A stretch of 54,447 nt of DNA, taken from positions 1 to 54,447 of IMG/VR virus record IMGVR_UViG_3300037099_000532, one strand, 5' to 3'. This document shows positions 1 to 54,447 of the stretch, one piece after another. The stretch comes from a virus. Its lineage: Duplodnaviria; Caudoviricetes. The notes under the pieces were generated by a model. The model was not told the origin of the DNA. It made no database searches and worked only from the letters and a program-made list of their open reading frames with translations. The position numbers and the translations under genes are program-made. Numbering within the stretch: position 1 is the first letter of the stretch; the number at the start of each line of letters is the position of its first letter.

Positions 1-58
1 ACACAACGTGATACTTGCAGTCCCAGATCGTGTGGCTTCCAGGCTTCGCGTCTTGCAT
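1..58 (-). CDS. tnpA: IS200/IS605 Y1 transposase TnpA, N-terminal fragment (runs off window)
   Basis: Manual translation MQDAKPGSHTIWDCKYHVV matches the N-terminal SHT-x-WDCKYH-x-VW pattern of IS200-family TnpA. Confidence 0.85.
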   Translation of the reverse strand, partial: MQDAKPGSHTIWDCKYHVV

Positions 59-127
59 GACCGGAGCGTCGCATCCCGGTCGCCTAAAGGCGAGGGGTTT
101 ACGGATCCCCAATCGGGGACTCTAAAC
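1..127 (-). mobile_element. IS200/IS605-family element, left end with subterminal hairpins
   Basis: Hairpins TCGCCT-AA-AGGCGA (80-93) and GTTTA..TCCCC-AATC-GGGGA..TAAAC (97-127) directly upstream of the tnpA start; boundary approximate. Confidence 0.75.
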
Positions 128-948
128 TCGGAGACGATCGCGGGGCGATGACGACCCAGGGTTTCCTTCGCGCCGCGCATGACGCGAAACTCCGACCCTT
201 CGACATCGATCTTTATGAAGTCGACACGGCGGCCGCGCAGGACGTCGTCCAGCGTAGACCGGGGAGCGACCGCGCAATTTGGATTAGCCACCTCCGTTTG
301 AGCGAAGATAACGCCATTGCTTCCGATCGCCGGGCTTAACAACGCGACGCCCGGTTTATCAGATAGCGCAAAGGGTTGCACTTCGACGTGACCGAAGTGG
401 TTGGCCGCCGCGTTCATCATGATCAAACGGCAGTTCTCGGTCGACGGCTCGATCGCAATCACCTTGCCGTCGCCGCCAACAACATGCGCCATCTGCATGG
501 TCTGAAAGCCGACATTCGCGCCGATATCGACGCCGGTCATTCCCGGCCGCAGAAAGTGCCGAATGGCGTTTGTCACGTGACTTTCGAAGCCGCCCTGGGT
601 GATGACCGTATGCCCGATGGCGAAGTCAAAACGATCGGCGATGAAGCGGAAGCCGTCACACTGGACGGTCACGAGATCCTCGGGCGAGCATCGGATGTTG
701 AGGGTGGTGGGATATTTATAGCTCTCGAACGCCGAGACCACCGCGCGCAACTGCGAAAGCGGCGGCCCAGAATCCGGTATTCCGAAATGTTGAAGACGCA
801 ACATATCATCGGGCGTTGCATCTTGTCCGAAGGCGATCGCAAAAGCTTCCCTTGATGTAAGAATTGCAACCTCCCAATTGGCGGCCTTCTCCAAGAGTGC
901 GGCTCGCCTTGGCGGCACAGAAATTGAAACAGGAAACTTAGCCGGCAT
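125..948 (-). pseudogene. FkbM-family SAM methyltransferase, C-terminus cut by the IS (absent from ORF track because the frame runs off the window)
   Basis: Manual translation shows GVDIGANVG, VIAIEP, FALSD, TLDD, VDFIKIDVEGSE, RPAIVSEF, then IS sequence; start codon uncertain. Confidence 0.85.
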
Positions 949-1132
949 ACCCCCAACAGCCGTCGCGTCCAACTCGAATCTGAGCAGCTTGGCGTTCTCG
1001 GCCAGCCCGAGCCATCGAATAGAGCGCCTGCGTCAAGACGGCCTCTCTCCAAGCGCGACAAGAGGCCGCTGGCGAGGCTCCGATCAATCGAAGCGGCACA
1101 ATCGGCGGCGCACACGGGCGCCCTGCCCGCTT

Positions 1133-1324
1133 CTATCCTGGCCGCCTTCGCACAAAACCCGCCGACGCGGCCCGCGCAGCGAGCGCGCGGGCCGCGGCGA
1201 GTTCGTCGAGGGCGGCGATCAGGTCGCGCGCCAGGCGCAGCGCGGCGGCGTCGAGATCGGCGGCCTCGGCGCGGTAGAGCGCGAGCAACGCCCGCGCTTC
1301 CGCGTCCGGTTCGGCAGGCGCCAC
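1133..1324 (-). CDS. Small Ala-rich hypothetical protein, end of late operon
   Basis: Co-oriented with the operon, 12 bp after the preceding gene. Confidence 0.45.
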   Translation of the reverse strand: MAPAEPDAEARALLALYRAEAADLDAAALRLARDLIAALDELAAARALAARAASAGFVRRRPG

Positions 1325-1336
1325 GGCGACGCGGCG

Positions 1337-1678
1337 CTATTGTCCCGCCTGGCGCGACGGCGAGCCGCCGTCCAAACGACGCTCGAGACGATCGACCCCC
1401 AGCGCCAGGTTCGTCACCGTTGCCGTCAGGCCGCCGAGCTTTTCGGCGACCGAGAGCGCGGCGGAATTACCCTCCTGCTGCTCTTTCTTGGCGTCCGCCT
1501 CGAGCTGGCCGATTCTTTGCGTGTGCTCGGCGATGATGACGTCCTGCGCGCCGGCCCGCATTCCGGTGACATAGGTCGCGCCGGCGACGCTGGCCGCGGC
1601 CCCGATGAGCGCTGATAGGATCGGCCCGGCCCATGGCGCCAATTTGCTTCCGCCGTCGCTCTTCACGGTCAGCGTCAT
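1337..1678 (-). CDS. N-terminal TM plus coiled-coil membrane protein (holin/spanin-like)
   Basis: Hydrophobic WAGPILSALIGAAASVAGATYV followed by heptad-like helix; lysis-module position. Confidence 0.6.
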   Translation of the reverse strand: MTLTVKSDGGSKLAPWAGPILSALIGAAASVAGATYVTGMRAGAQDVIIAEHTQRIGQLEADAKKEQQEGNSAALSVAEKLGGLTATVTNLALGVDRLERRLDGGSPSRQAGQ

Positions 1679-1766
1679 CGATCGATAGCCCCAATTTCGC
1701 ATTCCGCGCCTTGAACTGGCGCTCTAACGCCTGCCTACGCTCTCAGCGGCGGACGCGCCGCCCGCG

Positions 1767-2171
1767 CTATTTCGCCGGCGTCGCCGCCGCCTTCGCCACC
1801 GGAATCAGCCCGTCGGCCGCGGCGATGTCGCCGAGCACGCCGGCGGCGGCCTTCAGCCGGCCGGCCGGCGTGTTCGGGCCGTCCGTATGAGCGCAGACGA
1901 TGCGCGCGTCGCGATCGAGCCGCGCCAGCGCCGCGCGCGCGAGCGCGCCGGCTTTCGTCGCCGGCGGATTGGCGGCAAGCCGCGCGCGGAGGCGGTCGGC
2001 CGCCGGCGCGGCGGCGGCGCACAGCGCCGGCAGATCGGCGGTGATTTTCGCCGCCTTGGCGTCGAGCGCGACGATCGCCGGCCCCGCCCCGCCGAAGATC
2101 GCCGCGACCCCGGAGGGCAGCGTGGCGCCGGTCAGCGCGGCGACGATGACGGCGACGATCGGCGCAGCCAT
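1767..2171 (-). CDS. Membrane-anchored helical protein with two Cys (i-spanin-like candidate)
   Basis: Hydrophobic N-terminus, Ala-rich, coupled to the lipoprotein gene. Confidence 0.55.
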   Translation of the reverse strand: MAAPIVAVIVAALTGATLPSGVAAIFGGAGPAIVALDAKAAKITADLPALCAAAAPAADRLRARLAANPPATKAGALARAALARLDRDARIVCAHTDGPNTPAGRLKAAAGVLGDIAAADGLIPVAKAAATPAK

Positions 2172-2172
2172 G

Positions 2173-2592
2173 TCAAGAGCCCGAGGCGCCGGCCGTCGTC
2201 GTCACGGCGGCGGCAGGCACAGCGCTGACCGAGGTCGTCGAGGTGTAGCCGGCGGCGGCGCAGAGGTCGGAGGCCAGCGCGCCGGCCGAGGACGCCTTCT
2301 GAAGCGCGGCCTTGACCTTGGCGTCGACGGCCGCGTCGGCCTTGATCGCCGCGCCGAGAGAAACGGTGGCGTTGATGATCGGGCAGTACGTCTTCGCCAG
2401 CGCCGCGGCGAGCTTCTCCTGATTGGCGACGACATCGGAGCCGAGCTTGATCACCGCCGTGTCGAGTGTGTCGACAGCCTGAGTTGTGGTTGCGACGTTG
2501 TCGGCGAATTTCTGCGCTGAGTCGCTAGAGCAGCCGACGACGGCGCCGGGCAAAGCGAGCGCGAGCGCGCCCAGGAGAGCGAGTTTCTTCAT
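2173..2592 (-). CDS. Lipoprotein (o-spanin-like candidate)
   Basis: MKK + hydrophobic core + lipobox VVG-C followed by Ser. Confidence 0.75.
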   Translation of the reverse strand: MKKLALLGALALALPGAVVGCSSDSAQKFADNVATTTQAVDTLDTAVIKLGSDVVANQEKLAAALAKTYCPIINATVSLGAAIKADAAVDAKVKAALQKASSAGALASDLCAAAGYTSTTSVSAVPAAAVTTTAGASGS

Positions 2593-2645
2593 GCCGGTGG
2601 TCCTGTCTTGAGAGCGCGGCTTTACCGCCCGCGCGCGGAACAGAA

Positions 2646-2715
2646 AGCGATAAACTCGCTGAAACGCGATATTATCGCTTGACTGCGAAGCGATATTGAG
2701 CGATATTATCGCTCA
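2646..2715 (+). promoter_or_regulatory. TA promoter with palindromic operators
   Basis: -35 TTGACT (2679-2684), 17 bp, -10 GATATT (2702-2707); GCGATA-T-TATCGC palindromes at 2666-2678 and 2697-2715, weaker copy 2646-2660. Confidence 0.75.
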
Positions 2716-2966
2716 TGAAAACGATCGTTCTCACCCACAAAGCCGCCAAAGAGCTAGACGCCCTTCCGGCCGCCGCGCGCCATTCGATCACGGAAGCTCT
2801 CGCGGCCTACGCGATCGACGGCCGCGGCGACGTCAAGGCGTTGGCGGGCCGCAAAGGCTTCCGGCTGCGCGTCGGAGATTACCGGGTGATTTTCGACGAC
2901 GACGGCGCCACGATCCTAGCGATCTACATCGGGCGCCGGGGAACGACCACTTACGCGAGGAACTGA
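2715..2966 (+). CDS. RelE/ParE-superfamily (HigB-like) toxin
   Basis: 83 aa; GDVKAL-G..FRLRVGDYRVIF..IGRR RelE signature. Confidence 0.9.
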   Translation: MKTIVLTHKAAKELDALPAAARHSITEALAAYAIDGRGDVKALAGRKGFRLRVGDYRVIFDDDGATILAIYIGRRGTTTYARN

Positions 2967-2967
2967 A

Positions 2968-3354
2968 ATGAAACTCCAGACCATCACCACGCCGGGCGGC
3001 GATGAGCTCGTCGTCCTGCCGCGCGCCGAATATGACGCGCTGGTCGCCGCCGCGGCCGGGCGCGAAGAGGACGCCGACGACGTTGCGATCTACGACGCGC
3101 GTAAAGCCGAACTCGCGCGCGGCGTCGACGCACGCCTGCCGCCGGAAGTGAGCGCAGCGATGCTGCGCGGCGACAGCCTGCTCAAGGCGCTGCGCAAGTC
3201 GAAAGACATGACGCAGCTCCACTTGGCGTTCAAAACCAACATCGCCCAGGGCTACATCAGCGACATCGAGTCCGGCCGCCGCAAAGGCACCGTTGAAACC
3301 CTCACGGCGATCGCCAACGCGCTCGACGTCCCGGCCGAATGGCTGGTCGACTGA
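2968..3354 (+). CDS. XRE-HTH antitoxin (HigA-like)
   Basis: C-terminal HTH_3 (MTQLHLAFKTNIAQGYISDIESGRR) after an acidic N-domain; toxin-first order. Confidence 0.88.
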   Translation: MKLQTITTPGGDELVVLPRAEYDALVAAAAGREEDADDVAIYDARKAELARGVDARLPPEVSAAMLRGDSLLKALRKSKDMTQLHLAFKTNIAQGYISDIESGRRKGTVETLTAIANALDVPAEWLVD

Positions 3355-3370
3355 GACAACCCGGGCCGGT

Positions 3371-4045
3371 TCATCGCCCCAGCTTCGCCAGGTCGTCGGC
3401 GTAGCGTTGAATCGAGTGGTTGCCGGGGATCGCCTGACCGATCTTGGCGATGTCCAAGAAATCGGCGAGCGCCTTGGGCGTGCCCGGAACCGGCTCGCCG
3501 ATCTGCCGCGGACGGGTCGGGTGGTTGAACGGCGGCCGCATCGGCAGCTCGGGCACGATGTCGCCCGCCCGCGCGTCCTCGACCGCCTCGACGCCCTGGC
3601 GCAGCAGATGACCGAGCCACGGATTAAGGAAGCCGACGCGCGGCGCGCCGAGCGCGACGACGCGAAAACGCCGGCCCGGCTGGCGCGCGGCGAAGATCCC
3701 ACCGAGCACAAGAGCCTCGGCGCCGCCGAGCGAATGGCCGACGAATGAGAGCAGCCGCGGATCGCCGGCGATTGTCGGCGCGATCTTGGCGTACAGCGCT
3801 TCGCCGGCGCGGCCGAAACCGCCGTGGACCGGCCCGACGCCGGCGATCCAGCACGGCGCGGCGCTGATGTCGCGCAACCAATCGAGCGGATCGAGGGGAT
3901 TGGTGCCGGGCATGACGACGACGAGCTCGTCGTCGCGCGGAAGCAGATCGTATTCGCAATCGAGCGCGACGCGCCCCGACCATGGGCCGCGATAGGAGAG
4001 CCCGGCGAGGCGCGCGAGTTCGGCGTGCGAGAGAAGGGCCGACAC
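3371..4045 (-). CDS. Class-3 lipase / alpha-beta hydrolase
   Basis: PGT..DWLRD, VHGGF, nucleophile GHSLG, LGAPRVG, GDIVP, C-terminal HSIQRY (Ser-Asp-His triad). Confidence 0.88.
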   Translation of the reverse strand: MSALLSHAELARLAGLSYRGPWSGRVALDCEYDLLPRDDELVVVMPGTNPLDPLDWLRDISAAPCWIAGVGPVHGGFGRAGEALYAKIAPTIAGDPRLLSFVGHSLGGAEALVLGGIFAARQPGRRFRVVALGAPRVGFLNPWLGHLLRQGVEAVEDARAGDIVPELPMRPPFNHPTRPRQIGEPVPGTPKALADFLDIAKIGQAIPGNHSIQRYADDLAKLGR

Positions 4046-4051
4046 GAGGCG

Positions 4052-4693
4052 TCAGGCCTGCGGCGCGGCGCTGATGCTGTTCGGCGCGGCCACGGTCGTT
4101 CCAGACGGCGCCGAAACGCGCGTCATTTGGATCTGGGCGCGGCCGAGCGCGGCGAGCGTTTCGTCGGTGACCCGCTGTTTCGTCCATCCGGCCTTGGCGA
4201 TCAGATCGGGAATCACCGCGGCCGCCCGCTTGGCGATACCGTCAACGATCGGATGGTCGTCGGTGAAGGTTGCCGTTGCGAGATTGCCTTCGGCCTTGCT
4301 CACTGCCGCTTCGGCGAGCGTATCGAGGTAGCCCGCGGCGGCGTCTTGGTCGGCTTGACTGATCTTGACGTGCAGGAACTTCGCCGCCAGCAGGGCGACG
4401 TCGCCGAGCGCCCATTTGATGACGCCGGCGAGCACGCCAAGCGCAAGCGGCGTCAACACCGGCAACAAGGGAGCGAGGGTGAACGTCGTCGTCGTCGCGG
4501 AGGCGTCGGCGGCGAAGGCGAGGCTTGCGCCGGCGACGAGCAGCCAGAACATGGCGAAGAGATACGCCGTGACGCGCCGCCAGCGAGCCCAAGGAACGGG
4601 CCGTGAGAACAACAGAACGGCAATCGTCGCCGCCACAACGGCGAACGGCAGGCGCAAAGCGAGCGCCGCCCACGGGTGCAGGATGAGGAACAT
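4052..4693 (-). CDS. Multi-TM membrane protein, holin candidate
   Basis: Three hydrophobic segments then a helical soluble domain, within the lysis module. Confidence 0.6.
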   Translation of the reverse strand: MFLILHPWAALALRLPFAVVAATIAVLLFSRPVPWARWRRVTAYLFAMFWLLVAGASLAFAADASATTTTFTLAPLLPVLTPLALGVLAGVIKWALGDVALLAAKFLHVKISQADQDAAAGYLDTLAEAAVSKAEGNLATATFTDDHPIVDGIAKRAAAVIPDLIAKAGWTKQRVTDETLAALGRAQIQMTRVSAPSGTTVAAPNSISAAPQA

Positions 4694-4814
4694 AGTTGGT
4701 CTCTCGATTGAAACGCCGGAATCCGCCGGCGCGCGGGAATCTTGATGACGGGGATTGGATCGTCAGCAACCCTTCGGCGGTCGCTCGCGGGTCTCGCGTC
4801 CGGGCCTTTTCAGA

Positions 4815-5117
4815 TCACGCCAACGAAGAGTCGGTCTCAGGCGTCTCGCCGCTCTTGTGAATCGGCTCCGGACGCTCTTCGCCGCGCAACAGCCAATAGT
4901 TGCCGTGCGCCTGCTGGATCGACCCGTGCATGATTGAGGTCGCCCGCAACAGCTTTTGGCCGTAGTTATCGCGCTGGCCTTCGACGTCGTTGACGTACAC
5001 CACGTTCACGCATTGCGGACCCCAGACCTCGGTGATCAGCGCGTCGTAGCGCCTGCCCCGCGGATCGTAGAAATCCACCGCCATGCCGCGGTGCTGTTCG
5101 CGCGTTACTTCCGTCAT
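4815..5117 (-). CDS. Hypothetical phage protein
   Basis: GAGGAG SD, globular composition, in operon. Confidence 0.65.
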   Translation of the reverse strand: MTEVTREQHRGMAVDFYDPRGRRYDALITEVWGPQCVNVVYVNDVEGQRDNYGQKLLRATSIMHGSIQQAHGNYWLLRGEERPEPIHKSGETPETDSSLA

Positions 5118-5186
5118 CGTTTGCTCCTCGTCTCCGGACTATCCGGAGAGGCGCGGGGCGACGCGCTCGCCCCAATTCGATTTGCG

Positions 5187-6044
5187 CTAAGCGCTCGCCG
5201 CGTCGAGCGCCGCCCAAGTCAGCGGGCCTAGACCGTCAGTCGCGAGGCCGTGCGCCTTCTGAAAGGCTACGATCGCCTGTTTCGTCTTGTTGCCGGCCCA
5301 TCCGTCGATTTTGAGCGGCTGCCCGTCGTCCGACGTTGCACCGGCTCTATTGAGCCGCCATTGCAGATCGGCGGCGGAATGCGCGGGATAGGTCGAGACG
5401 GTCGGATGCGGCGCTGGCGCTTCGTTGGGGTCATGCCGCGCCGCGCCACCGTGACTTGGCTCCGGCGGGACGTCGGGCGGCAGCTCAGCCTGATGCGGCC
5501 CCGGCGCGCCATGCAGCGCGAAGGGCGGCAGCGGCCCGTCGCCGAAGGCGTCGACGGCCTCTTTCGTGTAGGCGACGAGCTTCAGCCAGGTCTCGGAGCC
5601 GATTGCGCTGCAGTCGACATGGCCGCCGCCGGCGGCGCCGAGATCGTGGTGCTGGCACAGGCCCCGCCCCTGCCCGCCCTTGGCCCACACCGGCGGAATG
5701 CCGTAGGCGCGGCAGCACCAGCCGGCGACCAGCGCTGCGGAGCGCATCGTCTCTTCGCTCATCCCCTGGGCGGTGAAGCCTTCGATCTCGAGCGAGATCC
5801 CGCGGCCGTTGAACTCGCACTCGGCCCAGGCCTTGGCGCTGAGCGGAACGAGCTGCGTCAGCTCGCCGCCGTCCTTGCGCAGGCAGAGATGGGCGGAGGC
5901 CTTGGTGGCGGCGCGGCACAGCCAGTTGACCGAGCCGAGATAGCCGCCCTCCATCATATGGAAGACGAACAGGCCATGGGCGATCGGCGTCGGCGTGTAG
6001 CTCGGCGACGGAACCTGTTTGACGGGCGGCATGGTGACAGTCAT
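5187..6044 (-). CDS. Endolysin: N-acetylmuramoyl-L-alanine amidase (Amidase_2) + C-terminal PG-binding domain
   Basis: FVFHMMEG, ASAH, AWA..N..ISLEIEG, QHHD; PG_binding_1-like IDGWAGNKT..FQKAHGL-DGLGPLTW. Confidence 0.9.
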   Translation of the reverse strand: MTVTMPPVKQVPSPSYTPTPIAHGLFVFHMMEGGYLGSVNWLCRAATKASAHLCLRKDGGELTQLVPLSAKAWAECEFNGRGISLEIEGFTAQGMSEETMRSAALVAGWCCRAYGIPPVWAKGGQGRGLCQHHDLGAAGGGHVDCSAIGSETWLKLVAYTKEAVDAFGDGPLPPFALHGAPGPHQAELPPDVPPEPSHGGAARHDPNEAPAPHPTVSTYPAHSAADLQWRLNRAGATSDDGQPLKIDGWAGNKTKQAIVAFQKAHGLATDGLGPLTWAALDAASA

Positions 6045-6163
6045 CGAAAACTCCTCATCAGTTGGAAGGCGGCCCACGCCGCAACGACGACGCCCGAGAG
6101 AATTGCGATCGCCTTGAGCGCGGCCGTCAGCGCGAGAACGACAATCAGAACCGCGATGGTCAT
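6041..6163 (-). CDS. 40-aa hydrophobic peptide, micro-holin candidate (not in ORF track)
   Basis: MTIAVLIVVLALTAALKAIAILSGVVVAAWAAFQLMRSFR; GAGG SD; ATGA overlap with the amidase start. Confidence 0.65.
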   Translation of the reverse strand: MTIAVLIVVLALTAALKAIAILSGVVVAAWAAFQLMRSFR

Positions 6164-6170
6164 CGCCGCC

Positions 6171-6692
6171 TCACGGCCTCACAAAGACGAGACCGCGCCG
6201 CCCGACCGTCGCCTCGGCGACGCGACGATTCCAATTGCCCGACAGCAACCGGATCGACCCGTCCGGCTCGACGCCGGCGACGAAACCGACGTGATGCGGC
6301 GCGACAGCGAGATCGCCGACGCGCGGCGCGTCGACGCGCGTTCCGTAGCGGTAGGCGCTCGCCGCCAAGCGGTTCGGCAGCGGCGGCAGGCCAACGCGAC
6401 GCAGCACGAACGATACGAAGTCGGCGCACCACGGCCCGACAGTCCCGGTCGGATTGGCCTGCCCGAGCCAGCGCGTCGCCTCGTCGACCACGCGCGACGC
6501 GCCGCCCCACGCCTGCCCGGCCGCAATCGCCGGCGCGCCGTCCTGCCATCCCGGCGCATAGACGTCCTGCGGCGTGAGGCCGCCGCGCCCACCGGCCTCG
6601 GCAGCGCCGGATAGGCAAAGACACGTCACGACGGCGAACACCGCCAGCGAGCCCCACAGCGGCTTTATCGGCAGTCGGGGAAATCCGATCAT
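6171..6692 (-). CDS. Exported CHAP/NlpC-P60-fold peptidoglycan hydrolase (TIGR02594-like)
   Basis: Signal peptide ending AEA; PWCADFV, GDLAV..HVGFV, LSGN motifs; AGGAG SD. Confidence 0.85.
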   Translation of the reverse strand: MIGFPRLPIKPLWGSLAVFAVVTCLCLSGAAEAGGRGGLTPQDVYAPGWQDGAPAIAAGQAWGGASRVVDEATRWLGQANPTGTVGPWCADFVSFVLRRVGLPPLPNRLAASAYRYGTRVDAPRVGDLAVAPHHVGFVAGVEPDGSIRLLSGNWNRRVAEATVGRRGLVFVRP

Positions 6693-6830
6693 GGTCGTCT
6701 CCTGGAGAAGCATTCAGGCGGCGGCCGAGAACGCCGGGCGCGCCAACGCGCCCCGCGGAGGAAGCGGGTCGGGCATGACGATCCTTTCGATCTGGACTAA
6801 GATCAGGCGTTCAAACCCGCGAGGACGCTC

Positions 6831-6971
6831 ATGGGCCGTCTCAGGAGTTTCATCACCGCGCTGCGGAAGGCGCTCACGCGGCGGCGGCGCGAACGCGTCC
6901 CGCTTCTGCCGTGGTCGGAAGACGCCGAAACGCGCGCGGTGCAGCGCGACGAGATCGACGGCTGGTTCTGA
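6831..6971 (+). CDS. Possible 46-aa antisense-oriented small protein
   Basis: GAGGA SD, MGRLRSFITALRKALTRRRR...DEIDGWF; fills the gap between tail and lysis genes. Confidence 0.4.
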   Translation: MGRLRSFITALRKALTRRRRERVPLLPWSEDAETRAVQRDEIDGWF

Positions 6972-6972
6972 G

Positions 6973-7398
6973 TCAGTCGATCACGATCGCCGCGGCGGCG
7001 GCGATCAGCGCCGTGACTTGCGCGGCGGTCAGCGGCGACGGGACGGCTGCGGCGAGCGCCAGCAGTGCTTTCGAGTCGGCGGGGATTTGGTTGGCCCCGA
7101 CGGCGAAGAACGCCGTCAGAGCGGCATTGTTCTGCGCCTGCACGGCGGCCTGCACTTGCGCCCAGGTCGGCGGCGCGAAGCCGAGCGCGGCGGGCGGATC
7201 GTTGCACACGACCTCGAGCTGCCACAGCAGCGCGGTCGGGACCGGCGCGGAGGCAAGCGGCGCCGGACTCGGCGTATTCCCGACGGCAAGCCAAGCCTGT
7301 ATATCAGCGCTGCTGACGAGACGGCTCTCCATCGACCCGTCGGCGTTCACGCGCACGACGGCAGTGTTCGAGTCGTCCGTATATTGCCAGCCGCTCAT
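6973..7398 (-). CDS. Tail fibre assembly/accessory protein
   Basis: ATGA-coupled to the fibre-like gene; WLAVGNTP-P motif typical of fibre chaperone-like proteins. Confidence 0.6.
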   Translation of the reverse strand: MSGWQYTDDSNTAVVRVNADGSMESRLVSSADIQAWLAVGNTPSPAPLASAPVPTALLWQLEVVCNDPPAALGFAPPTWAQVQAAVQAQNNAALTAFFAVGANQIPADSKALLALAAAVPSPLTAAQVTALIAAAAAIVID

Positions 7399-8543
7399 AG
7401 TTCGGCTCCGGTGAAATAGAATGACGTCGGCGTCATATCCAATTGGAAGAGGTATCCCGCCGTGAAGCTCGCGGTGGCGGTTGCGACGTAGATTCTCGCC
7501 GCGGACACGCTCACGCTGCCATTGATCGACAGTGCGCTCAAGGCGACGGGCGCCACGATGCTATCCTCGGTCGCCCAGATATTGGCGACCGTTCCGACAA
7601 TAACGCCGGTGACGGGAACCCGAGTTGGGATCGAAAAAAATACCGTAAAGTAACCGTGCGACGAGTCCCCAAACTCTCCAAGGCCGGGAAGCCGCCCGCT
7701 CGTAAACGCCGGCAAGTATCGTTGGGACTGCGCCAGCTCGACGCCGATCGGCCGCAGCTCCGGCGGCGGAACGGCTGCGGCGATCGCGTTGTTCGTCATG
7801 CCGGGCGTGGGGCGGAAGTCCGGCGCGGCGACCATGCATTTGACGGACGACGAGGCGAAAGCGGCGTTGCAATCGATGTCCACCTCGACGCCGTTGGCCG
7901 CATTGGCGTTCGGCGTCCAGGTGTAGGTCTCCAGGCACCACGTCGCGGTCGCGCAGGCCGTCAAGCTCGTCGCGCCCAGATCCGCGGTCGCGCCGGAATT
8001 GTTGGCGCAGTCGAACTTGTTGGTCCCACCATTCCATGTGTCCGCCGCCGTCGCGACGCACTCGACGATCTTCGGCGTGACCGTCGATCCGGTGTTCTGG
8101 TAGTACCAGAATTGCAGCGTCGAAACGACGCCCGCCACCGGCGACGCCATGAAGCTTTCAACGCGCTGGCCGATCTTGATGTCCGTGTTCGACGCGACGC
8201 CGTCGCACTCCAGCGCGTATTTGACGCCGACGCCGCTCGGGACGGTCGTCGATTGCTTGCAGGTCGCCGCGGCGCCGAAGCTGTAGCCAATCCAGCCATC
8301 GAGCGTGTAGCTCGGCGCACTGGCGATCGTCGTCGTCGTCGCCAGTCCCGACGCTCCGCGCTGCGCGACTTCCATCTTCGTGTTGCGGAAGACGTTGAGG
8401 AAGCCGCCGGGCATGTGCTGCGAAAGGAAGGACAGCGAAAGCGGCGACGGAGGCGGATTGGAAACGCCGTCGGCCGCCGCGCCGACGGGCGCCGCAGCGA
8501 GCGAGATGGCGATGAGAACGCCGGCGAGGATCTTGCGGAACAT
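7395..8543 (-). CDS. Tail fibre/receptor-binding-like protein with predicted Sec signal peptide
   Basis: N..RN..M..AQRG, YTLDGW, GQRVES, ELAQSQRY, terminal AEL fibre-domain pattern; N-terminal MFRKILAGVLIAISLAAAPVGAAA. Confidence 0.7.
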   Translation of the reverse strand: MFRKILAGVLIAISLAAAPVGAAADGVSNPPPSPLSLSFLSQHMPGGFLNVFRNTKMEVAQRGASGLATTTTIASAPSYTLDGWIGYSFGAAATCKQSTTVPSGVGVKYALECDGVASNTDIKIGQRVESFMASPVAGVVSTLQFWYYQNTGSTVTPKIVECVATAADTWNGGTNKFDCANNSGATADLGATSLTACATATWCLETYTWTPNANAANGVEVDIDCNAAFASSSVKCMVAAPDFRPTPGMTNNAIAAAVPPPELRPIGVELAQSQRYLPAFTSGRLPGLGEFGDSSHGYFTVFFSIPTRVPVTGVIVGTVANIWATEDSIVAPVALSALSINGSVSVSAARIYVATATASFTAGYLFQLDMTPTSFYFTGAEL

Positions 8544-8558
8544 TGTTGCCCCTCGCGG

Positions 8559-9185
8559 TCAGGCGTTGACGCCGACGATACGGATCGCCGCCGGCGCGAC
8601 GATCGCGGTCGGCGGCGCGGCGGCGTTGATCTCGGCCACCGTCGCCGCGATCGCCGTCTCGAAGGCGGTCAACGCCGCCGCCAGCGCGGCGGGCGTCGTC
8701 GCGGCGTCCACCGCATCGTCGAGCGTCGCCAGCGCGGCCGAGAGATCGAGGTCCGCGCCCTGCATCGCCACGACCAGCGTCGCGAATGCGCTCGCCGGCA
8801 GACCGTAGACGGCCGCCAGCGCAGCGAACTTGGCCGCCAGCGGCGCGATCGTCGGCGCTGCGCCGCCATTGCCGTTGACCATCGAGGCCGCGTTTTGGAA
8901 CGCCGACTGATGCGTGGCGTCGGGATAGATCTGCGCGACGACGCTCGCGCAAGCGCCGCTCGCCGCGGCGCTCAGCGCCGTCTTGAGTTGCGCCAGCGGC
9001 GGCGCCGGCGGCGGCCCGAAGGCGCCGTTGGCGTAGCTCATGCCGACTGCGACGGCTTGATCGGTCGGCGCCGAGACCAGCGTCGCCGCGACGGCGGCGG
9101 AGAAGATCGCCGTGAGCTTTGCACCGTCCGGCAATGCAATCATTTCGGCGACGACGCCGTCGGCGATGCGCGCGTAATTGGTCAT
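8559..9185 (-). CDS. Tail fibre assembly chaperone-like protein
   Basis: YARIADGVVAE N-terminus, follows the fibre gene. Confidence 0.6.
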   Translation of the reverse strand: MTNYARIADGVVAEMIALPDGAKLTAIFSAAVAATLVSAPTDQAVAVGMSYANGAFGPPPAPPLAQLKTALSAAASGACASVVAQIYPDATHQSAFQNAASMVNGNGGAAPTIAPLAAKFAALAAVYGLPASAFATLVVAMQGADLDLSAALATLDDAVDAATTPAALAAALTAFETAIAATVAEINAAAPPTAIVAPAAIRIVGVNA

Positions 9186-9186
9186 C

Positions 9187-10335
9187 TCACCACTCCAAGA
9201 GAACGGCGCCGTCAGCGCCCGAGCCGCCCGCCCCGGCCACGAGGTAGCAAGAGCCGCCGCCGGAGCCCGGCGCGACGGCGTTCTGCAGCGCTGGCGACGA
9301 AGGGCCGTAAGCCGCCCGGCCGCCGCCGCCGAGCAGCGACGCGCCGCCGAGGCCGCTGAAGATGTTCACTCCGGCCATGCAGTCCGAGCCCATGCCGCCC
9401 GACAGGTTGAGCGCTCCGCCGGAGCCGACGCCCGGGCCCCCGCCGCCGCCGTTGGCGCCGGTGTTGTTGCCGGAGAAGCCGCCGGTGGCCGACAGGCCGA
9501 GAGCCGACGAAACGCCCCCGTTGCCGCCGCTGTTGTTGCCTGAGGCGCCGCCAAGTCCGCCCTTGCCGACGATGATTGCGTAGGCCTGGCCAGGGATGAC
9601 CGCGACCCGGCCGATCGCCGCGCCGCCGGCACCGCCGCATCCGCCGGCCGTTCCCGACGCGCAACCGGCGCCGCCGCCGCCGGCGCCGACCACCGTCGCC
9701 TTGACGCTGTTGACCCCGGCAGGACAGGTCCACGTATAGGTTCCGTTGGCGTCCCAGAACGCGAGCGCCTTAGGCGCAGCGAGGACCGAGCCCAACCGCA
9801 GTTTCTGATTCGGATCGACGACCAGCTTGAACATGCCGTCGCCGGCCATGTCGCCGACCTGAATCGCCGAGCCGTCGGAGCGCAGGATCGTCGTCGCGCC
9901 GAGCCCGCTGATATTGGCGGTCGGCGTCGTCGTCGCGTTCGGGTTTGCGCCCTTGACGACCCAGATCGTTGCGCCGGGCTTGTACTCGAGCCACGCCGGC
10001 GTCGGATTGAGCACGAGCGCGTCGGCCGAGCCGGCGTCGATCGCGAAGCTGAACTGACCGCGCTGGATCATCTGCTGCACCCCGCGCAGCAGCATGCCGT
10101 CGGTGTGATCCTCGCTGACCACCGGCGCGCCGGCGATCAGATTGCCGTTGCCGCGCAGCAGCGCGCGCAGGTTGGCGATGATTTCGTTGAGTTCTTCGGC
10201 GGTGATCGGCGTGCCGCCGGCGCCGTCGACGCAATCCTGCAGGAACGTGTCGGCCGCGCCGAAGGTGCGCGTGTCGGAGGGCCGCGTCGTCACCGAATTG
10301 GCGACGCTCGAGCTCGGTCCAAACGGGTCGGACAT
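9187..10335 (-). CDS. Tail fibre protein with Gly-rich C-terminal domain
   Basis: GTPITAEELNEI baseplate anchor; TWTCPAGV..VVGAGGGG..GADGAVLLEW Gly-rich domain. Confidence 0.85.
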   Translation of the reverse strand: MSDPFGPSSSVANSVTTRPSDTRTFGAADTFLQDCVDGAGGTPITAEELNEIIANLRALLRGNGNLIAGAPVVSEDHTDGMLLRGVQQMIQRGQFSFAIDAGSADALVLNPTPAWLEYKPGATIWVVKGANPNATTTPTANISGLGATTILRSDGSAIQVGDMAGDGMFKLVVDPNQKLRLGSVLAAPKALAFWDANGTYTWTCPAGVNSVKATVVGAGGGGAGCASGTAGGCGGAGGAAIGRVAVIPGQAYAIIVGKGGLGGASGNNSGGNGGVSSALGLSATGGFSGNNTGANGGGGGPGVGSGGALNLSGGMGSDCMAGVNIFSGLGGASLLGGGGRAAYGPSSPALQNAVAPGSGGGSCYLVAGAGGSGADGAVLLEW

Positions 10336-10346
10336 TCAGTTCTCCT

Positions 10347-11003
10347 TCACGGCGTCGTCTGATAAACGATCACGCAATGCGCGCGCACGATGCGCGCCAA
10401 CAAGCATTGCAGCGGCGAAATGTCGGGCGCGCATGCGAGCGGCATGCCGGCCTGCATCAGCCCGGCGAGCGGCGGCGTCTGATAGGCCGCGCCGTAGGCC
10501 GGGCTGCCCGACAGCGAGACGACGATCAGCAGCGTCGCCGCCGGCGGCGCGGCACCCGCGACGGCGAGGCCGGCGAGCGCTGTTCCGGCGAGCGCGCCGC
10601 AAGCCGAGCCGTCGCGCGAGCAAGCAATCGCCCAGCCCGCCCGCGCCGCTACCGCCGCGTAATAGGCGCACTGGTTGCCGCCGAGCGCCGCGACCTTCGC
10701 GCACAGATCCGGGTAAGGGTCGCAGCCGTCGGGCAGTCCGTATTCCGCCATCCACAGATCGCGTGTCTCGTCGCAGCTGGCGCAGAAGAATTCCTTCTTC
10801 AGCGCGCACAGCCGTTGGTTGACCCACGCCCAAACGGCGGCGAGCGCGTTGAAGAACTTCCAGCGCGGTGAGTCCGCTTGCAGATCGCCGCCTTCGTGCG
10901 TGCGCCACGCCCGGCCGCGCGGCAGCAGGGCGATCAATTGCGGCACGATCTGCTCTTGCGTCGGGCAGATGTCGAAGGCGTCGGAGCCGTTGGCGCAGGA
11001 CAT
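10347..11003 (-). CDS. Baseplate wedge protein, Mu gp48/YmfQ (DUF2313)-like
   Basis: LIALLPRGRAW, W..EYGLPD.C, C...IVRAH. Confidence 0.85.
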   Translation of the reverse strand: MSCANGSDAFDICPTQEQIVPQLIALLPRGRAWRTHEGGDLQADSPRWKFFNALAAVWAWVNQRLCALKKEFFCASCDETRDLWMAEYGLPDGCDPYPDLCAKVAALGGNQCAYYAAVAARAGWAIACSRDGSACGALAGTALAGLAVAGAAPPAATLLIVVSLSGSPAYGAAYQTPPLAGLMQAGMPLACAPDISPLQCLLARIVRAHCVIVYQTTP

Positions 11004-11019
11004 AGGTCTCACCGTGGAA

Positions 11020-11070
11020 AGCGAGTGGCGAATGGAGAAAGGCGATTCCACTCGCCACTCGCTATTCGCC
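11020..11070. repeat. Heptamer (GGCGAAT/AGCGAGT) inverted-repeat element 1
   Basis: GCGAGTGGCGAATGG...CCACTCGCCACTCGCTATTCGCC. Confidence 0.7.
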
Positions 11071-11097
11071 CCTCCCCGGCGCGCAGCGCCGTTCGCG

Positions 11098-12249
11098 TCA
11101 CGCGAACGTCAGCGCCCCCAGCGTCGGCACGCCGCCGGTCGCGATCGCCACGTCAGCGGTCGGCGCGATTATCACCGCGCGCTGGTCGCCGGCGGAATTG
11201 GCGACCGCCTGCGCCGCCCACAGCGCGGCGAACGACGTCGGCACGGCGAGGAACGGCATGGCGGTCAGCATGCCCGCCGTCGCCGCATCGGCGCCGGCGA
11301 CGCGGCCGAGGCGCTGGAACGTATCGAGCAGCTCGGCCCGAACGGCGTTCTGCTGCGCCGTCGTGTTCGGCGTCAGCCCTTGCACTGTGACGGCGATCGG
11401 CTGCGCCGTCGGCGCGACGACCGTCACCTGGGCGTCGCCCGGCGCATATTGCGCGATCAGATTGGCGACTGTCGCGATATGGCCGGCGTCGGCGATCCCG
11501 CCGGAAAACAGCGCGTCGAACATCGGAAAGACGCGGATCGTTCCCGCGCCGTTATAGAGCCGCTCGACAAAGGTGCGCGTGACGCCGGGAACCATGCCGG
11601 CCCACGAAACGTAGTCGGCCGGCGCGCCGCCTTGGAACGGGTTGCGCTTGCGAAACAGGATGCGGCCGCGATAGGTCGACAGGTCGGACGTGTAGGGCGC
11701 GCCGTCTGCTTCGACGTCGAGGCCGTTGGTCAAGCCGTTGGCGTCGACCGCCGCCGTCGCGGCCGCCGCGCCGGAGCCCGACGCGCCGGAGACGATGGTC
11801 AGCGCCGTTCCGGCCTGCGTGTTGCCCGCCGCCGCCGCGTTCACGGCGACCACGGCGACATTGAACGTCCCGGCCGCGCCGATCGACCCGCCGGTCGAGG
11901 CGGTGAACGCCGTCCCGTCGAGCCGCTGCAATTGCGCTCCGGCGGCGATCGCCATCGCGTCGGGCGCGGTGACCACGACGTTGCCGCTCGCCGCGCTGGC
12001 GAGCTTGCGCGCCAAACCGATCTCCGCGCCGTGGTCGTCGAGATCGGACCCGACCGCCGTCAGGGCGAATTTGGCTCGCTGGACGTCGTCCATGCGGTTG
12101 AACAGCTCCCATGCCGAACCGCCGATGACCTTGGCGCTCGGGCCGATGTTGTTCGGCCACAGCCAGGCGTCGGTGCCTGGCAGATAGGCGCGGAACGCCT
12201 GCCGCGTCTTCTCGACGCACGCGGCGAGCGACGGGATCGAAAAGGTCAT
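11098..12249 (-). CDS. Baseplate J / Mu gp47 family
   Basis: GLARKLASAASG, AAGNT, DVEAD..YRGRIL, GGAPADYVSWA. Confidence 0.92.
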   Translation of the reverse strand: MTFSIPSLAACVEKTRQAFRAYLPGTDAWLWPNNIGPSAKVIGGSAWELFNRMDDVQRAKFALTAVGSDLDDHGAEIGLARKLASAASGNVVVTAPDAMAIAAGAQLQRLDGTAFTASTGGSIGAAGTFNVAVVAVNAAAAGNTQAGTALTIVSGASGSGAAAATAAVDANGLTNGLDVEADGAPYTSDLSTYRGRILFRKRNPFQGGAPADYVSWAGMVPGVTRTFVERLYNGAGTIRVFPMFDALFSGGIADAGHIATVANLIAQYAPGDAQVTVVAPTAQPIAVTVQGLTPNTTAQQNAVRAELLDTFQRLGRVAGADAATAGMLTAMPFLAVPTSFAALWAAQAVANSAGDQRAVIIAPTADVAIATGGVPTLGALTFA

Positions 12250-12265
12250 CGCGGCGCTCCGCCGC

Positions 12266-13249
12266 TCAACGGGTGTAGGTGCAGAGAAAGCGATGCCCGG
12301 TCGTCGCTGCGTTGACCGAAACGGCCGCCTGGATCACCGTGCCCGCCAGGGTCAGCGTCGCGGAGCCGCCCGGCGCGAGATCGAAATAGTCGCCGGCGCC
12401 GGTGGTCGTCGCCGCGCCGGTCACGGAGCCGAACAGATCCTCGGTCGCCGCCACCGGGTTCTCGATCAGCAGACTCTTGCGCGAAGAATCCGCCGCCGCG
12501 GCGGTCTGCGCCGCGCCGCCGGTCGTGATCGTTCCGCCGCAGTCGGTCGGCGCGACCGCCAGCGGCGCAATCGTGCCGCCGGTCGCCTGCATCGGCGAAC
12601 CCAGCGCCGTCAGGATCGAGGTCAATCGCTGCGCCAGCCGCTGCATCTGCGCGTTGAGCGCGCACGAGGCGGTGTCGGTGGCGCAGGCGGCCGCGCCAGG
12701 CGCGCCGAGGTCGGTCTCGAGCTGCGACTCGGTGACTGCGAGGTTCGAAGCGATCAGCGACGTCAGCCGCTGGGCGATGCGCTGCAGCAGCGCGTTGACG
12801 TTGCACGAGCCGGAATCGGTCGCGCACGCGGTCGAGCCGGGCGCGCCGAAATCGAGGTAGAGACCCGACAGCCAGCCGCGAATGCCGGCCGCGCCGGCCG
12901 GCGGCGTCGCGCCGGTCGCGTCGGTCCCGTCCTGCGCCGCCCCTTGCGGCAGCGGCGGCAGGTCGGTCCCCGAGAACGGCAGACCGGTCGCCGGGTCGAC
13001 GGCGACGAAGCCGCACACCAGCGACCCGTCCGCCACCGCCCAGCAGTGCTCTTTCTGCGCGACGTGATTGCCGTCGAGGATGTTGAGGTCCTGCACGCTC
13101 GGCGTTTGCGCCGCCGCCGGCGCGACCGCCCACACCGTCATTGCGAGGAGCGCAGCGACGAAGCAATCCAGGCCGCGCCCCAATCCTTGGATGGCTTCGC
13201 TTCGCTCGCAATGACGGTTGTGGCCGAACAACATGTGTGGCTCCATCAA
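12266..13249 (-). CDS. Predicted secreted, Cys-paired repeat protein inside the baseplate operon
   Basis: Signal peptide ending APAAA/QT; two GAPG..ACATD..SC..NA..QR.AQRLTS repeats; beta-rich C-terminal domain. Confidence 0.7.
   Translation of the reverse strand: MMEPHMLFGHNRHCERSEAIQGLGRGLDCFVAALLAMTVWAVAPAAAQTPSVQDLNILDGNHVAQKEHCWAVADGSLVCGFVAVDPATGLPFSGTDLPPLPQGAAQDGTDATGATPPAGAAGIRGWLSGLYLDFGAPGSTACATDSGSCNVNALLQRIAQRLTSLIASNLAVTESQLETDLGAPGAAACATDTASCALNAQMQRLAQRLTSILTALGSPMQATGGTIAPLAVAPTDCGGTITTGGAAQTAAAADSSRKSLLIENPVAATEDLFGSVTGAATTTGAGDYFDLAPGGSATLTLAGTVIQAAVSVNAATTGHRFLCTYTR
13134..13218. repeat. CGTC-type/RPE-like palindromic repeat inserted in-frame
   Basis: ACCGTCATTGCGAG...CTCGCAATGACGGT terminal inverted repeats; encodes HCERSEAIQ..LDCFVAALLAMT. 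Confidence 0.85.
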
Positions 13250-13881
13250 GGCAGCAGCGGCGCGAGGCCGCTATTGACGGGATTGCTGAAATCGAGGCCG
13301 GGCGCGTCGTAGCGCAGCGACCCCGCCGGCGACGTCGGCATGGGGCTGAATTCCCTCGCCCAGATATTGTTGAAGCGGCGGTCGTAGATCTTGCTTCCGT
13401 TCCTGCCGTAGAGTTGCACGGCGAGATCGAGCCGGCTCGGCGGGTTGGCGTAGGCTTGCACGGCGACGCGGGCGCAGGCGCCCTGCCTCGCCAGCCCAGC
13501 GAGCGCGTCCTGGGCGAAGGTGACCGCCCAGCGCGGCGTCGCGACGGGATCGAGGATCGAGCGTTCGAGCAGCCACAGCAGCGAGCCGAGCGGGTCTTCG
13601 CCGAGATCGGTCCGCACGTCGACCGCGTCGCCCCACCAGCCGCCCATGTCGCCGTCGGGCGGCGTCAGCGGGTGGCCGTCCGGGCAGCGGCGATTGGTGA
13701 ACAACGAGTCGATCACCGCCGTGTCGAGCGGCCGCATCGCCTGCAAGCCGCCGGCGTTGTGCGGCTCGCTCGGCTGCGCGACCGCCCAATCGGCGAACCC
13801 GCCCTCGGAATTCCATACGGAATCCCACAACAGCTCCGGCTGCGCCGCGCAGCCTTCGTTGATGCGGACGTTGATGTCCAT
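13246..13881 (-). CDS. Baseplate protein, Mu gp46 family
   Basis: LDTAVIDSLFT, GGWWGD, LGSLLWLLER. Confidence 0.9.
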   Translation of the reverse strand: MDINVRINEGCAAQPELLWDSVWNSEGGFADWAVAQPSEPHNAGGLQAMRPLDTAVIDSLFTNRRCPDGHPLTPPDGDMGGWWGDAVDVRTDLGEDPLGSLLWLLERSILDPVATPRWAVTFAQDALAGLARQGACARVAVQAYANPPSRLDLAVQLYGRNGSKIYDRRFNNIWAREFSPMPTSPAGSLRYDAPGLDFSNPVNSGLAPLLP

Positions 13882-14690
13882 TACGGCGTCAAAGCCTCGA
13901 AACGGGTCGGCATGAACGAAGCGTGCGGCGCGGCGTTGCGGGCGATCAGGTCGGCGGCGCGGGTCGGATCGCCGTACAGCCGATAGGCCCACCACAGGCT
14001 CGGCAACGAGATCGCCGCCGACACCGTCATCACCGGCTTGGCGTTGATGATCGCCTGACTGAGATAGGCGACGCAGGCGTCGCGCGTCTTGATCAGCCCG
14101 GCCGCCCACGGCGCGTCGACCGCGCCCTGACATTGGTCGATCTCGCGCTCGAACCGTTCGACGCAATCGGCCCGCGCCGTGATCGCGCTTGGCCGGTCGG
14201 CATAGGTCGTCAGCACCAAGGCTTGCGCGTAGGCGCCGAGCAGCACGCCGCGCGACAATCGCGCGACGATCTGCAGGTTCTCGGCGTCGACCAGCCGATT
14301 GGCCGTCTGGGTCGGCGCCGCCGCGGCGTCGGCCGTCGCGTCGGCCTCGGCGGCGAACACGGCGACCGCGCTCGCCGGCGCCATCGCCTCCGCAATTCCG
14401 TTGGCGATGGCGAACAGTCCAGTCGCCACGCTCGGGTCGATCCCGCTCGTCTCGCTGACCAGCGTCGGGATGACGTTGTAGAGCGCGACCAGCGCGTTGC
14501 TCAGCCCGGTCACCGCCGCGGTCGGCGCCGACACGGTCGCCGACGACGCCGGCCCGGCGGCGACGGCGGTCTTGAACGCCGCCGCTTTGGCCCCGTCGAG
14601 CGTGTTGGCGGCGGCGATCGCCTCGAGCGTCGCGACGAGATCCTGCAACCCCGTCACGACGTCGGCGAGGACCCAATTGGGGTAGGCCAT
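13881..14690 (-). CDS. Mu gp43 (DNA circulation protein) C-terminal-domain-like protein
   Basis: Helical body then SLPSLWWAYRLYGDPTRAADLIARN..PHASFMP. Confidence 0.75.
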   Translation of the reverse strand: MAYPNWVLADVVTGLQDLVATLEAIAAANTLDGAKAAAFKTAVAAGPASSATVSAPTAAVTGLSNALVALYNVIPTLVSETSGIDPSVATGLFAIANGIAEAMAPASAVAVFAAEADATADAAAAPTQTANRLVDAENLQIVARLSRGVLLGAYAQALVLTTYADRPSAITARADCVERFEREIDQCQGAVDAPWAAGLIKTRDACVAYLSQAIINAKPVMTVSAAISLPSLWWAYRLYGDPTRAADLIARNAAPHASFMPTRFEALTP

Positions 14691-14697
14691 GCCGCTC

Positions 14698-15201
14698 CTA
14701 AGGATTCGGGACGCCGGTGTTGGCGCCGCCCGGCGTCACGCCGCCGTGAACATGCGTCGCGCCGATGTCGAGCGTCTGATGGGTCACCGTCCCGCCGACG
14801 ATCGCCACGCCGGCGCCAGTGATCGTCAGGCTGACGCCGCCGACGACCAGCTCGATCGTGCTGGCGTGAACGACGCGCAGCTTCGCCTGCACCACGCTCA
14901 CCGCGTCGCCATAGGCGTCGTAGAGCACCGTGCCGCCCGCCGGCGTGTTGGTCGGCCGCTTGCCCGGATGTTCGAACCCGAGCGCATGCGCCCGGTCGAA
15001 GCCGCCGCCGAGCGCCAGGATCAACCCCTCGGCGCCGGCCGGCGGCACGCTCGACAGCCCGAAATGCTGGCTGCGCACCGCCTCGCCGATCGGCTGACCG
15101 GCGAGGCCGGTCAGCTTCATCAGTTGTTGCGGCCCGCTGTCGTCGACGCTCTGCAGCGCGGCGCGCAGCAGTTGCGAGCGGATGTTCGGGTCGTAGCTCA
15201 C
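14698..15201 (-). CDS. Baseplate spike, Mu gp45 family
   Basis: VDDSG..Q, QHFGLSSVPPAG, GGTVLYD, terminal THVHGGV; GTG start overlapping the gp44 stop. Confidence 0.88.
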   Translation of the reverse strand: MSYDPNIRSQLLRAALQSVDDSGPQQLMKLTGLAGQPIGEAVRSQHFGLSSVPPAGAEGLILALGGGFDRAHALGFEHPGKRPTNTPAGGTVLYDAYGDAVSVVQAKLRVVHASTIELVVGGVSLTITGAGVAIVGGTVTHQTLDIGATHVHGGVTPGGANTGVPNP

Positions 15202-16280
15202 TGCGCGTCCGAGTCGTCGAAGCCCCAGTCGGCGCCCGACTTGTTGACCCCGCCGCCCCGCCCGCCGTGGGCGCGCGGATCGACGAGCTCCATGACGCAA
15301 TACGTGCCTTCCGTCGCCGCGCCGCCCTGCTCGTAGGAGACATGCTCGATCAGCATGTATTGGCAGAGATAGAGCGACGGCGAAACGGTGTAGGCCTTGT
15401 TGCCGGGAGTCCACAGCATGCCCTTGGCGTCCCGCCAGCCGCGCACATGCACGTTGGCGCGCACGCCTTCGCCTTGCTCCTTGTCGCGCCGCCGCTTCGC
15501 GCGGCGCAGAAGGCGCGCCCGGTCGGTGTGACGGTCATGGTGATGATGCAGCGGCCGATAGCGCGTCACGTTGGCGTTGTTGGCGACGGCGTGAATGGCG
15601 ATCGCCTGCGCCCCAGAGCCCTTGTAGGCTTGGCCGTGTACGTTGACGACTGAGTGCTGAGCGGAAACGTCGAATGCGCCCCCCGCCTTCCAAATTCCGC
15701 CAAGCCCCGCCATACCTTCGACGAGCGCGCTCGCCTGCGCCTGGGCGCTTTCGCCGGCGCGGGTAATCTTGATCGACCCGTCCGCCTGGCCGGCCATCGT
15801 CGCGCCCTCTTCCTCGCACAGCGGAGCCAGCGCTTCCCACAACGTCTGGCCAGGGTTCGGTCGCCAGCGGTCGAAACCGTCAGGCGTGAAATCGGCGGCG
15901 AAGCCGACGCCGAAGGCGTCCTGATCCTTCGCCACCGCCAGCACGTCGGCGTTGACATAGTCCGGCTTGGTATGGTCGACGCTGCAATCGACGGCGTCCT
16001 GGCCTTTGCTGCGCCCCGTGACGATGCAGACGTAGCTCTTGTCCTCGAATTTCGGCTCCCGCCTGTCAATATAACCGGTGAAGACGAGGTCGCCGCTGGC
16101 AGTCGCCGAGATCGGCGAGCCGAGCGGAAAGATCGTCGGCGCCAGCGGCGCGCCGAGCACGTCGTCGAAGGTGATCGACAACGTCCGCGCCGCATCCTTG
16201 ACGCCGGCGCCGATCGCGATCTTCTTGAACGTCGCAACGTCGCCGCCAGCGGCGTGGACGACGACCTGCTCCAGCGCCAT
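15198..16280 (-). CDS. Baseplate hub, Mu gp44/P family
   Basis: VFTGYID, GRSKGQDAVDCS, GWRDAKGMLWTPG. Confidence 0.88.
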   Translation of the reverse strand: MALEQVVVHAAGGDVATFKKIAIGAGVKDAARTLSITFDDVLGAPLAPTIFPLGSPISATASGDLVFTGYIDRREPKFEDKSYVCIVTGRSKGQDAVDCSVDHTKPDYVNADVLAVAKDQDAFGVGFAADFTPDGFDRWRPNPGQTLWEALAPLCEEEGATMAGQADGSIKITRAGESAQAQASALVEGMAGLGGIWKAGGAFDVSAQHSVVNVHGQAYKGSGAQAIAIHAVANNANVTRYRPLHHHHDRHTDRARLLRRAKRRRDKEQGEGVRANVHVRGWRDAKGMLWTPGNKAYTVSPSLYLCQYMLIEHVSYEQGGAATEGTYCVMELVDPRAHGGRGGGVNKSGADWGFDDSDAQ

Positions 16281-16282
16281 CG

Positions 16283-16756
16283 CTAGAGCCCGATCTGCGC
16301 CGTCAGGCTCGCCGCCGCAGCGGCGAGCGCCTCGACGGCGTCGAAGGCGAGTTGGGCGAGGAATTCGGCCGGCTGCAGCGGCGAGGAGACGCCTTCGCGG
16401 ATGAACTTCGCCTCGAAGCCGAAGCGGCCCATCTTGTCGCGCAGGCGATCGCGCTTGAGTCTTTCGCAGCGGGCCGTAATCGGCCCCTGCGCCGGCATGA
16501 TCAGGACGCCGGCGTCCGACCCGTCGCCGCAAGCCGCCTCGAGCGCCGCGATTTCGTCATCGGCGGAGTCGCCGATCAGATAGCCGGTGATCTCGATCGT
16601 GCGCGCCTTGCGACCCAGATCCTCATTGAACGGCTCGTCCGCGCCGGCAAACTCGCTCGACGAGACGCGCCGACCCGTGTCGGCATGGTCGCGCTCGACC
16701 CAGAAGGGGACGCCCTTGTAGGACGCCGGCCACAGCGTCGCCATCCAATCGCGCAT
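16283..16756 (-). CDS. DNA circularization protein N-terminal domain (Mu gp43-N), stand-alone
   Basis: LWPASYKGVPFWV..TGRR..EDLGR..ITGYLIG; ends at 157 aa. Confidence 0.88.
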   Translation of the reverse strand: MRDWMATLWPASYKGVPFWVERDHADTGRRVSSSEFAGADEPFNEDLGRKARTIEITGYLIGDSADDEIAALEAACGDGSDAGVLIMPAQGPITARCERLKRDRLRDKMGRFGFEAKFIREGVSSPLQPAEFLAQLAFDAVEALAAAAASLTAQIGL

Positions 16757-18762
16757 CAGTGAGCCCTGTTGTAGCGGCGCGGCGCGGCGTCAGTGTCCAT
16801 CCGGCCGACGTGCACCGCCAACGCGCCCTCGGCGCTCGCCTGAACGGTGGCGATCGCTTGCAGCAGCTTCTCGGTCGCGTCGACCTGGACCTTGACGTTG
16901 ACGTCGGCCTTCGAGTTCGGATCGAGCTGCACCTGCACCTTGCCGAACACCGCCTCTTCGGCCGCCCGCGTCGCCGCGGCGATATGGGCGTCGATCGAAC
17001 TGACGGTGTAGGCCGCGTCGGCGGCGTCCTGGGGACTCCTCACCGCAGCGCTGGCGGCGCGATGGCGGTCGAGATCGTATTGATAGTCCTCCTCGCCGCG
17101 CAGTTCGACCGAGCCGCGCCAGCGCGCGGTGCCCTGCGTCGCCTCGGCGCGCACGCGCTCGAGTTCGGCGCGCGCGGCGTCGCGGTCGGCGTAGGCGCGC
17201 TGCACCGCCGGGTCGTCGCCCGTTCCAAAAGCGATGTACCCGGTGTCGAGGCTGATTCTCCTGGTCAATTCATCGGCGCGCGACGTCCAGCCGATGACCT
17301 TGTTCTTGTAGTCTTCGTCGACCGTCTTGCGCACCGCGACGTCGGCGGCGCGGCCGAAGTCCGGCGTGTCGACGCCCCAAGCCAACCGGTTGAGATGGCT
17401 ATTGGCTCGGTCGGCCGCCAAGGAGGCGTCGCGTTGCTTTTGCGCTTGCGACTCGCCCAGCCACGTGTTCAAGCGCGCAATCGACTGGGCGGCGTCGGTC
17501 ATGGCGCTGGCAATTTGCAGCGCTTGGCCGAGCGTCCCGGTCAGCGCCTCGATCGACGCTTTCAGCCCTTGCCACGCCAGGCTCGGGTCTTCGCGCATCG
17601 CCCGGTCGGCGGCCGCCAGGCCCGGCGCGTTGCCGAGCAACGCCAGATCCTTGTCGATGCGCGACTGCTGCGTCGCCAGCAGCGAGACCATCTGGCCCGC
17701 CATCTGGTTTTGAAAGAGGGTCGAGACCTCTTTCATCACGTCGGCGCGGTCTTTGATCCCGAGCTTGTCGAGCGCCGGCACGAGATAGTCGCGCACCCAG
17801 GCGTTGGGATCTTCCTGCGCCTCGCGCCAGCCCTTGACGCTGTGGCCGGCGAGAATCTGCTTGTTGCCGCTCCTCAGGCTCTTGACGTCGCCCGCCCCGA
17901 GCAGCCCGAGGCGATAGAATTCGTCGACCGCCTTAGTCTTCAGCACGCCGCCGACGATCGCGGCGTTGAAGGCGCTGACCGCGCGGCCATAGGACGAGCC
18001 GCCGAGTTCCTGCGCCAGCGTCGGCGCGGTGCCGAGGATGAACTTCTCCGACAAGCCAGACGTCGCCTGGCGGCCGTACTTGAACATCTCGTAATACTGG
18101 TAGGGTTTCAGCGTGTCGCCGAAGACGTTGATGCCCTTGGCGATGCCTTCCATGTACTCGCGGAACTGCTTCGGGTTCTGCGTCACCCCTTTGATTTCGA
18201 GGCCCTTGATGAGCTGGTCGAAGTCCTCGCTGACGTCCTCGCCCGGTCGCGCCAGCTGCGCCAGCACGCGCAGCTTGGTCAGCGGCTCGGCGATCTCGGC
18301 GGCTTCCTTGTAATTGCCGACGATCGAGCGCGCGTTGCGCAGCATATGCAGCATTTCGGTCTGATCGACCGCGGGAAATTCTTGCGTCAGCTTGGCGGCG
18401 GCGGCCGTCGCCTCGGCGATCTCTTCCGGACGCATGCCGGCGACGGCCATGCGAACCATTTCGTGCTGCCGCGCGCCGACCGCCTTGACCGCCGCGTGCA
18501 CGGCGATCGCGCCGCCGCCGATCAAAGCGTAGTTCGCCGCCATGCTCGCGGCGGAGGCGACCGCGCCGAGGCCGAAACCGGCGTTGCGCGCCGCCTGCGC
18601 CGCCGACGAAGCGCTGGCGACCGCGCCGCCCGTCGCGCCGACGGCGCGCGAAACCCCGGCGACCGCCTTGCCCAAACGATTGACGCGCGCCTCGGCGGAG
18701 GCGAACGCCGGGCCCGACTCGTCGACGCCTTTGATGACAAGTCGCGATTCCAGAACGGTCAT
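16756..18762 (-). CDS. Tail tape measure protein
   Basis: 668 aa, Ala-rich helical, located after the tail chaperone. Confidence 0.85.
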   Translation of the reverse strand: MTVLESRLVIKGVDESGPAFASAEARVNRLGKAVAGVSRAVGATGGAVASASSAAQAARNAGFGLGAVASAASMAANYALIGGGAIAVHAAVKAVGARQHEMVRMAVAGMRPEEIAEATAAAAKLTQEFPAVDQTEMLHMLRNARSIVGNYKEAAEIAEPLTKLRVLAQLARPGEDVSEDFDQLIKGLEIKGVTQNPKQFREYMEGIAKGINVFGDTLKPYQYYEMFKYGRQATSGLSEKFILGTAPTLAQELGGSSYGRAVSAFNAAIVGGVLKTKAVDEFYRLGLLGAGDVKSLRSGNKQILAGHSVKGWREAQEDPNAWVRDYLVPALDKLGIKDRADVMKEVSTLFQNQMAGQMVSLLATQQSRIDKDLALLGNAPGLAAADRAMREDPSLAWQGLKASIEALTGTLGQALQIASAMTDAAQSIARLNTWLGESQAQKQRDASLAADRANSHLNRLAWGVDTPDFGRAADVAVRKTVDEDYKNKVIGWTSRADELTRRISLDTGYIAFGTGDDPAVQRAYADRDAARAELERVRAEATQGTARWRGSVELRGEEDYQYDLDRHRAASAAVRSPQDAADAAYTVSSIDAHIAAATRAAEEAVFGKVQVQLDPNSKADVNVKVQVDATEKLLQAIATVQASAEGALAVHVGRMDTDAAPRRYNRAH

Positions 18763-18929
18763 GATGTGCGCTTCCTACGCCGCTCGGCCCAAGCCATCGC
18801 CCGCTCGAATTGGCGCTCGAGTTCGTCGAAGGTCCAAGCGTCGACGACGTCGAGGCTGGCGACCTTCAGGTCGAAGACGAGGAAGTCTGCTTTCTCTTGA
18901 AGAGCGCTTCCCGAGCGTCCGAAAAAAAA
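18759..18929 (-). CDS. -1 frameshift extension of the tail assembly chaperone (GT/E'-like)
   Basis: T8 run (A8 at 18922-18929); -1 frame gives GRSGSALQEKADFLVFDLK..WTFDELERQFERAMAW.., with TGA overlapping the TMP ATG. Confidence 0.8.
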   Translation of the reverse strand, partial: FFFGRSGSALQEKADFLVFDLKVASLDVVDAWTFDELERQFERAMAWAERRRKRTS

Positions 18930-19228
18930 TCGAACAGCGCGTCGCGCAGTGCGATCCCGTCTTCAAGATTGACCTTGGTCAGCAGCCCCGCAGCGCCGCC
19001 GTCAACCGGGTTGGTGCCGTCGATCGACAGCAGTTCGTCGAAATAGACCGGGATCACGTCGTCCCGATCGACGAAGTAGCGCGCCCCGGTCTGCGGATGC
19101 GCCACCAGCATGCGCGGTTCGCCGAGCCGCGTCAGGTGGCCCGCTCCCGGCGCGCGCAGAAACAGCGCGGTGACGCGCTGACCAAACCACTCGACCGGCT
19201 CGGTGAGCGGGATGCGCTGACTCGCCAT
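18866..19228 (-). CDS. Tail assembly chaperone (gpE/Mu gp41-like)
   Basis: IPLTEPV..LRAP, ends DFF at the slippery site; GAGGAG SD. Confidence 0.8.
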   Translation of the reverse strand: MASQRIPLTEPVEWFGQRVTALFLRAPGAGHLTRLGEPRMLVAHPQTGARYFVDRDDVIPVYFDELLSIDGTNPVDGGAAGLLTKVNLEDGIALRDALFDFFSDAREALFKRKQTSSSST

Positions 19229-19262
19229 CTGAAAACTCCTCGTTCCCCGCCCGCGCCCGGCT

Positions 19263-19291
19263 TTGCAAACGGCCACACGCGGTGGTAAAAT
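19263..19291 (+). promoter_or_regulatory. Sigma70-type promoter for an antisense moron
   Basis: TTGCAA-17 bp-TAAAAT with extended TG. Confidence 0.7.
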
Positions 19292-19322
19292 TACCGTGCC
19301 TGATTGGGAAAAGGCGCGATCA

Positions 19323-19493
19323 ATGACGCTTCGTCCATGCCGTCAATGCGGGGAGCCGCTCGCGACTTCGGCCCGCGCATGTCCTCATTGCGGCGCGCGG
19401 TGCCAGCGCTTGCCGACCAGCGCTGCGGCTTTCGCCATCCTGATCGCGATCATCGCCATTTACGTCCTCGCGCCGCGCGGCGCGGCGCCCTGA
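19323..19493 (+). CDS. Double zinc-ribbon + C-terminal TM small protein (moron)
   Basis: CRQC..CPHCG then AAAFAILIAIIAIYVL; alternative GTG start at 19296. Confidence 0.7.
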   Translation: MTLRPCRQCGEPLATSARACPHCGARCQRLPTSAAAFAILIAIIAIYVLAPRGAAP

Positions 19494-19509
19494 GCGGGTC
19501 GCGACGCCC

Positions 19510-19902
19510 TTACGTGTTCGTCTGCTGATAGCCGCCGACCGCGCATTGCCCGGTGATGTCGGAGACGAGCCCCTTGAGCCGGTCGATCTTCGGACGTCCG
19601 AGGAATTTGGAGCCGGTGAAGGTGTGCAGGATGCCGTTCGAATCCTCGATCAGCGAGCAATTGTACGGGCCGCCCTTCATGATCGAATCCCACGGCAGCG
19701 ACGTCGCCTTGACCCCGTCGACCGAGTCGACGAATTCGAGGTCGAACTTCGGCCCCATCGGCTGGTAGTAACGATCGAACGAACCGTCCTGGTTGTCCTC
19801 GGCGTCGAACTTGCCGTTGGTCGGCTCGATCGTGACGCGCGCGCGGATCTTCATCGGCGTCGCGTCGAAGGTGAAGCGCATGATTCCGCCGAAATCGGCC
19901 AT
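19510..19902 (-). CDS. Tail tube protein
   Basis: 130 aa, beta-rich, directly after the sheath. Confidence 0.8.
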   Translation of the reverse strand: MADFGGIMRFTFDATPMKIRARVTIEPTNGKFDAEDNQDGSFDRYYQPMGPKFDLEFVDSVDGVKATSLPWDSIMKGGPYNCSLIEDSNGILHTFTGSKFLGRPKIDRLKGLVSDITGQCAVGGYQQTNT

Positions 19903-19926
19903 GGGAGAGCTCCTGTGTGGGAAGGG

Positions 19927-20008
19927 GGCGAATGGCGAGCGGCGAATAGCGACGGAAGTTCGCCGCTGCGCCCCTGCCCCACTCGCTATTCGCTATGCGC
20001 CATTCGCC
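19927..20008. repeat. Heptamer inverted-repeat element 2
   Basis: GGCGAATGGCGAGCGGCGAATAGCGA...ACTCGCTATTCGCTATGCGCCATTCGCC. Confidence 0.75.
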
Positions 20009-20025
20009 GGCCGCGCGGCGGCCGC

Positions 20026-21561
20026 CTACGCCGCTTGCGGGAACTTCTGATAGACCACCGCATTGGCGGCGAGGACGTCGAGCGGGTTGACGCGCTCGAG
20101 CGGACAGAAGGCGTCAACGCGGCGTTTATTGTCAGCATTCTGCTTGACGCTGAGCAGTTTGGCGTAGGTTTCCTTGTCGGCGTACACGCCCCGGTCGCAC
20201 AGCTGCGAATAGAGCGAGATGAAGCCGCCCTTGATGTCGGCCGGCGTCACGATCGCGCCGAGATTGCCGGGGTTGGAGGGCGCGATCGCCTTCTGGCCGA
20301 ATTGCGTGGCGAGGCCGGCGCGGATGAAGCTCAGGCCGCCCGAAACCTGATACACGGCCTGGATGTCTTGGAACACCGCGTCGGGCTGCCCGGACGAGCC
20401 GGTGCGATAGGTGGTGACGATCTTGTCGACTTGCACCGAGCCGTCGGCGCCGACCTTCCACGTCGAGATCCCCGACGAGACCAGGGTGTTGCGACCGGAG
20501 TAGTTCGGCCACACCGAGCGGTCGCGCGGCGGTTTGAGGCCTTGCACGACCAGCCCGGTCTGGTTGCGCGACACGTTGCCGGTGGTGCAATCCATCAGCC
20601 ACGGCGAGACGCGGGCGGCGAAGCCGGCGGCCCACAGATAGGAGCTGTGAGGCGTGCCGGCGGCGCCGGGCGCGATGCAGCCGATGACCGTCGTATGGCG
20701 ATCGTTCAGCGTCAGGCCGAGCGTCGTCAGCGCCGAGAACGCGCCGACGTCGGCGCACCAGACATGGCCGTAGGCCTGGCGGCTCCACGCCCAACGGCCC
20801 GAAACGTCCGAGCCCCAGGCCGTATACGAGCCGAGCGAAGTCGTGTCCGACCACGGGCAGACGACGAAATCGGCCGGATCGTCGCCGAGCGCGGCGAGCG
20901 CCGCCGCGACGCCGGTCGGCGTGCCGGCGCCGGGCGTCGTCTGGGTCAGCGTCCACACGCCGGTCGCAGCGAAGATGTTGCCCTGGATCAGCGGGTCGAC
21001 ATAGACGTCGGTCTCGTTGAAGATCGCGCCCTTGTTGCGCGCCGTGATGGTGACGACCGCCAGCGCCGACGTCGCCGTGACCGGCAGCATCGCCCCGGTC
21101 AACGGATTCCAGTAGGCGTTGATCGCGGCGGCGACCGCGGCGGCGACCGTGGTCGGCGTGTCGGTTGCGCTGATCCCGATCTGGATCTTCTCGCCGCAGA
21201 GTTCGAATACGCCGACGCCGGCGCCGCTCGGCAGCGCGCCGATCGTCAGCGACCATACGGCGGCGGTCAGAGAGGCGTCGTCGATCGCCATGATCCAGAA
21301 CGGCGTCGCCGGCGCGTTCTGCGCCGCGATGCGATACATCTCGCGCAGGTGCGAGCCCGCCCCGGCATAGGCGTCGACCTGGTTCTGGCTGGCGACCGGA
21401 ATCGCCTGATTGAGCGCCATCGACCCGGCCGCCGTCTTGTGGCCGATGATGATGAAGCGGTCGATCGCCTCATACTGGCCGCCGGAATTGACCTCGAAGG
21501 TGAAGATCGGCCCGACCAGGTTGGAGGGGATGTTGTTGAACGAGATGGGCGAGTCGGACAT
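20026..21561 (-). CDS. Tail sheath protein (Mu gpL-like)
   Basis: ISFNNIPSN..P, AGAGSHL, RWAWSRQAYGH, GISTW..VTTY. Confidence 0.92.
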   Translation of the reverse strand: MSDSPISFNNIPSNLVGPIFTFEVNSGGQYEAIDRFIIIGHKTAAGSMALNQAIPVASQNQVDAYAGAGSHLREMYRIAAQNAPATPFWIMAIDDASLTAAVWSLTIGALPSGAGVGVFELCGEKIQIGISATDTPTTVAAAVAAAINAYWNPLTGAMLPVTATSALAVVTITARNKGAIFNETDVYVDPLIQGNIFAATGVWTLTQTTPGAGTPTGVAAALAALGDDPADFVVCPWSDTTSLGSYTAWGSDVSGRWAWSRQAYGHVWCADVGAFSALTTLGLTLNDRHTTVIGCIAPGAAGTPHSSYLWAAGFAARVSPWLMDCTTGNVSRNQTGLVVQGLKPPRDRSVWPNYSGRNTLVSSGISTWKVGADGSVQVDKIVTTYRTGSSGQPDAVFQDIQAVYQVSGGLSFIRAGLATQFGQKAIAPSNPGNLGAIVTPADIKGGFISLYSQLCDRGVYADKETYAKLLSVKQNADNKRRVDAFCPLERVNPLDVLAANAVVYQKFPQAA

Positions 21562-21583
21562 GGCGGGGACTCCGGAGTGGAGA

Positions 21584-21640
21584 GGCGAATGGCGAGTGGC
21601 GAATGGCGAGCGGGAGCGGCGCTACTCGCTATTCGCCATT
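21584..21640. repeat. Heptamer inverted-repeat element 3 (supplies the MANSE-stop C-terminus of the upstream gene)
   Basis: GGCGAATGGCGAGTGGCGAATGGCGAG...CTACTCGCTATTCGCCATT. Confidence 0.75.
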
Positions 21641-21849
21641 GGCGCGGCGGTCTTCGCCGACGCAATTTCCTTTGGCGCTTGAACGATCGACCCGCCCGCG
21701 ATCAGCATGACGTTGTGGCCGTTCCACAGATCGACCAGTTCATGGCCGGGATCTTCGGTATTGGCGCCGAACAGACGTCCGCTCCACGGCAGCTTGTGCG
21801 TCGGGTCGGCCAGGCGGCAGCGGACGTAGCGGGCGGGATTGAGGGGCAT
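21622..21849 (-). CDS. Small pre-sheath protein (Mu gp38/DUF2635-like position)
   Basis: AGGAG SD, MPLNPARYVRCRLADP..., 75 aa before the sheath. Confidence 0.65.
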   Translation of the reverse strand: MPLNPARYVRCRLADPTHKLPWSGRLFGANTEDPGHELVDLWNGHNVMLIAGGSIVQAPKEIASAKTAAPMANSE

Positions 21850-21865
21850 GGGAGTCTCCTGAGAG

Positions 21866-21940
21866 GGCGAATGGCGGGTGGTGAATGGCGAGTGGCGAAT
21901 GGCGGCCGGAAGGCGCAGCGATTCGCCACTCGCCGCTTCG
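21866..21940. repeat. Heptamer inverted-repeat element 4
   Basis: About five GGCGAAT-like units then ATTCGCCACTCGCC. Confidence 0.7.
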
Positions 21941-21956
21941 CGGGCGGCGAAGCCGC

Positions 21957-22793
21957 CTACCCCGCCAGCCCCGCGTCGCCGACGACGTCGGAATCCGAGC
22001 CGTCGGCTTGCGTCGGCGCGACACCGCGATCGACGGTCGAAAGAATGCGGATGTCGGTCAGCGGCGTCAGCGGCGCTGGCTGGGCGATCATCGTCGCGAT
22101 TTGCGCGCACAGCAGGCCGCCAGACGACGCTGGATCGAGCGCCTGCGCGACGCCCTGCAACGGCTGCGGCAGCAGCGCCAGACCGCTCGCCGGCGGGATC
22201 GAAGGTTGCAACGGCCACGCCGTTTCCGGAACGCGCAGCCGGAACTTGACCGTCCGCGCCGCGATGCGCGCCGCTTGGCCGGCGTCGCGCTGCGGCACGG
22301 AATGGACGTGGTGCAGTTCGCGCGCCACCCGGCGATAGATGTCGGCGGTCGGCGCGTAATTCGTCGGATCGAGGACGTAGCGCACCTGCGCCTCGAGCAC
22401 GTCGAGGATCGCCTCGTGCTGGCGGTCGCTCAGCGGCGCGGCCAGCGTGCCGACCGTCGCCGTCGTCCCGTCCGGCTGTTCGACGTTGAGCGAGCCGGTC
22501 GCGGCGATCATCAGCTCGACGACCAGTTCGGCGATTTCCTTGTCGGCCGGATATTCGCCCTCGACCGGCGACGTCTCCTGCTCCTCGGTGTAGAGGATGA
22601 CCAGCGGCTGGTTTTCGATTTGCTTGAGAAAGGCGTTCCAATCGTCTTCGGCGGCGACGGGATCGACCCGCGAGTCGAACACATTGGCGCCGGCCAACGT
22701 CGGCCACGGCCCTTGCGGCGTCGCGCTCACCGCGGCGAAAGGACACAGCGCTTCATAGGCGGCGAGGCGCAGCGCGAGGCGGGAAAGGGACAT
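21957..22793 (-). CDS. Tail terminator/neck protein candidate
   Basis: PTLAGANVFDSR..P..ILYTEE; AAGGAG SD; position. Confidence 0.7.
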   Translation of the reverse strand: MSLSRLALRLAAYEALCPFAAVSATPQGPWPTLAGANVFDSRVDPVAAEDDWNAFLKQIENQPLVILYTEEQETSPVEGEYPADKEIAELVVELMIAATGSLNVEQPDGTTATVGTLAAPLSDRQHEAILDVLEAQVRYVLDPTNYAPTADIYRRVARELHHVHSVPQRDAGQAARIAARTVKFRLRVPETAWPLQPSIPPASGLALLPQPLQGVAQALDPASSGGLLCAQIATMIAQPAPLTPLTDIRILSTVDRGVAPTQADGSDSDVVGDAGLAG

Positions 22794-22817
22794 GGACGCT
22801 CCTTCGGAGCGGTGAAA

Positions 22818-22868
22818 GGTGAGTGGCGAATGGCGAACAGGGAAGACCTCTTCCACTCGCTATTCGCC
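22818..22868. repeat. Heptamer inverted-repeat element 5
   Basis: GAGTGGCGAATGGCGAA..GGAAGA-CC-TCTTCC-ACTCGCTATTCGCC. Confidence 0.7.
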
Positions 22869-22883
22869 GGCCGCTGCGCGGCC

Positions 22884-23303
22884 CTACCCGATCTTGTTGA
22901 CCTTCAGCCGCACCAGACCGTTCGCCGTTACGAACAGCGATGCGACGCGAAACCATGCGCCGTCTTTGACCCGCTGCAGATGGTCGGCTTCGCCGATGAC
23001 GAACGGCATTTGCAGCTCTTCGCTCAGGCGCGCTGTTTCCGCCGGCGAGATCTCGATATGCGGATGCCCGGATTCCACGCCTGGCCTACGCACCTGTCGC
23101 ACGTCGTAGGAATTCGGCTCGATCGGCTTCGCTTCGGGGTCGACATAGACGGCGCACAGGGTGACGCGAGAGCGGCTCGGGTCGGCGACGTCCGGCGCCG
23201 CCCGCTCCTTCGCAGGCATGAACGGCGCAAAGACGAACGCGCCCGCAAACGCCTTGTCGACAGCGCGAAAAGCGGTGTGCGCCGCGACGTCGAACCGCGC
23301 CAT
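22884..23303 (-). CDS. Head-tail joining protein (FII-like)
   Basis: Position after capsid/FI; beta-rich, 139 aa. Confidence 0.6.
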   Translation of the reverse strand: MARFDVAAHTAFRAVDKAFAGAFVFAPFMPAKERAAPDVADPSRSRVTLCAVYVDPEAKPIEPNSYDVRQVRRPGVESGHPHIEISPAETARLSEELQMPFVIGEADHLQRVKDGAWFRVASLFVTANGLVRLKVNKIG

Positions 23304-23306
23304 CGC

Positions 23307-23645
23307 TCAGGCCGACTTCTTCTCGAAAGCGGCTTTCTCGGCGGCGAGCCGCTCGCGCAACGCGCGGACGGCGTTCTTACGCTCGTATTCGGCGAGCTGC
23401 AGATCCTCGTCAATCGGCGGCGAAACCTGGGCCGCCTGCCCCGGCGCAAGCAGACGCTCTTTCAAAGTGACTCGGCGCGCCTTGGCGTGAGCCTCACCAG
23501 CCAGTGTGACACCTGGCTGCTTGAGCAGACGCGCGGCGAGCTTGTCGTCGTCGAGCATCAACACCTCGCCGGCGTCGACCGCCGCCGCCTTGCCGGGCCC
23601 AAGACCGATCGTTCGGCCATGGGCGAAAAAAAGTTCCTTCGACAT
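23307..23645 (-). CDS. Post-capsid protein (FI/packaging-chaperone-like)
   Basis: Position directly after the major capsid gene. Confidence 0.55.
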   Translation of the reverse strand: MSKELFFAHGRTIGLGPGKAAAVDAGEVLMLDDDKLAARLLKQPGVTLAGEAHAKARRVTLKERLLAPGQAAQVSPPIDEDLQLAEYERKNAVRALRERLAAEKAAFEKKSA

Positions 23646-23725
23646 CGCTTATCTCATGTTTGCGGCCAGCGCCCCAAGGCGCCGGCGCAGGTTGCGTCAG
23701 GGCTCGCTGCGTCAGGACTCGGCGA

Positions 23726-24799
23726 TTACTCGCCGAGCACGTTGACCGACAACGACGCCTCGGGCCAGCCGACGACCGGCAGCGGCGCCGATTCCGTCAT
23801 CAGATAGGTGACGCTCGGGTCCTTCTCGCGCCACATCTTGGGGAAGCGCGGCAATGGCCGGAAGCCGGCCTCGGCGTCGCGGATCGCGCCATAGGTGCGC
23901 GTGCCCTGCACGCCGTTCGGAGAACCCATCAGCACCGTTCCGGGCGGCAGCATCTGCTGCACCACGCCGGTCGGATCGACGTAGAGCTGCTGGTAGACGA
24001 ACACCTCAAACTCGCCGATCCGGCCGAGATACTTGACCTCCTCGCCGTTGGCGCCCGCCAGAACGCCGGCGAGCTGGATATTGCCGATGCGGAATTCGCC
24101 GTTGATCGGGAAGTTGATCCCCTTGAGGATCTCCTTGACCTCCGGGTCCTTGACGAACAGTTCCTGCGCCGCCGGATCCATGATCACGATGTTGGCGTTG
24201 AAACCAGAGTCGGCCATCGTCAGCGTATTCCAGGCCCGCAGGTTGGACAGCGGCGACACACCGCTCTGACCCCAACAATTAGCGCCGGTGAGCTGGATGG
24301 TGTGGGTCGCCGGGCGGCCGAAGTCGACCAGCATCGGCGGAAAATCCTCGCCTTCGACGGTGACGGCGCCGCTGACGAGAATCTGCGCCGCCATCCATTC
24401 CTCGCGGCGGCGGATCTCCAGATCTTCCGTCGCCAGCAACTCGGCGATGACGCGGTTGTAGCGCTCTTCCGGCGACAGCGCGCCCAGCAGTCGCTCGCCC
24501 GGCATGCGCTTGAGCGGCCGATGCGGATCGACGACGTATTTCGGCTTCACATACGCCGGTTCGAAGTCCTTGGTGGTGAAGCCTTGCTGACGCAGCGGCT
24601 TGCCGGCGACCAGCGGCGAGACAAATGGCGCCAACCGGCGGGCGCGATCGACCTTGTCGAACGCCACCTTTTCGGTTTCGAACACCTGCTCCGACGGAAA
24701 GAACATGTTGAGCAGGAAGGGGTTGACGGTTTCGACGACGCCATAAGCGCCGAGCAGAAATTCGGTTCCATAGACCGGGAGGGTCACGGCTGTCTCCAT
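23726..24799 (-). CDS. Major capsid protein, lambda gpE family
   Basis: LAPFVSP, FEPAYVKPK, RRREEWMAAQ, YGAI, LMTESAPLP. Confidence 0.95.
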   Translation of the reverse strand: METAVTLPVYGTEFLLGAYGVVETVNPFLLNMFFPSEQVFETEKVAFDKVDRARRLAPFVSPLVAGKPLRQQGFTTKDFEPAYVKPKYVVDPHRPLKRMPGERLLGALSPEERYNRVIAELLATEDLEIRRREEWMAAQILVSGAVTVEGEDFPPMLVDFGRPATHTIQLTGANCWGQSGVSPLSNLRAWNTLTMADSGFNANIVIMDPAAQELFVKDPEVKEILKGINFPINGEFRIGNIQLAGVLAGANGEEVKYLGRIGEFEVFVYQQLYVDPTGVVQQMLPPGTVLMGSPNGVQGTRTYGAIRDAEAGFRPLPRFPKMWREKDPSVTYLMTESAPLPVVGWPEASLSVNVLGE

Positions 24800-24847
24800 T
24801 GTCGCTCGCCCTTGCGCGCCGAGGCGGCCGAAGGGAAATTGAGGGTT

Positions 24848-24872
24848 CCCCCCTCCCCTTGCGGGAGGGGGG
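24848..24872. repeat. REP-like hairpin (CCCCTCCCCTTGCGGGAGGGG) between the decoration and capsid genes
   Basis: CCCCCTCCC/GGGAGGGGG stem; resembles PLAGEG-type alphaproteobacterial repeats. Confidence 0.5.
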
Positions 24873-24905
24873 TCGTGGGTGAGAAAGAGCCTTTGCTCTG
24901 CGCGA

Positions 24906-25847
24906 TTACGCGGCCGCCCCGACGCTGCGGACGAACAAGCTGCGACCGCTGGCGGCGAAGGCCTGCGACAGCGTCTCCATGGTCCAGCTCGGATCGACGG
25001 TCATCTTTTCGAAGGCGAATTCGCCGGTGAAATAGGCGTCGGCGGTCACCGGGCCGGCTGAGGTGTCGACCCATTCGGCGAGCACGCAATCGGGCGTCTG
25101 CGAGCCGTCGGTCGCGCTGCGCACGCTCGGGACGTGCAGATTGAGTGCCGACACCGTGACGGCGAACGAGTCGCCCTGGGCGAACGCCGTCGCGCCGGCC
25201 GCGACGGTGAAGCCGATCTGGTTGGCGAACGCCGTCCCGACCACGCCTTCGCCGACCGGATCGCCGAACGGATCGCTGACCATGAACTGCGTCGCCGAGA
25301 CGAACGCGAGCTTGTAGACGCCGGCCTGCGCGTAGGCTAGCGCCGCCGGCGAAGCGAGCGCCAGCGTCCCGTTGCCGACGTTCGATCCCCCAGCCGCCGC
25401 CGCGACGCTGAACGCGTTCGCCTGCGCCTGCGCCACTGTCACGTCGAACTCGTCGCCAGCGACGAAGGCCGTTGCGCCCGCTGTGGTGGTGAACTTGATC
25501 TGGGTCGCAAACGCGGCGCCATTGGCGCCGACGCCGATCTCGTCGCCCTTCGGGTCGTAGACCTGGAATGCAGTCGCCGACGAGAAAACGACGCGGTAGA
25601 CGCCGGCGATGACGTTGGCCAGCGTCGCCGGCGAACCGAGCGCCAGCGTCCCATTGCCGGTGTTGCCCGCTTTCGCCGCGCCGGCGGCCGAGAACGCGCC
25701 GGCGTTGGTCTGCGCGCCGAGCAGCACGCCCGGTTCGAGCGGCGAGCCCGCTGCATTGAGTCCGGCGGGAAGGTTGATCTTGCGGTGCGCTAAAGGAAAG
25801 TCGCCGGCGATAAGCGACGTGGGATCGAAATGCGGATAGACGGCCAT
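24906..25847 (-). CDS. Head decoration protein (lambda gpD-like) with a duplicated inserted domain
   Basis: PGVLLG..ATDGSQTPDCVLA..YFTGEF core; two GNGT..AGVY..F.V.DP.G..QI.FT..GATAF..GD.F.VTV repeats. Confidence 0.85.
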   Translation of the reverse strand: MAVYPHFDPTSLIAGDFPLAHRKINLPAGLNAAGSPLEPGVLLGAQTNAGAFSAAGAAKAGNTGNGTLALGSPATLANVIAGVYRVVFSSATAFQVYDPKGDEIGVGANGAAFATQIKFTTTAGATAFVAGDEFDVTVAQAQANAFSVAAAAGGSNVGNGTLALASPAALAYAQAGVYKLAFVSATQFMVSDPFGDPVGEGVVGTAFANQIGFTVAAGATAFAQGDSFAVTVSALNLHVPSVRSATDGSQTPDCVLAEWVDTSAGPVTADAYFTGEFAFEKMTVDPSWTMETLSQAFAASGRSLFVRSVGAAA

Positions 25848-25974
25848 GCTAGGCCTCCTTCGGCCGCCGCGCCGGCGGCCCTGGCTTGAGGACGAGGGTT
25901 GAATAGCCCGCGGTCGTTAGCGACCTCGAGCAACGGATGCGATTGCGACGCGACCGCGCTGTTTCGCGCGCGGC

Positions 25975-26664
25975 TCAGTCGCGCGGCGGCGTCTTGCCGA
26001 GCGCCTGGGCGAAGGCGCGCGCGCCTTTTTCGGTTTCACTCATTCCTTCGACGCCAGATCCGGCCGGGTCGGGCGCGATCGCCGGCCGCGGCACGATGGC
26101 GTCGAGCCGCGACGCCGGGCGCGCCGCTGACGGCGCTTCCTTCGCCGTCTTGGCCAGCGCCTTGACCGCCTGCTCGGCGGTCAGGTCGGTTTCCAACGCG
26201 AACACCAGCGCCGCGCCGAGCCGGCCTTCCGCCGCCTCGCTGCGCAGGATTGCGCCGATGCGGGCCCGCTCCGCCGCCGCGCCCGTTTGACGCGACGCTT
26301 TGCTCTTCTCGCCGTCACCGTCCTCAGCTTTGGCGTCAACCTTGTCGAGCAGCCGGCCCGCGGCCTCATAGACATCGTCGGCGTTCTCCTGCGCCGCGCG
26401 CTGGCGGATCGCCACCAGGGCGCTGCGATAGACCTTGCCGTCCTTGCCGTGCGGATAATGCCAGCGCGCCTTCGTCTCCTTATCCTTCTCGGCGTCCTCG
26501 CCGAGATGGAACTCGGAATAGCCGCTCCAGTCATCGCCGGCGGGGCCGAGCAGCTTGTCGCCGTCCTCGGCCGAAAACGACCACGGCGAGCTGCGGTCGA
26601 CCTTGCCCGCTTCGATCAGCGAGTCGGCGCGCCGCTCGCCTGCCTTATGCAGTTTCACGGCCAT
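25975..26664 (-). CDS. Nested in-frame scaffold (Nu3-like)
   Basis: Internal AGAGGAG SD before ATG (MAVKLHK); AAAERARIGAIL scaffold-like motif. Confidence 0.6.
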   Translation of the reverse strand: MAVKLHKAGERRADSLIEAGKVDRSSPWSFSAEDGDKLLGPAGDDWSGYSEFHLGEDAEKDKETKARWHYPHGKDGKVYRSALVAIRQRAAQENADDVYEAAGRLLDKVDAKAEDGDGEKSKASRQTGAAAERARIGAILRSEAAEGRLGAALVFALETDLTAEQAVKALAKTAKEAPSAARPASRLDAIVPRPAIAPDPAGSGVEGMSETEKGARAFAQALGKTPPRD

Positions 26665-27624
26665 CTTGCCGCTCCTCTTGCTTCCGAGCCTGGTGGTTTG
26701 ACGCTGGACCGCGGCGCGGCTCGCCGCCGCCTCGGCCGCCTGCCGGCGAAGGCCGGCGAGAACTCCGTCGAAGTCGCCGAGCGCGTCGGCCAGTTTGGCT
26801 TCTACCGCGGCCTTGCCGACGTAGATCGCCGCCTCGGTCCTGCGCGCCCCGTCCGCGCCGAGCCCCGGCCGATGGCGGCCGACTGCGTCGACGAACAGGT
26901 CGTAATATTCGCCGATCCACGCACTGATGCGCTTGCGCGCCCCGTCGTCGAGCGGCTCGTATTCGTTGCCATCGATCTTGTAGGCGCCGGCGTGCAGCAG
27001 CGTCGGCTTCACCCCGCGCTGCGCGTAGGCCTCGGACAGATCCATGTGCAGCCAAACGACGCCGATTGAGCCGATGGTCGCCGACGGTGCGACAACCAGC
27101 TCGCTCGACCCCGAGGCGAGGGCGTAGGCGGCCGAGCAGCCCATGCCGTCGACATACGCCGTCACAGGCTTTTTCGCCGCCGCCGCGCGAATCGCTGTCG
27201 CCGCTTCGAAACACCCCGTCGCCTCGCCGCCCGGCGAGTCGATGTCGAGCGCGATAGCGCTGACCTGCGGATCGTCGCAGGCCTGCTGCAACGCAGCACG
27301 GATCGTCGCGTAGGACGTCAGCCCCGAGGCCGATTCCAGCCACGAACCGCGGTTGATCAGCTCGCCCCGCACGGCGATCACGGCCACGCCGTCGCAGACC
27401 TCGTAGAGCTTGCGCTGCGCGGTGTCGTCGTCCTCGACTTCGACCGTCACCACCGCGCCCGGGGTGCGGCGGAGCGGCCTGTCGACGCCGCTCGCCGCCG
27501 GCGCTGGGAACTCGCCAAGGATCCGCGTCGACAGATTGCCCGCCAGCGCCGTCGCCGCGTCAGGCAAAATGAGCAACGGCCGGTTGAACAGCCGCGCCGC
27601 GATGCGATCGAGTCGATGGGCCAT
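25975..27624 (-). CDS. Head maturation protease, S49 family (lambda gpC-like)
   Basis: LFNRPLLI, LDIDSPGG, CSAAYALAS, GSIGV, GAYKIDGN. Confidence 0.92.
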   Translation of the reverse strand: MAHRLDRIAARLFNRPLLILPDAATALAGNLSTRILGEFPAPAASGVDRPLRRTPGAVVTVEVEDDDTAQRKLYEVCDGVAVIAVRGELINRGSWLESASGLTSYATIRAALQQACDDPQVSAIALDIDSPGGEATGCFEAATAIRAAAAKKPVTAYVDGMGCSAAYALASGSSELVVAPSATIGSIGVVWLHMDLSEAYAQRGVKPTLLHAGAYKIDGNEYEPLDDGARKRISAWIGEYYDLFVDAVGRHRPGLGADGARRTEAAIYVGKAAVEAKLADALGDFDGVLAGLRRQAAEAAASRAAVQRQTTRLGSKRSGKMAVKLHKAGERRADSLIEAGKVDRSSPWSFSAEDGDKLLGPAGDDWSGYSEFHLGEDAEKDKETKARWHYPHGKDGKVYRSALVAIRQRAAQENADDVYEAAGRLLDKVDAKAEDGDGEKSKASRQTGAAAERARIGAILRSEAAEGRLGAALVFALETDLTAEQAVKALAKTAKEAPSAARPASRLDAIVPRPAIAPDPAGSGVEGMSETEKGARAFAQALGKTPPRD

Positions 27625-27731
27625 GAACATCTCCCGCTTCTCCCCATCACCGGGAAGAAGGCGGCGGTGAAGCCGCTGGATGAAGGCTGTGTTGAGGTCG
27701 CAGAACGAATCGGCGCAGTTCGCCGGTGTCG

Positions 27732-29429
27732 TCACGCCGCCATCAGATCGCCCAGCGCCTGCGCATGGGCCGCCATCTCGGCGCCGGTTTTCTCTTCGAC
27801 CTCTTCGCTGTCCGGCTTCGGACCGCGCGTCGAGCGCGTCGCCATCACCAACGACTCTCGGCTCAAGCCGCGTTCGCTGAGTTCCTTGCGCTCGAGCGCG
27901 ATCTGGTCGAACACTTCGATGTAGTCTTTGCCGCGCTCCGCGCACTCGTCCTCGTAAGTCGAGGTCAAGTTCTCGATCCGCATCGTGCTCGCTTCGGCTT
28001 CCTTCAGCGGGTCGACGACGCCGCGGCCCGGCCCGATCCACCGCGCGGCGAGATAGGCGCCGGGATTGTCCCAAAAATCCGGCGCGCCCACGGGCGCTTC
28101 GATGTAGCCGCGGTCGAACGCCTCTTCGATCACCGCGTAATAGATCGGCGCGACCACCTGCTCGGCGAACGCTGCACGCATGCGCGTCAGGCTTCGCCAC
28201 ACCTCATTCAGCGCCGCGCGAGCCGAGGAATAGTTGACCCGCGACCAGTCCATCGTCAGCTGCTCGTAGGAGAGATTCAGCGACGCGGCGATCGAATGCA
28301 GGAAGGCGGTCTGGAACGCCGGAAACGCCGTCGTCTGGCGCGGCGAGGCGTTCATCGTCACTTTCGATCCCGGCGCCAGGACCGGAATGCGCACCCCGCC
28401 GATCTTGGCCGGGAACTTCTCGTACCAGCGCAGTAGATAGCTCATCCACGATCGGCGATCATGGATGTCTCTTTGCGGCGTCAACCGCTCGGCGACCTCG
28501 TCGGCCGGCGCCTCGGTCTCGACGAAGGCGGCGAACAGCGCGTTGGCCGTCGCAGCGGCCAGTTCGTTGTCGGCGAACTTGCCGATCATCCTCAGCCGAT
28601 TGATCAGCGAGGCGAACGGCGTCATCGCCTTGGACATGCCCTCGCGGTCGGGCTCGAAGCCGTGGATGAAGACCGGGCGGCCCCATTCGGTGCGTCGCGG
28701 CACATAGGTCCAGGTCCAGGCCCGACCGTAGGCCCACCAGTCGCCGGCGTGGGCGTTGCGAACATGGTAGCCGCGGGGCTCGCCGTCGTCGGTCATCTCG
28801 ACGCCGCCGCGCATCGTCAGGCGGTCGATCGTCCCGTAAGGATTGGAGACGCGGTCGGGATCGATCGCCAGCACGCAGGTCGCGTAGCGCTGCTCGCCCG
28901 GTTTCCATCCGAGCGCTGCCGCCGTCTCGCCAACCGTGAACCACGTCCGCGCGAACAGCCGCAGAAGGCCGTTCATCGACAGCCGCCGCTGCGAGTCGCA
29001 GGTGCGGCGCGGATCGTCGCAAAACGCTCGCCATTCCCACTGCAGCGCCCGTTTGAGGACCCGCCGGGTTTCCCCGTCGGTGATCCCGAGCGCCTCGAAA
29101 TCCGGCCGCGCCGACAGCCTCAGGCCCTCGCCAACCGCCGCGTCCATCAGCCGCTCGACCGCCGAGCGCGCCACTGGATCGTTGCGCACCACGTCGCGGA
29201 CGCGCGCCACTGCGAGGTCGCGCGCCGGCAGCAGCGCGCCGTCGGCCGAACCGAACGCCGGGTTCCACTCGACCGTGTCCTGCCGGTCATGACTGGCGAC
29301 CCGGTAGGGTGACTCGAAGACCGACTCCGAGTAGTGCCCACGCGCGTCGTCGACGCTCGCCCGCGGGCCGACCCCGCCACCCGGCCGCCGCCGGAATCGC
29401 GCCGGCAGAATGTTTGCCCAGGCGCCCAT
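27732..29429 (-). CDS. Portal protein, lambda family
   Basis: ARVRDVVRND, SYEQLTMDWSRVNYSSARA, WIGPGR..DPLKE. Confidence 0.95.
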   Translation of the reverse strand: MGAWANILPARFRRRPGGGVGPRASVDDARGHYSESVFESPYRVASHDRQDTVEWNPAFGSADGALLPARDLAVARVRDVVRNDPVARSAVERLMDAAVGEGLRLSARPDFEALGITDGETRRVLKRALQWEWRAFCDDPRRTCDSQRRLSMNGLLRLFARTWFTVGETAAALGWKPGEQRYATCVLAIDPDRVSNPYGTIDRLTMRGGVEMTDDGEPRGYHVRNAHAGDWWAYGRAWTWTYVPRRTEWGRPVFIHGFEPDREGMSKAMTPFASLINRLRMIGKFADNELAAATANALFAAFVETEAPADEVAERLTPQRDIHDRRSWMSYLLRWYEKFPAKIGGVRIPVLAPGSKVTMNASPRQTTAFPAFQTAFLHSIAASLNLSYEQLTMDWSRVNYSSARAALNEVWRSLTRMRAAFAEQVVAPIYYAVIEEAFDRGYIEAPVGAPDFWDNPGAYLAARWIGPGRGVVDPLKEAEASTMRIENLTSTYEDECAERGKDYIEVFDQIALERKELSERGLSRESLVMATRSTRGPKPDSEEVEEKTGAEMAAHAQALGDLMAA

Positions 29430-29641
29430 CAGCCGAAGGTGATCCCGATGGCACCGGTCAGCCGGCGGCGGCCAGCCAGCTCGTCTTCGAGCCGAGCGAC
29501 ATAGCCTTGCAACTTGTCGACATCGGTGTGGCTGTAGCGCACGCGCCGGCCATCCACCTCGACTTCGACCTCCTTCTGCCCGGTCAGCAACAAATGCAGC
29601 GCCTCGCGCGCATCATCGAGTCGGGCCGCGGTCGTCATCAT
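29429..29641 (-). CDS. Head completion protein gpW
   Basis: AREALHLLLTG..V.VDGRRVRY..L..Y..RLE. Confidence 0.88.
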   Translation of the reverse strand: MMTTAARLDDAREALHLLLTGQKEVEVEVDGRRVRYSHTDVDKLQGYVARLEDELAGRRRLTGAIGITFG

Positions 29642-29871
29642 CGCGCGGCGACGCCGATCGACAGCGCCCGGTGCGAAACCGCGCCGAAGCGCAATCGGCG
29701 CCAACGCGCCGCGCTCATCGGCGCGACGCCAGCCCAAATCACTAAGTCGCGCGTCGCCGCCCGCGCCACAGCGGCGATCGCCGCGCGGCTCGCCCGCCAC
29801 CGTGCGTCGGCCGAAAGCGTCGACGGCCCGACCGTAACGGTTCCCATAGTTGCAAGATCGTCTGAACTCAT
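29638..29871 (-). CDS. Hypothetical protein between terminase and gpW
   Basis: GGAG SD, ATGA overlap with gpW. Confidence 0.45.
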   Translation of the reverse strand: MSSDDLATMGTVTVGPSTLSADARWRASRAAIAAVARAATRDLVIWAGVAPMSAARWRRLRFGAVSHRALSIGVAAR

Positions 29872-30043
29872 CGAAACCGCTCCACGACTAGATTGGCTGG
29901 TCGGGTGAAACTCAGCGGGGGAAATTGCCGGCCGTCGCCGACCGTTCCGACCCGCTTCGGTGGGGCGCTCTCCTCTCGCCGCGTTCAATTCGCCCCGTCA
30001 GGCGAAAACCAGCACGGCAGGTCCCTCACGTGTCTTTAGCGAG

Positions 30044-32119
30044 CTACCGAAACAACGCCGCATTCTGTTGGCCGAGCCGTTCGAGCTCGGCCTCGAGCGT
30101 ATCGCCCGAAGGCGCGGCCTCGGCAGAAGCCTCATTCGTCACTTTCACCGGCCCGCCCGTTAGCGGCGCCGAGGCGGCAGCAGCCTCGACGGCGGCGCGC
30201 GGCTTGAACAGCGCCAGCGCATCGTCGGGCGGCATTCCGCGCGCTTTCGCCAGCGCCGCCCATTCGTCGTGGGTCAGCGCGCTCAAACCGAGCTTTTCGG
30301 CCAGAGCGAGCGCGTAGACGCGGCAGTCGAGAAAGTGGTTGTCGCGATCCGATGAGATCGGCTTCCACACCTTGCGCGTGCGGCCGCGAAAAGCCTCGTC
30401 GACCAGACGTTCGGCGGTGATCTGCTTGAAATAGGCTTCGTCGAGCCATGTCGCGAAATGGCAATAGCCGGGCGGGTCGACCGGCGCGCCCGAGCGCACG
30501 CCGATCTTGTGCAAATCGGCGTAGAACGCGCCTTTGAGCGGCCAAGTGCCGACCGGCCACAGTTTCACGCCCTTTTTGACCTTGTGGCCGGCGAGATCGA
30601 TGTCGACCAGCGACGGCGTGCCGATCGCCGGCTTGCCCCAACCGTCGCGCCCATCGACCGCGAACACCAGGTCCTCGCCGGTGTCGGGATGCACCCGCTG
30701 ATTTTGCCGCGTCCAGGCGTAGACGATGTGGCTGCGATAGCCGGAATCGACCGCCAGACCGTCGATGCGGCGCTTGCGTCCGAACGCGTCGTTGAATTCG
30801 CGCTCGAGCGTCAGCCGCTTGAGCTTGTCGAACGCCTCGCCTTCGACCGATTCGGTCGAGCCGTCGCAATAGAACGCGTCGACCACCCAGCTCTGCCGAT
30901 CGGGCGCGAAGGCGACGATCTCGCACCAGATGCCGCGCATCTGCACGTCGGCGGCGGCGATCAGGATGAGCCCGTTCGCCGGCACATGGCCGCGCGTCAA
31001 CCCCTCCTCGCGCCGCTCCATCAGCCGCGCGTGGTCGGGCGCGTCGCCCTTGTAGAGGTACGGCAGGCCGAGCTTGAGAGTGGAGAAGTCCTTCTGCGCG
31101 ATCGCGCCACCCTTGCGCGCCTTGAGCCAATCCTCGGCGATCGCCTCATAGCTCATCATCAGCGAGATGAACGCATCGATGTGAAAGCCCGGGTGGCGGT
31201 CAGGCCCTTCCGCCGTGGCGCGCCAGAAACCGTCGCGGATCATCGCCGGCCGGGCGTCGTCGTCGATCACGCCGCCACAATGCGGACAGACGTAGTAGCT
31301 CTTGTGCGGATGCGCCTCGTCGACCTTCAGCGACTTGAACGCGTGGACGAACGCTTCGCCGCAGGCTGGGCACGGGCAATGCCAGAAACGCTGATCCGAT
31401 CGCTTGAACGAGCGGTCGATGCGGCAATGGCCGGGCGCGTCGCCGGCATCGTCGCCCGAATCGACCTCCGGGGTCGAGATTTCGAGGATCTTCCAGTTGC
31501 GGCGGCGGCGGAAGGCGGTGAAGCGACCGAAAAACAGCGTTTCCGGGTCGCCGTAGCCGGGAATGTCCTGCCATTTCGACAATTCGTCCTTCACCCCCTT
31601 GCGGGCGGTGATCGACGACAGATCCATCACCGAATTGGCGTTGCGCAGCCACAGGCGGCCGCGCGGAAAGACCTTCTCGTAAGTGGTCGAACCCGACGCC
31701 GAGCGCGACGTCTGCGCCTCGATCACTTGGCGCCCGGTTCGCTTCTGCCAGGCGTCGATCAGCGGCTGCAGCTTGCCGGCGTTGAGATCGCGCAGCGCGT
31801 CGATGCCCGGCACGGCGTAGAGCGTGTTGGCGGGCTCGCAATCGGCGATGAATAGCGCCCAGCCAAGCGCCAGGATCGAGGCGCCCGATTGTTCCGACTT
31901 GCGCACCGTAACGAGATTCGCCGGATAGTCCTCATCGAGGCATTCGGCGATTCCGACAAGATACGGCGCGCCTCTCGCGTTCCATAGCCGTCCCGCCGAC
32001 GGCCCGTCGACCAGCACCAGGTTCTCTTCGAGCCAGCGCGCGAACGGCACCGCTGGCGGCGGTTCGATCCGCTCCGCCAGCGCCTCGAGCGTCGCTGCGG
32101 CGATCAGCGCGTCGCTCAT
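30044..32119 (-). CDS. Terminase large subunit, GpA family
   Basis: KSEQSGAS, DE, ISTP, SDQRFW.CP.C, GFHI, VDSGY, NHFLDCRVYA. Confidence 0.95.
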   Translation of the reverse strand: MSDALIAAATLEALAERIEPPPAVPFARWLEENLVLVDGPSAGRLWNARGAPYLVGIAECLDEDYPANLVTVRKSEQSGASILALGWALFIADCEPANTLYAVPGIDALRDLNAGKLQPLIDAWQKRTGRQVIEAQTSRSASGSTTYEKVFPRGRLWLRNANSVMDLSSITARKGVKDELSKWQDIPGYGDPETLFFGRFTAFRRRRNWKILEISTPEVDSGDDAGDAPGHCRIDRSFKRSDQRFWHCPCPACGEAFVHAFKSLKVDEAHPHKSYYVCPHCGGVIDDDARPAMIRDGFWRATAEGPDRHPGFHIDAFISLMMSYEAIAEDWLKARKGGAIAQKDFSTLKLGLPYLYKGDAPDHARLMERREEGLTRGHVPANGLILIAAADVQMRGIWCEIVAFAPDRQSWVVDAFYCDGSTESVEGEAFDKLKRLTLEREFNDAFGRKRRIDGLAVDSGYRSHIVYAWTRQNQRVHPDTGEDLVFAVDGRDGWGKPAIGTPSLVDIDLAGHKVKKGVKLWPVGTWPLKGAFYADLHKIGVRSGAPVDPPGYCHFATWLDEAYFKQITAERLVDEAFRGRTRKVWKPISSDRDNHFLDCRVYALALAEKLGLSALTHDEWAALAKARGMPPDDALALFKPRAAVEAAAASAPLTGGPVKVTNEASAEAAPSGDTLEAELERLGQQNAALFR

Positions 32120-32715
32120 TGCGCGGTGCGGCCCGCGTCCTCTGTCACGCCGGCGCGCAGACGTCGCGCCTCGGCGCGCAACGCGTCGGCGATTTCGCGC
32201 CGCATCAGGATCTTCAATCGCTTCAGCGCCACGCCGAGACCGGCGGTCTTGATGATCGGCGCGAGGTCGTCTTCGTGGTCGTCGATCCGCTCGATCGCCT
32301 CGATGACCACGGACGCTCCGCGGTCATGTCCCTGCGCCACCGATTCCGTATCGACCAGCTTGCCCCTGACGACGTCGAGATCGATCCGCCGCCGCTCGGT
32401 CTCGAGCCAGGTCTTCTGCCGCAGCGCTTCGTCGTAGGTTTCGTTCGTCGACTCGTCAGAGTCGCCGCGCGACCGCGGCGCCTGCGCCTTCGAAGGGTCG
32501 TCGTAGCGGCCGCGCAGCGCATCGTACTCGGCGACGTTGAGCCGCGCGACGCGCCCCTGCGCGTCCCGCTCGACCGTCAGCCCATGCTGTTCGACGAAGC
32601 GCTTGACGCGAATCGACACGGTCGGCTTCGAGACGCCGTCCCGTTCCGCGACCTGCGCCACGCTCCACATCACGGCGCGCGGCGCGTTAGCGCTGTTAGC
32701 GGCCTCTGTTAGCAC
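32116..32715 (-). CDS. Terminase small subunit (Nu1-like HTH)
   Basis: N-terminal HTH SVAQVAERDGVSKPTVS, ..RGKLVD; ATGA overlap with TerL; start codon uncertain. Confidence 0.8.
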   Translation of the reverse strand: MLTEAANSANAPRAVMWSVAQVAERDGVSKPTVSIRVKRFVEQHGLTVERDAQGRVARLNVAEYDALRGRYDDPSKAQAPRSRGDSDESTNETYDEALRQKTWLETERRRIDLDVVRGKLVDTESVAQGHDRGASVVIEAIERIDDHEDDLAPIIKTAGLGVALKRLKILMRREIADALRAEARRLRAGVTEDAGRTAQ

Positions 32716-32752
32716 TGTTAGCCCTGAATTCCCGATCGCCTTACTGGCCAAA

Positions 32753-32803
32753 ACGCAGACTGCCTCGGCCGCGTCTTCGATGGGGGGTGGCGGGGAAGGA
32801 CCC
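32753..32803 (-). promoter_or_regulatory. Putative cos site (cosQ + cosN)
   Basis: GGGTCCT identical to lambda cosQ, followed by the dyad ACGC-N14-GCGT just upstream of terS. Confidence 0.65.
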
Positions 32804-32804
32804 G

Positions 32805-33386
32805 TCAAATCAATCTGGCGAGGTGCTTGTCGATCATCGGCGGCACGACGGCCGACGCTTGCGTCAGGAAGGTTTCAGCGACCTTTCCTTTGACCGCTTC
32901 CTTCGCCAGGTTCGGTCCGTCGAAGCCGCGGATCGGCAGTCGCTCGCCACCGAGGCGCATGCGCAGGCCGCCGAGGAGCTTCTGTTGAAACGACCGCTTG
33001 AAGGTATGAGCGACGCCCCACATCCACACCGTGACGCCGCCGCCGGCCCCGCGCTTGACCTGTTTCTTGAACTCGCTCGGCTTGGTCGTCGGCTTGCCGA
33101 CGAAGATGATGGTGTAAGTCAGCGAGGCGGGTCGCGTCGGCCCGATTCCGCTCTTCGCCTCGCGTCCAACCCCGTACGCCCGAGCCGTGCGAGAACGGCT
33201 GGTCACCGAGTTGAGACGCACCAATCCGGTCTGTTCGCGCATCGCCGCGCGCACCTTCGTGCGAACGAGATCGCCGCCTTCGTTGAGTCCGCGGGCGATG
33301 GCGACCTGCACGCGCCCGCTCATCTTGGCCAGCGCCGCCGCCGTCTTGTCGAGATCGGACGTCATGCGCAGCGCAATCCCGCTCAT
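32805..33386 (-). CDS. Minor tail protein Z-like
   Basis: AIARGLN..VRT, RLPI...GPNLAKE; basic; GGAGG SD. Confidence 0.7.
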   Translation of the reverse strand: MSGIALRMTSDLDKTAAALAKMSGRVQVAIARGLNEGGDLVRTKVRAAMREQTGLVRLNSVTSRSRTARAYGVGREAKSGIGPTRPASLTYTIIFVGKPTTKPSEFKKQVKRGAGGGVTVWMWGVAHTFKRSFQQKLLGGLRMRLGGERLPIRGFDGPNLAKEAVKGKVAETFLTQASAVVPPMIDKHLARLI

Positions 33387-33583
33387 CGCGTCAACCTCCG
33401 CCGCGCCGCGGCGAGCAGCGCCTGGCGCGCCGAGGCCGCCAAGCCGACGGGATCGTGGCGTAAGTCGTCGACGAACGACCGGCCAATGAATTGCGCTTGA
33501 TTGACAGCCCCCGCGACGTCGCCGCGGCGCAACGCGCGCACGCCGGCGACGATCGCGACGCGCCTTTCGGCGCATTGGCACAT
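33383..33583 (-). CDS. Small hypothetical protein, first late gene
   Basis: MCQCAERR; GGGGG SD; ATGA overlap with the next gene. Confidence 0.55.
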   Translation of the reverse strand: MCQCAERRVAIVAGVRALRRGDVAGAVNQAQFIGRSFVDDLRHDPVGLAASARQALLAAARRRLTR

Positions 33584-33604
33584 GACGACCCCCAAATAGG
33601 AAAA

Positions 33605-33765
33605 TCGAAAAAGGAGGGTCGGAACGGCCGAAGGATGGTCGGAGGGCCGTTCGGCGACCGCGCTCGACGCGGTTTTCGCCATTGCGGCGGCAGGGTGGGG
33701 TTGCATATTTGCAACACCGCCCCGCAGATCGCGCTCCAATAGGGAGCGACTCGCGTTGGGCGACT
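33605..33765 (-). promoter_or_regulatory. Multi-hairpin late leader ending in a terminator-like stem and U-tract
   Basis: Five consecutive stems (33732-48, 33690-725, 33677-89, 33657-73, 33622-52) then CTTTTT on the minus strand. Confidence 0.55.
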
Positions 33766-33772
33766 CGGATAG

Positions 33773-34525
33773 CTAAACCGGCTCGACTTGGCAAGCGTTG
33801 AACGTCGCCGGCGTTGCGCCGCCGAACAGCGACAGACTGACCCGGACGCGCATTTCCGCCGGCAAAGCCTCGACAATGCCTTCGAAATCGGCGAATGGCC
33901 CGTCGAGCACGCGCACGCGACCGCCTGTGCGTAAGTGGGTCTGGCCGCGCCAATTGGCCCACCACTGGCCCGCGACTTCCAGCTTGTTGATCTCTTCGAT
34001 GATTCGCGGCGCGACGGGCGTCGGCTTGCGGGCGTCGCCGAGCACGACGCCGACGCGTTCGCCAAAGCCGTTGTAAATCTCGCGGCCGATCTCTTGGCCG
34101 GGCGCGCAGCCAACGAACAGATAGGGCGCGAACACAACAAACTGCCGCATCCTGCGCCCGCGCCGTTCGACGCCGCCGCGGCTCACCCGCGCCCGCAGCG
34201 CCAGTTTGCGCCCCAGCGGGCAGTAGGGCCGATAGCCTTGGGCGGCGAGGTCGCGCGCGACGCGCAGCTCGGAGCCGGGCGCCACGCGGGCCACCACCCA
34301 TCGCAACCCTTCGACCTCGATCTTGACCGGCTCGACCAGCCTTTCGGCTTCCGGCGCGCTCCCCTCGGGCTTCGGCGTCGGCGCAGGTTCGTATTGCAGC
34401 GCCGCGCGTTGATCGGCCGACAGTCCAGCGAGGTAAGCTTCGAGGCTTTCGGCGGGAATCTTCGCCGCTGGCCGAAGGCCCGTCGCCCGAAACGTCCCGC
34501 CGTTCGCCCCCCTGCGCGTTTTCAT
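33773..34525 (-). CDS. NusG-family antiterminator (NGN + KOW)
   Basis: WVVARV..E, FAPYLFV, GGRVRVLDGPFADFEGIV..LFGG. Confidence 0.88.
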   Translation of the reverse strand: MKTRRGANGGTFRATGLRPAAKIPAESLEAYLAGLSADQRAALQYEPAPTPKPEGSAPEAERLVEPVKIEVEGLRWVVARVAPGSELRVARDLAAQGYRPYCPLGRKLALRARVSRGGVERRGRRMRQFVVFAPYLFVGCAPGQEIGREIYNGFGERVGVVLGDARKPTPVAPRIIEEINKLEVAGQWWANWRGQTHLRTGGRVRVLDGPFADFEGIVEALPAEMRVRVSLSLFGGATPATFNACQVEPV

Positions 34526-34570
34526 GGTCCGATGCCTCTCCCGACGAGCCCAACGCGCCAAACGCCCGCT

Positions 34571-35632
34571 TCACGCAACGAAAGCCTCGTCTTCGGGCGG
34601 CCCGGTGGAGGCTTCCGCGGGCGACGGCTGCGGCGCGGCGACGCCGGGCGGAAACAGGGTTGGCCGCCACGCGCCGTCGCAGCCGAGTTCGGGGTTGTGC
34701 GAGAAGAACGGCTCGCCGCGCGCGAAGCCCTTTTGCCGCCGCCACACCGCGGTCCAGGCCGTCCACGCCTTGGTGCCGCGCCGCACCCAGGCCTGCGGCG
34801 CGACGGCGGGGTTTTCCGGCTGCGCCTTGGCGATCAACGCCAGGCCGTCGAACTCGCAATCGCGCAGCCATTGCGCCGCGTCCATCACCGAGCGCCGGCC
34901 GCCTTCCTTGACGCCAGCGGCGTAGACCGGCGCGAAACGCAGCGCCTTTTCGCGCTGCTTGGCGGTCAGTTCGAAGAACTCGCGCCGCGCTGCGTTGACC
35001 GACATCCAGCTGCGCACCGGATAGCGCTGGAGTAAGAGCTTGAACTGTTCGTCGCGCTTGGCCGCAGCCGTCTCTTGCCCGCCGAGCCCCTCCGTCCCGC
35101 CGCCGCGCTGTTCGTCGTCGCGCGCGCCCGCAGTCTCAGGCTCGCTGCTGGAAAGAGAGGAGTCCTGTTTAGGATTCAAGATTCCCGTATTAAGTGAGGC
35201 AGTCCGAACGCCGGACTCCCCCCAGTCCGCCTGCTGGACTCCCCTCTCCGCTTGTCCACAGGGGGAGTCCGTATTCTGGACTGGGGGGGAGTCCGGGAGC
35301 TGGACTGCCCCCCCTTCAGCTTCTGCGGTCGCCGCAACGCCTTCCGTTTCGCCGAAAGCGCGATCGAGCCGCAACTGGATCGAGATGAGCTCGCCGCCGT
35401 TGTCGCGCCGACCGGTCGCCAACCGCACCGCAACCCCGCCATCCTCGAGCCGGCGCAGATGGGCGAACACCGTCGAGCGCGACAGCTCGCCGCAATCGGT
35501 GAGATACTTGACCGAGAGAAAGCGCACGAAGCCGTCGGCGTCGGCCACGTCGGCGAGCAGCAGCAACACCGTCTTGGTCGAGCCCGACCCGGTGCGGACG
35601 CGCTTCGCCCATCTCAGCGCTTCGCTGCTCAC
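34571..35632 (-). CDS. Replication initiator (HTH, lambda O/DnaD-like)
   Basis: KTVLLLLADVAD..G..S..L...ELSRSTV..LRRLE wHTH; internal iterons; F..YP..A..WL C-domain. Confidence 0.8.
   Translation of the reverse strand: MSSEALRWAKRVRTGSGSTKTVLLLLADVADADGFVRFLSVKYLTDCGELSRSTVFAHLRRLEDGGVAVRLATGRRDNGGELISIQLRLDRAFGETEGVAATAEAEGGAVQLPDSPPVQNTDSPCGQAERGVQQADWGESGVRTASLNTGILNPKQDSSLSSSEPETAGARDDEQRGGGTEGLGGQETAAAKRDEQFKLLLQRYPVRSWMSVNAARREFFELTAKQREKALRFAPVYAAGVKEGGRRSVMDAAQWLRDCEFDGLALIAKAQPENPAVAPQAWVRRGTKAWTAWTAVWRRQKGFARGEPFFSHNPELGCDGAWRPTLFPPGVAAPQPSPAEASTGPPEDEAFVA
35201..35306. repeat. Replication origin iterons (4x AGTCC-N7-GGACT) with a DnaA-box-like TTGTCCACA
   Basis: Copies at 35201-17, 35224-40, 35266-82, 35290-306; TTGTCCACA at 35252-60. 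Confidence 0.8.
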
Positions 35633-35922
35633 CGTTTCGTCTCCGCGTTCATCGGCAGGTTGAAATCGCGATCAAGTGCGAGCTGCAGCGCGCAGCCGTG
35701 GTCGCGCACGCGCAACGTGACGGCGCCGATCGCGACGACGCCGCGCAGCGCGGCCTCGATTTCGTCCGGCGGAACGCGCAGCCGTTCGGCCAATGCGGCG
35801 AGGTCGAAGACGAACGCCCAGCCATCGTCGTCCGCCAGCGCGGCGATCGTCAGCAGCGCGAGCTGCTCGACCGGCCCGCACATGAATTGCCGTTCCGCCC
35901 AGGCCCGCGCCCTAAGGCTCAC
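35629..35922 (-). CDS. Small wHTH protein, paralogous to the initiator N-terminus
   Basis: MSLRARAWA..LALLTIAALADDDGWAF resembles MSSEALRWA..LLLLADVADADGF. Confidence 0.7.
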   Translation of the reverse strand: MSLRARAWAERQFMCGPVEQLALLTIAALADDDGWAFVFDLAALAERLRVPPDEIEAALRGVVAIGAVTLRVRDHGCALQLALDRDFNLPMNAETKR

Positions 35923-36121
35923 CCGCCCCCCTCGCGCCCGGACACGGCGGCGTGTTTCGGTACGCGAGGCGCTGACAATCGCGCCAATACTCGACCCAGG
36001 AAATCACCGTCGCGCCGCCGTCGTGACGCGTCACCTTGACTAGCCCGCAGCGCGCGCAGACGCGCTCACTCTTGTTGAGAAAGGCGGTCTTCGGGCCCCA
36101 GCGATGGCGCGCCGCGGTCAT
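35912..36121 (-). CDS. Small Cys/His hypothetical protein
   Basis: RHRWG..CARCG; overlapping-coupled in operon. Confidence 0.6.
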   Translation of the reverse strand: MTAARHRWGPKTAFLNKSERVCARCGLVKVTRHDGGATVISWVEYWRDCQRLAYRNTPPCPGARGAGEP

Positions 36122-36984
36122 GCCGCCGCTCCATCGAACAGCGAGCCCTGACTCACGCCGCGCGCGGCGGCGGGGTTAAGCCACAAGACTTCGGTGCGCG
36201 CCCTTCCCCCGTCCGCCATCGCTTCGCGCTCGACGCGCCGCCAGCCGCGCAGCGCGGCCTCGTAGAGCGGTGACGGGTAAGCGGAGAGCGCCACCATGCC
36301 GCGGAGTTCACTCAGGCGTCGCAGCAGCGCCATATGGTCGTCATCGGTCAATTCATAGCGATAACCATGCGTCGAGCCGCGACCGTCGGCGAGCGACGAG
36401 CGCGTCGCCAGCACGTAAGGCGGATCGACGTAGAACAGCGTTTCCGTCGTGTCGTAGCGGGCGATGATCTCACCGGCGTCGCGCTGTTCGATGCACGTTC
36501 CGAGCAGCCGGCGCGTGAAGAAAGGGATCGTCGCGGCGTAGGACGCCCAAGCCTGCGCCGGCAAAGAATCGCCGCGGCCGCCAGCCATTGCGGCGCGAAA
36601 GCCGGTGCGGCACGTGCGCGTGACGCTGTCGGTCCCATGGCCCATGAAGCTTAGCGCGATCGCCTTGCGCGCCGCGTCGACGTCGTCGATCGGCGGCGCG
36701 TAGCAATCGTCGAATTCCTCGCGCGCGAACGGCGTCAGTTCGAGCCGCCGCCTCAGTTCGTCGGCGCTCGCCGGGTCGCGCAGCACGCGAAAGACGTTGA
36801 CCACCTGGCCGTCGAGATCGTTGTAACATTCAGCGGCGATCGCCGGTTTGCGCAGCAGCACGCTCGCCCCGCCGCCGAATGGCTCGACATAGACGCGGTG
36901 CGGCGGAAAATGCGCGATGATCCACGGCGCGAGCCGCCACTTGCCGCCATGCCAGCGGATCGCCGGTCGCGTCGGCGCGTTCAT
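36118..36984 (-). CDS. DNA adenine methyltransferase, Dam/D12 class
   Basis: WHGGKW, YVEPFGGGASV, NDLD, YVDPPY, RTEVLW. Confidence 0.93.
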   Translation of the reverse strand: MNAPTRPAIRWHGGKWRLAPWIIAHFPPHRVYVEPFGGGASVLLRKPAIAAECYNDLDGQVVNVFRVLRDPASADELRRRLELTPFAREEFDDCYAPPIDDVDAARKAIALSFMGHGTDSVTRTCRTGFRAAMAGGRGDSLPAQAWASYAATIPFFTRRLLGTCIEQRDAGEIIARYDTTETLFYVDPPYVLATRSSLADGRGSTHGYRYELTDDDHMALLRRLSELRGMVALSAYPSPLYEAALRGWRRVEREAMADGGRARTEVLWLNPAAARGVSQGSLFDGAAA

Positions 36985-37289
36985 CGCGCCGCCCCAATGC
37001 AGCGAGCGAGAGCGAGAAACGCCAGCGCCAGCGCATAAACGAGCAGCGGGTGTCGGAACAGGAATCCGCGCGTTCGCCGGGCGGACAAAACGAGCCAAAT
37101 TGGTCGATCAAACGGCTTGGATCGCTCCGCGTTGACGCAGAAGGCGACAGGCGTCGCCTTCTCGGCGTCGTGCATCCGCATCAGTTGGCCGAGGGCGACG
37201 TCGACCTCTTTCGGCAAGTCGATCGTCTCACGAACCCGCGAGCCGTCGCGTCGCACGATGTCGTATTCGATCGATTGGAGGGCACTCAT
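36981..37289 (-). CDS. Hypothetical protein with C-terminal TM
   Basis: ATGA-coupled; hydrophobic tail. Confidence 0.55.
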   Translation of the reverse strand: MSALQSIEYDIVRRDGSRVRETIDLPKEVDVALGQLMRMHDAEKATPVAFCVNAERSKPFDRPIWLVLSARRTRGFLFRHPLLVYALALAFLALARCIGAAR

Positions 37290-37549
37290 TCGGGCGGGTA
37301 TCCCGCAAGATCGGCCCACTTCGGAAAAACGATCTCGCCAGTTCGTGAATCGCGCACCGGCGCATCGAATTCCCACGCCTGGCCGAGCCATTCAAAGGTC
37401 AAGACGCGGACGTAAAGCGGCCCACGCTCGTCGTCGACGCAGGGCTCGCCAGTATCAACGATCGACCCATCGCGATTCAGCGGCCAGAGATTGAAGCCGA
37501 TCCATGGCAACAGGCCGCCGAACAGCCACTCCACGCGCGGCGCGCTCAT
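37286..37549 (-). CDS. Hypothetical protein
   Basis: ATGA-coupled, MSAPRVEWLFGG. Confidence 0.55.
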   Translation of the reverse strand: MSAPRVEWLFGGLLPWIGFNLWPLNRDGSIVDTGEPCVDDERGPLYVRVLTFEWLGQAWEFDAPVRDSRTGEIVFPKWADLAGYPPE

Positions 37550-37782
37550 CTCTGCGCCTCGTCGAGCGCCGCCAGCGTCAGGTCGAACCCCAGCGCGTTC
37601 GCCCAGGCGACGGCGTTCGCCAGCCTTGGCGAACGCGCCCCGCGTTCCCATTTGCCGATCAGGTCGTGAGCGAAACCGGCGCGCTGGCCGAGTTGGTCGA
37701 GCGAGACGCCGCGCGCCAGGCGCTCGGCGCGTAGGGCCGCCAACAGGGGATCGCGCGTCCGCAGCGGTATGTTCATCGCCAT
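37546..37782 (-). CDS. XRE HTH protein
   Basis: LRAERLARGVSLDQLG..IGKWERG. Confidence 0.8.
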   Translation of the reverse strand: MAMNIPLRTRDPLLAALRAERLARGVSLDQLGQRAGFAHDLIGKWERGARSPRLANAVAWANALGFDLTLAALDEAQR

Positions 37783-37815
37783 GCCTCGCCGAGATTGGCG
37801 CCGACGGCCCCGAAA

Positions 37816-38127
37816 TCACGCATGCCTCTCCCCCTTCACGCCTGTCGCCGGGCGGCGCTTCGTCCGCTGGGCGATCCACTCGTAATCGTCGAACCCGCGC
37901 CGCCGCAGACACAGCGCGACGCGCCCTTCCGCTTCGAGCCGCCGCGTCAGGTCCGCGATCGGTTTCACGTCGCCGCGAAACAGCAAGAACGCCCCGCTGG
38001 TGCCGCGCGCGTAGACGATTTCCGTCGCGCCTTGGCCGTCGGCGAGCCAGGCGTCGATCGCCTTGACGCTCGCTGTGAGCTTGATCTGTGGCGGTCGCAG
38101 CGCTGGAGAATTCATGGCGACGCCCAC
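37816..38127 (-). CDS. Hypothetical phage protein
   Basis: WL...EIVYARG..V.L..RR..YEWIAQR; in operon. Confidence 0.6.
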   Translation of the reverse strand: MGVAMNSPALRPPQIKLTASVKAIDAWLADGQGATEIVYARGTSGAFLLFRGDVKPIADLTRRLEAEGRVALCLRRRGFDDYEWIAQRTKRRPATGVKGERHA

Positions 38128-38128
38128 G

Positions 38129-38602
38129 TCAGAAACCCGCCGCCGAAAGCGCGCCGCCGCGACGCAGCCGCGTCAGCGCCATCGCCACGACGCGCTCGTC
38201 GGCGTCGACGGCCTCGGCGAGCGCGCCACGATCGGTCGAGCCGAGCCGTTTCGCGGCGTCGAGCACGCGGCCGTCGAAGGAATCTGCCGGCGGACTGCTG
38301 GAAAACGTCAGCGGCTTGCGCGCAGGCTTGGGCGCGGCGGCCGAAGGCGGCGACGTCCAGTCTCGCCGACGCTCGAGGGCCGCTTGACGCTCCGCGTCGG
38401 CAGGCGCGGAGGCCGCCTCGGCGCCCTCTCCGTCGATCTCTTCCGGCGGGTCATCAAGGCCGCTGAAAACGATGTCCGGCCATACCACGCGAAACTGCGC
38501 CTTGATTGCGTCAATCGCCGGCGCGGCGTCCTCAAAGCTTTCGACGACGAGGTTGATCCGCGCCGATTTCGATTCCACATCGGCCGAGACTGTGCCTTTC
38601 AT
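38129..38602 (-). CDS. Hypothetical protein with C-terminal wHTH-like region
   Basis: GGAGG SD, ATGA-coupled. Confidence 0.55.
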   Translation of the reverse strand: MKGTVSADVESKSARINLVVESFEDAAPAIDAIKAQFRVVWPDIVFSGLDDPPEEIDGEGAEAASAPADAERQAALERRRDWTSPPSAAAPKPARKPLTFSSSPPADSFDGRVLDAAKRLGSTDRGALAEAVDADERVVAMALTRLRRGGALSAAGF

Positions 38603-39996
38603 ACCGCCCCTCCCACGCGCGCCCGCTTCTCTTTGAAGCGGCGATAGAGTCCCTTGGCCTCGCCGCGGCCAATGCCGAGCCGCTCGCCGATCGCCCGCAT
38701 ACTGAGGCGCTCGTCCTCGTAGAGCGCGGCGACGCGCAGCTCGACGTCGATTCCCCATTTCGGCGACCGATCGGCGGCGTAAGGCGCATGAGTCCGTTCG
38801 CCCGCTTCCGGCAGATCCTGCGCGTCGGAGCGAGGGGCGCGCATGGCCGCGTCGCGCGACCCCTCGCCCTCTGCGCCGGCGCAGGGCGTCGAAAGACGCC
38901 CGTCTGGCGACCGGCTTTCGACGCCGGCGCATTCGCGCGCGACCTCGGCCTCGAAGGCCGCGCGCGAAATTTCGTTGCCCCAAGTGAACCAGCGCTTATG
39001 CGGCCGGCGCGCATACAGTTCGAGATACGGGCCGCCGACCAGCCGCTCGATGCGGTCGTGGATCTCGTCCGGTTTGCGCGAGTGCTCCTGCACTGGCGAC
39101 AGAATCGCCTGCATCACGCCGGCGTCGAGCCGCATCGGCGCGCCGCGTGTTGCCAGCAGACAGAGTTCGATGTTCTGTCGCGTCCAGTAACCCTGTCCCA
39201 TGAACAAGCCGTCGCCGCTGGCGTTCTGTTTCATCCAGGCGAAGCCGATCGTCTTGAGGTCGAAGCCCCAAGCGTCGACGAGGTCGAGGGCCTCGCGCAA
39301 CATCGAGCCGATCGCCCACGGGAAGAGAACGCAATCCTTGGCCGCGAGCTTCGCCACCGGCAGTTCGGCGATCGCCTTGAGTGGGTCGGTGCGATAGCCG
39401 GGCGAGCGATCGCGGCCCTTGGCCGACCAGGTCTCGAACGCCCATGGCGGGTCGACGAGGATGGCGCCGAAGCGGCGTCCCGAATCGACCAACTTAGCGA
39501 GGTCGTCGACGTCGCAGCCGTCGGCGGTGCGCGCGGTGAACGCGGCCCGTCGTTCGGCCTTCTCGCGCTCGCGTAGCAAATTGGTCGTCACCCGCGCCCC
39601 GGCCCGCGCCACGTCCTCGCGCCAGCGCCCGAGCGAGCCTTCGAAATCCTCGCGCGGCAGCCGGGCGACGGCCTGGGCGCGGGCGGAAAGGGAGCGATCG
39701 ATGCCAAGCTCTGCGAGGTTGACGCGCGGAAACTGTTCGTCGGTGTTACAGTTTTCCGGCGGCCGCCCTTCGCCAAACCATCCCTTGGCTTTGCCTTCAA
39801 TCAGCATCTCTCCGAGTCGCTGCTCGGCGCGGATGCGAATCTCGGCGGCGTCGATCTCAAGATCGCGGTTCTTTGCCTTGCGATAGTAAACGCGCAACGC
39901 ATCCATCTTGTTGGCGAGCGTTGCCGCTTCGTCGACCGTCTTGGCCTCGGCGACCGCGCGGCATGCTTCGTCGTATTTGAGCAGTTCGACGCTCAC
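38599..39996 (-). CDS. MT-A70 family adenine methyltransferase with N-terminal helical domain and C-terminal HTH
   Basis: ILVDPPW, FAWMK, G.GYWTR.N.E.CLL, EHSRKP, YLELYAR, WGNE. Confidence 0.92.
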   Translation of the reverse strand: MSVELLKYDEACRAVAEAKTVDEAATLANKMDALRVYYRKAKNRDLEIDAAEIRIRAEQRLGEMLIEGKAKGWFGEGRPPENCNTDEQFPRVNLAELGIDRSLSARAQAVARLPREDFEGSLGRWREDVARAGARVTTNLLREREKAERRAAFTARTADGCDVDDLAKLVDSGRRFGAILVDPPWAFETWSAKGRDRSPGYRTDPLKAIAELPVAKLAAKDCVLFPWAIGSMLREALDLVDAWGFDLKTIGFAWMKQNASGDGLFMGQGYWTRQNIELCLLATRGAPMRLDAGVMQAILSPVQEHSRKPDEIHDRIERLVGGPYLELYARRPHKRWFTWGNEISRAAFEAEVARECAGVESRSPDGRLSTPCAGAEGEGSRDAAMRAPRSDAQDLPEAGERTHAPYAADRSPKWGIDVELRVAALYEDERLSMRAIGERLGIGRGEAKGLYRRFKEKRARVGGAV

Positions 39997-40217
39997 GCGA
40001 GTCGCCCGTCCGGCGCGAGCCATTGCGGCGGCTCGGCGGGTTTTGGCGTCAGTTCGTTAGCCTCGCGCAGCCAACGCGATCCATCCTCGGTTTCAACCTC
40101 GAAATTGCGCCCGCTGCAGGCGACGATCCGTCCGACGAACGCCGGGCAAACGCCTACCGCGACAGACGAGACGTCCTGACCGACATCGAACGCGGCAGGC
40201 TTCGCGATCCGCCTCAT
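39993..40217 (-). CDS. Small SH3/KOW-like hypothetical protein
   Basis: FDVGQDV..GRIV..VETEDG..W; coupled. Confidence 0.55.
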   Translation of the reverse strand: MRRIAKPAAFDVGQDVSSVAVGVCPAFVGRIVACSGRNFEVETEDGSRWLREANELTPKPAEPPQWLAPDGRLA

Positions 40218-41023
40218 GGCGCCGCCACCTTCGCCGCGGCCGGCGATATGATGAAATCGGGGAGCGCCGGCGGCGCCCATGGGCGCATCGGCATGAAGGC
40301 GCCGACGAATTCCGGCAGCCCGCTCACCTGGAGAATGAAAGCCCTCTGTTCGCCAATCGGCGCTGACCGCGAAATGGCGGCGATGCCGCCTTCGCAGTCA
40401 CGGCGTTGCGCCAGATCCATCACCGGCGAGAAATACTCCGCGACAAACGGGTTGAGATTGATCGTCGCCGCGTCGACTGGCGCATTGTCGCGAACGAACG
40501 CCCGCCGCCACGCGACGGGCGGCCGTTCGTCGACGCGGAAATCTTCCTCGCGCCAGTGGTTGCCGGTTTCGATCATGACGTTGGCGAGGATCGGGCCGTC
40601 TTCAGCGTCGTCGACGTCGGGATACGGCATGCGCCCGCACAGCATCGCTGCGATGGGATAGAGATGAACGTCGCCAGGCTGCGCCCACTCAGGCAATTCG
40701 CGCTCGTCGCTGCCCTCGCAAAACATCTCGACCGGCGCGGGCGGCGCGCAACGGTCAAGAAAGCGCTTCGGCAGCATGGCGCGGAACGGCTTGTTGACGC
40801 AGCCGTCGCGATCGTGAAAGACGCCGACGGCCACGCCGTCCGTCGCCACGATGAGCGCCCCGCCATCCGGCGCGGGTTCTACGATCAGGCCGACCGAGCG
40901 ATAGAGCTGGCGCTCGCGCGCCGCATCGAGGATGCGCCGCAGCGCATGCAGATACTCGGATTTGAACCGGGCGTAGATGTCCGGCAGCTCGTCGCGTTTG
41001 GCTTCCGTCTTCCGCTCGCCCAT
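40214..41023 (-). CDS. DNA sliding clamp (beta subunit)-like protein
   Basis: R.L..V...GALIVATDG, IE..G..WRR, INLNP, GAFMPMR beta-clamp-like motifs. Confidence 0.55.
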   Translation of the reverse strand: MGERKTEAKRDELPDIYARFKSEYLHALRRILDAARERQLYRSVGLIVEPAPDGGALIVATDGVAVGVFHDRDGCVNKPFRAMLPKRFLDRCAPPAPVEMFCEGSDERELPEWAQPGDVHLYPIAAMLCGRMPYPDVDDAEDGPILANVMIETGNHWREEDFRVDERPPVAWRRAFVRDNAPVDAATINLNPFVAEYFSPVMDLAQRRDCEGGIAAISRSAPIGEQRAFILQVSGLPEFVGAFMPMRPWAPPALPDFIISPAAAKVAAP

Positions 41024-41060
41024 TCCCTTCACCCCCTGCCCTGCAAACCGCGCCGCGCGT

Positions 41061-41417
41061 TCACGCCGCTGCCGCCTTCGCCTGCGGTCGCAGATAGATG
41101 GCGACCGGGCCGTCCTCGGTGTCCCACTTGGCCGCGATCTTCCAGCCATCGCCGAGGTCAGGCGGCGTCCAGTCGGCGACCAGCGTCTCCATGTGAGCGT
41201 CGTCATCGAAAAGCCGCTCGGCTCGGTCGCGGAGAGGCGCCGTCTCTTCTCGATTGTCATGGTCGAGCGAGAGCGTCCGCAGTTCGAAGCCCTGCTCACG
41301 CGCGATCTGCATCAAGTCGTGACCTTCGAGCGCGAAATGAAACATCAGCGGGCCGAAAGCGCCGTCGGGATATTCAATCAACGCGTCCGGCGCCGGCAGT
41401 TCATTGGGTTTCAGCAT
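41061..41417 (-). CDS. Hypothetical phage protein
   Basis: DWTPP..DGW...WDTEDGPVA motif; coupled. Confidence 0.65.
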   Translation of the reverse strand: MLKPNELPAPDALIEYPDGAFGPLMFHFALEGHDLMQIAREQGFELRTLSLDHDNREETAPLRDRAERLFDDDAHMETLVADWTPPDLGDGWKIAAKWDTEDGPVAIYLRPQAKAAAA

Positions 41418-42031
41418 CGGCCGCCCCCCTGCTCCACAAACCGCGCGACGGTCGCCGCGCGCAGCGCCTCGAGCCATTGCGTCGCGGCGAAGGCTTCGGT
41501 CATGTCGAAATAGTCGTTCGCCAGCGGCGCGGCGCGAAAACGCAGATCGTTCTCGATCTCGAACGCCAGATGGTCGGCGCGGCGCACCTCAGCCGAGCGC
41601 ATTTCTTCGACTAGGATCTCCGCTTCGATCGCCGCGCCGCGCGCGATCGTCGTGGCCGCGTAGGCGTCGATCACGCGCCGCGCGATCGCTTGGTCCAGGC
41701 CGCGCTTGATGTAGTCGGTCGCCGCCGCCGCACCCGGCGTCAGCGTGTCGAGCGCCCGCACGAACGGCGTGATCACGTCGTTGATGACGTATTCGTGGCC
41801 GTCGTGCAGCAGCGCAGCGAGGCGCAAGTTTCTCGGCGCCAGATCGGCGACATGCAGCGAATGCGCGGCGTCGTTGAACGGCACGCGGCTCTGGCCGACG
41901 AAGCGGCGCACGCGCACCAGACCGTGCGCCATGTCTTCGAGCGAGACGTCGCGCCAGTCCGGCGCCAGAAGGTCGACACGTGACCGCGACAGCATCTCGA
42001 AGACGAACGCACCCCTCGGCCGATCATCCAT
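41411..42031 (-). CDS. HD-domain phosphohydrolase (YfbR-like)
   Basis: EDMAHGL..RF.GQ, AAHS, ALLHDGHEY..D..TP, AD. Confidence 0.85.
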   Translation of the reverse strand: MDDRPRGAFVFEMLSRSRVDLLAPDWRDVSLEDMAHGLVRVRRFVGQSRVPFNDAAHSLHVADLAPRNLRLAALLHDGHEYVINDVITPFVRALDTLTPGAAAATDYIKRGLDQAIARRVIDAYAATTIARGAAIEAEILVEEMRSAEVRRADHLAFEIENDLRFRAAPLANDYFDMTEAFAATQWLEALRAATVARFVEQGGGRC

Positions 42032-42401
42032 AGTTCGTGTCCCAGTTTGCGGCCGCCGCGCTTTCGAGCGCCGCCGCTTCCGCCCGCCGCATGGCGATCT
42101 CGCCGTCGAGCGCCCGCAGCCGCTCGGCCGCCGCGGCGCAGATCACCCAGCGCGGCGGCGCGGCGAAGGCCGCTTCGAGAAACGCCGGACCGAAAGTCGC
42201 GATCAGCGCCATCAGATGCGCGGCGCTCGGCCGCGCGCCCTTCATCCAACTCGCTGCGGTCTCGCGCGGCGCGCCGCACGCGGCGGCGAGGCTGTCGACC
42301 GTCTTCTCCGGGAAGCGGCGGCGAAAGAACGCCTGCGCCCCGGCGGCGGTGAAACTTCCCCTCGGATTGGGTGAAGTTTCACCCCAGTTTTGGTGAGACA
42401 T
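42024..42401 (-). CDS. CII-like HTH regulator candidate
   Basis: HTH LAAACGAPRETAASWMKG; AGGAG SD; downstream of cro. Confidence 0.55.
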   Translation of the reverse strand: MSHQNWGETSPNPRGSFTAAGAQAFFRRRFPEKTVDSLAAACGAPRETAASWMKGARPSAAHLMALIATFGPAFLEAAFAAPPRWVICAAAAERLRALDGEIAMRRAEAAALESAAAANWDTNYG

Positions 42402-42652
42402 AACGCAAACTCCTACGCGATATTGAACGCGCTCCCGTCGGAGCGGCCGCGCCAACGGCCGGAAGTCGAGTTGTTGAAATGCGCTGCGTTTCTGCGTGCC
42501 AAAAGGCGCCTTCAGCGCCGTCTCTGCGATCGGCCGCGTCGCATGCGCGGCCCCTTCCTTCACGATCGAGCGCCGCGTCATTCGCGCGGCGCCTTTCCCA
42601 GCGACTGAAGGCGGCGTTCCGACCGCCGCCCTCTCCAGTCCGCGCGCGGCGT

Positions 42653-42994
42653 TCATGCGTCCGCCCCGAACAAGGACGCGGCGGCGCCGGAAGGTCGCGC
42701 CGCCGCGTCAGGTGGGGAGGATACGACGCACACACCCTCGCGGGCCTCGAACGCGCCGGTCGACGCCGGCGCGAATGCAAGTTCTCCGGGTGGCAAGCGG
42801 GCCGACGACGCCGCGCCGCGCCAGATAGGGGCCGCAGTCTCGGTAATCCAGCCACGCGCCGGCGCGATCAGCGTCCGCTCGCAGCCGATGCAACGCCCGA
42901 CCCAAAACCGCGCCCCCTCGCCGGTCACGCGCAGCCGCCCCTCGGCGACGAAGCCGCAGGCGCAGGCGACCAGCATGGAGGCGGACGCCGTCAT
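42653..42994 (-). CDS. Small Cys-motif hypothetical protein
   Basis: CACG..CIGC; ATGA overlap with cro. Confidence 0.45.
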   Translation of the reverse strand: MTASASMLVACACGFVAEGRLRVTGEGARFWVGRCIGCERTLIAPARGWITETAAPIWRGAASSARLPPGELAFAPASTGAFEAREGVCVVSSPPDAAARPSGAAASLFGADA

Positions 42995-43260
42995 TGACCG
43001 CCCCAGTCTTCGTCGTCGGCTTCGCCGTCTTCCCCGGCGATCGCCTGCAGGCATTCGACCGGCGTCATGCCCGGCTTGGCGAGCCCCCGCGCGATCGCCG
43101 CCTCGAGCATGTGCAGCAGGCGCGAAACCGGACCCGATTCGGGCTGGCCGCGCTCGATATTGGCGACGCTGGGTTGGGAAAGGCCGAGGAATTCGGCCAT
43201 CGCCCATTGCTGCCAGCCGAGGGCGGCGCGGAGGCGCTTGATGCGAGCGTCGGTGTCCAT
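42991..43260 (-). CDS. cro: Cro-like repressor
   Basis: HTH IKRLRAALGWQQWAMAEFLGLSQPSVANIE, divergent from cI. Confidence 0.8.
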   Translation of the reverse strand: MDTDARIKRLRAALGWQQWAMAEFLGLSQPSVANIERGQPESGPVSRLLHMLEAAIARGLAKPGMTPVECLQAIAGEDGEADDEDWGGQ

Positions 43261-43266
43261 GACCAA

Positions 43267-43331
43267 AACAATAAGAAACTTATCGTGCTTGTCAATAAGT
43301 ATCTGATCGCCCCCTGCGCTAGCGTGGAATC
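43267..43331. promoter_or_regulatory. OR region: two 17-bp operators, PR and PRM-like promoters
   Basis: CAATAAGAAACTTATCG (43269-85), CAATAAGTATCTGATCG (43293-309); minus-strand TTGACA-16-TATTGT; TAGCGT just before the cI ATG. Confidence 0.8.
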
Positions 43332-44015
43332 ATGAACCACGGGCAGGCGGAACGGCTGAAACGCGCGCGGATTGAGGCGGGCTATGCGAAGGCGATCGAC
43401 GCCGCCCGCGCCCTCGACGTTGAGCCAGGCACATACAACCACCACGAAAACGGCACCGCCGGGCTGTCGCGCGCCGGCGAAAGGTACGCGCGTTTCTTCG
43501 GCGTCAACCTCGAGTGGCTGCTGACCGGCAAAGGCGAGATGCGGCCGTCACATTCCGCTCCGGCGCCCGAGGTGGCGATTGACGGGATCGTGCGCGCCGG
43601 CGCGGAAATCCAATCGAATGCGGACCTTCCCGATTTTGGAGGTCCGACAGTGATCAAAGTTCCATCCGGCGACGGCGTCGGCGCCTATGTGGTTAGTGGC
43701 GATTCGCAGTGGCCGCGCTTTCTCGACGGCGAACTCATTCTTTACGAGAAACGTCCGCGCGCCCCGAGCGAACTGCTCGACAATTACGCCATTGTGCAAA
43801 CGCTCGACGGCCGGCGCGTCATCAAGATCGTGCGCGCCAATCCCAACGGCGGCGACGACCTGTGGCGGCTCGAGTCGCACAACGCGCCGCCCGAAGACGA
43901 CGTCAAGATCCTCGCCGCCTGGCGCTATCTCGGCGTGCTGCCGCGCCAGGAGGCGACGAGCCTGCCGTCGCTGAAAACCCCAAAGCCGCGCCTCGGGCAC
44001 GCGAGGAAACGCTAG
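43332..44015 (+). CDS. cI: CI-like repressor (HTH + S24 peptidase domain)
   Basis: HTH..EWLLTGKG; RAG cleavage-like site, VSGDSQWP, IK. Confidence 0.9.
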   Translation: MNHGQAERLKRARIEAGYAKAIDAARALDVEPGTYNHHENGTAGLSRAGERYARFFGVNLEWLLTGKGEMRPSHSAPAPEVAIDGIVRAGAEIQSNADLPDFGGPTVIKVPSGDGVGAYVVSGDSQWPRFLDGELILYEKRPRAPSELLDNYAIVQTLDGRRVIKIVRANPNGGDDLWRLESHNAPPEDDVKILAAWRYLGVLPRQEATSLPSLKTPKPRLGHARKR

Positions 44016-44230
44016 GCTGGCGCGCCCGCTCGCGCCGCAAGGCGCCCCAGCGAGCGATGGCGTGCAGCCGACGCGGCGATTTATCCAACGCTGTTTAGGG
44101 CCCGACGCCGTTACAGATCGGCCGTTCGCGGCGAATGTGACGCGCCGCCGTTCGAGAATGACGCCACGGGTCGCGCGAGCGACGTTCGCTGGCGCCGGAG
44201 CGCCGTCAAAGAACCGTCGCGTGCACGGAA

Positions 44231-44272
44231 CAATAAGAAACTGATTGACACAAACGATAAGTTTCTTATTCT
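44231..44272 (+). promoter_or_regulatory. OL region: two operators overlapping PL
   Basis: CAATAAGAAACTGATTG and CGATAAGTTTCTTATTC; TTGACA-16-TATTCT. Confidence 0.82.
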
Positions 44273-44303
44273 TGCGCCCTAGCTTCACCGCTGGGGGGCC
44301 GCC

Positions 44304-44444
44304 TTGCTCGCCGATCGTTCCAACCCGTTCATCCCGCCGGAACCCGCGCCTTCCCGCCTCGCTGACCGCGTCAACGTCGCCGGCCTGCTGCTCGGCTATG
44401 GCGTCCTGCTCGTCGTCGTCCTCGCCACGGCGTTCGGCGCATGA
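44304..44444 (+). CDS. 46-aa single-TM protein, first PL gene (not in ORF track)
   Basis: TTG start after a G-rich SD, VAGLLLGYGVLLVVVLATAFGA, ATGA overlap. Confidence 0.55.
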   Translation: MLADRSNPFIPPEPAPSRLADRVNVAGLLLGYGVLLVVVLATAFGA

Positions 44445-45049
44445 GCGCCGCTGGGGCCAAACCGCGGCGCAGCGAGTTGACGCGCGAGCAGGTGAACCGA
44501 CTGGCGCGCCGCGTCGTTGATCTCCAGGACAAGCTTCGCGCCCGCGGCAAGGATCTGCGCGCGCTTCGGCAACGCTTCGTCGTCGCCGACGCGACGACCG
44601 CCGAGTTGGAGAAGCAGCGCGACTTCTACGCCGGCGCCGAAGCGCGCCAGGCCGAGCAGAGCCTGCGGCTAACGACCGAGCGCGACGCGTTTCGCGACGC
44701 GGCGCGCCGGACAGAGGCTGAACGCGACAGCGCGCGGGACGAGGCCGCGGTTGACCGCGCCGTCGCTGAGACGAAGTTCGCCGAATTGAGGCGGCAGAGC
44801 GACCGCGTCGTCGCCGCCAACGCCGAACTGCGCCGCCAGCTCGCCAACGCCGAGCAGGTCGCCGGCGTCTGGCGCAAATCCTACGAGACCGCCGAAGCCG
44901 AGCGCGTCGCGCTCGACGCCGCCTTCCGCGCGCTGGCGTTGCGCAACGCCGAACTCGAACGCCGCGCCTTCGCGTTGCGTATCGACAAAGACGTCGCCCG
45001 GCGCGCGACCCAAGCCGCCCTGCAAGCCGAAGCCGAGGCGAGACAATGA
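44441..45049 (+). CDS. Coiled-coil hypothetical protein
   Basis: Heptad-rich, coupled. Confidence 0.65.
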   Translation: MSAAGAKPRRSELTREQVNRLARRVVDLQDKLRARGKDLRALRQRFVVADATTAELEKQRDFYAGAEARQAEQSLRLTTERDAFRDAARRTEAERDSARDEAAVDRAVAETKFAELRRQSDRVVAANAELRRQLANAEQVAGVWRKSYETAEAERVALDAAFRALALRNAELERRAFALRIDKDVARRATQAALQAEAEARQ

Positions 45050-45498
45050 CCGAACCGACTGCCTATTTTCCCGCAGCGCTCGTCGACGAGATCATGCCCG
45101 CCGACCGCGACAGCCCTGACGCCTGGCTGATCAGCAGCGGCGGCGGCGCGCCGCGGCTCGACTTGAGCGACGGCTTCGGCGAAGGCGGCAGTCGCCCGCT
45201 TGCCAACGGCGAGATCGTCAAGTTCGTCTCCCGCACCGATTACGGCGTCGCGACGCTCACTCTGAGCGCTGACGGCTTCACGGTCAGCGAGCCGATGCCG
45301 GCCGACGCCGAGCAATGCTGCATCCTCGATGGTCTGCAGGCCGAAACGCTTGCCGCCGATGTGGAGGAATGTGTCGGTCTGCTGCGCGACTATGGCGCCG
45401 AGTGCGACGACTATCGCATCTCCTACTACACGTTCGACGACGGCCTTCCCTATCGCTTCGACGCTGCGACGCGCCACTTCGACAAGGTGAACGCATGA
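45046..45498 (+). CDS. Acidic hypothetical protein
   Basis: ATGA-coupled. Confidence 0.65.
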   Translation: MTEPTAYFPAALVDEIMPADRDSPDAWLISSGGGAPRLDLSDGFGEGGSRPLANGEIVKFVSRTDYGVATLTLSADGFTVSEPMPADAEQCCILDGLQAETLAADVEECVGLLRDYGAECDDYRISYYTFDDGLPYRFDAATRHFDKVNA

Positions 45499-45671
45499 CC
45501 ACCCTCGCCTATCTCGCCGCCGCCTATCCGGTCACCCACGGCGGCGCCGTCGCGCTGGCCGCGATCGCTTTCGACGCCCTGTTCTGCCTGTTCTTTGTCT
45601 GCACCGACTTTGTCGACGCGCGCCGCCACCGCGCCAGGCTCGCCCGCGCCGGCGACAAGGAGGGCGCTTAG
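45495..45671 (+). CDS. Small membrane protein
   Basis: MTTLAYLAAA..ALFCLFFV; coupled. Confidence 0.5.
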   Translation: MTTLAYLAAAYPVTHGGAVALAAIAFDALFCLFFVCTDFVDARRHRARLARAGDKEGA

Positions 45672-46019
45672 ATGGCGCGGCGATCGCAAGCCGTCCGCGA
45701 CGTCATCGCCGAACGCCTGCGCCAGATCCGCGAGGAAGGCTGGACAGCGGAACACGATGACGCTCACGCCAACGGCCAGTTGGAGCGCGCGGCCGCCGCC
45801 TACGCGCTGTTCGCCAGTTGCGACGACACGGCGCGCGAACTGCGCGCCACCTTCGTCATGGACCTGGTCTGGGCGATCTGGCCGGTCGCTTGGGCCCGCG
45901 CCTGGTGGAAGCCGAAGACCCGCCGCCGCGATCTCGTCCGCGCCGCCGCCCTCATCATCGCCGCGATCGAGCGCGGCGACCGCAAGGCCGCGCGCATGAA
46001 CGCCAACAAGGGAGTCTGA
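45672..46019 (+). CDS. Conserved phage protein
   Basis: AER.RQI..EGW..EHDD..WP..WWKP..RRDLVRAAALI.A.IER. Confidence 0.8.
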   Translation: MARRSQAVRDVIAERLRQIREEGWTAEHDDAHANGQLERAAAAYALFASCDDTARELRATFVMDLVWAIWPVAWARAWWKPKTRRRDLVRAAALIIAAIERGDRKAARMNANKGV

Positions 46020-46020
46020 C

Positions 46021-46380
46021 GTGAGCGAAGACGGAATCGCGACCCCGGCCGATAGCGCCTCCGCGCTGCAACAGGAAGGCTGGGAATGGGCGATCGTCGA
46101 AATCTTCGGCCATCGCCGCCACGCCGGCCGCATCCGCGAGGAAGAGCGCTTCGGCGCCAAGATGCTGCGCATCGACGTGCCGACCGATGGCGACCCGGCC
46201 AAAGGCTGGGAGACCCGCTACTACGGCGGGTCGTCGATCTTTTCGCTCAGCCTCTCCGACGAGCCGACCGTGATGAAGGCCAATCGCCCCTACGATTCGC
46301 CTTACCGGCTAACCGTCGCCGCCGCGCCTTCCGTCCCCGACGAAGGCGTCGCCACGCCGCAAGACGGCGAGCCGCTCTGA
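46021..46380 (+). CDS. Conserved phage hypothetical protein
   Basis: WAIVEIFGHRRHAG..MLRIDVP..YGGSSIF. Confidence 0.75.
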   Translation: MSEDGIATPADSASALQQEGWEWAIVEIFGHRRHAGRIREEERFGAKMLRIDVPTDGDPAKGWETRYYGGSSIFSLSLSDEPTVMKANRPYDSPYRLTVAAAPSVPDEGVATPQDGEPL

Positions 46381-47531
46381 TGGCTGACCGCACCAGCATC
46401 GAATGGGCCACTGCGACCCTCAACCCCATCCGCGCCCGCAACAAGGCGACCGGCAAAGTCGGCTGGCATTGCGAGCACGTCTCGCCGGCCTGCGAGTATT
46501 GCTACGCCGAGGCGCAGAACCGCAACGGCGCCCGCGGCGGCACGCGCCTGCCCTACAAGCCCGGCCATCGCGCCGACGGCGAGATCTTCCTCGACGAAGA
46601 GACGCTGACCCGGCCGCTTCACTGGCGCAAACCGCGCCGCATCTTCTGGGGCTCGATGACCGACCTGTTCGGCGATTGGGTTCCCGACGCCTGGCTCGAC
46701 CGCATCTTCGCTGTGATGGCGCTCACCCCGCAGCACACCCACCTGGTGCTGACGAAGCACAGCAAGAGGATGCGGGATTACGTCGACAAGTTGGGGCGCG
46801 CCTGGATTCTGCGCCTATCGCACGCCATCAATGCTGTGCCGGAACTGATTGCGGCAGCCGATCGCCCCGGCCGCGAAACGCCGCACTGGCCGCTCCCCAA
46901 CGTTCATTTCGGCGTCACCGCCGAAGATCAGCCCCGCGCCGACGAACGCATCCCCAATCTTCTGGCGACGCCGGCGGCCATCCGCTTTGTCAGCGCCGAG
47001 CCTCTATTGGCCGATATCGACTTCACCTCGCTGCCGAGCGTCAGCGGCATCGGCCGCCATCTCGACGCGTTGAGCACAGCCGGCGCGAAGTTCAGCGATC
47101 TGCCCGGCCGCATCGATCAAATCATCACCGGCGGCGAGACCGGCCCGCGCGCTCGCGGCACGCCGATCGCCGCCTTCCGTTCGATCCGCGACCAATGCGC
47201 CGCCGCCGGCGTCGCGTACTTCCACAAACACAACGGCGAGTGGATCGACGCCGACGAGTGGTACGACCTCGTCGATCAGGGCGCAGTCGAGATTGTCACG
47301 CGCTTCGGCCGATTGCGCGGCCACGTCTGCGACGGCCGCGGCGCTTTCGCCGACTGGGCGCCCGCGCGCCCGCTGAATTTCGAGGACGCCGAGGCGTTGG
47401 CGGAGATCACCGGCGTCAGGCGCCTTGAGCATCAATCCGACGGCACAACCTTGCTGCGCGTCGGCGCCCGCCGCGCCGGCCGCGCGCTCGGCGGCCGCGT
47501 CTACGATGAGTTCCCGGAGCCGCGCCGATGA
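46380..47531 (+). CDS. Phage Gp37/Gp68 (DUF5131) family protein
   Basis: TSIEW..NP, CEHVSPACEYCYAE, SMTDLF, LTK, FVSAEPLL, GGETG. Confidence 0.9.
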   Translation: MADRTSIEWATATLNPIRARNKATGKVGWHCEHVSPACEYCYAEAQNRNGARGGTRLPYKPGHRADGEIFLDEETLTRPLHWRKPRRIFWGSMTDLFGDWVPDAWLDRIFAVMALTPQHTHLVLTKHSKRMRDYVDKLGRAWILRLSHAINAVPELIAAADRPGRETPHWPLPNVHFGVTAEDQPRADERIPNLLATPAAIRFVSAEPLLADIDFTSLPSVSGIGRHLDALSTAGAKFSDLPGRIDQIITGGETGPRARGTPIAAFRSIRDQCAAAGVAYFHKHNGEWIDADEWYDLVDQGAVEIVTRFGRLRGHVCDGRGAFADWAPARPLNFEDAEALAEITGVRRLEHQSDGTTLLRVGARRAGRALGGRVYDEFPEPRR

Positions 47532-47746
47532 CCAACCCGAAAATGCAGCCGTGCCCCAAATGCGGAAGCGCTGAATATCTCGCCGTTTACACGTATTACA
47601 ACGGCTGGCGGCACGTCGAGTGCGTCGCGCCGAGTTGCAGCTATCTCGGGCCTGGCGAAGGTTCGATCCGCGCAGCGATTAAGAGCCACAACAAAGCGTC
47701 GCTCGACAAGGCCGAACACAATGCCGAGCCGGAGCCGCGGCGATGA
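47528..47746 (+). CDS. Lar-like zinc-finger protein
   Basis: PCPKCG..VEC..C..GP..AI..HN. Confidence 0.65.
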   Translation: MTNPKMQPCPKCGSAEYLAVYTYYNGWRHVECVAPSCSYLGPGEGSIRAAIKSHNKASLDKAEHNAEPEPRR

Positions 47747-48027
47747 TTGCGCTCGCGCTCTCGGCGCGCCAGGTCGACCTTGCGCGTCACGCGCTCGGGC
47801 TGCCGAACGAGCGCCGCCGCTCCTACCGCAACCGTTTCTGCTGCGGCCCCGGCCACGCCGACTATGAAGAATGGCGAGCAATGGTGATCGCGGGGGCGGC
47901 GCGGCAATTCCCCCTGACGGCGCGGGGCCGTGATTCTCTCTTCGCCCTCACCGAGACCGGCGCCCGCATCACGCTGCGCCCCGGCGAAGCGCTCGACGAC
48001 GAAGACTTCCCGAGGAACCCACGATGA
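47743..48027 (+). CDS. Hypothetical phage protein
   Basis: RHALGL..SYRNRF..W..MV..G; coupled. Confidence 0.7.
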   Translation: MIALALSARQVDLARHALGLPNERRRSYRNRFCCGPGHADYEEWRAMVIAGAARQFPLTARGRDSLFALTETGARITLRPGEALDDEDFPRNPR

Positions 48028-49829
48028 AGCCAGCTCTCGTTCCCCTCTCCGAACTGCGTCCTGGCGAGGCGATCAACCCGCGCTCGAAAGGCCGCGACGC
48101 CGGCGACGCCGCGCTGGTCGCGTCGATCCAGGCGCGCGGCCTGCTGCAGCCGCTGGTCGTTCGTGGGCCCGAGCGCTCGCTGACCGCCGGTGGGATGGAG
48201 AAGCATACCTACGACGTCGTCGACGGGCGGCGGCGGTTGAAGGCGTTGATCAAGATCCACGGCAAGAAGCCGATCGAGATCCCCGTCGTCATCGTCGACG
48301 GCGACGAGACCAGCCTGCGCGAAATGGCGCTCGCCGCCAATGTCGTGCGCGCCGCGCTGCATCCCGTCGACGAATACGACGCCTATCGCGATCTCATCGA
48401 CTCCGGCCTTTCGGTCGACGACGTCGCCGCGCATTTCGGCGTCAAGGAAAAATGGGTGCGCCAGCGCCTGCAGCTCGCCAGGCTCGCGCCCGAACTGCGC
48501 GCTGTCTGGCGCGCCGGCAAGATGACCGCCGAGCAGGCCGAGGCGCTGTCGAGCGCTCCCGACCACGCCAAGCAATGTGCCGCGTGGAACGCCTCGCGCG
48601 ATGAATGGCGGCGCAAGCCCGACCAGCTGCGCGCCGCTTTGCGCCAGAGCGCTCCGCGGCAGGACGACGCGCGGGTGAAGTTCATCGGCCTCGACGCGTA
48701 TCTCGACGCCGGCGGCGAACTCTCCGACGATCTCTTCACCGAGACGCGGACGCTGACCGACGAAGCGCTGCTCGACCGGCTCGCAGACGCGAAACTGCTG
48801 GAGAGCTGCGCCGCCTTCGTCGCCGATGGCTGGGCCTGGGCGAAGACGGAGGCGCAGATCGACCGATGGCGGTTGCGCGAGCTCGACGTCGCGCCCTGGC
48901 TGACCGACGACGAGCGCGCCAAGCTCGCCAAGGCCGGAACCTGGAACGCCCAGCAGAAATGGCTCGCGCTGGCGCGCGATCGCGCGCACGCCGATCCCGT
49001 AGCCCGCGCCCAGTCAGGCGTCGTCGTCGCGCTTGGCGACGACGGCGAAGTCGACCCGGAGTTCCTGCAGGTCTTGCCCGATGGGCAGGCGGAAGCCGAC
49101 GACGACGCCGAGGTCGAAGCCGAGAGCGAGGGGGAATCCGCAGAAGCGATCGGCGCCGGCGCCGACGAGGCCGCCGCGCCTGACGCGAAGGTCAACTGGA
49201 CGCTGCGCGAGACGTTGTCCGAGCAGCTCACGCTCGCCGCGAGCCGGGCGCTCGGCGCTGCGCCCGACGTCGCGCTGGCCGCGCTGATCGCCTCGCTCTC
49301 GGTCGCCCTGCGTTCTTATGCGCCCTCGCCGCTGCAGCTCAGCGCCGCCGACGCCTGGCGCGGCGTCGCGCCCGATCGCGACCGCGCAGACGAAGACGAA
49401 AGCGAACCCGAGATCGACTGGCCGAAGCAATTCGCCGCCGCGCGCACGACCGCGCTCGCCACCCAGCTCGACGTTCTGGCGCGCCTCGTCGCGATGACGC
49501 TCGACCTGCGCGCGCCGCGCTTCGACCGCCGCGGCGGTTGGAACGGCGACCGGGCGAAGATCGTCGCCGCGCTGGCCGACGCGCTCCCCCGCGAACCCTT
49601 CGCCGCGGCGCTCGCCGAGGTCTTCGACGCCGAGGCTTACTTCAAGCGCGTCAGCGCCGCGGCCTGCATCGCCGCGATCGCCGAAATGGACGGCTACAAG
49701 GCGGCGCTGCCGAAGAAGAAAGCCGACCTGGTCGCTCACGCGCTGGGCAAAGCGAAGGCCTGCGGCTGGCTCCCGCCCGAGCTGCGCACCTGCGCTTACA
49801 CGGGACCGGCGCTCAAGGAGGCCGTGTGA
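48024..49829 (+). CDS. ParB/RepB/Spo0J-family protein (long form)
   Basis: NPR, LVASI..GLLQPLVV, VVDGRRRL, N..R..LHP, HTH, Y..AGG..DLF, WLP..LR. Confidence 0.88.
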   Translation: MKPALVPLSELRPGEAINPRSKGRDAGDAALVASIQARGLLQPLVVRGPERSLTAGGMEKHTYDVVDGRRRLKALIKIHGKKPIEIPVVIVDGDETSLREMALAANVVRAALHPVDEYDAYRDLIDSGLSVDDVAAHFGVKEKWVRQRLQLARLAPELRAVWRAGKMTAEQAEALSSAPDHAKQCAAWNASRDEWRRKPDQLRAALRQSAPRQDDARVKFIGLDAYLDAGGELSDDLFTETRTLTDEALLDRLADAKLLESCAAFVADGWAWAKTEAQIDRWRLRELDVAPWLTDDERAKLAKAGTWNAQQKWLALARDRAHADPVARAQSGVVVALGDDGEVDPEFLQVLPDGQAEADDDAEVEAESEGESAEAIGAGADEAAAPDAKVNWTLRETLSEQLTLAASRALGAAPDVALAALIASLSVALRSYAPSPLQLSAADAWRGVAPDRDRADEDESEPEIDWPKQFAAARTTALATQLDVLARLVAMTLDLRAPRFDRRGGWNGDRAKIVAALADALPREPFAAALAEVFDAEAYFKRVSAAACIAAIAEMDGYKAALPKKKADLVAHALGKAKACGWLPPELRTCAYTGPALKEAV

Positions 49830-50089
49830 TGATGAGCATCGCCGAGCGCTGGAAGCTCGATCAGGAAATCTCCGCCGCGTTGCGCGAACGCAGCCGCACA
49901 GCAACCTACGTCATCCGCAATATCGTGGCCGACAACCCCGGCCGGCGCGGCTTGAAGACGTCGCAGGTCCTGCGCCGCCTCCGCACGATGGAGCGCCGCG
50001 GCGACGTCGAACGGGTGGAGAGAGACTATCTCGTCATGCTCTCCTGGCGCATCGCGCCCAAGCACGCTGACACGGGAGCGGCAAAATGA
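49829..50089 (+). CDS. Small wHTH-like hypothetical protein
   Basis: TYVIRN..VLRRL..ME..G.V; coupled. Confidence 0.6.
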   Translation: MMSIAERWKLDQEISAALRERSRTATYVIRNIVADNPGRRGLKTSQVLRRLRTMERRGDVERVERDYLVMLSWRIAPKHADTGAAK

Positions 50090-50457
50090 TCGAGCGCATC
50101 GCCCTCGCCTATTCCGACGGATCATACGGCGTTCTCTCGGAGGCCACGACGATCGACGCCGCGCGGCACGAGCGCGACGACGCCGACCGCAACGAACGTG
50201 ATCCGGCCAACGCTACCCGGATTCTGCGCGTGCGGCTTGAGGTCGTCGAAAGCCTCGACGACTGGCGGCCGACGCCGACGCCCATCTCGCCGGCGAAGGC
50301 GCTGAGTTGTCACGATGAACTCGTCGGCGCGGTCAACGGATTGCTCACCGTCGTCGCGACGCTCTCGCGCAGCGACCTGTCCGAAAACCTGGCCGACGCT
50401 GTCAACAAGCGCATCGAAGCGGCGAACCGCGCCGTCGCCAAGGCGACCGCGCTGTGA
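50086..50457 (+). CDS. Hypothetical protein
   Basis: Coupled, GGGAG SD. Confidence 0.6.
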   Translation: MIERIALAYSDGSYGVLSEATTIDAARHERDDADRNERDPANATRILRVRLEVVESLDDWRPTPTPISPAKALSCHDELVGAVNGLLTVVATLSRSDLSENLADAVNKRIEAANRAVAKATAL

Positions 50458-50735
50458 CCGACAAACCCGACTTCGCCGCCCTGCGCGCCAAGCGCGACGC
50501 GGATTTCGCCAGGATCGTTGACGAGATCGCGGCCAAGTCCTTCCCCAATACGCCCCGTTCCGAACTGCTGGTGTTCGACGGCCCGCGCGGTTGCTACTGC
50601 GCCTGCGAAAGCGGCGGCCCCTGCGAACACGAGTTCGTCGGCTGGCGCGAGTTCGAGGACGGACGCGGCGACGAGCAAGTCTGCCGCCTCTGTGGCCTCG
50701 GCGCGATGAGCCACAGCCTCAGGTGCGATCTATGA
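50454..50735 (+). CDS. Cys-rich hypothetical protein
   Basis: CYCAC..CEH..C..CG. Confidence 0.65.
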   Translation: MTDKPDFAALRAKRDADFARIVDEIAAKSFPNTPRSELLVFDGPRGCYCACESGGPCEHEFVGWREFEDGRGDEQVCRLCGLGAMSHSLRCDL

Positions 50736-51097
50736 CCGTCTACGTCGACGACGTCCGCCACAGCTTCGGCCACATGGTGATGTGTCACATGTGGGCGGAC
50801 TCGCTCGACGAGCTGCTGGCGATGGCCGACGCGATCGGCGTCCAGCGCAAATGGCTGCAGCGGCCGCCGAAAGCGTCGTGGGTCCACTTCGACGTCAGCC
50901 TCGGCATGAAAACCAAGGCGCTTCGCCGAGGCGCCGTCCTGACCGACAAGTTCGGCCCGGTCGAGCATTGCGCGAAGCTCGACGTCGCGTCTGGCGATCC
51001 AGGGCGCGTCGCCTACGGCCAAACCAAGCTCGCCGGCGTCGCGTTGTGCCGCGCCAAGAGCGCCCACGCTCCCGCTGAGGACAACTCGGAGGCTTGA
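50732..51097 (+). CDS. DUF4031-family protein
   Basis: VYVDD..MCHMWAD..EL..MA..IG..W.Q..HFDV. Confidence 0.85.
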   Translation: MTVYVDDVRHSFGHMVMCHMWADSLDELLAMADAIGVQRKWLQRPPKASWVHFDVSLGMKTKALRRGAVLTDKFGPVEHCAKLDVASGDPGRVAYGQTKLAGVALCRAKSAHAPAEDNSEA

Positions 51098-51300
51098 TGA
51101 TGTGCAACGCCTGCGGAAACCTCTGCTGCGGCTCGGACATGTTTGGCGAGTGCGGCTGCGACTTCTGCGACAATTCCGAGTGCTGGACGCCTGAGGACGA
51201 CGATGAGTTCGACGATGATCCGGCCGATCTCGGTCTCGATTTTGCGCCGCCCGCCCCGCCGGAGCGTCGGCGTCACGTTCATTGCGAGGCCGCGCCGTGA
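51094..51300 (+). CDS. Cys-rich acidic mini-protein
   Basis: CNACG..CC..CGCDFC..C; GGAGG SD. Confidence 0.55.
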   Translation: MMMCNACGNLCCGSDMFGECGCDFCDNSECWTPEDDDEFDDDPADLGLDFAPPAPPERRRHVHCEAAP

Positions 51301-51689
51301 CCGATCTGCTCGCCCTATCGGTTCGCCAGCCCTGGCCGTGGGCAATGTTCTACGCCGGCAAAGACGTCGAGAACCGCTCCTGGCCGACCCGCTATCGCGG
51401 CCGCGTGCTCATTCACGCCAGCCTACAGTTCGACGGGCCGCGCGACGCTGCATTTGCGAATTGTACGATATGGGCTCGCGAGGCGAACGCCCGGCCTCCG
51501 GATGGTGTCTATGACTTTCCACTCGGCGGCATCGTCGGCGAGGCCGAGATCGTCGATTGCGTCACACAATCGGATTCGCGGTGGTTCGAAGGCCCCTACG
51601 GCTTCGTGCTGCGCAACGCTAAGCCGCTACCCTTCCGCCCGTGCCGCGGCAAGCTCGGGTTCTTCAAGCCGGATTTCGAGGCGCTCTGA
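51297..51689 (+). CDS. ASCH-domain protein
   Basis: ALSVRQPW..GKDVENRSW.T.YRG..LIHA..GKLGFF. Confidence 0.9.
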   Translation: MTDLLALSVRQPWPWAMFYAGKDVENRSWPTRYRGRVLIHASLQFDGPRDAAFANCTIWAREANARPPDGVYDFPLGGIVGEAEIVDCVTQSDSRWFEGPYGFVLRNAKPLPFRPCRGKLGFFKPDFEAL

Positions 51690-51690
51690 G

Positions 51691-51927
51691 ATGACTCGCG
51701 CGATCGTCCGCAACGTCGTCGAGCCGCGCGGGTTGAGCCGCGACGACGCCGCGACCTATATCGGCGTCGGCGCCTCGCTGTTCGACCGCTTGGTCGACGA
51801 CGGCCGGATGCCGAAGGGCGCGCGGCTCGACGGCCGGATCATTTGGGACCGCCGCCAACTTGACCGCGCCCTTGACCGGCTGTTTGATGCCGCCGAACCG
51901 AATGACCCGTTCTCTCGGGTCGCCTAA
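51691..51927 (+). CDS. Excisionase/AlpA-like HTH
   Basis: PRGLSR..AA.YIGV..FD.LV..GRMP..WDR..LD; immediately before int. Confidence 0.85.
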   Translation: MTRAIVRNVVEPRGLSRDDAATYIGVGASLFDRLVDDGRMPKGARLDGRIIWDRRQLDRALDRLFDAAEPNDPFSRVA

Positions 51928-51937
51928 ATGGCCCGGC

Positions 51938-53093
51938 ATGAAACGATCCGGCCTGCCGCGATATGTGATCCAAGACGCCTGCCGCGATGGTCGGCCGCGG
52001 CTGCGCTATCGCGCTCCCGGCCATCCGGCGCGCGACTTGCCGGGGCCGTTCGGTTCGGATGCCTTTTGGAGGGCCTACGCGGCCGCCAAGGCCGGCCAGC
52101 CGGTCAACCGGCGCAGACGGCGCCACGAAGCGCCGCAAAGCCGCCGACGGCACGCTTCGCGCTCTTATCGAGGCCTACTACCGCCGCGCGCCGGATTTCG
52201 TCGCCGCCGACCCACTGACGCAGGCCGACAAGCGCGGAGTTCTCGAAGGCATCCTCAGAGAGGCGCTGGCGCCCGACAATCCGCTTCTCTTTGACGAGTG
52301 CCCAGTCAAGAGCTTCACACCGCGCCACGTCGTCGTGCTGCGCGATCGCAAGGCGAGCCTCCCCAACGCCGGCAACAAGCGGCTGCGCTATCTCAAGATG
52401 GTTTTCGACTGGGGAATCGAGGCGCGGCTGGCCGAGACGAATCCGGTCGAGAAGGTCAAAAAGCTGAAGGTCCCTCGCAAGGGCTTCCATGCCTGGACGC
52501 CCGAGGAAATCCGCCAATTCGAGACCCGGCATCCGATCGGCACCAAGGCGCGCCTCGCGTTGGCCCTGATGGCGTTCACCGGTCTGCGCGTTTCCGACCT
52601 CCGCCAAGTCGGGGCGCGGCATATCAAGGATGGATGGCTGGAGCTGCCGCAGCACAAGAATCGCAATCGAGCGCCGAAGATCATTCGCGTGCCGATACTG
52701 CCCGAGCTGCAGGCGATCATCGACCGTTCGCCGATCGGCGAACCGACGCTTCTCGTCACCGACGCCGGCGAACCCTTCACGATCAAGGGGGCGGCCAACA
52801 AGGTCAAACAATGGTGCGTCGCGGCCGGCCTGCCGCATTGCTCCGCCCACGGCGTCCGCAAGGCGGGCGCGGCGGTGGCCGCCGAGAACGGCGCGACCGA
52901 GGCGCAACTGATGGCGATCTTCGGTTGGGAGGATGCGAAAGAGGCGGTCGTCTACACCCGCTCAGCCCGCCAAAAGAAGCTCGCCGGCGACGCCATGCAC
53001 CTGATGTTGCCGCGCCTCGACCCGGCCCCTAAATCCTCCCACGCAATTCCCGAAACCGAGCGGGGGGAAGAAATGGCGATAATTACTCAATGA
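51938..53093 (+). pseudogene. int: Tyrosine integrase with a +1 frameshift near 52100-52110
   Basis: Arm-binding N-terminus (LPRYV..RDGR.R.RYR..LPG.FGS..FW.AY) in one frame; core TGLRVSD, HGVRK, FGW, VYT in the next frame. Confidence 0.85.
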
Positions 53094-53114
53094 AATCAAC
53101 GCCGGTTAACACAT

Positions 53115-53162
53115 TGGCAGGAGAGGAGGGACTCGAACCCCCAACCCCCGGTTTTGGAGACC
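53115..53162 (-). tRNA. 3' 48-nt fragment of tRNA-Trp(CCA): att core, not a complete tRNA
   Basis: GGTCTCCAAAACCGGGGGTTGGGGGTTCGAGTCCCTCCTCTCCTGCCA; no D-arm or 5' acceptor strand upstream. Confidence 0.88.
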
Positions 53163-53237
53163 CATTTTACAACATTGAGTTTACGTTCCAATTCTTCTCA
53201 TCCGATTGAACGGTCAACATAATCCTGAGACAGGAGG

Positions 53238-53301
53238 CGACACCCTGCGACACCGAAAGACAAATATTTCGGTATAAAATGGGACCGAAATGGGACCGAA
53301 T
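53238..53301. repeat. Direct repeats resembling Xis and integrase arm sites of the neighbouring element
   Basis: GCGACACC x2 (10-bp period) and AAATGGGACCG x2. Confidence 0.6.
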
Positions 53302-53463
53302 CCGCCGACCGCTTGCCGGAGCGCCGAGCCGCCTGAGTGCCGACGATGCGAATGTCGAAGTCGGCGGCAAAGCAGACATTGTCCATCGCGAGCGCGTATT
53401 ACAAAATCCCTCGCCGGGCGCCTATATCTGGCGGAGTAGGAATGCCGACCCCAAGCAAATGGA

Positions 53464-54447
53464 TTGACGATGGCAAACTCCGCGCCGCCGGCTGATTTTC
53501 CCCCGCAGATGCGACCGAGGGCGTTCGCCGATTTCTTGGGCGTCAGCCTAAAGACCGTCCAGCGATACATCGTCCGCGGAATGCCCGTAATTGGGCGCGG
53601 GCGCAAGGGCTTCGCAAAAAGCATTCCTGTTGCGGCAGCGTTGGCCTGGCTCAATGCGTCTCCCCCAAAGCTGCGGCGCGGTCGGCCCCCCAATCTCAGT
53701 CGCGGCGGCGATGTCCAACCCGCATCGCCCCATGCAGCCATGCCAAGCGCACCCCCGACCCAATCGCCGGTGAGCACGCCGACCCTTATGCCGCCTTATG
53801 CCCCTGCACCGCCATACGATCCGAACGTTGCTATGCAGCGGTGGAAACATCTTTTGTTGCTTGATGCCAATGCGCGCTTCGCTGAGGATGTCGCAACGTT
53901 GAACGCTCGGCAGCGCGGCAGCGAGATCCTGCCGCAGCGATTGAAGCAATGCAGAATTCACAAACAATTGTATGGTCTGGCTGCGGAGTACGGGCCCGGC
54001 TGCACATATTCCGCAGCGATCCAATCGCAGCTCATTGCCGAGGGCCTCAACTCCGCAGAGCGTGCCGGGATTCAGCGTAGGATCGCGCACGGGTTTATCC
54101 GAGACGCCTTATCGCCGGATGGCAAGCGTGGGGACCTACCGCCACGTAACTTCATCGAACGGTTTCTGAGAGCCCTGGGCTTAGCGGTGTCGGCGCAAAC
54201 CCTTGAGGAAACTTATCGGGAATGTGCAAGATCGCGCGCCAGCATTGAAGCATACATGGTCGGCCTATACGAAGCGGCGATTTCCGATCCCGAATTTGCC
54301 AAAACGATGGTGACGGTTCAGTTGCCGATCGTGAGGGAGTTTGACGGGACGCAATGGTCGGAACCGGCTTATTCCGTGGGCGACCGCATAGAGAAAGGAC
54401 GGTTCACGGTTGAGACCACGGATGAGGCAATCTTCGTCCGCGTATAG
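53464..54447 (+). CDS. HTH (excisionase/terS-like) domain protein of a second integrated element
   Basis: RAFADFLGVSLKTVQRY..GMP HTH; lower GC than the prophage. Confidence 0.6.
   Translation: MTMANSAPPADFPPQMRPRAFADFLGVSLKTVQRYIVRGMPVIGRGRKGFAKSIPVAAALAWLNASPPKLRRGRPPNLSRGGDVQPASPHAAMPSAPPTQSPVSTPTLMPPYAPAPPYDPNVAMQRWKHLLLLDANARFAEDVATLNARQRGSEILPQRLKQCRIHKQLYGLAAEYGPGCTYSAAIQSQLIAEGLNSAERAGIQRRIAHGFIRDALSPDGKRGDLPPRNFIERFLRALGLAVSAQTLEETYRECARSRASIEAYMVGLYEAAISDPEFAKTMVTVQLPIVREFDGTQWSEPAYSVGDRIEKGRFTVETTDEAIFVRV

Follow-up and report, generated by a model that had tools for sequence, protein, structure and literature searches.

Probable export and disulfide bonding of two fibre-related proteins encoded in the tail module of a soil-bacterium prophage

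Two genes in the tail module of a phage genome (IMG/VR record IMGVR_UViG_3300037099_000532; the window, i.e., the whole stretch analysed, spans 54,447 nucleotides) encode fibre-related proteins that begin with a leader: P0001 (382 aa, 7395..8543) and P0017 (322 aa, 12266..13234), both on the minus strand. Because these export signals are accompanied by paired cysteines, folding outside the cytoplasm is very probable; both proteins are thus very likely exported by Sec to the periplasm, where their cysteines would be oxidised to disulfides. In the textbook view, tailed-phage particles assemble wholly in the reducing cytoplasm, and no tailed phage is known to add exported parts. As to the fate of the exported proteins, our tentative first choice is that they join the particle at lysis, and receptor masking is the main rival. 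The best explanation of the whole, namely export, oxidation and docking at lysis as accessory parts, falls just short of an even chance.

Both genes lie inside a Mu-like contractile-tail module, in agreement with the preliminary description, which had them embedded in the tail operon. Homologues of gp43 to gp48 follow in order (DNA_circ_N, GpP/gp44 domains, Gp45 plus Apex, GP46, Baseplate_J and gp48), and the sheath gene matches phrog_165 (E 1e-116). The parts nearest to the two genes, all on the minus strand, are a Mu gp46-type baseplate protein (13246..13881; PF07409, E 5e-20; phrog_180) directly upstream of 12266-13234, Baseplate J/Mu gp47 (11098..12249; PF04865, E 1.5e-42), a leaderless gp48-like baseplate wedge protein (10347..11051), which is weak in Pfam and matched by phrog_203 (E 3e-13), and an ordinary tail fibre, P0003, with a Gly-rich C-terminal domain (9187..10335; PF21722, E 4e-15; phrog_863/6202). 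The N-terminal 150 residues of P0003 are conserved in three related loci (L002, L003 and L012), and the fibre has no signal peptide, as had been described. Between it and the P0001 gene lies an Ala-rich 208-aa protein, P0005 (8559..9185), with neither leader nor family match. The host is taken to be a diderm alphaproteobacterium, and the phage is a soil-bacterium prophage. Leaders were called throughout by our own heuristic rather than by SignalP; a leader-like N-terminus is found in only 4 of the 56 called ORFs of the window (the two study genes, a CHAP peptidase and a lipoprotein), and the leaders of the two genes are more than chance.

P0001 consists of a leader, a linker and a tip only, which bears out the earlier statement that it lacks a baseplate anchor. 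Its ATG is preceded at 7 nt by GAGGGG, and the signal peptide called by the n-h-c heuristic (residues 1-24; 8472-8543) is of the textbook kind, combining a positively charged n-region (FRK) with a run of 17 uncharged hydrophobic residues and ending in AAA ahead of D25; it thereby shows every feature of a type I Sec signal (positive n-region, 10-20 uncharged hydrophobic residues, small residues at -3/-1). A Tat route was considered and dropped because the leader has RK instead of RR and because folding before export would be unfit for disulfides. A 20-residue Pro/Ser linker leads into a tandem beta-sandwich tip domain (7398-8411), which holds all eight cysteines (95, 113, 162, 179, 197, 203, 225 and 236) of the 358-residue mature part. 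The count of exactly eight mature cysteines claimed for each protein is correct, and the close pairs quoted (ACATATWC, ACATDSGSC) are present. No lipobox was found in P0001 or in P0017, whose mature part is 280 residues long.

The tip matches the phrog_4492 tail fibre at profile positions 792-1084 of 1096 (E 1e-14). A profile built from seven sequences of its family retrieves 14262 representatives at E<=1e-3, 800 of them at E<=1e-30; among the 150 representatives listed, the domain almost always ends at or near the last residue, and a C-terminal AEL is common to all seven sequences of the alignment. The anchor and shaft that would stand ahead of such a tip were not found in P0001, which has only its leader and about 20 residues there. 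The P0001 model (pLDDT 88.9, pTM 0.83) gives 115 PDB matches at E<=1e-3 in Foldseek, with a tandem CBM22 first (4xup, 7e-7), followed by CBM16 and CBM4-2, i.e., modules of CBM22/CBM4/CBM16 type. As modelled, the tip thus has a carbohydrate-binding-module-like beta-sandwich fold, for which sugar binding is only putative. A tblastn search of 50,697 GenBank phage records with P0001 and P0017 returned no match at E<=1e-5.

Within the P0001 family, our heuristic finds a leader in 40 of the 153 best representatives, and the median number of cysteines in the last 330 aa is eight in leader-bearing vs. three in leaderless members. Cys95 and Cys113 occur together in 18 of the 19 sequences that have either, Cys225 and Cys236 in 22 of 26, and Cys203 is present in 21/26 leader-bearing vs. 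3/91 leaderless members; judging from the alignment, the P0001 cysteines appear almost only in leader-bearing proteins and in co-occurring pairs. The motif ELAQSQRY had been said to stand where cytoplasmic fibre domains of the family carry a cysteine (EL-LCQRY). This statement is right: in 72/91 leaderless vs. 13/26 leader-bearing relatives, the column of its S holds a cysteine. Raw cysteine parity across the family is not even (15 even vs. 27 odd counts); with the ancestral CQRY cysteine set aside, the domain count is even in 17 of the 20 leader-bearing members of a well-supported clade (22 rows, support 98). The six leader-bearing members outside this clade mostly have few cysteines (1, 1, 2, 4, 6 and 7), and only four independent pairs on supported branches were available to compare leader with cysteines (sign test, p = 1). 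Members with both leader and cysteines are essentially one clade, which therefore points to one origin rather than to repeated co-variation. An alignment of the clade found no relative in genome contigs and five loci, all in viral contigs.

The P0002 family, to which the second protein (P0017/P0002) belongs and in which classical signal peptides are present in every close member, has short canonical leaders ending in A-x-A in 10 of 12 fetched relatives; the other two are P0025, which is leaderless, and P0028, a frameshifted read of the same DNA. Among 46 family members (P0028 dropped), the mature cysteine count is even in all 25 leader-bearing proteins, vs. 12 even and 9 odd counts in leaderless ones, and median cysteines per 100 aa are 1.85 vs. 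0.33 (Mann-Whitney p 6e-5); the leaderless relatives are nearly Cys-free. In this family the cysteines of a pair come and go jointly: those of PTDC and LCTY are both missing from P0024 and P0032, where a different pair is present. Identity in the N-domain is 41-48% across all seven relatives compared, and the C-domain is swapped in two (20-26%), a pattern that suggests fibre-like evolution. A single-protein search with P0002 found no relative in genome contigs, and an alignment of closer members found only three loci there, which share the GIRGWLS motif alone. Even counts, paired gain and loss and a tie to the leader, i.e., the marks of disulfides, are therefore all seen, with the exception of raw parity in the P0001 family. 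The association of leader and cysteines that had been proposed as a test was found in both families, and the proposed periplasmic folding via Sec and Dsb gains from this family-wide evidence, the P0001 part of which comes mostly from one clade.

If, on the other hand, the hydrophobic N-termini were unused, both proteins would be cytoplasmic and assembled as normal fibres, with cysteines that are structural or oxidised after release. Such a course would accord with the textbook view of tailed-phage assembly and with a predicted partner of P0001 (P0004, discussed below) that is itself cytoplasmic. Moreover, cysteines are abundant in leaderless products of the module as well (13 in the gp48-like protein and 6 in the normal fibre), and cysteine richness is hence not confined to exported proteins. 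However, full n-h-c architecture with A-x-A sites recurs across dozens of diverged relatives, P0002 relatives have even counts throughout when leader-bearing and almost no cysteines when leaderless, and Sec would engage a cytoplasmic protein with such a leader. We regard this alternative as highly improbable.

The second gene had been described as starting at 13249. Its start is most likely not this TTG but the ATG at 13234, since the latter coincides in the alignment with the L002 homologue's start and GGAG lies 7 nt ahead of it. The protein comprises a leader (13109-13234), a conserved beta-rich N-domain (12935-13108), a GIRGWLS module with two Cys-loop/helix repeats (12590-12934) and a C-terminal domain that matches phrog_22789 (12269-12589; E 3e-6); its structural model is poor (pLDDT 60). 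Two of its ten cysteines are in the leader and eight in the mature part. The leader contains, in frame at codons 7-33, an 81-nt palindromic repeat (REP-type) element (13136..13216, minus strand), a feature that the preliminary description had missed. A 23-mer of the element is present in at least 120 stretches of other genomes, likeness to 128 copies begins and ends exactly at its borders, and it can form a stable hairpin (MFE -59.7 kcal/mol, z -2.5). As a consequence of this in-frame element, the signal is chimeric rather than classical, and the claim of a classical Sec signal peptide on both proteins holds for 7395-8543 only. The type I features are found in P0017 only in this chimeric form, with a mixed-charge n-region of 22 residues, and its export may thus be weaker than that of its relatives.

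It is accordingly conceivable, and in our judgement improbable, that only the first gene is exported and working, whereas the second has been crippled by the repeat and is decaying, its product poorly exported or made in the cytoplasm from an internal start. The element stands in place of the usual n-region and of some of the h-region, the leader without it would come to about 15 residues with no positive charge, and the hairpin starts 19 nt after the start codon. Nonetheless, the insert measures 27 codons exactly, keeps the frame and has no stop, and its second arm codes for uncharged hydrophobic residues that, together with the old h-region, make a stretch of about 19 residues before AAA-Q. 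In addition, the ORF is intact with a GC3 of 0.88, the eight mature cysteines, among them a pair acquired in this copy, are all retained, and the allele occurs in several assemblies (the cluster on 5 contigs; 14 runs with at least half of the words).

The arrangement of the module bears on what the exported proteins may do. The second gene lies between gp46 and gp47; L002 and L003 share the order gp46, leader gene, gp47, and the two baseplate genes adjoin each other in L012 and in Microcystis phage yong2, the closest cultured phage. This comparison points to an insertion between baseplate genes that was kept in two related phages, a departure from the normal order that had been overlooked. As a moron, the gene would show the insertion but no promoter or terminator of its own. 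Both genes look like additions to a module that already holds an ordinary fibre, and P0001 lacks anchor and shaft; these points count against docking. Together with the lower G+C of P0001 (first-position GC 0.55 vs. 0.66-0.70 in its neighbours), they favour a different fate, which we consider rather unlikely, in which the proteins are exported and never join the particle, fibre tips having become soluble or envelope-bound lectins that occupy the phage's own glycan receptor and thus block superinfection of the lysogen or keep progeny off debris at lysis. Exported receptor blockers encoded beside receptor-binding genes are familiar from T5 (Llp) and phi80 (Cor). However, such decoys would need neither the conserved N-domain nor the swappable C-domains of P0002, P0004 would be left without a role, glycans of the outer surface would be out of reach from the periplasm until lysis, and the relatives appear as whole fibres in fibre slots. 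The transcription signals also speak against it. No sigma-70-like promoter site was found in 6000-14800 (scanned with an E. coli-type consensus only), terminator-like sites there are at chance level and flank neither gene, and translational coupling is tight, with gaps of 12-15 nt to the upstream gene and a 4-nt overlap; both genes lack a promoter of their own and are made together with the late tail proteins. Metatranscriptome RNA contigs from four datasets are scattered over 1-20000 at low depth.

Docking at lysis, the reading preferred here, draws on the leaderless 141-aa protein P0004 (6973..7398, minus strand), with a 4-nt overlap between its start and the stop of 7395-8543. Pfam and PHROG searches gave P0004 no family match; in L153/L154, a homologue of 49% identity is encoded right after a leaderless 670-aa fibre that has the same tip. 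The complex prediction with P0001 that had been proposed as a check gave an ipSAE of 0.71 (runs 0.71, 0.71 and 0.74; best control 0.00), a mark reached by 58 of 80 solved complexes vs. 2 of 110 mismatched pairs, with at least 82% of contacts in common between runs and a partner pLDDT of 85. P0004 is predicted to bind the last domain of the exported tip, with its N-terminal hairpin extending the sheet of that domain. As P0004 lacks a leader, binding would be possible only before export or after lysis. The fibre-derived proteins would thus cross to the periplasm of the diderm host through Sec, have their cysteines oxidised there and, as accessory host-recognition parts, meet the cytoplasm-built particle only when the compartments are mixed at lysis. 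Docking of the 12266-13234 protein would be by its conserved N-domain, and the tip-only protein would be held via P0004. The fullest version, in which Sec-exported and Dsb-oxidised fibre modules are snapped onto leaderless sockets at lysis and a repeat element of the host has been co-opted in an export signal, is possible and more doubtful than not.

Related proteins in other phages widen the significance of these observations. In L138 and L143, baseplate J, a structural protein and a leaderless fibre are followed by a leader-bearing protein of 1057-1079 aa, and in the T7-like layout of L182 the slot after the internal virion protein is occupied by a leader-bearing protein of 812 aa with 15 cysteines; leader-bearing relatives are thus whole fibres in fibre slots. 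Pfam returned nothing on ten leader-bearing relatives and their neighbours, and no anchor domain can therefore be named. No description of Sec-exported fibres of tailed phages was found in the literature searched, a minority of subscription journals included. Such fibre homologues, numerous and diverged, combine export signals with paired cysteines and are encoded in fibre slots of unrelated phages, which indicates that the periplasm is where some host-recognition parts mature. Were these to join the virion, there would be an unrecognised late assembly step dependent on host Sec and Dsb, with a bearing on host-range prediction, on laboratory production of phages and fibres and on fibre stability in soil; if not, fibre tips turned exported lectins would be a new kind of phage accessory protein. 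The window, with a tip-only protein and its predicted leaderless partner, offers a small test case.

Among known systems, the leaderless phrog_4492-type tips (e.g., the 670-aa fibre of L153 or the annotated tail fibre of Synechococcus phage S-N03) are close to P0001, residues 45-382 of which align over the whole tip and share the FRN, QRIES and PELRP motifs and the C-terminal AEL. The L153 locus also has the same order of tip gene, P0004-like gene and leader-bearing peptidase. Unlike these tips, P0001 has a leader in place of anchor and shaft, four extra cysteine pairs and no family CQRY cysteine. Exported receptor blockers and morons encoded beside or within tail genes include T5 Llp, phi80/N15 Cor and HK97 gp15. 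These are lipoproteins or membrane proteins of small size that have no relation to fibres, and their expression is early or from the prophage. The 12266 gene resembles them in being inserted between genes adjacent in relatives, whereas a lipobox and a promoter of its own are missing from both genes described here. Tail-fibre assembly proteins of the P2 gpG and Mu gp50 type remain bound to the fibre tip. P0004 resembles them in being small, encoded just after a tip gene, found with the tip elsewhere and a predicted binder, and differs in having no family match and in that its client carries an export signal while P0004 has none. REP-type elements of Bradyrhizobium and other alphaproteobacteria share with the present element two conserved inverted palindromic arms, a variable loop and many dispersed copies; this copy is not extragenic but lies in frame within a coding region, as part of a signal peptide. 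Finally, the MAT (mosaic adhesive trimer) proteins of Bdellovibrio bacteriovorus resemble phage fibres and carry a signal peptide (PMC10769870); a conserved beta-rich domain comes right after the leader, the tips vary, and some of them contain disulfides. In layout, the P0002 family matches this plan, but the MAT genes are chromosomal genes of a predator and act on its own surface (PMC10769870), whereas the genes described here lie inside a phage tail operon.

The IMG/VR provirus record, which spans the entire window (54,447 bases) and is rated complete, has a G+C content of 63-71% and carries its late genes on the minus strand. These run from the major capsid protein (23726-24799) through the sheath (20026-21561; phrog_165, E 1e-116), the tape measure and homologues of Mu gp43, gp44 and gp45 to a hub-related 269-aa protein (13881-14690), gp46 (13246-13881), the second leader-bearing gene (the 12266 gene), baseplate J/gp47 (11098-12249), a gp48-like protein (10347-11051), a Gly-rich fibre (9187-10335), a 208-aa protein without a family, the first leader-bearing gene (7395-8543) and a 141-aa protein (6973-7398). 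The lysis region follows; it encodes a CHAP peptidase with a leader and an amidase that has a peptidoglycan-binding domain. Both leader-bearing genes look like late-operon genes, since intergenic gaps are short (12-15 nt), no sigma-70-like promoter of the E. coli-type consensus was found in 6000-14800, and terminator-like sites, which occur at chance level (8 vs. 4.8 +/- 2.3), flank neither gene. The repeat element discussed below, a Rhodopseudomonas homologue and the peat metagenomes holding the DNA suggest that the host is a Bradyrhizobium-type alphaproteobacterium. DNA near-identical to positions 6900-13300 was present in 14 runs, mostly peat metagenomes from several studies and years; thus, the prophage or its host is widespread in peat.

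Other genes of the window also deserve mention. The gp48-like baseplate protein (10347-11051) is leaderless and has 13 cysteines among its 234 residues. This is unusual in a wedge protein of the cytoplasm and may possibly reflect a metal or cluster site. The CHAP-domain peptidase (6171-6713; PF05257) has an N-terminus resembling a leader or signal anchor, adjoins an Amidase_2 and PG_binding_1 endolysin (5187-6077) and looks like an exported second lysin; in L153, one of the loci carrying related genes, a similar leader-bearing protein occupies the matching position. The strand opposite to that of the late genes carries a ParE-type toxin gene and, after it, an HTH gene (2715-3354, plus strand); next to them lie genes for a Lipase_3 protein (3371-4045) and a lipoprotein (2173-2592). 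This group probably represents cargo at the end of the prophage.

As the preliminary description had proposed, the first protein (P0001, 382 aa) begins with a putative signal peptide: a positive n-region is followed by 17 uncharged hydrophobic residues and A-A-A ahead of D25, and the ribosome site is strong. All eight of its cysteines lie in the mature part, and the ten cysteines of the second protein comprise two in the leader and eight in the mature part, in agreement with the eight mature cysteines previously counted for each. Judged by our heuristic, leader-like N-termini occur in only four of the 56 window ORFs called by codon bias (the two genes, the CHAP peptidase and a lipoprotein), and the ordinary fibre at 9187-10335 indeed has none.

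The TTG codon at 13249, earlier taken as the start of the second gene, probably lies five codons upstream of the true one; ATG 13234 lines up with the initiation codon of the homologue at locus L002, is preceded by GGAG 7 nt upstream and is also a gene caller's choice (product P0017, 322 aa, gene 12266-13234). Codons 7-33 of this gene correspond exactly to an 81-nt palindrome (13136-13216). A 23-mer from the first arm was matched by at least 120 stretches in other genomes, many of the matches listed being from Bradyrhizobium, Rhodopseudomonas, Xanthobacteraceae and sphingomonads; the likeness between the window and 128 copies of the element starts and stops at 13136-13216, and the L002 and L003 homologues are without it. 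The RNA hairpin of this segment is stable (-59.7 kcal/mol, z -2.5). The insert is in frame, and its second arm codes for an uncharged hydrophobic run that, together with a remnant of the old h-region, provides approx. 19 hydrophobic residues ahead of AAA-Q, at the cost of an n-region of 22 residues with mixed charge. The leader of the second protein is therefore plausible but not the classical one previously assigned to it. It is conceivable that the insertion has crippled the second gene; this would be compatible with other readings, but we consider it unlikely. The palindrome is of the REP type and here sits within a coding region, where it feeds hydrophobic residues into a putative signal peptide. 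Metatranscriptome contigs from two runs end abruptly at 13220, the pattern that other copies of the repeat would give.

A search with residues 48-327 of the second protein returned 47 proteins. Short classical leaders ending in A-x-A are found in 10 of 12 fetched relatives, the remaining two being a leaderless, cysteine-free protein and a frameshifted reading of the same DNA. Among 46 proteins (the frameshifted one left out, the P0017 leader set by hand), the mature cysteine count is even in 25/25 leader-bearing members vs. 12 even and 9 odd counts in leaderless ones, and cysteine density is 1.85 vs. 0.33 per 100 residues (p 6e-5), figures for which the heuristic placed at least three Cys-rich proteins in the wrong group: P0056, which plainly has a leader, and two N-terminal fragments. 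Cysteines also come and go jointly: those of PTDC and LCTY are both missing in two relatives (P0024 and P0032) that carry another pair, and the window copy has gained an extra pair in its N-domain. The suggested co-variation of leader and cysteines thus holds in this family. The gene lies between gp46 and gp47 in the window, L002 and L003, whereas gp46 and gp47 abut in L012 and in Microcystis phage vB_MweS-yong2, the closest cultured phage by gp47 (38.8% identity). Behind the leader, the N-domain is 41-48% identical across 7/7 close relatives, while C-domain identity is 61-68% in four of them, 47% in one and 20-26% in two. Fibre-region proteins of 14 other loci, leaderless and almost free of cysteine, contain the AAQDGTD...GIRGWLS module as well. 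The monomer model of the second protein is poor.

The first protein belongs to a large family. Its residues 49-364 align with the final 300 positions of the 1096-position tail-fibre profile phrog_4492 (E 1e-14), and a profile of P0001 and six homologues matched 14262 representatives (E<=1e-3), in which the domain is C-terminal in proteins of 269 to 1454 residues. The confident P0001 model (pLDDT 88.9, pTM 0.83) is similar to tandem carbohydrate-binding modules, with CBM22 (4xup, 7e-7) followed by CBM16 and CBM4-2, and to parts of phage tailspike and baseplate proteins. A leader was recognised by our heuristic, which missed a few more, in 40 of the 153 best representatives, with a median of 8 cysteines in the last 330 residues vs. 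3 in those without one. In an alignment of 117 sequences of up to 620 residues each (26 with and 91 without a leader), most cysteine columns of P0001 are nearly limited to leader-bearing members: Cys95 (15/26 vs. 4/91), Cys113 (15/26 vs. 3/91), Cys162 (19/26 vs. 2/91), Cys203 (21/26 vs. 3/91), Cys225 (20/26 vs. 4/91) and Cys236 (21/26 vs. 3/91). The exceptions are Cys197, which is common with and without a leader, and Cys179, which is rare and lies in an indel region (4/26 vs. 0/91). Cys95 and Cys113 occur together in 18 of 19 sequences having either, and Cys225 and Cys236 in 22 of 26. The serine of ELAQSQRY does stand where the family carries cysteine (72/91 leaderless and 13/26 leader-bearing relatives). 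In a tree for which all cysteines were masked, 22 rows form a clade (support 98) that takes in 20 of the 26 with a leader; the remaining six lie scattered outside it and mostly have few cysteines. Only four independent pairs lie on supported branches (sign test p = 1), so the association expected for this family is present but reflects one old conserved origin rather than repeated co-variation. Raw cysteine parity is not even (15 even, 27 odd), and 17/20 clade members become even after the ancestral CQRY cysteine is set aside, a post-hoc step. Several leader-bearing members (P0134, P0137, P0142, P0145, P0169 and L141 13213-14283) share a motif straight after the leader, Cys and then PNTLTNGT.ADA..V, which looks like an N-terminal fibre domain retained behind it. 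No P0001 relatives were found in GenBank phages, and two patterns did not find the leader clade in 185,579 representative genomes.

Comparison of sequences and families establishes, for these two genes, putative leaders, paired cysteines linked to them, fibre ancestry, a late-operon position and, for the second gene, an origin as an insertion. On this basis, it is very probable that Sec would export both proteins and Dsb would oxidise their cysteines, and it is most improbable that neither is exported.

For the family of the first protein, 42 IMG/VR loci were analysed (L180 and L181 omitted as weak); a leader-bearing version is present in five (L138, L139, L140, L141 and L143), which are five of the six best matches. 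In L138 and L143, baseplate J is followed by a structural protein, a leaderless fibre and a protein of 1057-1079 residues with a leader; several proteins of L141 bear leaders, and L139 has two such proteins that alternate with leaderless ones of approx. 200 residues. These repeated L139 pairs (6579-13013), in which a leaderless protein with a shared N-terminal motif precedes a fibre-like protein with a leader (533 and 482 residues), would be compatible with an arrangement of sockets and exported fibres. In L182, with T7-like order, a tail tubular protein and an internal virion protein of 1120 residues are followed in the fibre slot by a leader-bearing 812-residue protein with 15 cysteines; next come a 345-residue protein, whose leader is of the RR type, and then an endolysin. 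The 345-residue protein (11109-12146) has 11 cysteines, and its SRRK-type leader is twin-arginine-like in appearance. These loci and the window have no other genes in common.

The start of the leaderless 141-aa neighbour (P0004, 6973-7398) overlaps the stop of the first gene. In L153 and L154, a 670-residue fibre that has the same tip but no leader precedes a 49%-identical homologue, which is followed, as in the window, by a leader-bearing peptidase. Modelling places P0004 residues 7-35 against P0001 residues 312-379 with a score of 0.71 (runs 0.71, 0.71 and 0.74; best control 0.00), a value attained by 58/80 solved complexes and 2/110 mismatched pairs; the runs have at least 82% of contacts in common, and P0004 pLDDT is 85. 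This supports a predicted binding of P0004 to the P0001 tip. Because P0004 is without a leader, it could encounter P0001 only ahead of export or once lysis has occurred. Such a leaderless predicted partner, the conserved N-domain with its swappable C-domain and the relatives filling fibre slots lead us to suggest, tentatively, that the exported proteins might join the particle at lysis. P0001, in turn, is built of tip only, both genes are additions and an ordinary fibre is already present, all of which would suit exported lectins that mask the receptor, the main rival, to which we give somewhat less credence.

Sequence and fold place the P0001 tip in a known fibre-tip family, whose anchor and shaft it lacks. 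Llp, Cor and HK97 gp15 are not known to share more than export and position with the window genes. Our literature search returned no publication on tailed-phage fibres that undergo export. What is new here is the conserved gp46/gp47 slot, the 25/25 parity, a tip-only protein whose predicted partner is leaderless, and the presence of a repeat element within a leader. Bdellovibrio MAT fibres are reported to have a leader, a conserved beta-rich domain and variable tips, some of them with disulfides (PMC10769870). The second family has this same layout but differs in that its genes lie within a phage tail operon.

What the first reader, a model, noticed from the sequence alone, without database searches (positions are those of the whole stretch)
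13134..13218. Palindromic repeat inserted in-frame supplies part of a signal peptide
Seen: an 85-bp CGTC-type/RPE-like inverted repeat lies in the 5' end of the 12266-13249 gene, which overlaps the gp46 stop (ATGA). Its translation LDCFVAALLAMT forms most of the hydrophobic region before VWAVAPAAA/QT. Inference: a host selfish repeat has been co-opted into, or has replaced part of, an export signal in a phage gene. The hairpin could also tune translation.
Basis: partly seen in the sequence, partly recalled or inferred. Interest (0 to 1): 0.7.

Follow-up and report, generated by a model that had tools for sequence, protein, structure and literature searches.

The report
Palindromic repeat inside phage signal peptide
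A short selfish hairpin repeat common in soil alphaproteobacteria has landed, in frame, in the export-signal codons of an accessory prophage gene and now probably encodes half of that signal's hydrophobic core; this is a clean new example of a known kind of event.

Summary
An 85-bp hairpin-forming inverted repeat (13134-13218) lies in the 5' end of the minus-strand gene 12266-13249. One detail is wrong: the overlap with the gp46 stop is TGATG, not ATGA.

The repeat belongs to a dispersed family with CGTC-tagged ends. The phage holds one copy. Three Rhizobiales genomes hold 120-266 copies of the head motif.

All eight homologues whose N-terminus aligns have a 20-25 residue signal peptide and no insert. 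The conserved stop-GGAG-ATG arrangement behind gp46 survives upstream of the repeat. The distance from the start codon to a conserved LDG motif is exactly 28 codons longer than in relatives. So this is a clean 84-nt in-frame insertion, not a replacement.

The repeat-coded CFVAALLAMT supplies 10 of the 19 uncharged residues before AAA|Q. The internal Met would leave only 11 residues, has no Shine-Dalgarno and sits inside the hairpin stem.

The same repeat, in the same frame, sits inside the signal peptide of an iron-binding periplasmic protein family whose close relatives lack it. That speaks for tolerance. Export itself is untested.

Repeat-built signal peptides have been proposed before (Yersinia YPAL, Rickettsia RPE). 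This scan has also noted them on other DNA. Verdict: real, ordinary-to-moderately interesting, a new member of a known kind.

The parts
13136..13219 (-). Net 84-nt (28-codon) in-frame insertion, codons N6-T33 counted from ATG 13234. It translates as NRHCERSEAIQGLGRGLDCFVAALLAMT.
   Evidence: Borders of family copies. Loose ends of other copies at 13134-13137 and 13168-13173. The LDG motif is at codons 53-55 here, against 26-28 (L005) and 25-27 (L006). Translation.
13134..13147 (.). Outer arm of the inverted repeat. It carries the CGTC tag, and on the gene strand it contains the internal ATG 13139-13141.
   Evidence: 14 nt, 100% complementary to 13205-13218
13205..13218 (.). Other outer arm of the inverted repeat (CGTC tag).
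13159..13170 (.). Inner arm (GAAGCAATCCA-type), paired with 13188-13199.
   Evidence: 12 nt, 92%; conserved in family copies
13188..13199 (.). Inner arm partner.
13171..13187 (.). Variable loop or spacer of the element. It encodes GLGRG-type residues and holds an in-frame TTG (13181-13183) with AAGGA directly abutting it.
   Evidence: The loop differs among copies; sequence.
13241..13244 (-). GGAG Shine-Dalgarno, six bases before ATG 13234.
   Evidence: The same stop-GGAG-N4-6-ATG layout follows gp46 in L005 and L006.
13232..13234 (-). Most likely start codon of gene X (322-aa product; the start that public gene calls use, P0001).
13244..13246 (-). Alternative in-frame ATG overlapping the gp46 stop by one base (TGATG).
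   Evidence: The hub/gp46 junction uses the same style (TAATG).
13106..13117 (-). Predicted signal-peptidase site, A40-A41-A42 | Q43.
   Evidence: codons. It aligns with the AxA ends of the homologues' signal peptides. Cleavage is inferred.
12266..13234 (-). Gene X, an accessory phage gene. It has a signal-peptide-like N-terminus, two GAPG...QRLAQRLTS motifs and a C-terminal jelly-roll domain.
   Evidence: It is absent between gp46 and baseplate J in related prophages.
13246..13881 (-). Mu gp46-like baseplate gene (211 aa), directly upstream.
   Evidence: Pfam PF07409, E 4e-20; start and stop
11098..12249 (-). Baseplate J-like gene, directly downstream.
   Evidence: Pfam PF04865, E 1.5e-42

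Best explanation
An 84-nt palindromic repeat has inserted into the signal-peptide codons of X. The repeat has CGTC-tagged ends, two inverted half-units with their tails inward, and belongs to a family dispersed in Rhizobiales genomes. X is an accessory gene wedged between gp46 and baseplate J of a temperate phage with a Mu-like baseplate.

Genes in this operon are packed with 1-nt overlaps. The spot just behind the gp46 stop, where such repeats usually land, is therefore already inside X.

The insert is a multiple of three and has no stop in this phase. Translation still starts at the ancestral site (GGAG-N6-ATG 13234, or the coupled ATG 13246) and reads through the repeat.

The first arm and loop add 16 polar or basic residues to the n-region. 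The second arm gives LDCFVAALLAMT. Together with the nine native residues VWAVAPAAA, this makes a 19-residue uncharged stretch ending in AAA|Q.

Shown: the insertion, its phase, the retained upstream start signals and the composition of the resulting leader.

Inferred: that the leader is translated as such, is recognised by Sec and is cut after A42.
For: (1) Family and borders. Other copies in four metagenome runs stack on 13115-13236 (depth 19-197 against about 2-10 beside it), with loose ends at the unit borders.

(2) All 8 homologues whose N-terminus aligns (P0002-P0008 and the L006 ORF) start with a 20-25 residue n/h/AxA leader and no insert.

(3) In L005 and L006 the gene follows gp46 as stop-GGAG-N4-6-ATG. 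The window keeps TGA-T-GGAG-N6-ATG upstream of the repeat.

(4) The distance from the start codon to the LDG motif is 53 codons, against 25-26 in relatives. The difference is 28 codons, or 84 nt.

(5) With the repeat, the uncharged run is 19 residues and the best 10-residue hydropathy is 2.54. In the six homologues the simple measure could score, the run is 16-21; best hydropathy across all eight is 2.40-3.39. From the internal ATG 13141 the leader is 11 residues with hydropathy 1.43.

(6) ATG 13141 has no purine-rich tract before it and lies in the 14-bp perfect stem of a -51.9 kcal/mol hairpin.

(7) Parallel case in a Fe3+-type solute-binding protein. P0241 (371 aa, 132 member sequences) equals P0250 (343 aa, 329 members) plus a 28-residue block inside the signal peptide. 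The block reads NRHCERSEAIQ-x5-LDCFVAALLAMT. The first 10 residues upstream of it are identical in the two proteins. 8 of the 120 listed orthologues carry the motif. What remains downstream of the motif (7-14 residues) is too short for a leader on its own.

(8) The identical X protein is on record on 5 contigs. The locus with the repeat recurs in L028. A 237-nt contig from an RNA library spans 13028-13264 with no differences.

(9) AlphaFold2 puts a helix on residues 21-36, over the repeat-coded hydrophobic stretch.
Against: - No signal-peptide predictor and no experiment were available.
- The n-region is long (23 residues) with net charge 0, and an Asp sits next to the hydrophobic core. Homologues have +1 to +2.
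- The five codons before the insert and the nine after it would together give only 14 residues. The pre-insertion leader was therefore atypical or has drifted since, and the ancestral state is uncertain.
- Only one lineage carries the insert at this locus, so conservation of the frame cannot be tested here.
- Di Nocera et al. warn that many REPs annotated at N-termini are really extragenic (PMC3733652, passages read).
- The solute-binding-protein evidence is at protein level only. Gene callers prefer long ORFs. I could not retrieve the DNA.
- A contig from an RNA library does not prove transcription.
Confidence: 0.6

Rival explanations
1. The repeat is translated, but it has crippled the leader. 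X is made with a long, charge-neutral N-terminus and is poorly exported, left as an uncleaved membrane anchor, or is on its way to becoming a pseudogene.
For: The n-region has net charge 0, three His, and an Asp flanking the core. Homologues have +1 to +2. X is an accessory gene that related prophages do without, so loss of function would be tolerated. No expression or export data exist.
Against: The 322-codon frame is intact, with third-position GC of 0.88, like the neighbouring genes. The same allele was seen without differences in several runs and contigs. Solute-binding proteins that must be exported keep the same repeat-coded block down to 74-78% identity.
Confidence: 0.2
2. Translation starts downstream of the repeat (ATG 13141 or GTG 13135). 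The repeat is then an untranslated intercistronic hairpin of the ordinary REP kind, acting on mRNA stability or coupling.
For: REPs typically sit just 3' of an upstream ORF between co-directional genes. Many 'N-terminal' REPs are thought to be extragenic (PMC3733652). The repeat starts 27 nt after the gp46 stop.
Against: There is no Shine-Dalgarno before either codon, and ATG 13141 is paired in the perfect stem. The leader would be 9-11 residues with no n-region, against 20-25 in 8 of 8 homologues. The conserved GGAG-ATG is upstream and in frame. No terminator-like or promoter-like site was found in 12800-13600.
Confidence: 0.12
3. Translation starts inside the repeat at TTG 13183. This gives a 25-residue leader of normal length, so the repeat supplies the start codon, the n-region and half of the core.
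For: The leader from this codon has the homologues' length (25 residues) and the same 19-residue uncharged run. An AAGGA lies just upstream.
Against: The AAGGA abuts the TTG with no spacer. The codon lies in the loop or inner stem of the hairpin. The ancestral start signals upstream are intact and in frame.
Confidence: 0.05
4. The repeat at this place is an assembly artefact, a chimeric join through a repeated sequence.
For: Short-read assemblers can mis-join at repeats. One DNA contig (X8, record 25) switches to another copy's loop near its end.
Against: Independent contigs bridge both junctions: X16 record 17 covers 13028-13264 with 0 differences, and X10 record 7 covers 13144-13719. L028 carries the repeat at the same place. 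The identical protein is on 5 contigs.
Confidence: 0.02

Closest known systems
Rickettsia palindromic elements (RPE; Ogata et al. 2000, as summarised in PMC2229807 and PMC3733652, passages read)
   Same: A hairpin-forming repeat of about 100 bp from an alphaproteobacterium, dispersed between genes. It is also found inserted in frame inside protein-coding genes, which stay open.
   Different: A different sequence family and different hosts (free-living Rhizobiales, peat). The target here is a prophage gene, and the insert falls in a cleavable leader rather than in the body of a conserved enzyme.
CGTC-tagged REPs (Di Nocera, De Gregorio and Rocco 2013, PMC3733652; passages and two supplements searched)
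   Same: CGTC at the outer end, AT as the first two stem bases, a CCA-type tail (GCAATCCAG) and inverted pairs of units. They are abundant in alphaproteobacteria including Bradyrhizobium and Rhodopseudomonas. Some copies are intragenic, with an excess at N-termini. That paper's supplement lists REP-coded residues 5-32 and 10-31 of two Pseudomonas periplasmic binding proteins.
   Different: The half-units here do not fold on their own into the 8-9 bp stem with 4-5 nt loop that defines those families. The pair is tails-inward, whereas head-to-head pairs dominate. The paper's consensus figures are not held, so sequence identity with CGTC-1 or CGTC-3 could not be checked.
Yersinia YPAL/RU-2 element and locus YPO1552 (Delihas 2007, as reviewed in PMC2229807; passages read)
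   Same: A palindromic mobile repeat whose open frame is rich in hydrophobic residues and which was predicted to form part of the signal peptide of an exported protein.
   Different: A 168-bp enterobacterial element. There the fusion was thought to create a new gene. Here the repeat entered an existing leader whose homologues are known, and a second family shows the filled and empty states.
Exported accessory ('moron') proteins encoded inside phage tail modules, such as lambda Lom and Bor, T5 Llp, Cor (recalled from own knowledge, no call)
   Same: A non-essential gene with an export signal sits among tail or baseplate genes of a temperate phage. Related phages lack it.
   Different: No sequence or fold relation to those proteins was found. 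The function of X is unknown. Its C-terminal jelly roll resembles uncharacterised phage proteins and, weakly, fibre or spike domains.

Membership tests
CGTC-tagged REP superfamily (Di Nocera et al. 2013) | CGTC tetranucleotide at one end of each unit | tested here: met
   Both outer ends read CCGTCATTGCGAG.
CGTC-tagged REP superfamily (Di Nocera et al. 2013) | Each unit is a short stem-loop (8-9 bp stem starting with AT, 4-5 nt loop) with a CCA-like tail | tested here: not met
   AT start and CCA tail are present (ATTGC...GCAATCCAG). But the single half-units fold no better than shuffles: -6.4 kcal/mol with z -0.9, and -1.1 kcal/mol with z +1.5. Only the pair folds well, at -29 kcal/mol as DNA with z -5.3.
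CGTC-tagged REP superfamily (Di Nocera et al. 2013) | High copy number, dispersed in the genome | tested here: met
   266, 149 and 120 head motifs in three genomes against 0-1 for the control. Found in 15 of 151 sampled genomes. The host genome itself is not held.
CGTC-tagged REP superfamily (Di Nocera et al. 2013) | Sequence match to a named family (CGTC-1 to CGTC-4) | not testable with these tools
   The consensus sequences are in figures that are not held. The motif strings were not found in the text or in supplement 4.
MITE (miniature inverted-repeat transposable element) | Terminal inverted repeats plus target-site duplication | tested here: not met
   Terminal inverted repeats are present. 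No direct repeat flanks this copy or the five full-length copies aligned.
Rickettsia palindromic elements (RPE) | In-frame insertion into a protein-coding gene that stays open | tested here: met
   A 28-codon insertion with the frame open over 322 codons.
Rickettsia palindromic elements (RPE) | Membership of the Rickettsia RPE sequence families | not tested
   No RPE sequence was available from a tool. It works like an RPE but was not filed as one.
Sec-type (signal peptidase I) signal peptide | Positively charged n-region | tested here: inconclusive
   From ATG 13234: 3 Arg, 2 Glu, 1 Asp, 3 His, net 0.
Sec-type (signal peptidase I) signal peptide | Hydrophobic core of about 10-15 residues | tested here: met
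   CFVAALLAMTVWAVA lies within a 19-residue uncharged run. Best 10-residue hydropathy is 2.54, within the homologues' 2.40-3.39. A helix is predicted at residues 21-36.
Sec-type (signal peptidase I) signal peptide | Small residues at -3 and -1 (AxA) after a helix breaker | tested here: met
   P39-A40-A41-A42 | Q43. It aligns with the homologues' PAGA, PAFA and PVLA ends.
Sec-type (signal peptidase I) signal peptide | Export and cleavage demonstrated | not testable with these tools
   No predictor such as SignalP and no experiment were available.

The most novel reading that the evidence does not exclude
This repeat family may be pre-adapted as a portable leader module. In phase 0, in either orientation, it encodes a polar or basic first half and a hydrophobic second half (...LDCFVAALLAMT or ...LDGFASLAMTV). 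Landings inside signal-peptide codons are therefore not merely tolerated. They are repeatedly kept as the working hydrophobic core, as in the phage gene X and in at least 8 of 120 orthologues of a periplasmic iron-binding protein, including decayed copies that keep the hydrophobicity. A complete temperate phage that carries a copy could also move the repeat between hosts. That would help explain why the family occurs in several Rhizobiales lineages and, as half-units, in a betaproteobacterial MAG.
Probability: 0.3. Interest if true: 0.55.

Novelty: new member of a known kind. Interest (0 to 1): 0.35.

Why it matters
It shows how a selfish DNA palindrome can be absorbed into a working protein-coding signal instead of breaking the gene. 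The example has unusually clear before-and-after comparisons: homologous phage genes without the insert, and a bacterial binding-protein family with both states.

In practice, such repeats mislead start-codon calling and signal-peptide prediction. The repeat arm also produced a false sub-threshold riboswitch hit.

The phage setting shows that prophages are exposed to the host's repeat traffic and can carry the repeats along. It does not reveal a new kind of system.

Tried and rejected
- **Rfam.** Only a sub-threshold SAH-riboswitch hit at 13139-13272 on the + strand (25.9 bits against a cut-off of 37), caused by the GAGGAGCGCAGCGAC arm, and a weak Mcr7 hit. Both rejected as chance.
- **Promoter and terminator scan, 12800-13600.** None found.
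- **Empty-site allele.** No joint skipping 13134-13218 appeared in the four runs laid (X14, X16, X8, X10). Contigs cannot show rare variants, so this says little.
- **Variant loop letters at 13171-13187.** They occur in one X8 contig near its end and are best read as a path into another repeat copy.
- **Joint 12793-12898.** Seen in three runs, with 22 foreign letters and sides of 18-21. Treated as another organism or relative.
- **DNA alignment of the gp46-X junction with L005 and L006.** Too diverged to place the insert, so I used codon spacing instead.
- **DNA of the solute-binding-protein example.** Not found in 5 repeat-rich genomes or in 401 sampled genomes at E <= 1e-100. This does not show absence.
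- **Host identification.** The record is the virus alone and has no tRNA gene. The best genome matches to the baseplate region are only 68-79% identical.
- **Fold search against PDB.** Nothing at E <= 0.001. Jelly-roll matches are weak (E about 0.01).
- **Literature strings.** The three DNA strings and RHCERSEAIQ occur in no paper of the library. Figures are not held.
- **Di Nocera supplements.** No row for this element.
- **Br-REP1 and Br-REP2 of Hahn et al. 2016 (PMC5082802, passages read).** Their consensus sequences differ from this element.
- **First alignment A1.** Too diverse for locus finding. Replaced by A2.

Full report
**What is there**

The window is a complete temperate phage held as an IMG/VR provirus record. 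It has a lambda-type terminase, portal and capsid, a contractile-tail baseplate of the Mu kind, lysis genes and an integrase.

The finding lies on the minus strand. An ORF at 12266-13249, here called X, follows the gp46-like gene (13246-13881) and precedes the baseplate J-like gene (11098-12249).

The inverted repeat is real:
- The outer arms, 13134-13147 and 13205-13218, are 14 nt and perfectly complementary.
- The inner arms, 13159-13170 and 13188-13199, are 12 nt and 92% complementary.
- With one bulge the pairing reaches 13130-13223.
- As RNA that 94-nt stretch folds at -51.9 kcal/mol, z -5.6, with 0 of 200 shuffles as stable.

The gp46 stop TGA (13246-13248) overlaps an in-frame ATG (13244-13246) by one base (TGATG), not ATGA. 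The hub/gp46 junction upstream is built the same way (TAATG).

**It is a dispersed repeat**

Copies 81-85% identical to the window copy, with the same borders, occur in a Methylocella MAG and an alphaproteobacterial MAG. A Janthinobacterium MAG has half-units only.

The aligned copies share the two CGTC-tagged ends and the inner GAAGCAATCCAG / CTGGATTGCTTC arms. Their loops differ. No target-site duplication is visible.

The element was found in 15 of 151 sampled genomes of the order of the Methylocella MAG. The 12-nt head motif occurs 266, 149, 120, 8 and 4 times in five of them, against 0-1 for the reversed control.

The phage has a single copy.

In four metagenome runs, contigs from other copies pile up on 13115-13236. 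Summed depth there is 19-197, against about 2-10 beside it. Their loose ends fall at 13134-13137 and 13168-13173, which marks the unit borders independently.

The features recall the CGTC-tagged REPs of Di Nocera et al. (PMC3733652; passages read): a CGTC tag, AT-first stems, a CCA tail, inverted pairs and abundance in alphaproteobacteria. The half-units do not fold alone, however. The paper's consensus figures are not held. I therefore call it CGTC-tagged and REP/RPE-like rather than a member of a named family.

**It is a clean in-frame insertion into a leader**

X has no Pfam family. It belongs to a modular phage protein family with 1262 representatives at E <= 0.001.

The eight homologues whose N-terminus aligns are P0002-P0008 and the L006 ORF. 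All start with a 20-25 residue leader made of a short basic n-region, a hydrophobic core and an AxA end. None has the insert.

In L005 and L006 the gene sits between gp46 and baseplate J, as it does here. It starts as stop-GGAG-N4-6-ATG. The window keeps TGA-T-GGAG-N6-ATG (ATG 13232-13234) upstream of the repeat. This is also the start in the public gene call P0001.

A conserved LDG motif lies at codons 53-55 in the window, 26-28 in L005 and 25-27 in L006. The window is therefore longer by 28 codons, or 84 nt, the size of the element. The repeat was added. It did not replace leader sequence.

In this phase the element reads NRHCERSEAIQGLGRG followed by LDCFVAALLAMT. Four of its six frames are open. 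Phase 0 in either orientation ends in a hydrophobic stretch.

**Which start codon**

| Start | Leader |
|---|---|
| ATG 13234 | 42 residues: a 23-residue n-region with net charge 0, then a 19-residue uncharged run ending AAA\|Q. Best 10-residue hydropathy 2.54. |
| Homologues | Uncharged run 16-21 (in the six the simple measure could score), hydropathy 2.40-3.39 |
| Internal ATG 13141 | 11 residues, hydropathy 1.43, no n-region |

ATG 13141 has no Shine-Dalgarno and is paired in the perfect outer stem. An in-frame TTG at 13183 would give a normal-length leader, but its AAGGA abuts it without a spacer.

Under every start other than 13141 or 13135, the repeat supplies CFVAALLAMT, which is 10 of the 19 core residues.

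AlphaFold2 places a helix on residues 21-36, over that stretch.

**A parallel natural experiment**

I searched with the first 50 residues of the window ORF for longer proteins. This returned a Fe3+-type periplasmic solute-binding protein, P0241. P0241 has 371 aa and 132 member sequences.

P0241 equals P0250 (343 aa, 329 member sequences) plus 28 residues inside the signal peptide. The first ten residues upstream of the block are identical in the two proteins. The block reads NRHCERSEAIQ-x5-LDCFVAALLAMT, the same frame and orientation as in X.

Of the 120 orthologues listed, 8 carry the hydrophobic motif and one more looks like a decayed copy. The architectures are varied:
- short and long versions;
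- one with the first arm in another frame;
- one half-unit;
- one degenerate copy that keeps the hydrophobicity.

The median length before a conserved anchor is 60.5 residues in these, against 31 in the 93 without the motif. What remains between the motif and the cleavage site is 7-14 residues, too short for a leader.

These proteins must reach the periplasm to work, and they stay intact down to 74-78% identity. Tolerance, and probably use, of the repeat-coded core is therefore plausible.

Caveats: this is protein-level evidence from automatic gene calls, and I could not fetch the DNA.

**What X is**

- Related prophages in three sampled genomes join gp46 directly to baseplate J without X. X is therefore an accessory gene.
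- It has two copies of a GAPG...QRLAQRLTS motif where its close homologues have one.
- Its C-terminal ~100-residue jelly roll is modelled with pLDDT near 98.
- That domain matches phrog_22789 (unknown function) and uncharacterised phage proteins.
- Matches to solved structures are weak (E about 0.01: Ena fibre subunits, plant-virus capsids, PM2 spike).
- Many other family members lack a leader and look like tail fibres with LPLPxGAAQDGTD repeats.

An exported accessory protein in a tail module recalls lambda Lom and Bor or T5 Llp. That comparison is my own recollection. No relation was found and the function of X remains open.

**Occurrence**

The stretch or part of it is held by 20 listed runs from 19 studies, in peat and bioreactor metagenomes. 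Six runs are flagged as possible sources.

A 237-nt contig of an RNA library spans 13028-13264 without a difference, and a DNA contig spans 13144-13719. L028 is an indel-ridden copy of the same locus with the repeat.

An RNA-library contig does not prove transcription.

**How it compares with what is known**

- In-frame palindromic repeats in genes are known from Rickettsia RPEs and from GTAG and CGTC REPs (PMC3733652, PMC2229807; passages read).
- The Delihas review reports a Yersinia locus, YPO1552, whose predicted signal peptide is partly formed by the YPAL element.
- Di Nocera's supplement lists REP-coded N-terminal residues in two Pseudomonas periplasmic binding proteins.
- Two full-text searches for a repeat-derived signal peptide returned nothing closer among the 12-15 papers each listed. 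A third gave the Delihas review.
- This scan's earlier notes include 54 findings that hold the same words on other genomes. Several describe REPs translated inside leaders. They are unchecked leads and I formed my reading before seeing them.

**Verdict**

This is a real, well-documented new example of a known kind of event. It has two modest points of interest: the phage setting, and the recurrent use of the same repeat frame as a leader core.

Noticed in passing
P0241 vs P0250 and 118 further orthologues (proteins): A Fe3+-type periplasmic solute-binding protein family has alleles with and without the same repeat inside the signal peptide. The two states differ by 28 residues. 8 of the 120 listed carry the LDCFVAALLAMT-like motif, including decayed and half-unit versions.
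   Followed up: partly
window 7395-8543 (-): A second gene of the tail-fibre region has a signal-peptide-like N-terminus (MFRKILAGVLIAISLAAAPVGAAA...) joined to a tail-fibre-like C-terminal part (phrog_4492, E 1e-14). Two fibre-like proteins of one phage with export-type leaders is odd.
   Followed up: no
window 2173-2592 (-): A small ORF with a lipoprotein-like N-terminus (MKKLALLGALALALPGAVVGCSSD...) lies near the left end of the phage.
   Followed up: no
window 12266-13234 (-); L038 (G104), L037/L039 (G344), L035/L040 (G079): Gene X is absent from related prophages, where gp46 abuts baseplate J directly. It is present in L005 and L006. It is therefore an accessory gene inserted in the baseplate operon.
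   Followed up: partly
window 12690-12850 (-), residues 130-165 and 177-212 of X: X carries an internal duplication of a GAPG..C.TD..SC..NA..QR.AQRLTS motif. Homologues P0002-P0005 have one copy. A joint 12793-12898 with 22 foreign letters in three runs may come from relatives.
   Followed up: no
window 13139-13272 (+): A sub-threshold Rfam SAH-riboswitch hit (25.9 bits, cut-off 37, E 0.0096) is produced by the repeat arm GAGGAGCGCAGCGAC. Copies of this repeat may give false riboswitch hits elsewhere.
   Followed up: yes
G117, G074; G051 contig C137 27140-27440: In repeat-rich genomes most head motifs come as head-to-head pairs about 31 nt apart. The window copy is the rarer tails-inward pair. 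One genome has arrays of half-units spaced about 130 nt apart.
   Followed up: no
L020, L023, L026 (G003, Janthinobacterium MAG): Half-units of the same repeat, 89-94% identical over about 36 nt, occur in a betaproteobacterial MAG (12 matches). This could be shared ancestry, transfer or bin contamination.
   Followed up: no
L028 (metagenome contig, 1846 b): A near-identical copy of the gp46-X region, including the repeat, is riddled with single-base indels that break every frame. It looks like a low-quality assembly rather than a decayed gene.
   Followed up: partly
window 13246-13881 (-) vs L038 1691-2254 (-): The window's gp46 has about 30 extra C-terminal residues (…SPMPTSPAGSLRYDAPGLDFSNPVNSGLAPLLP). 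The gp46 of the X-less prophage lacks them. L005 and L006, which have X, share the extension.
   Followed up: no
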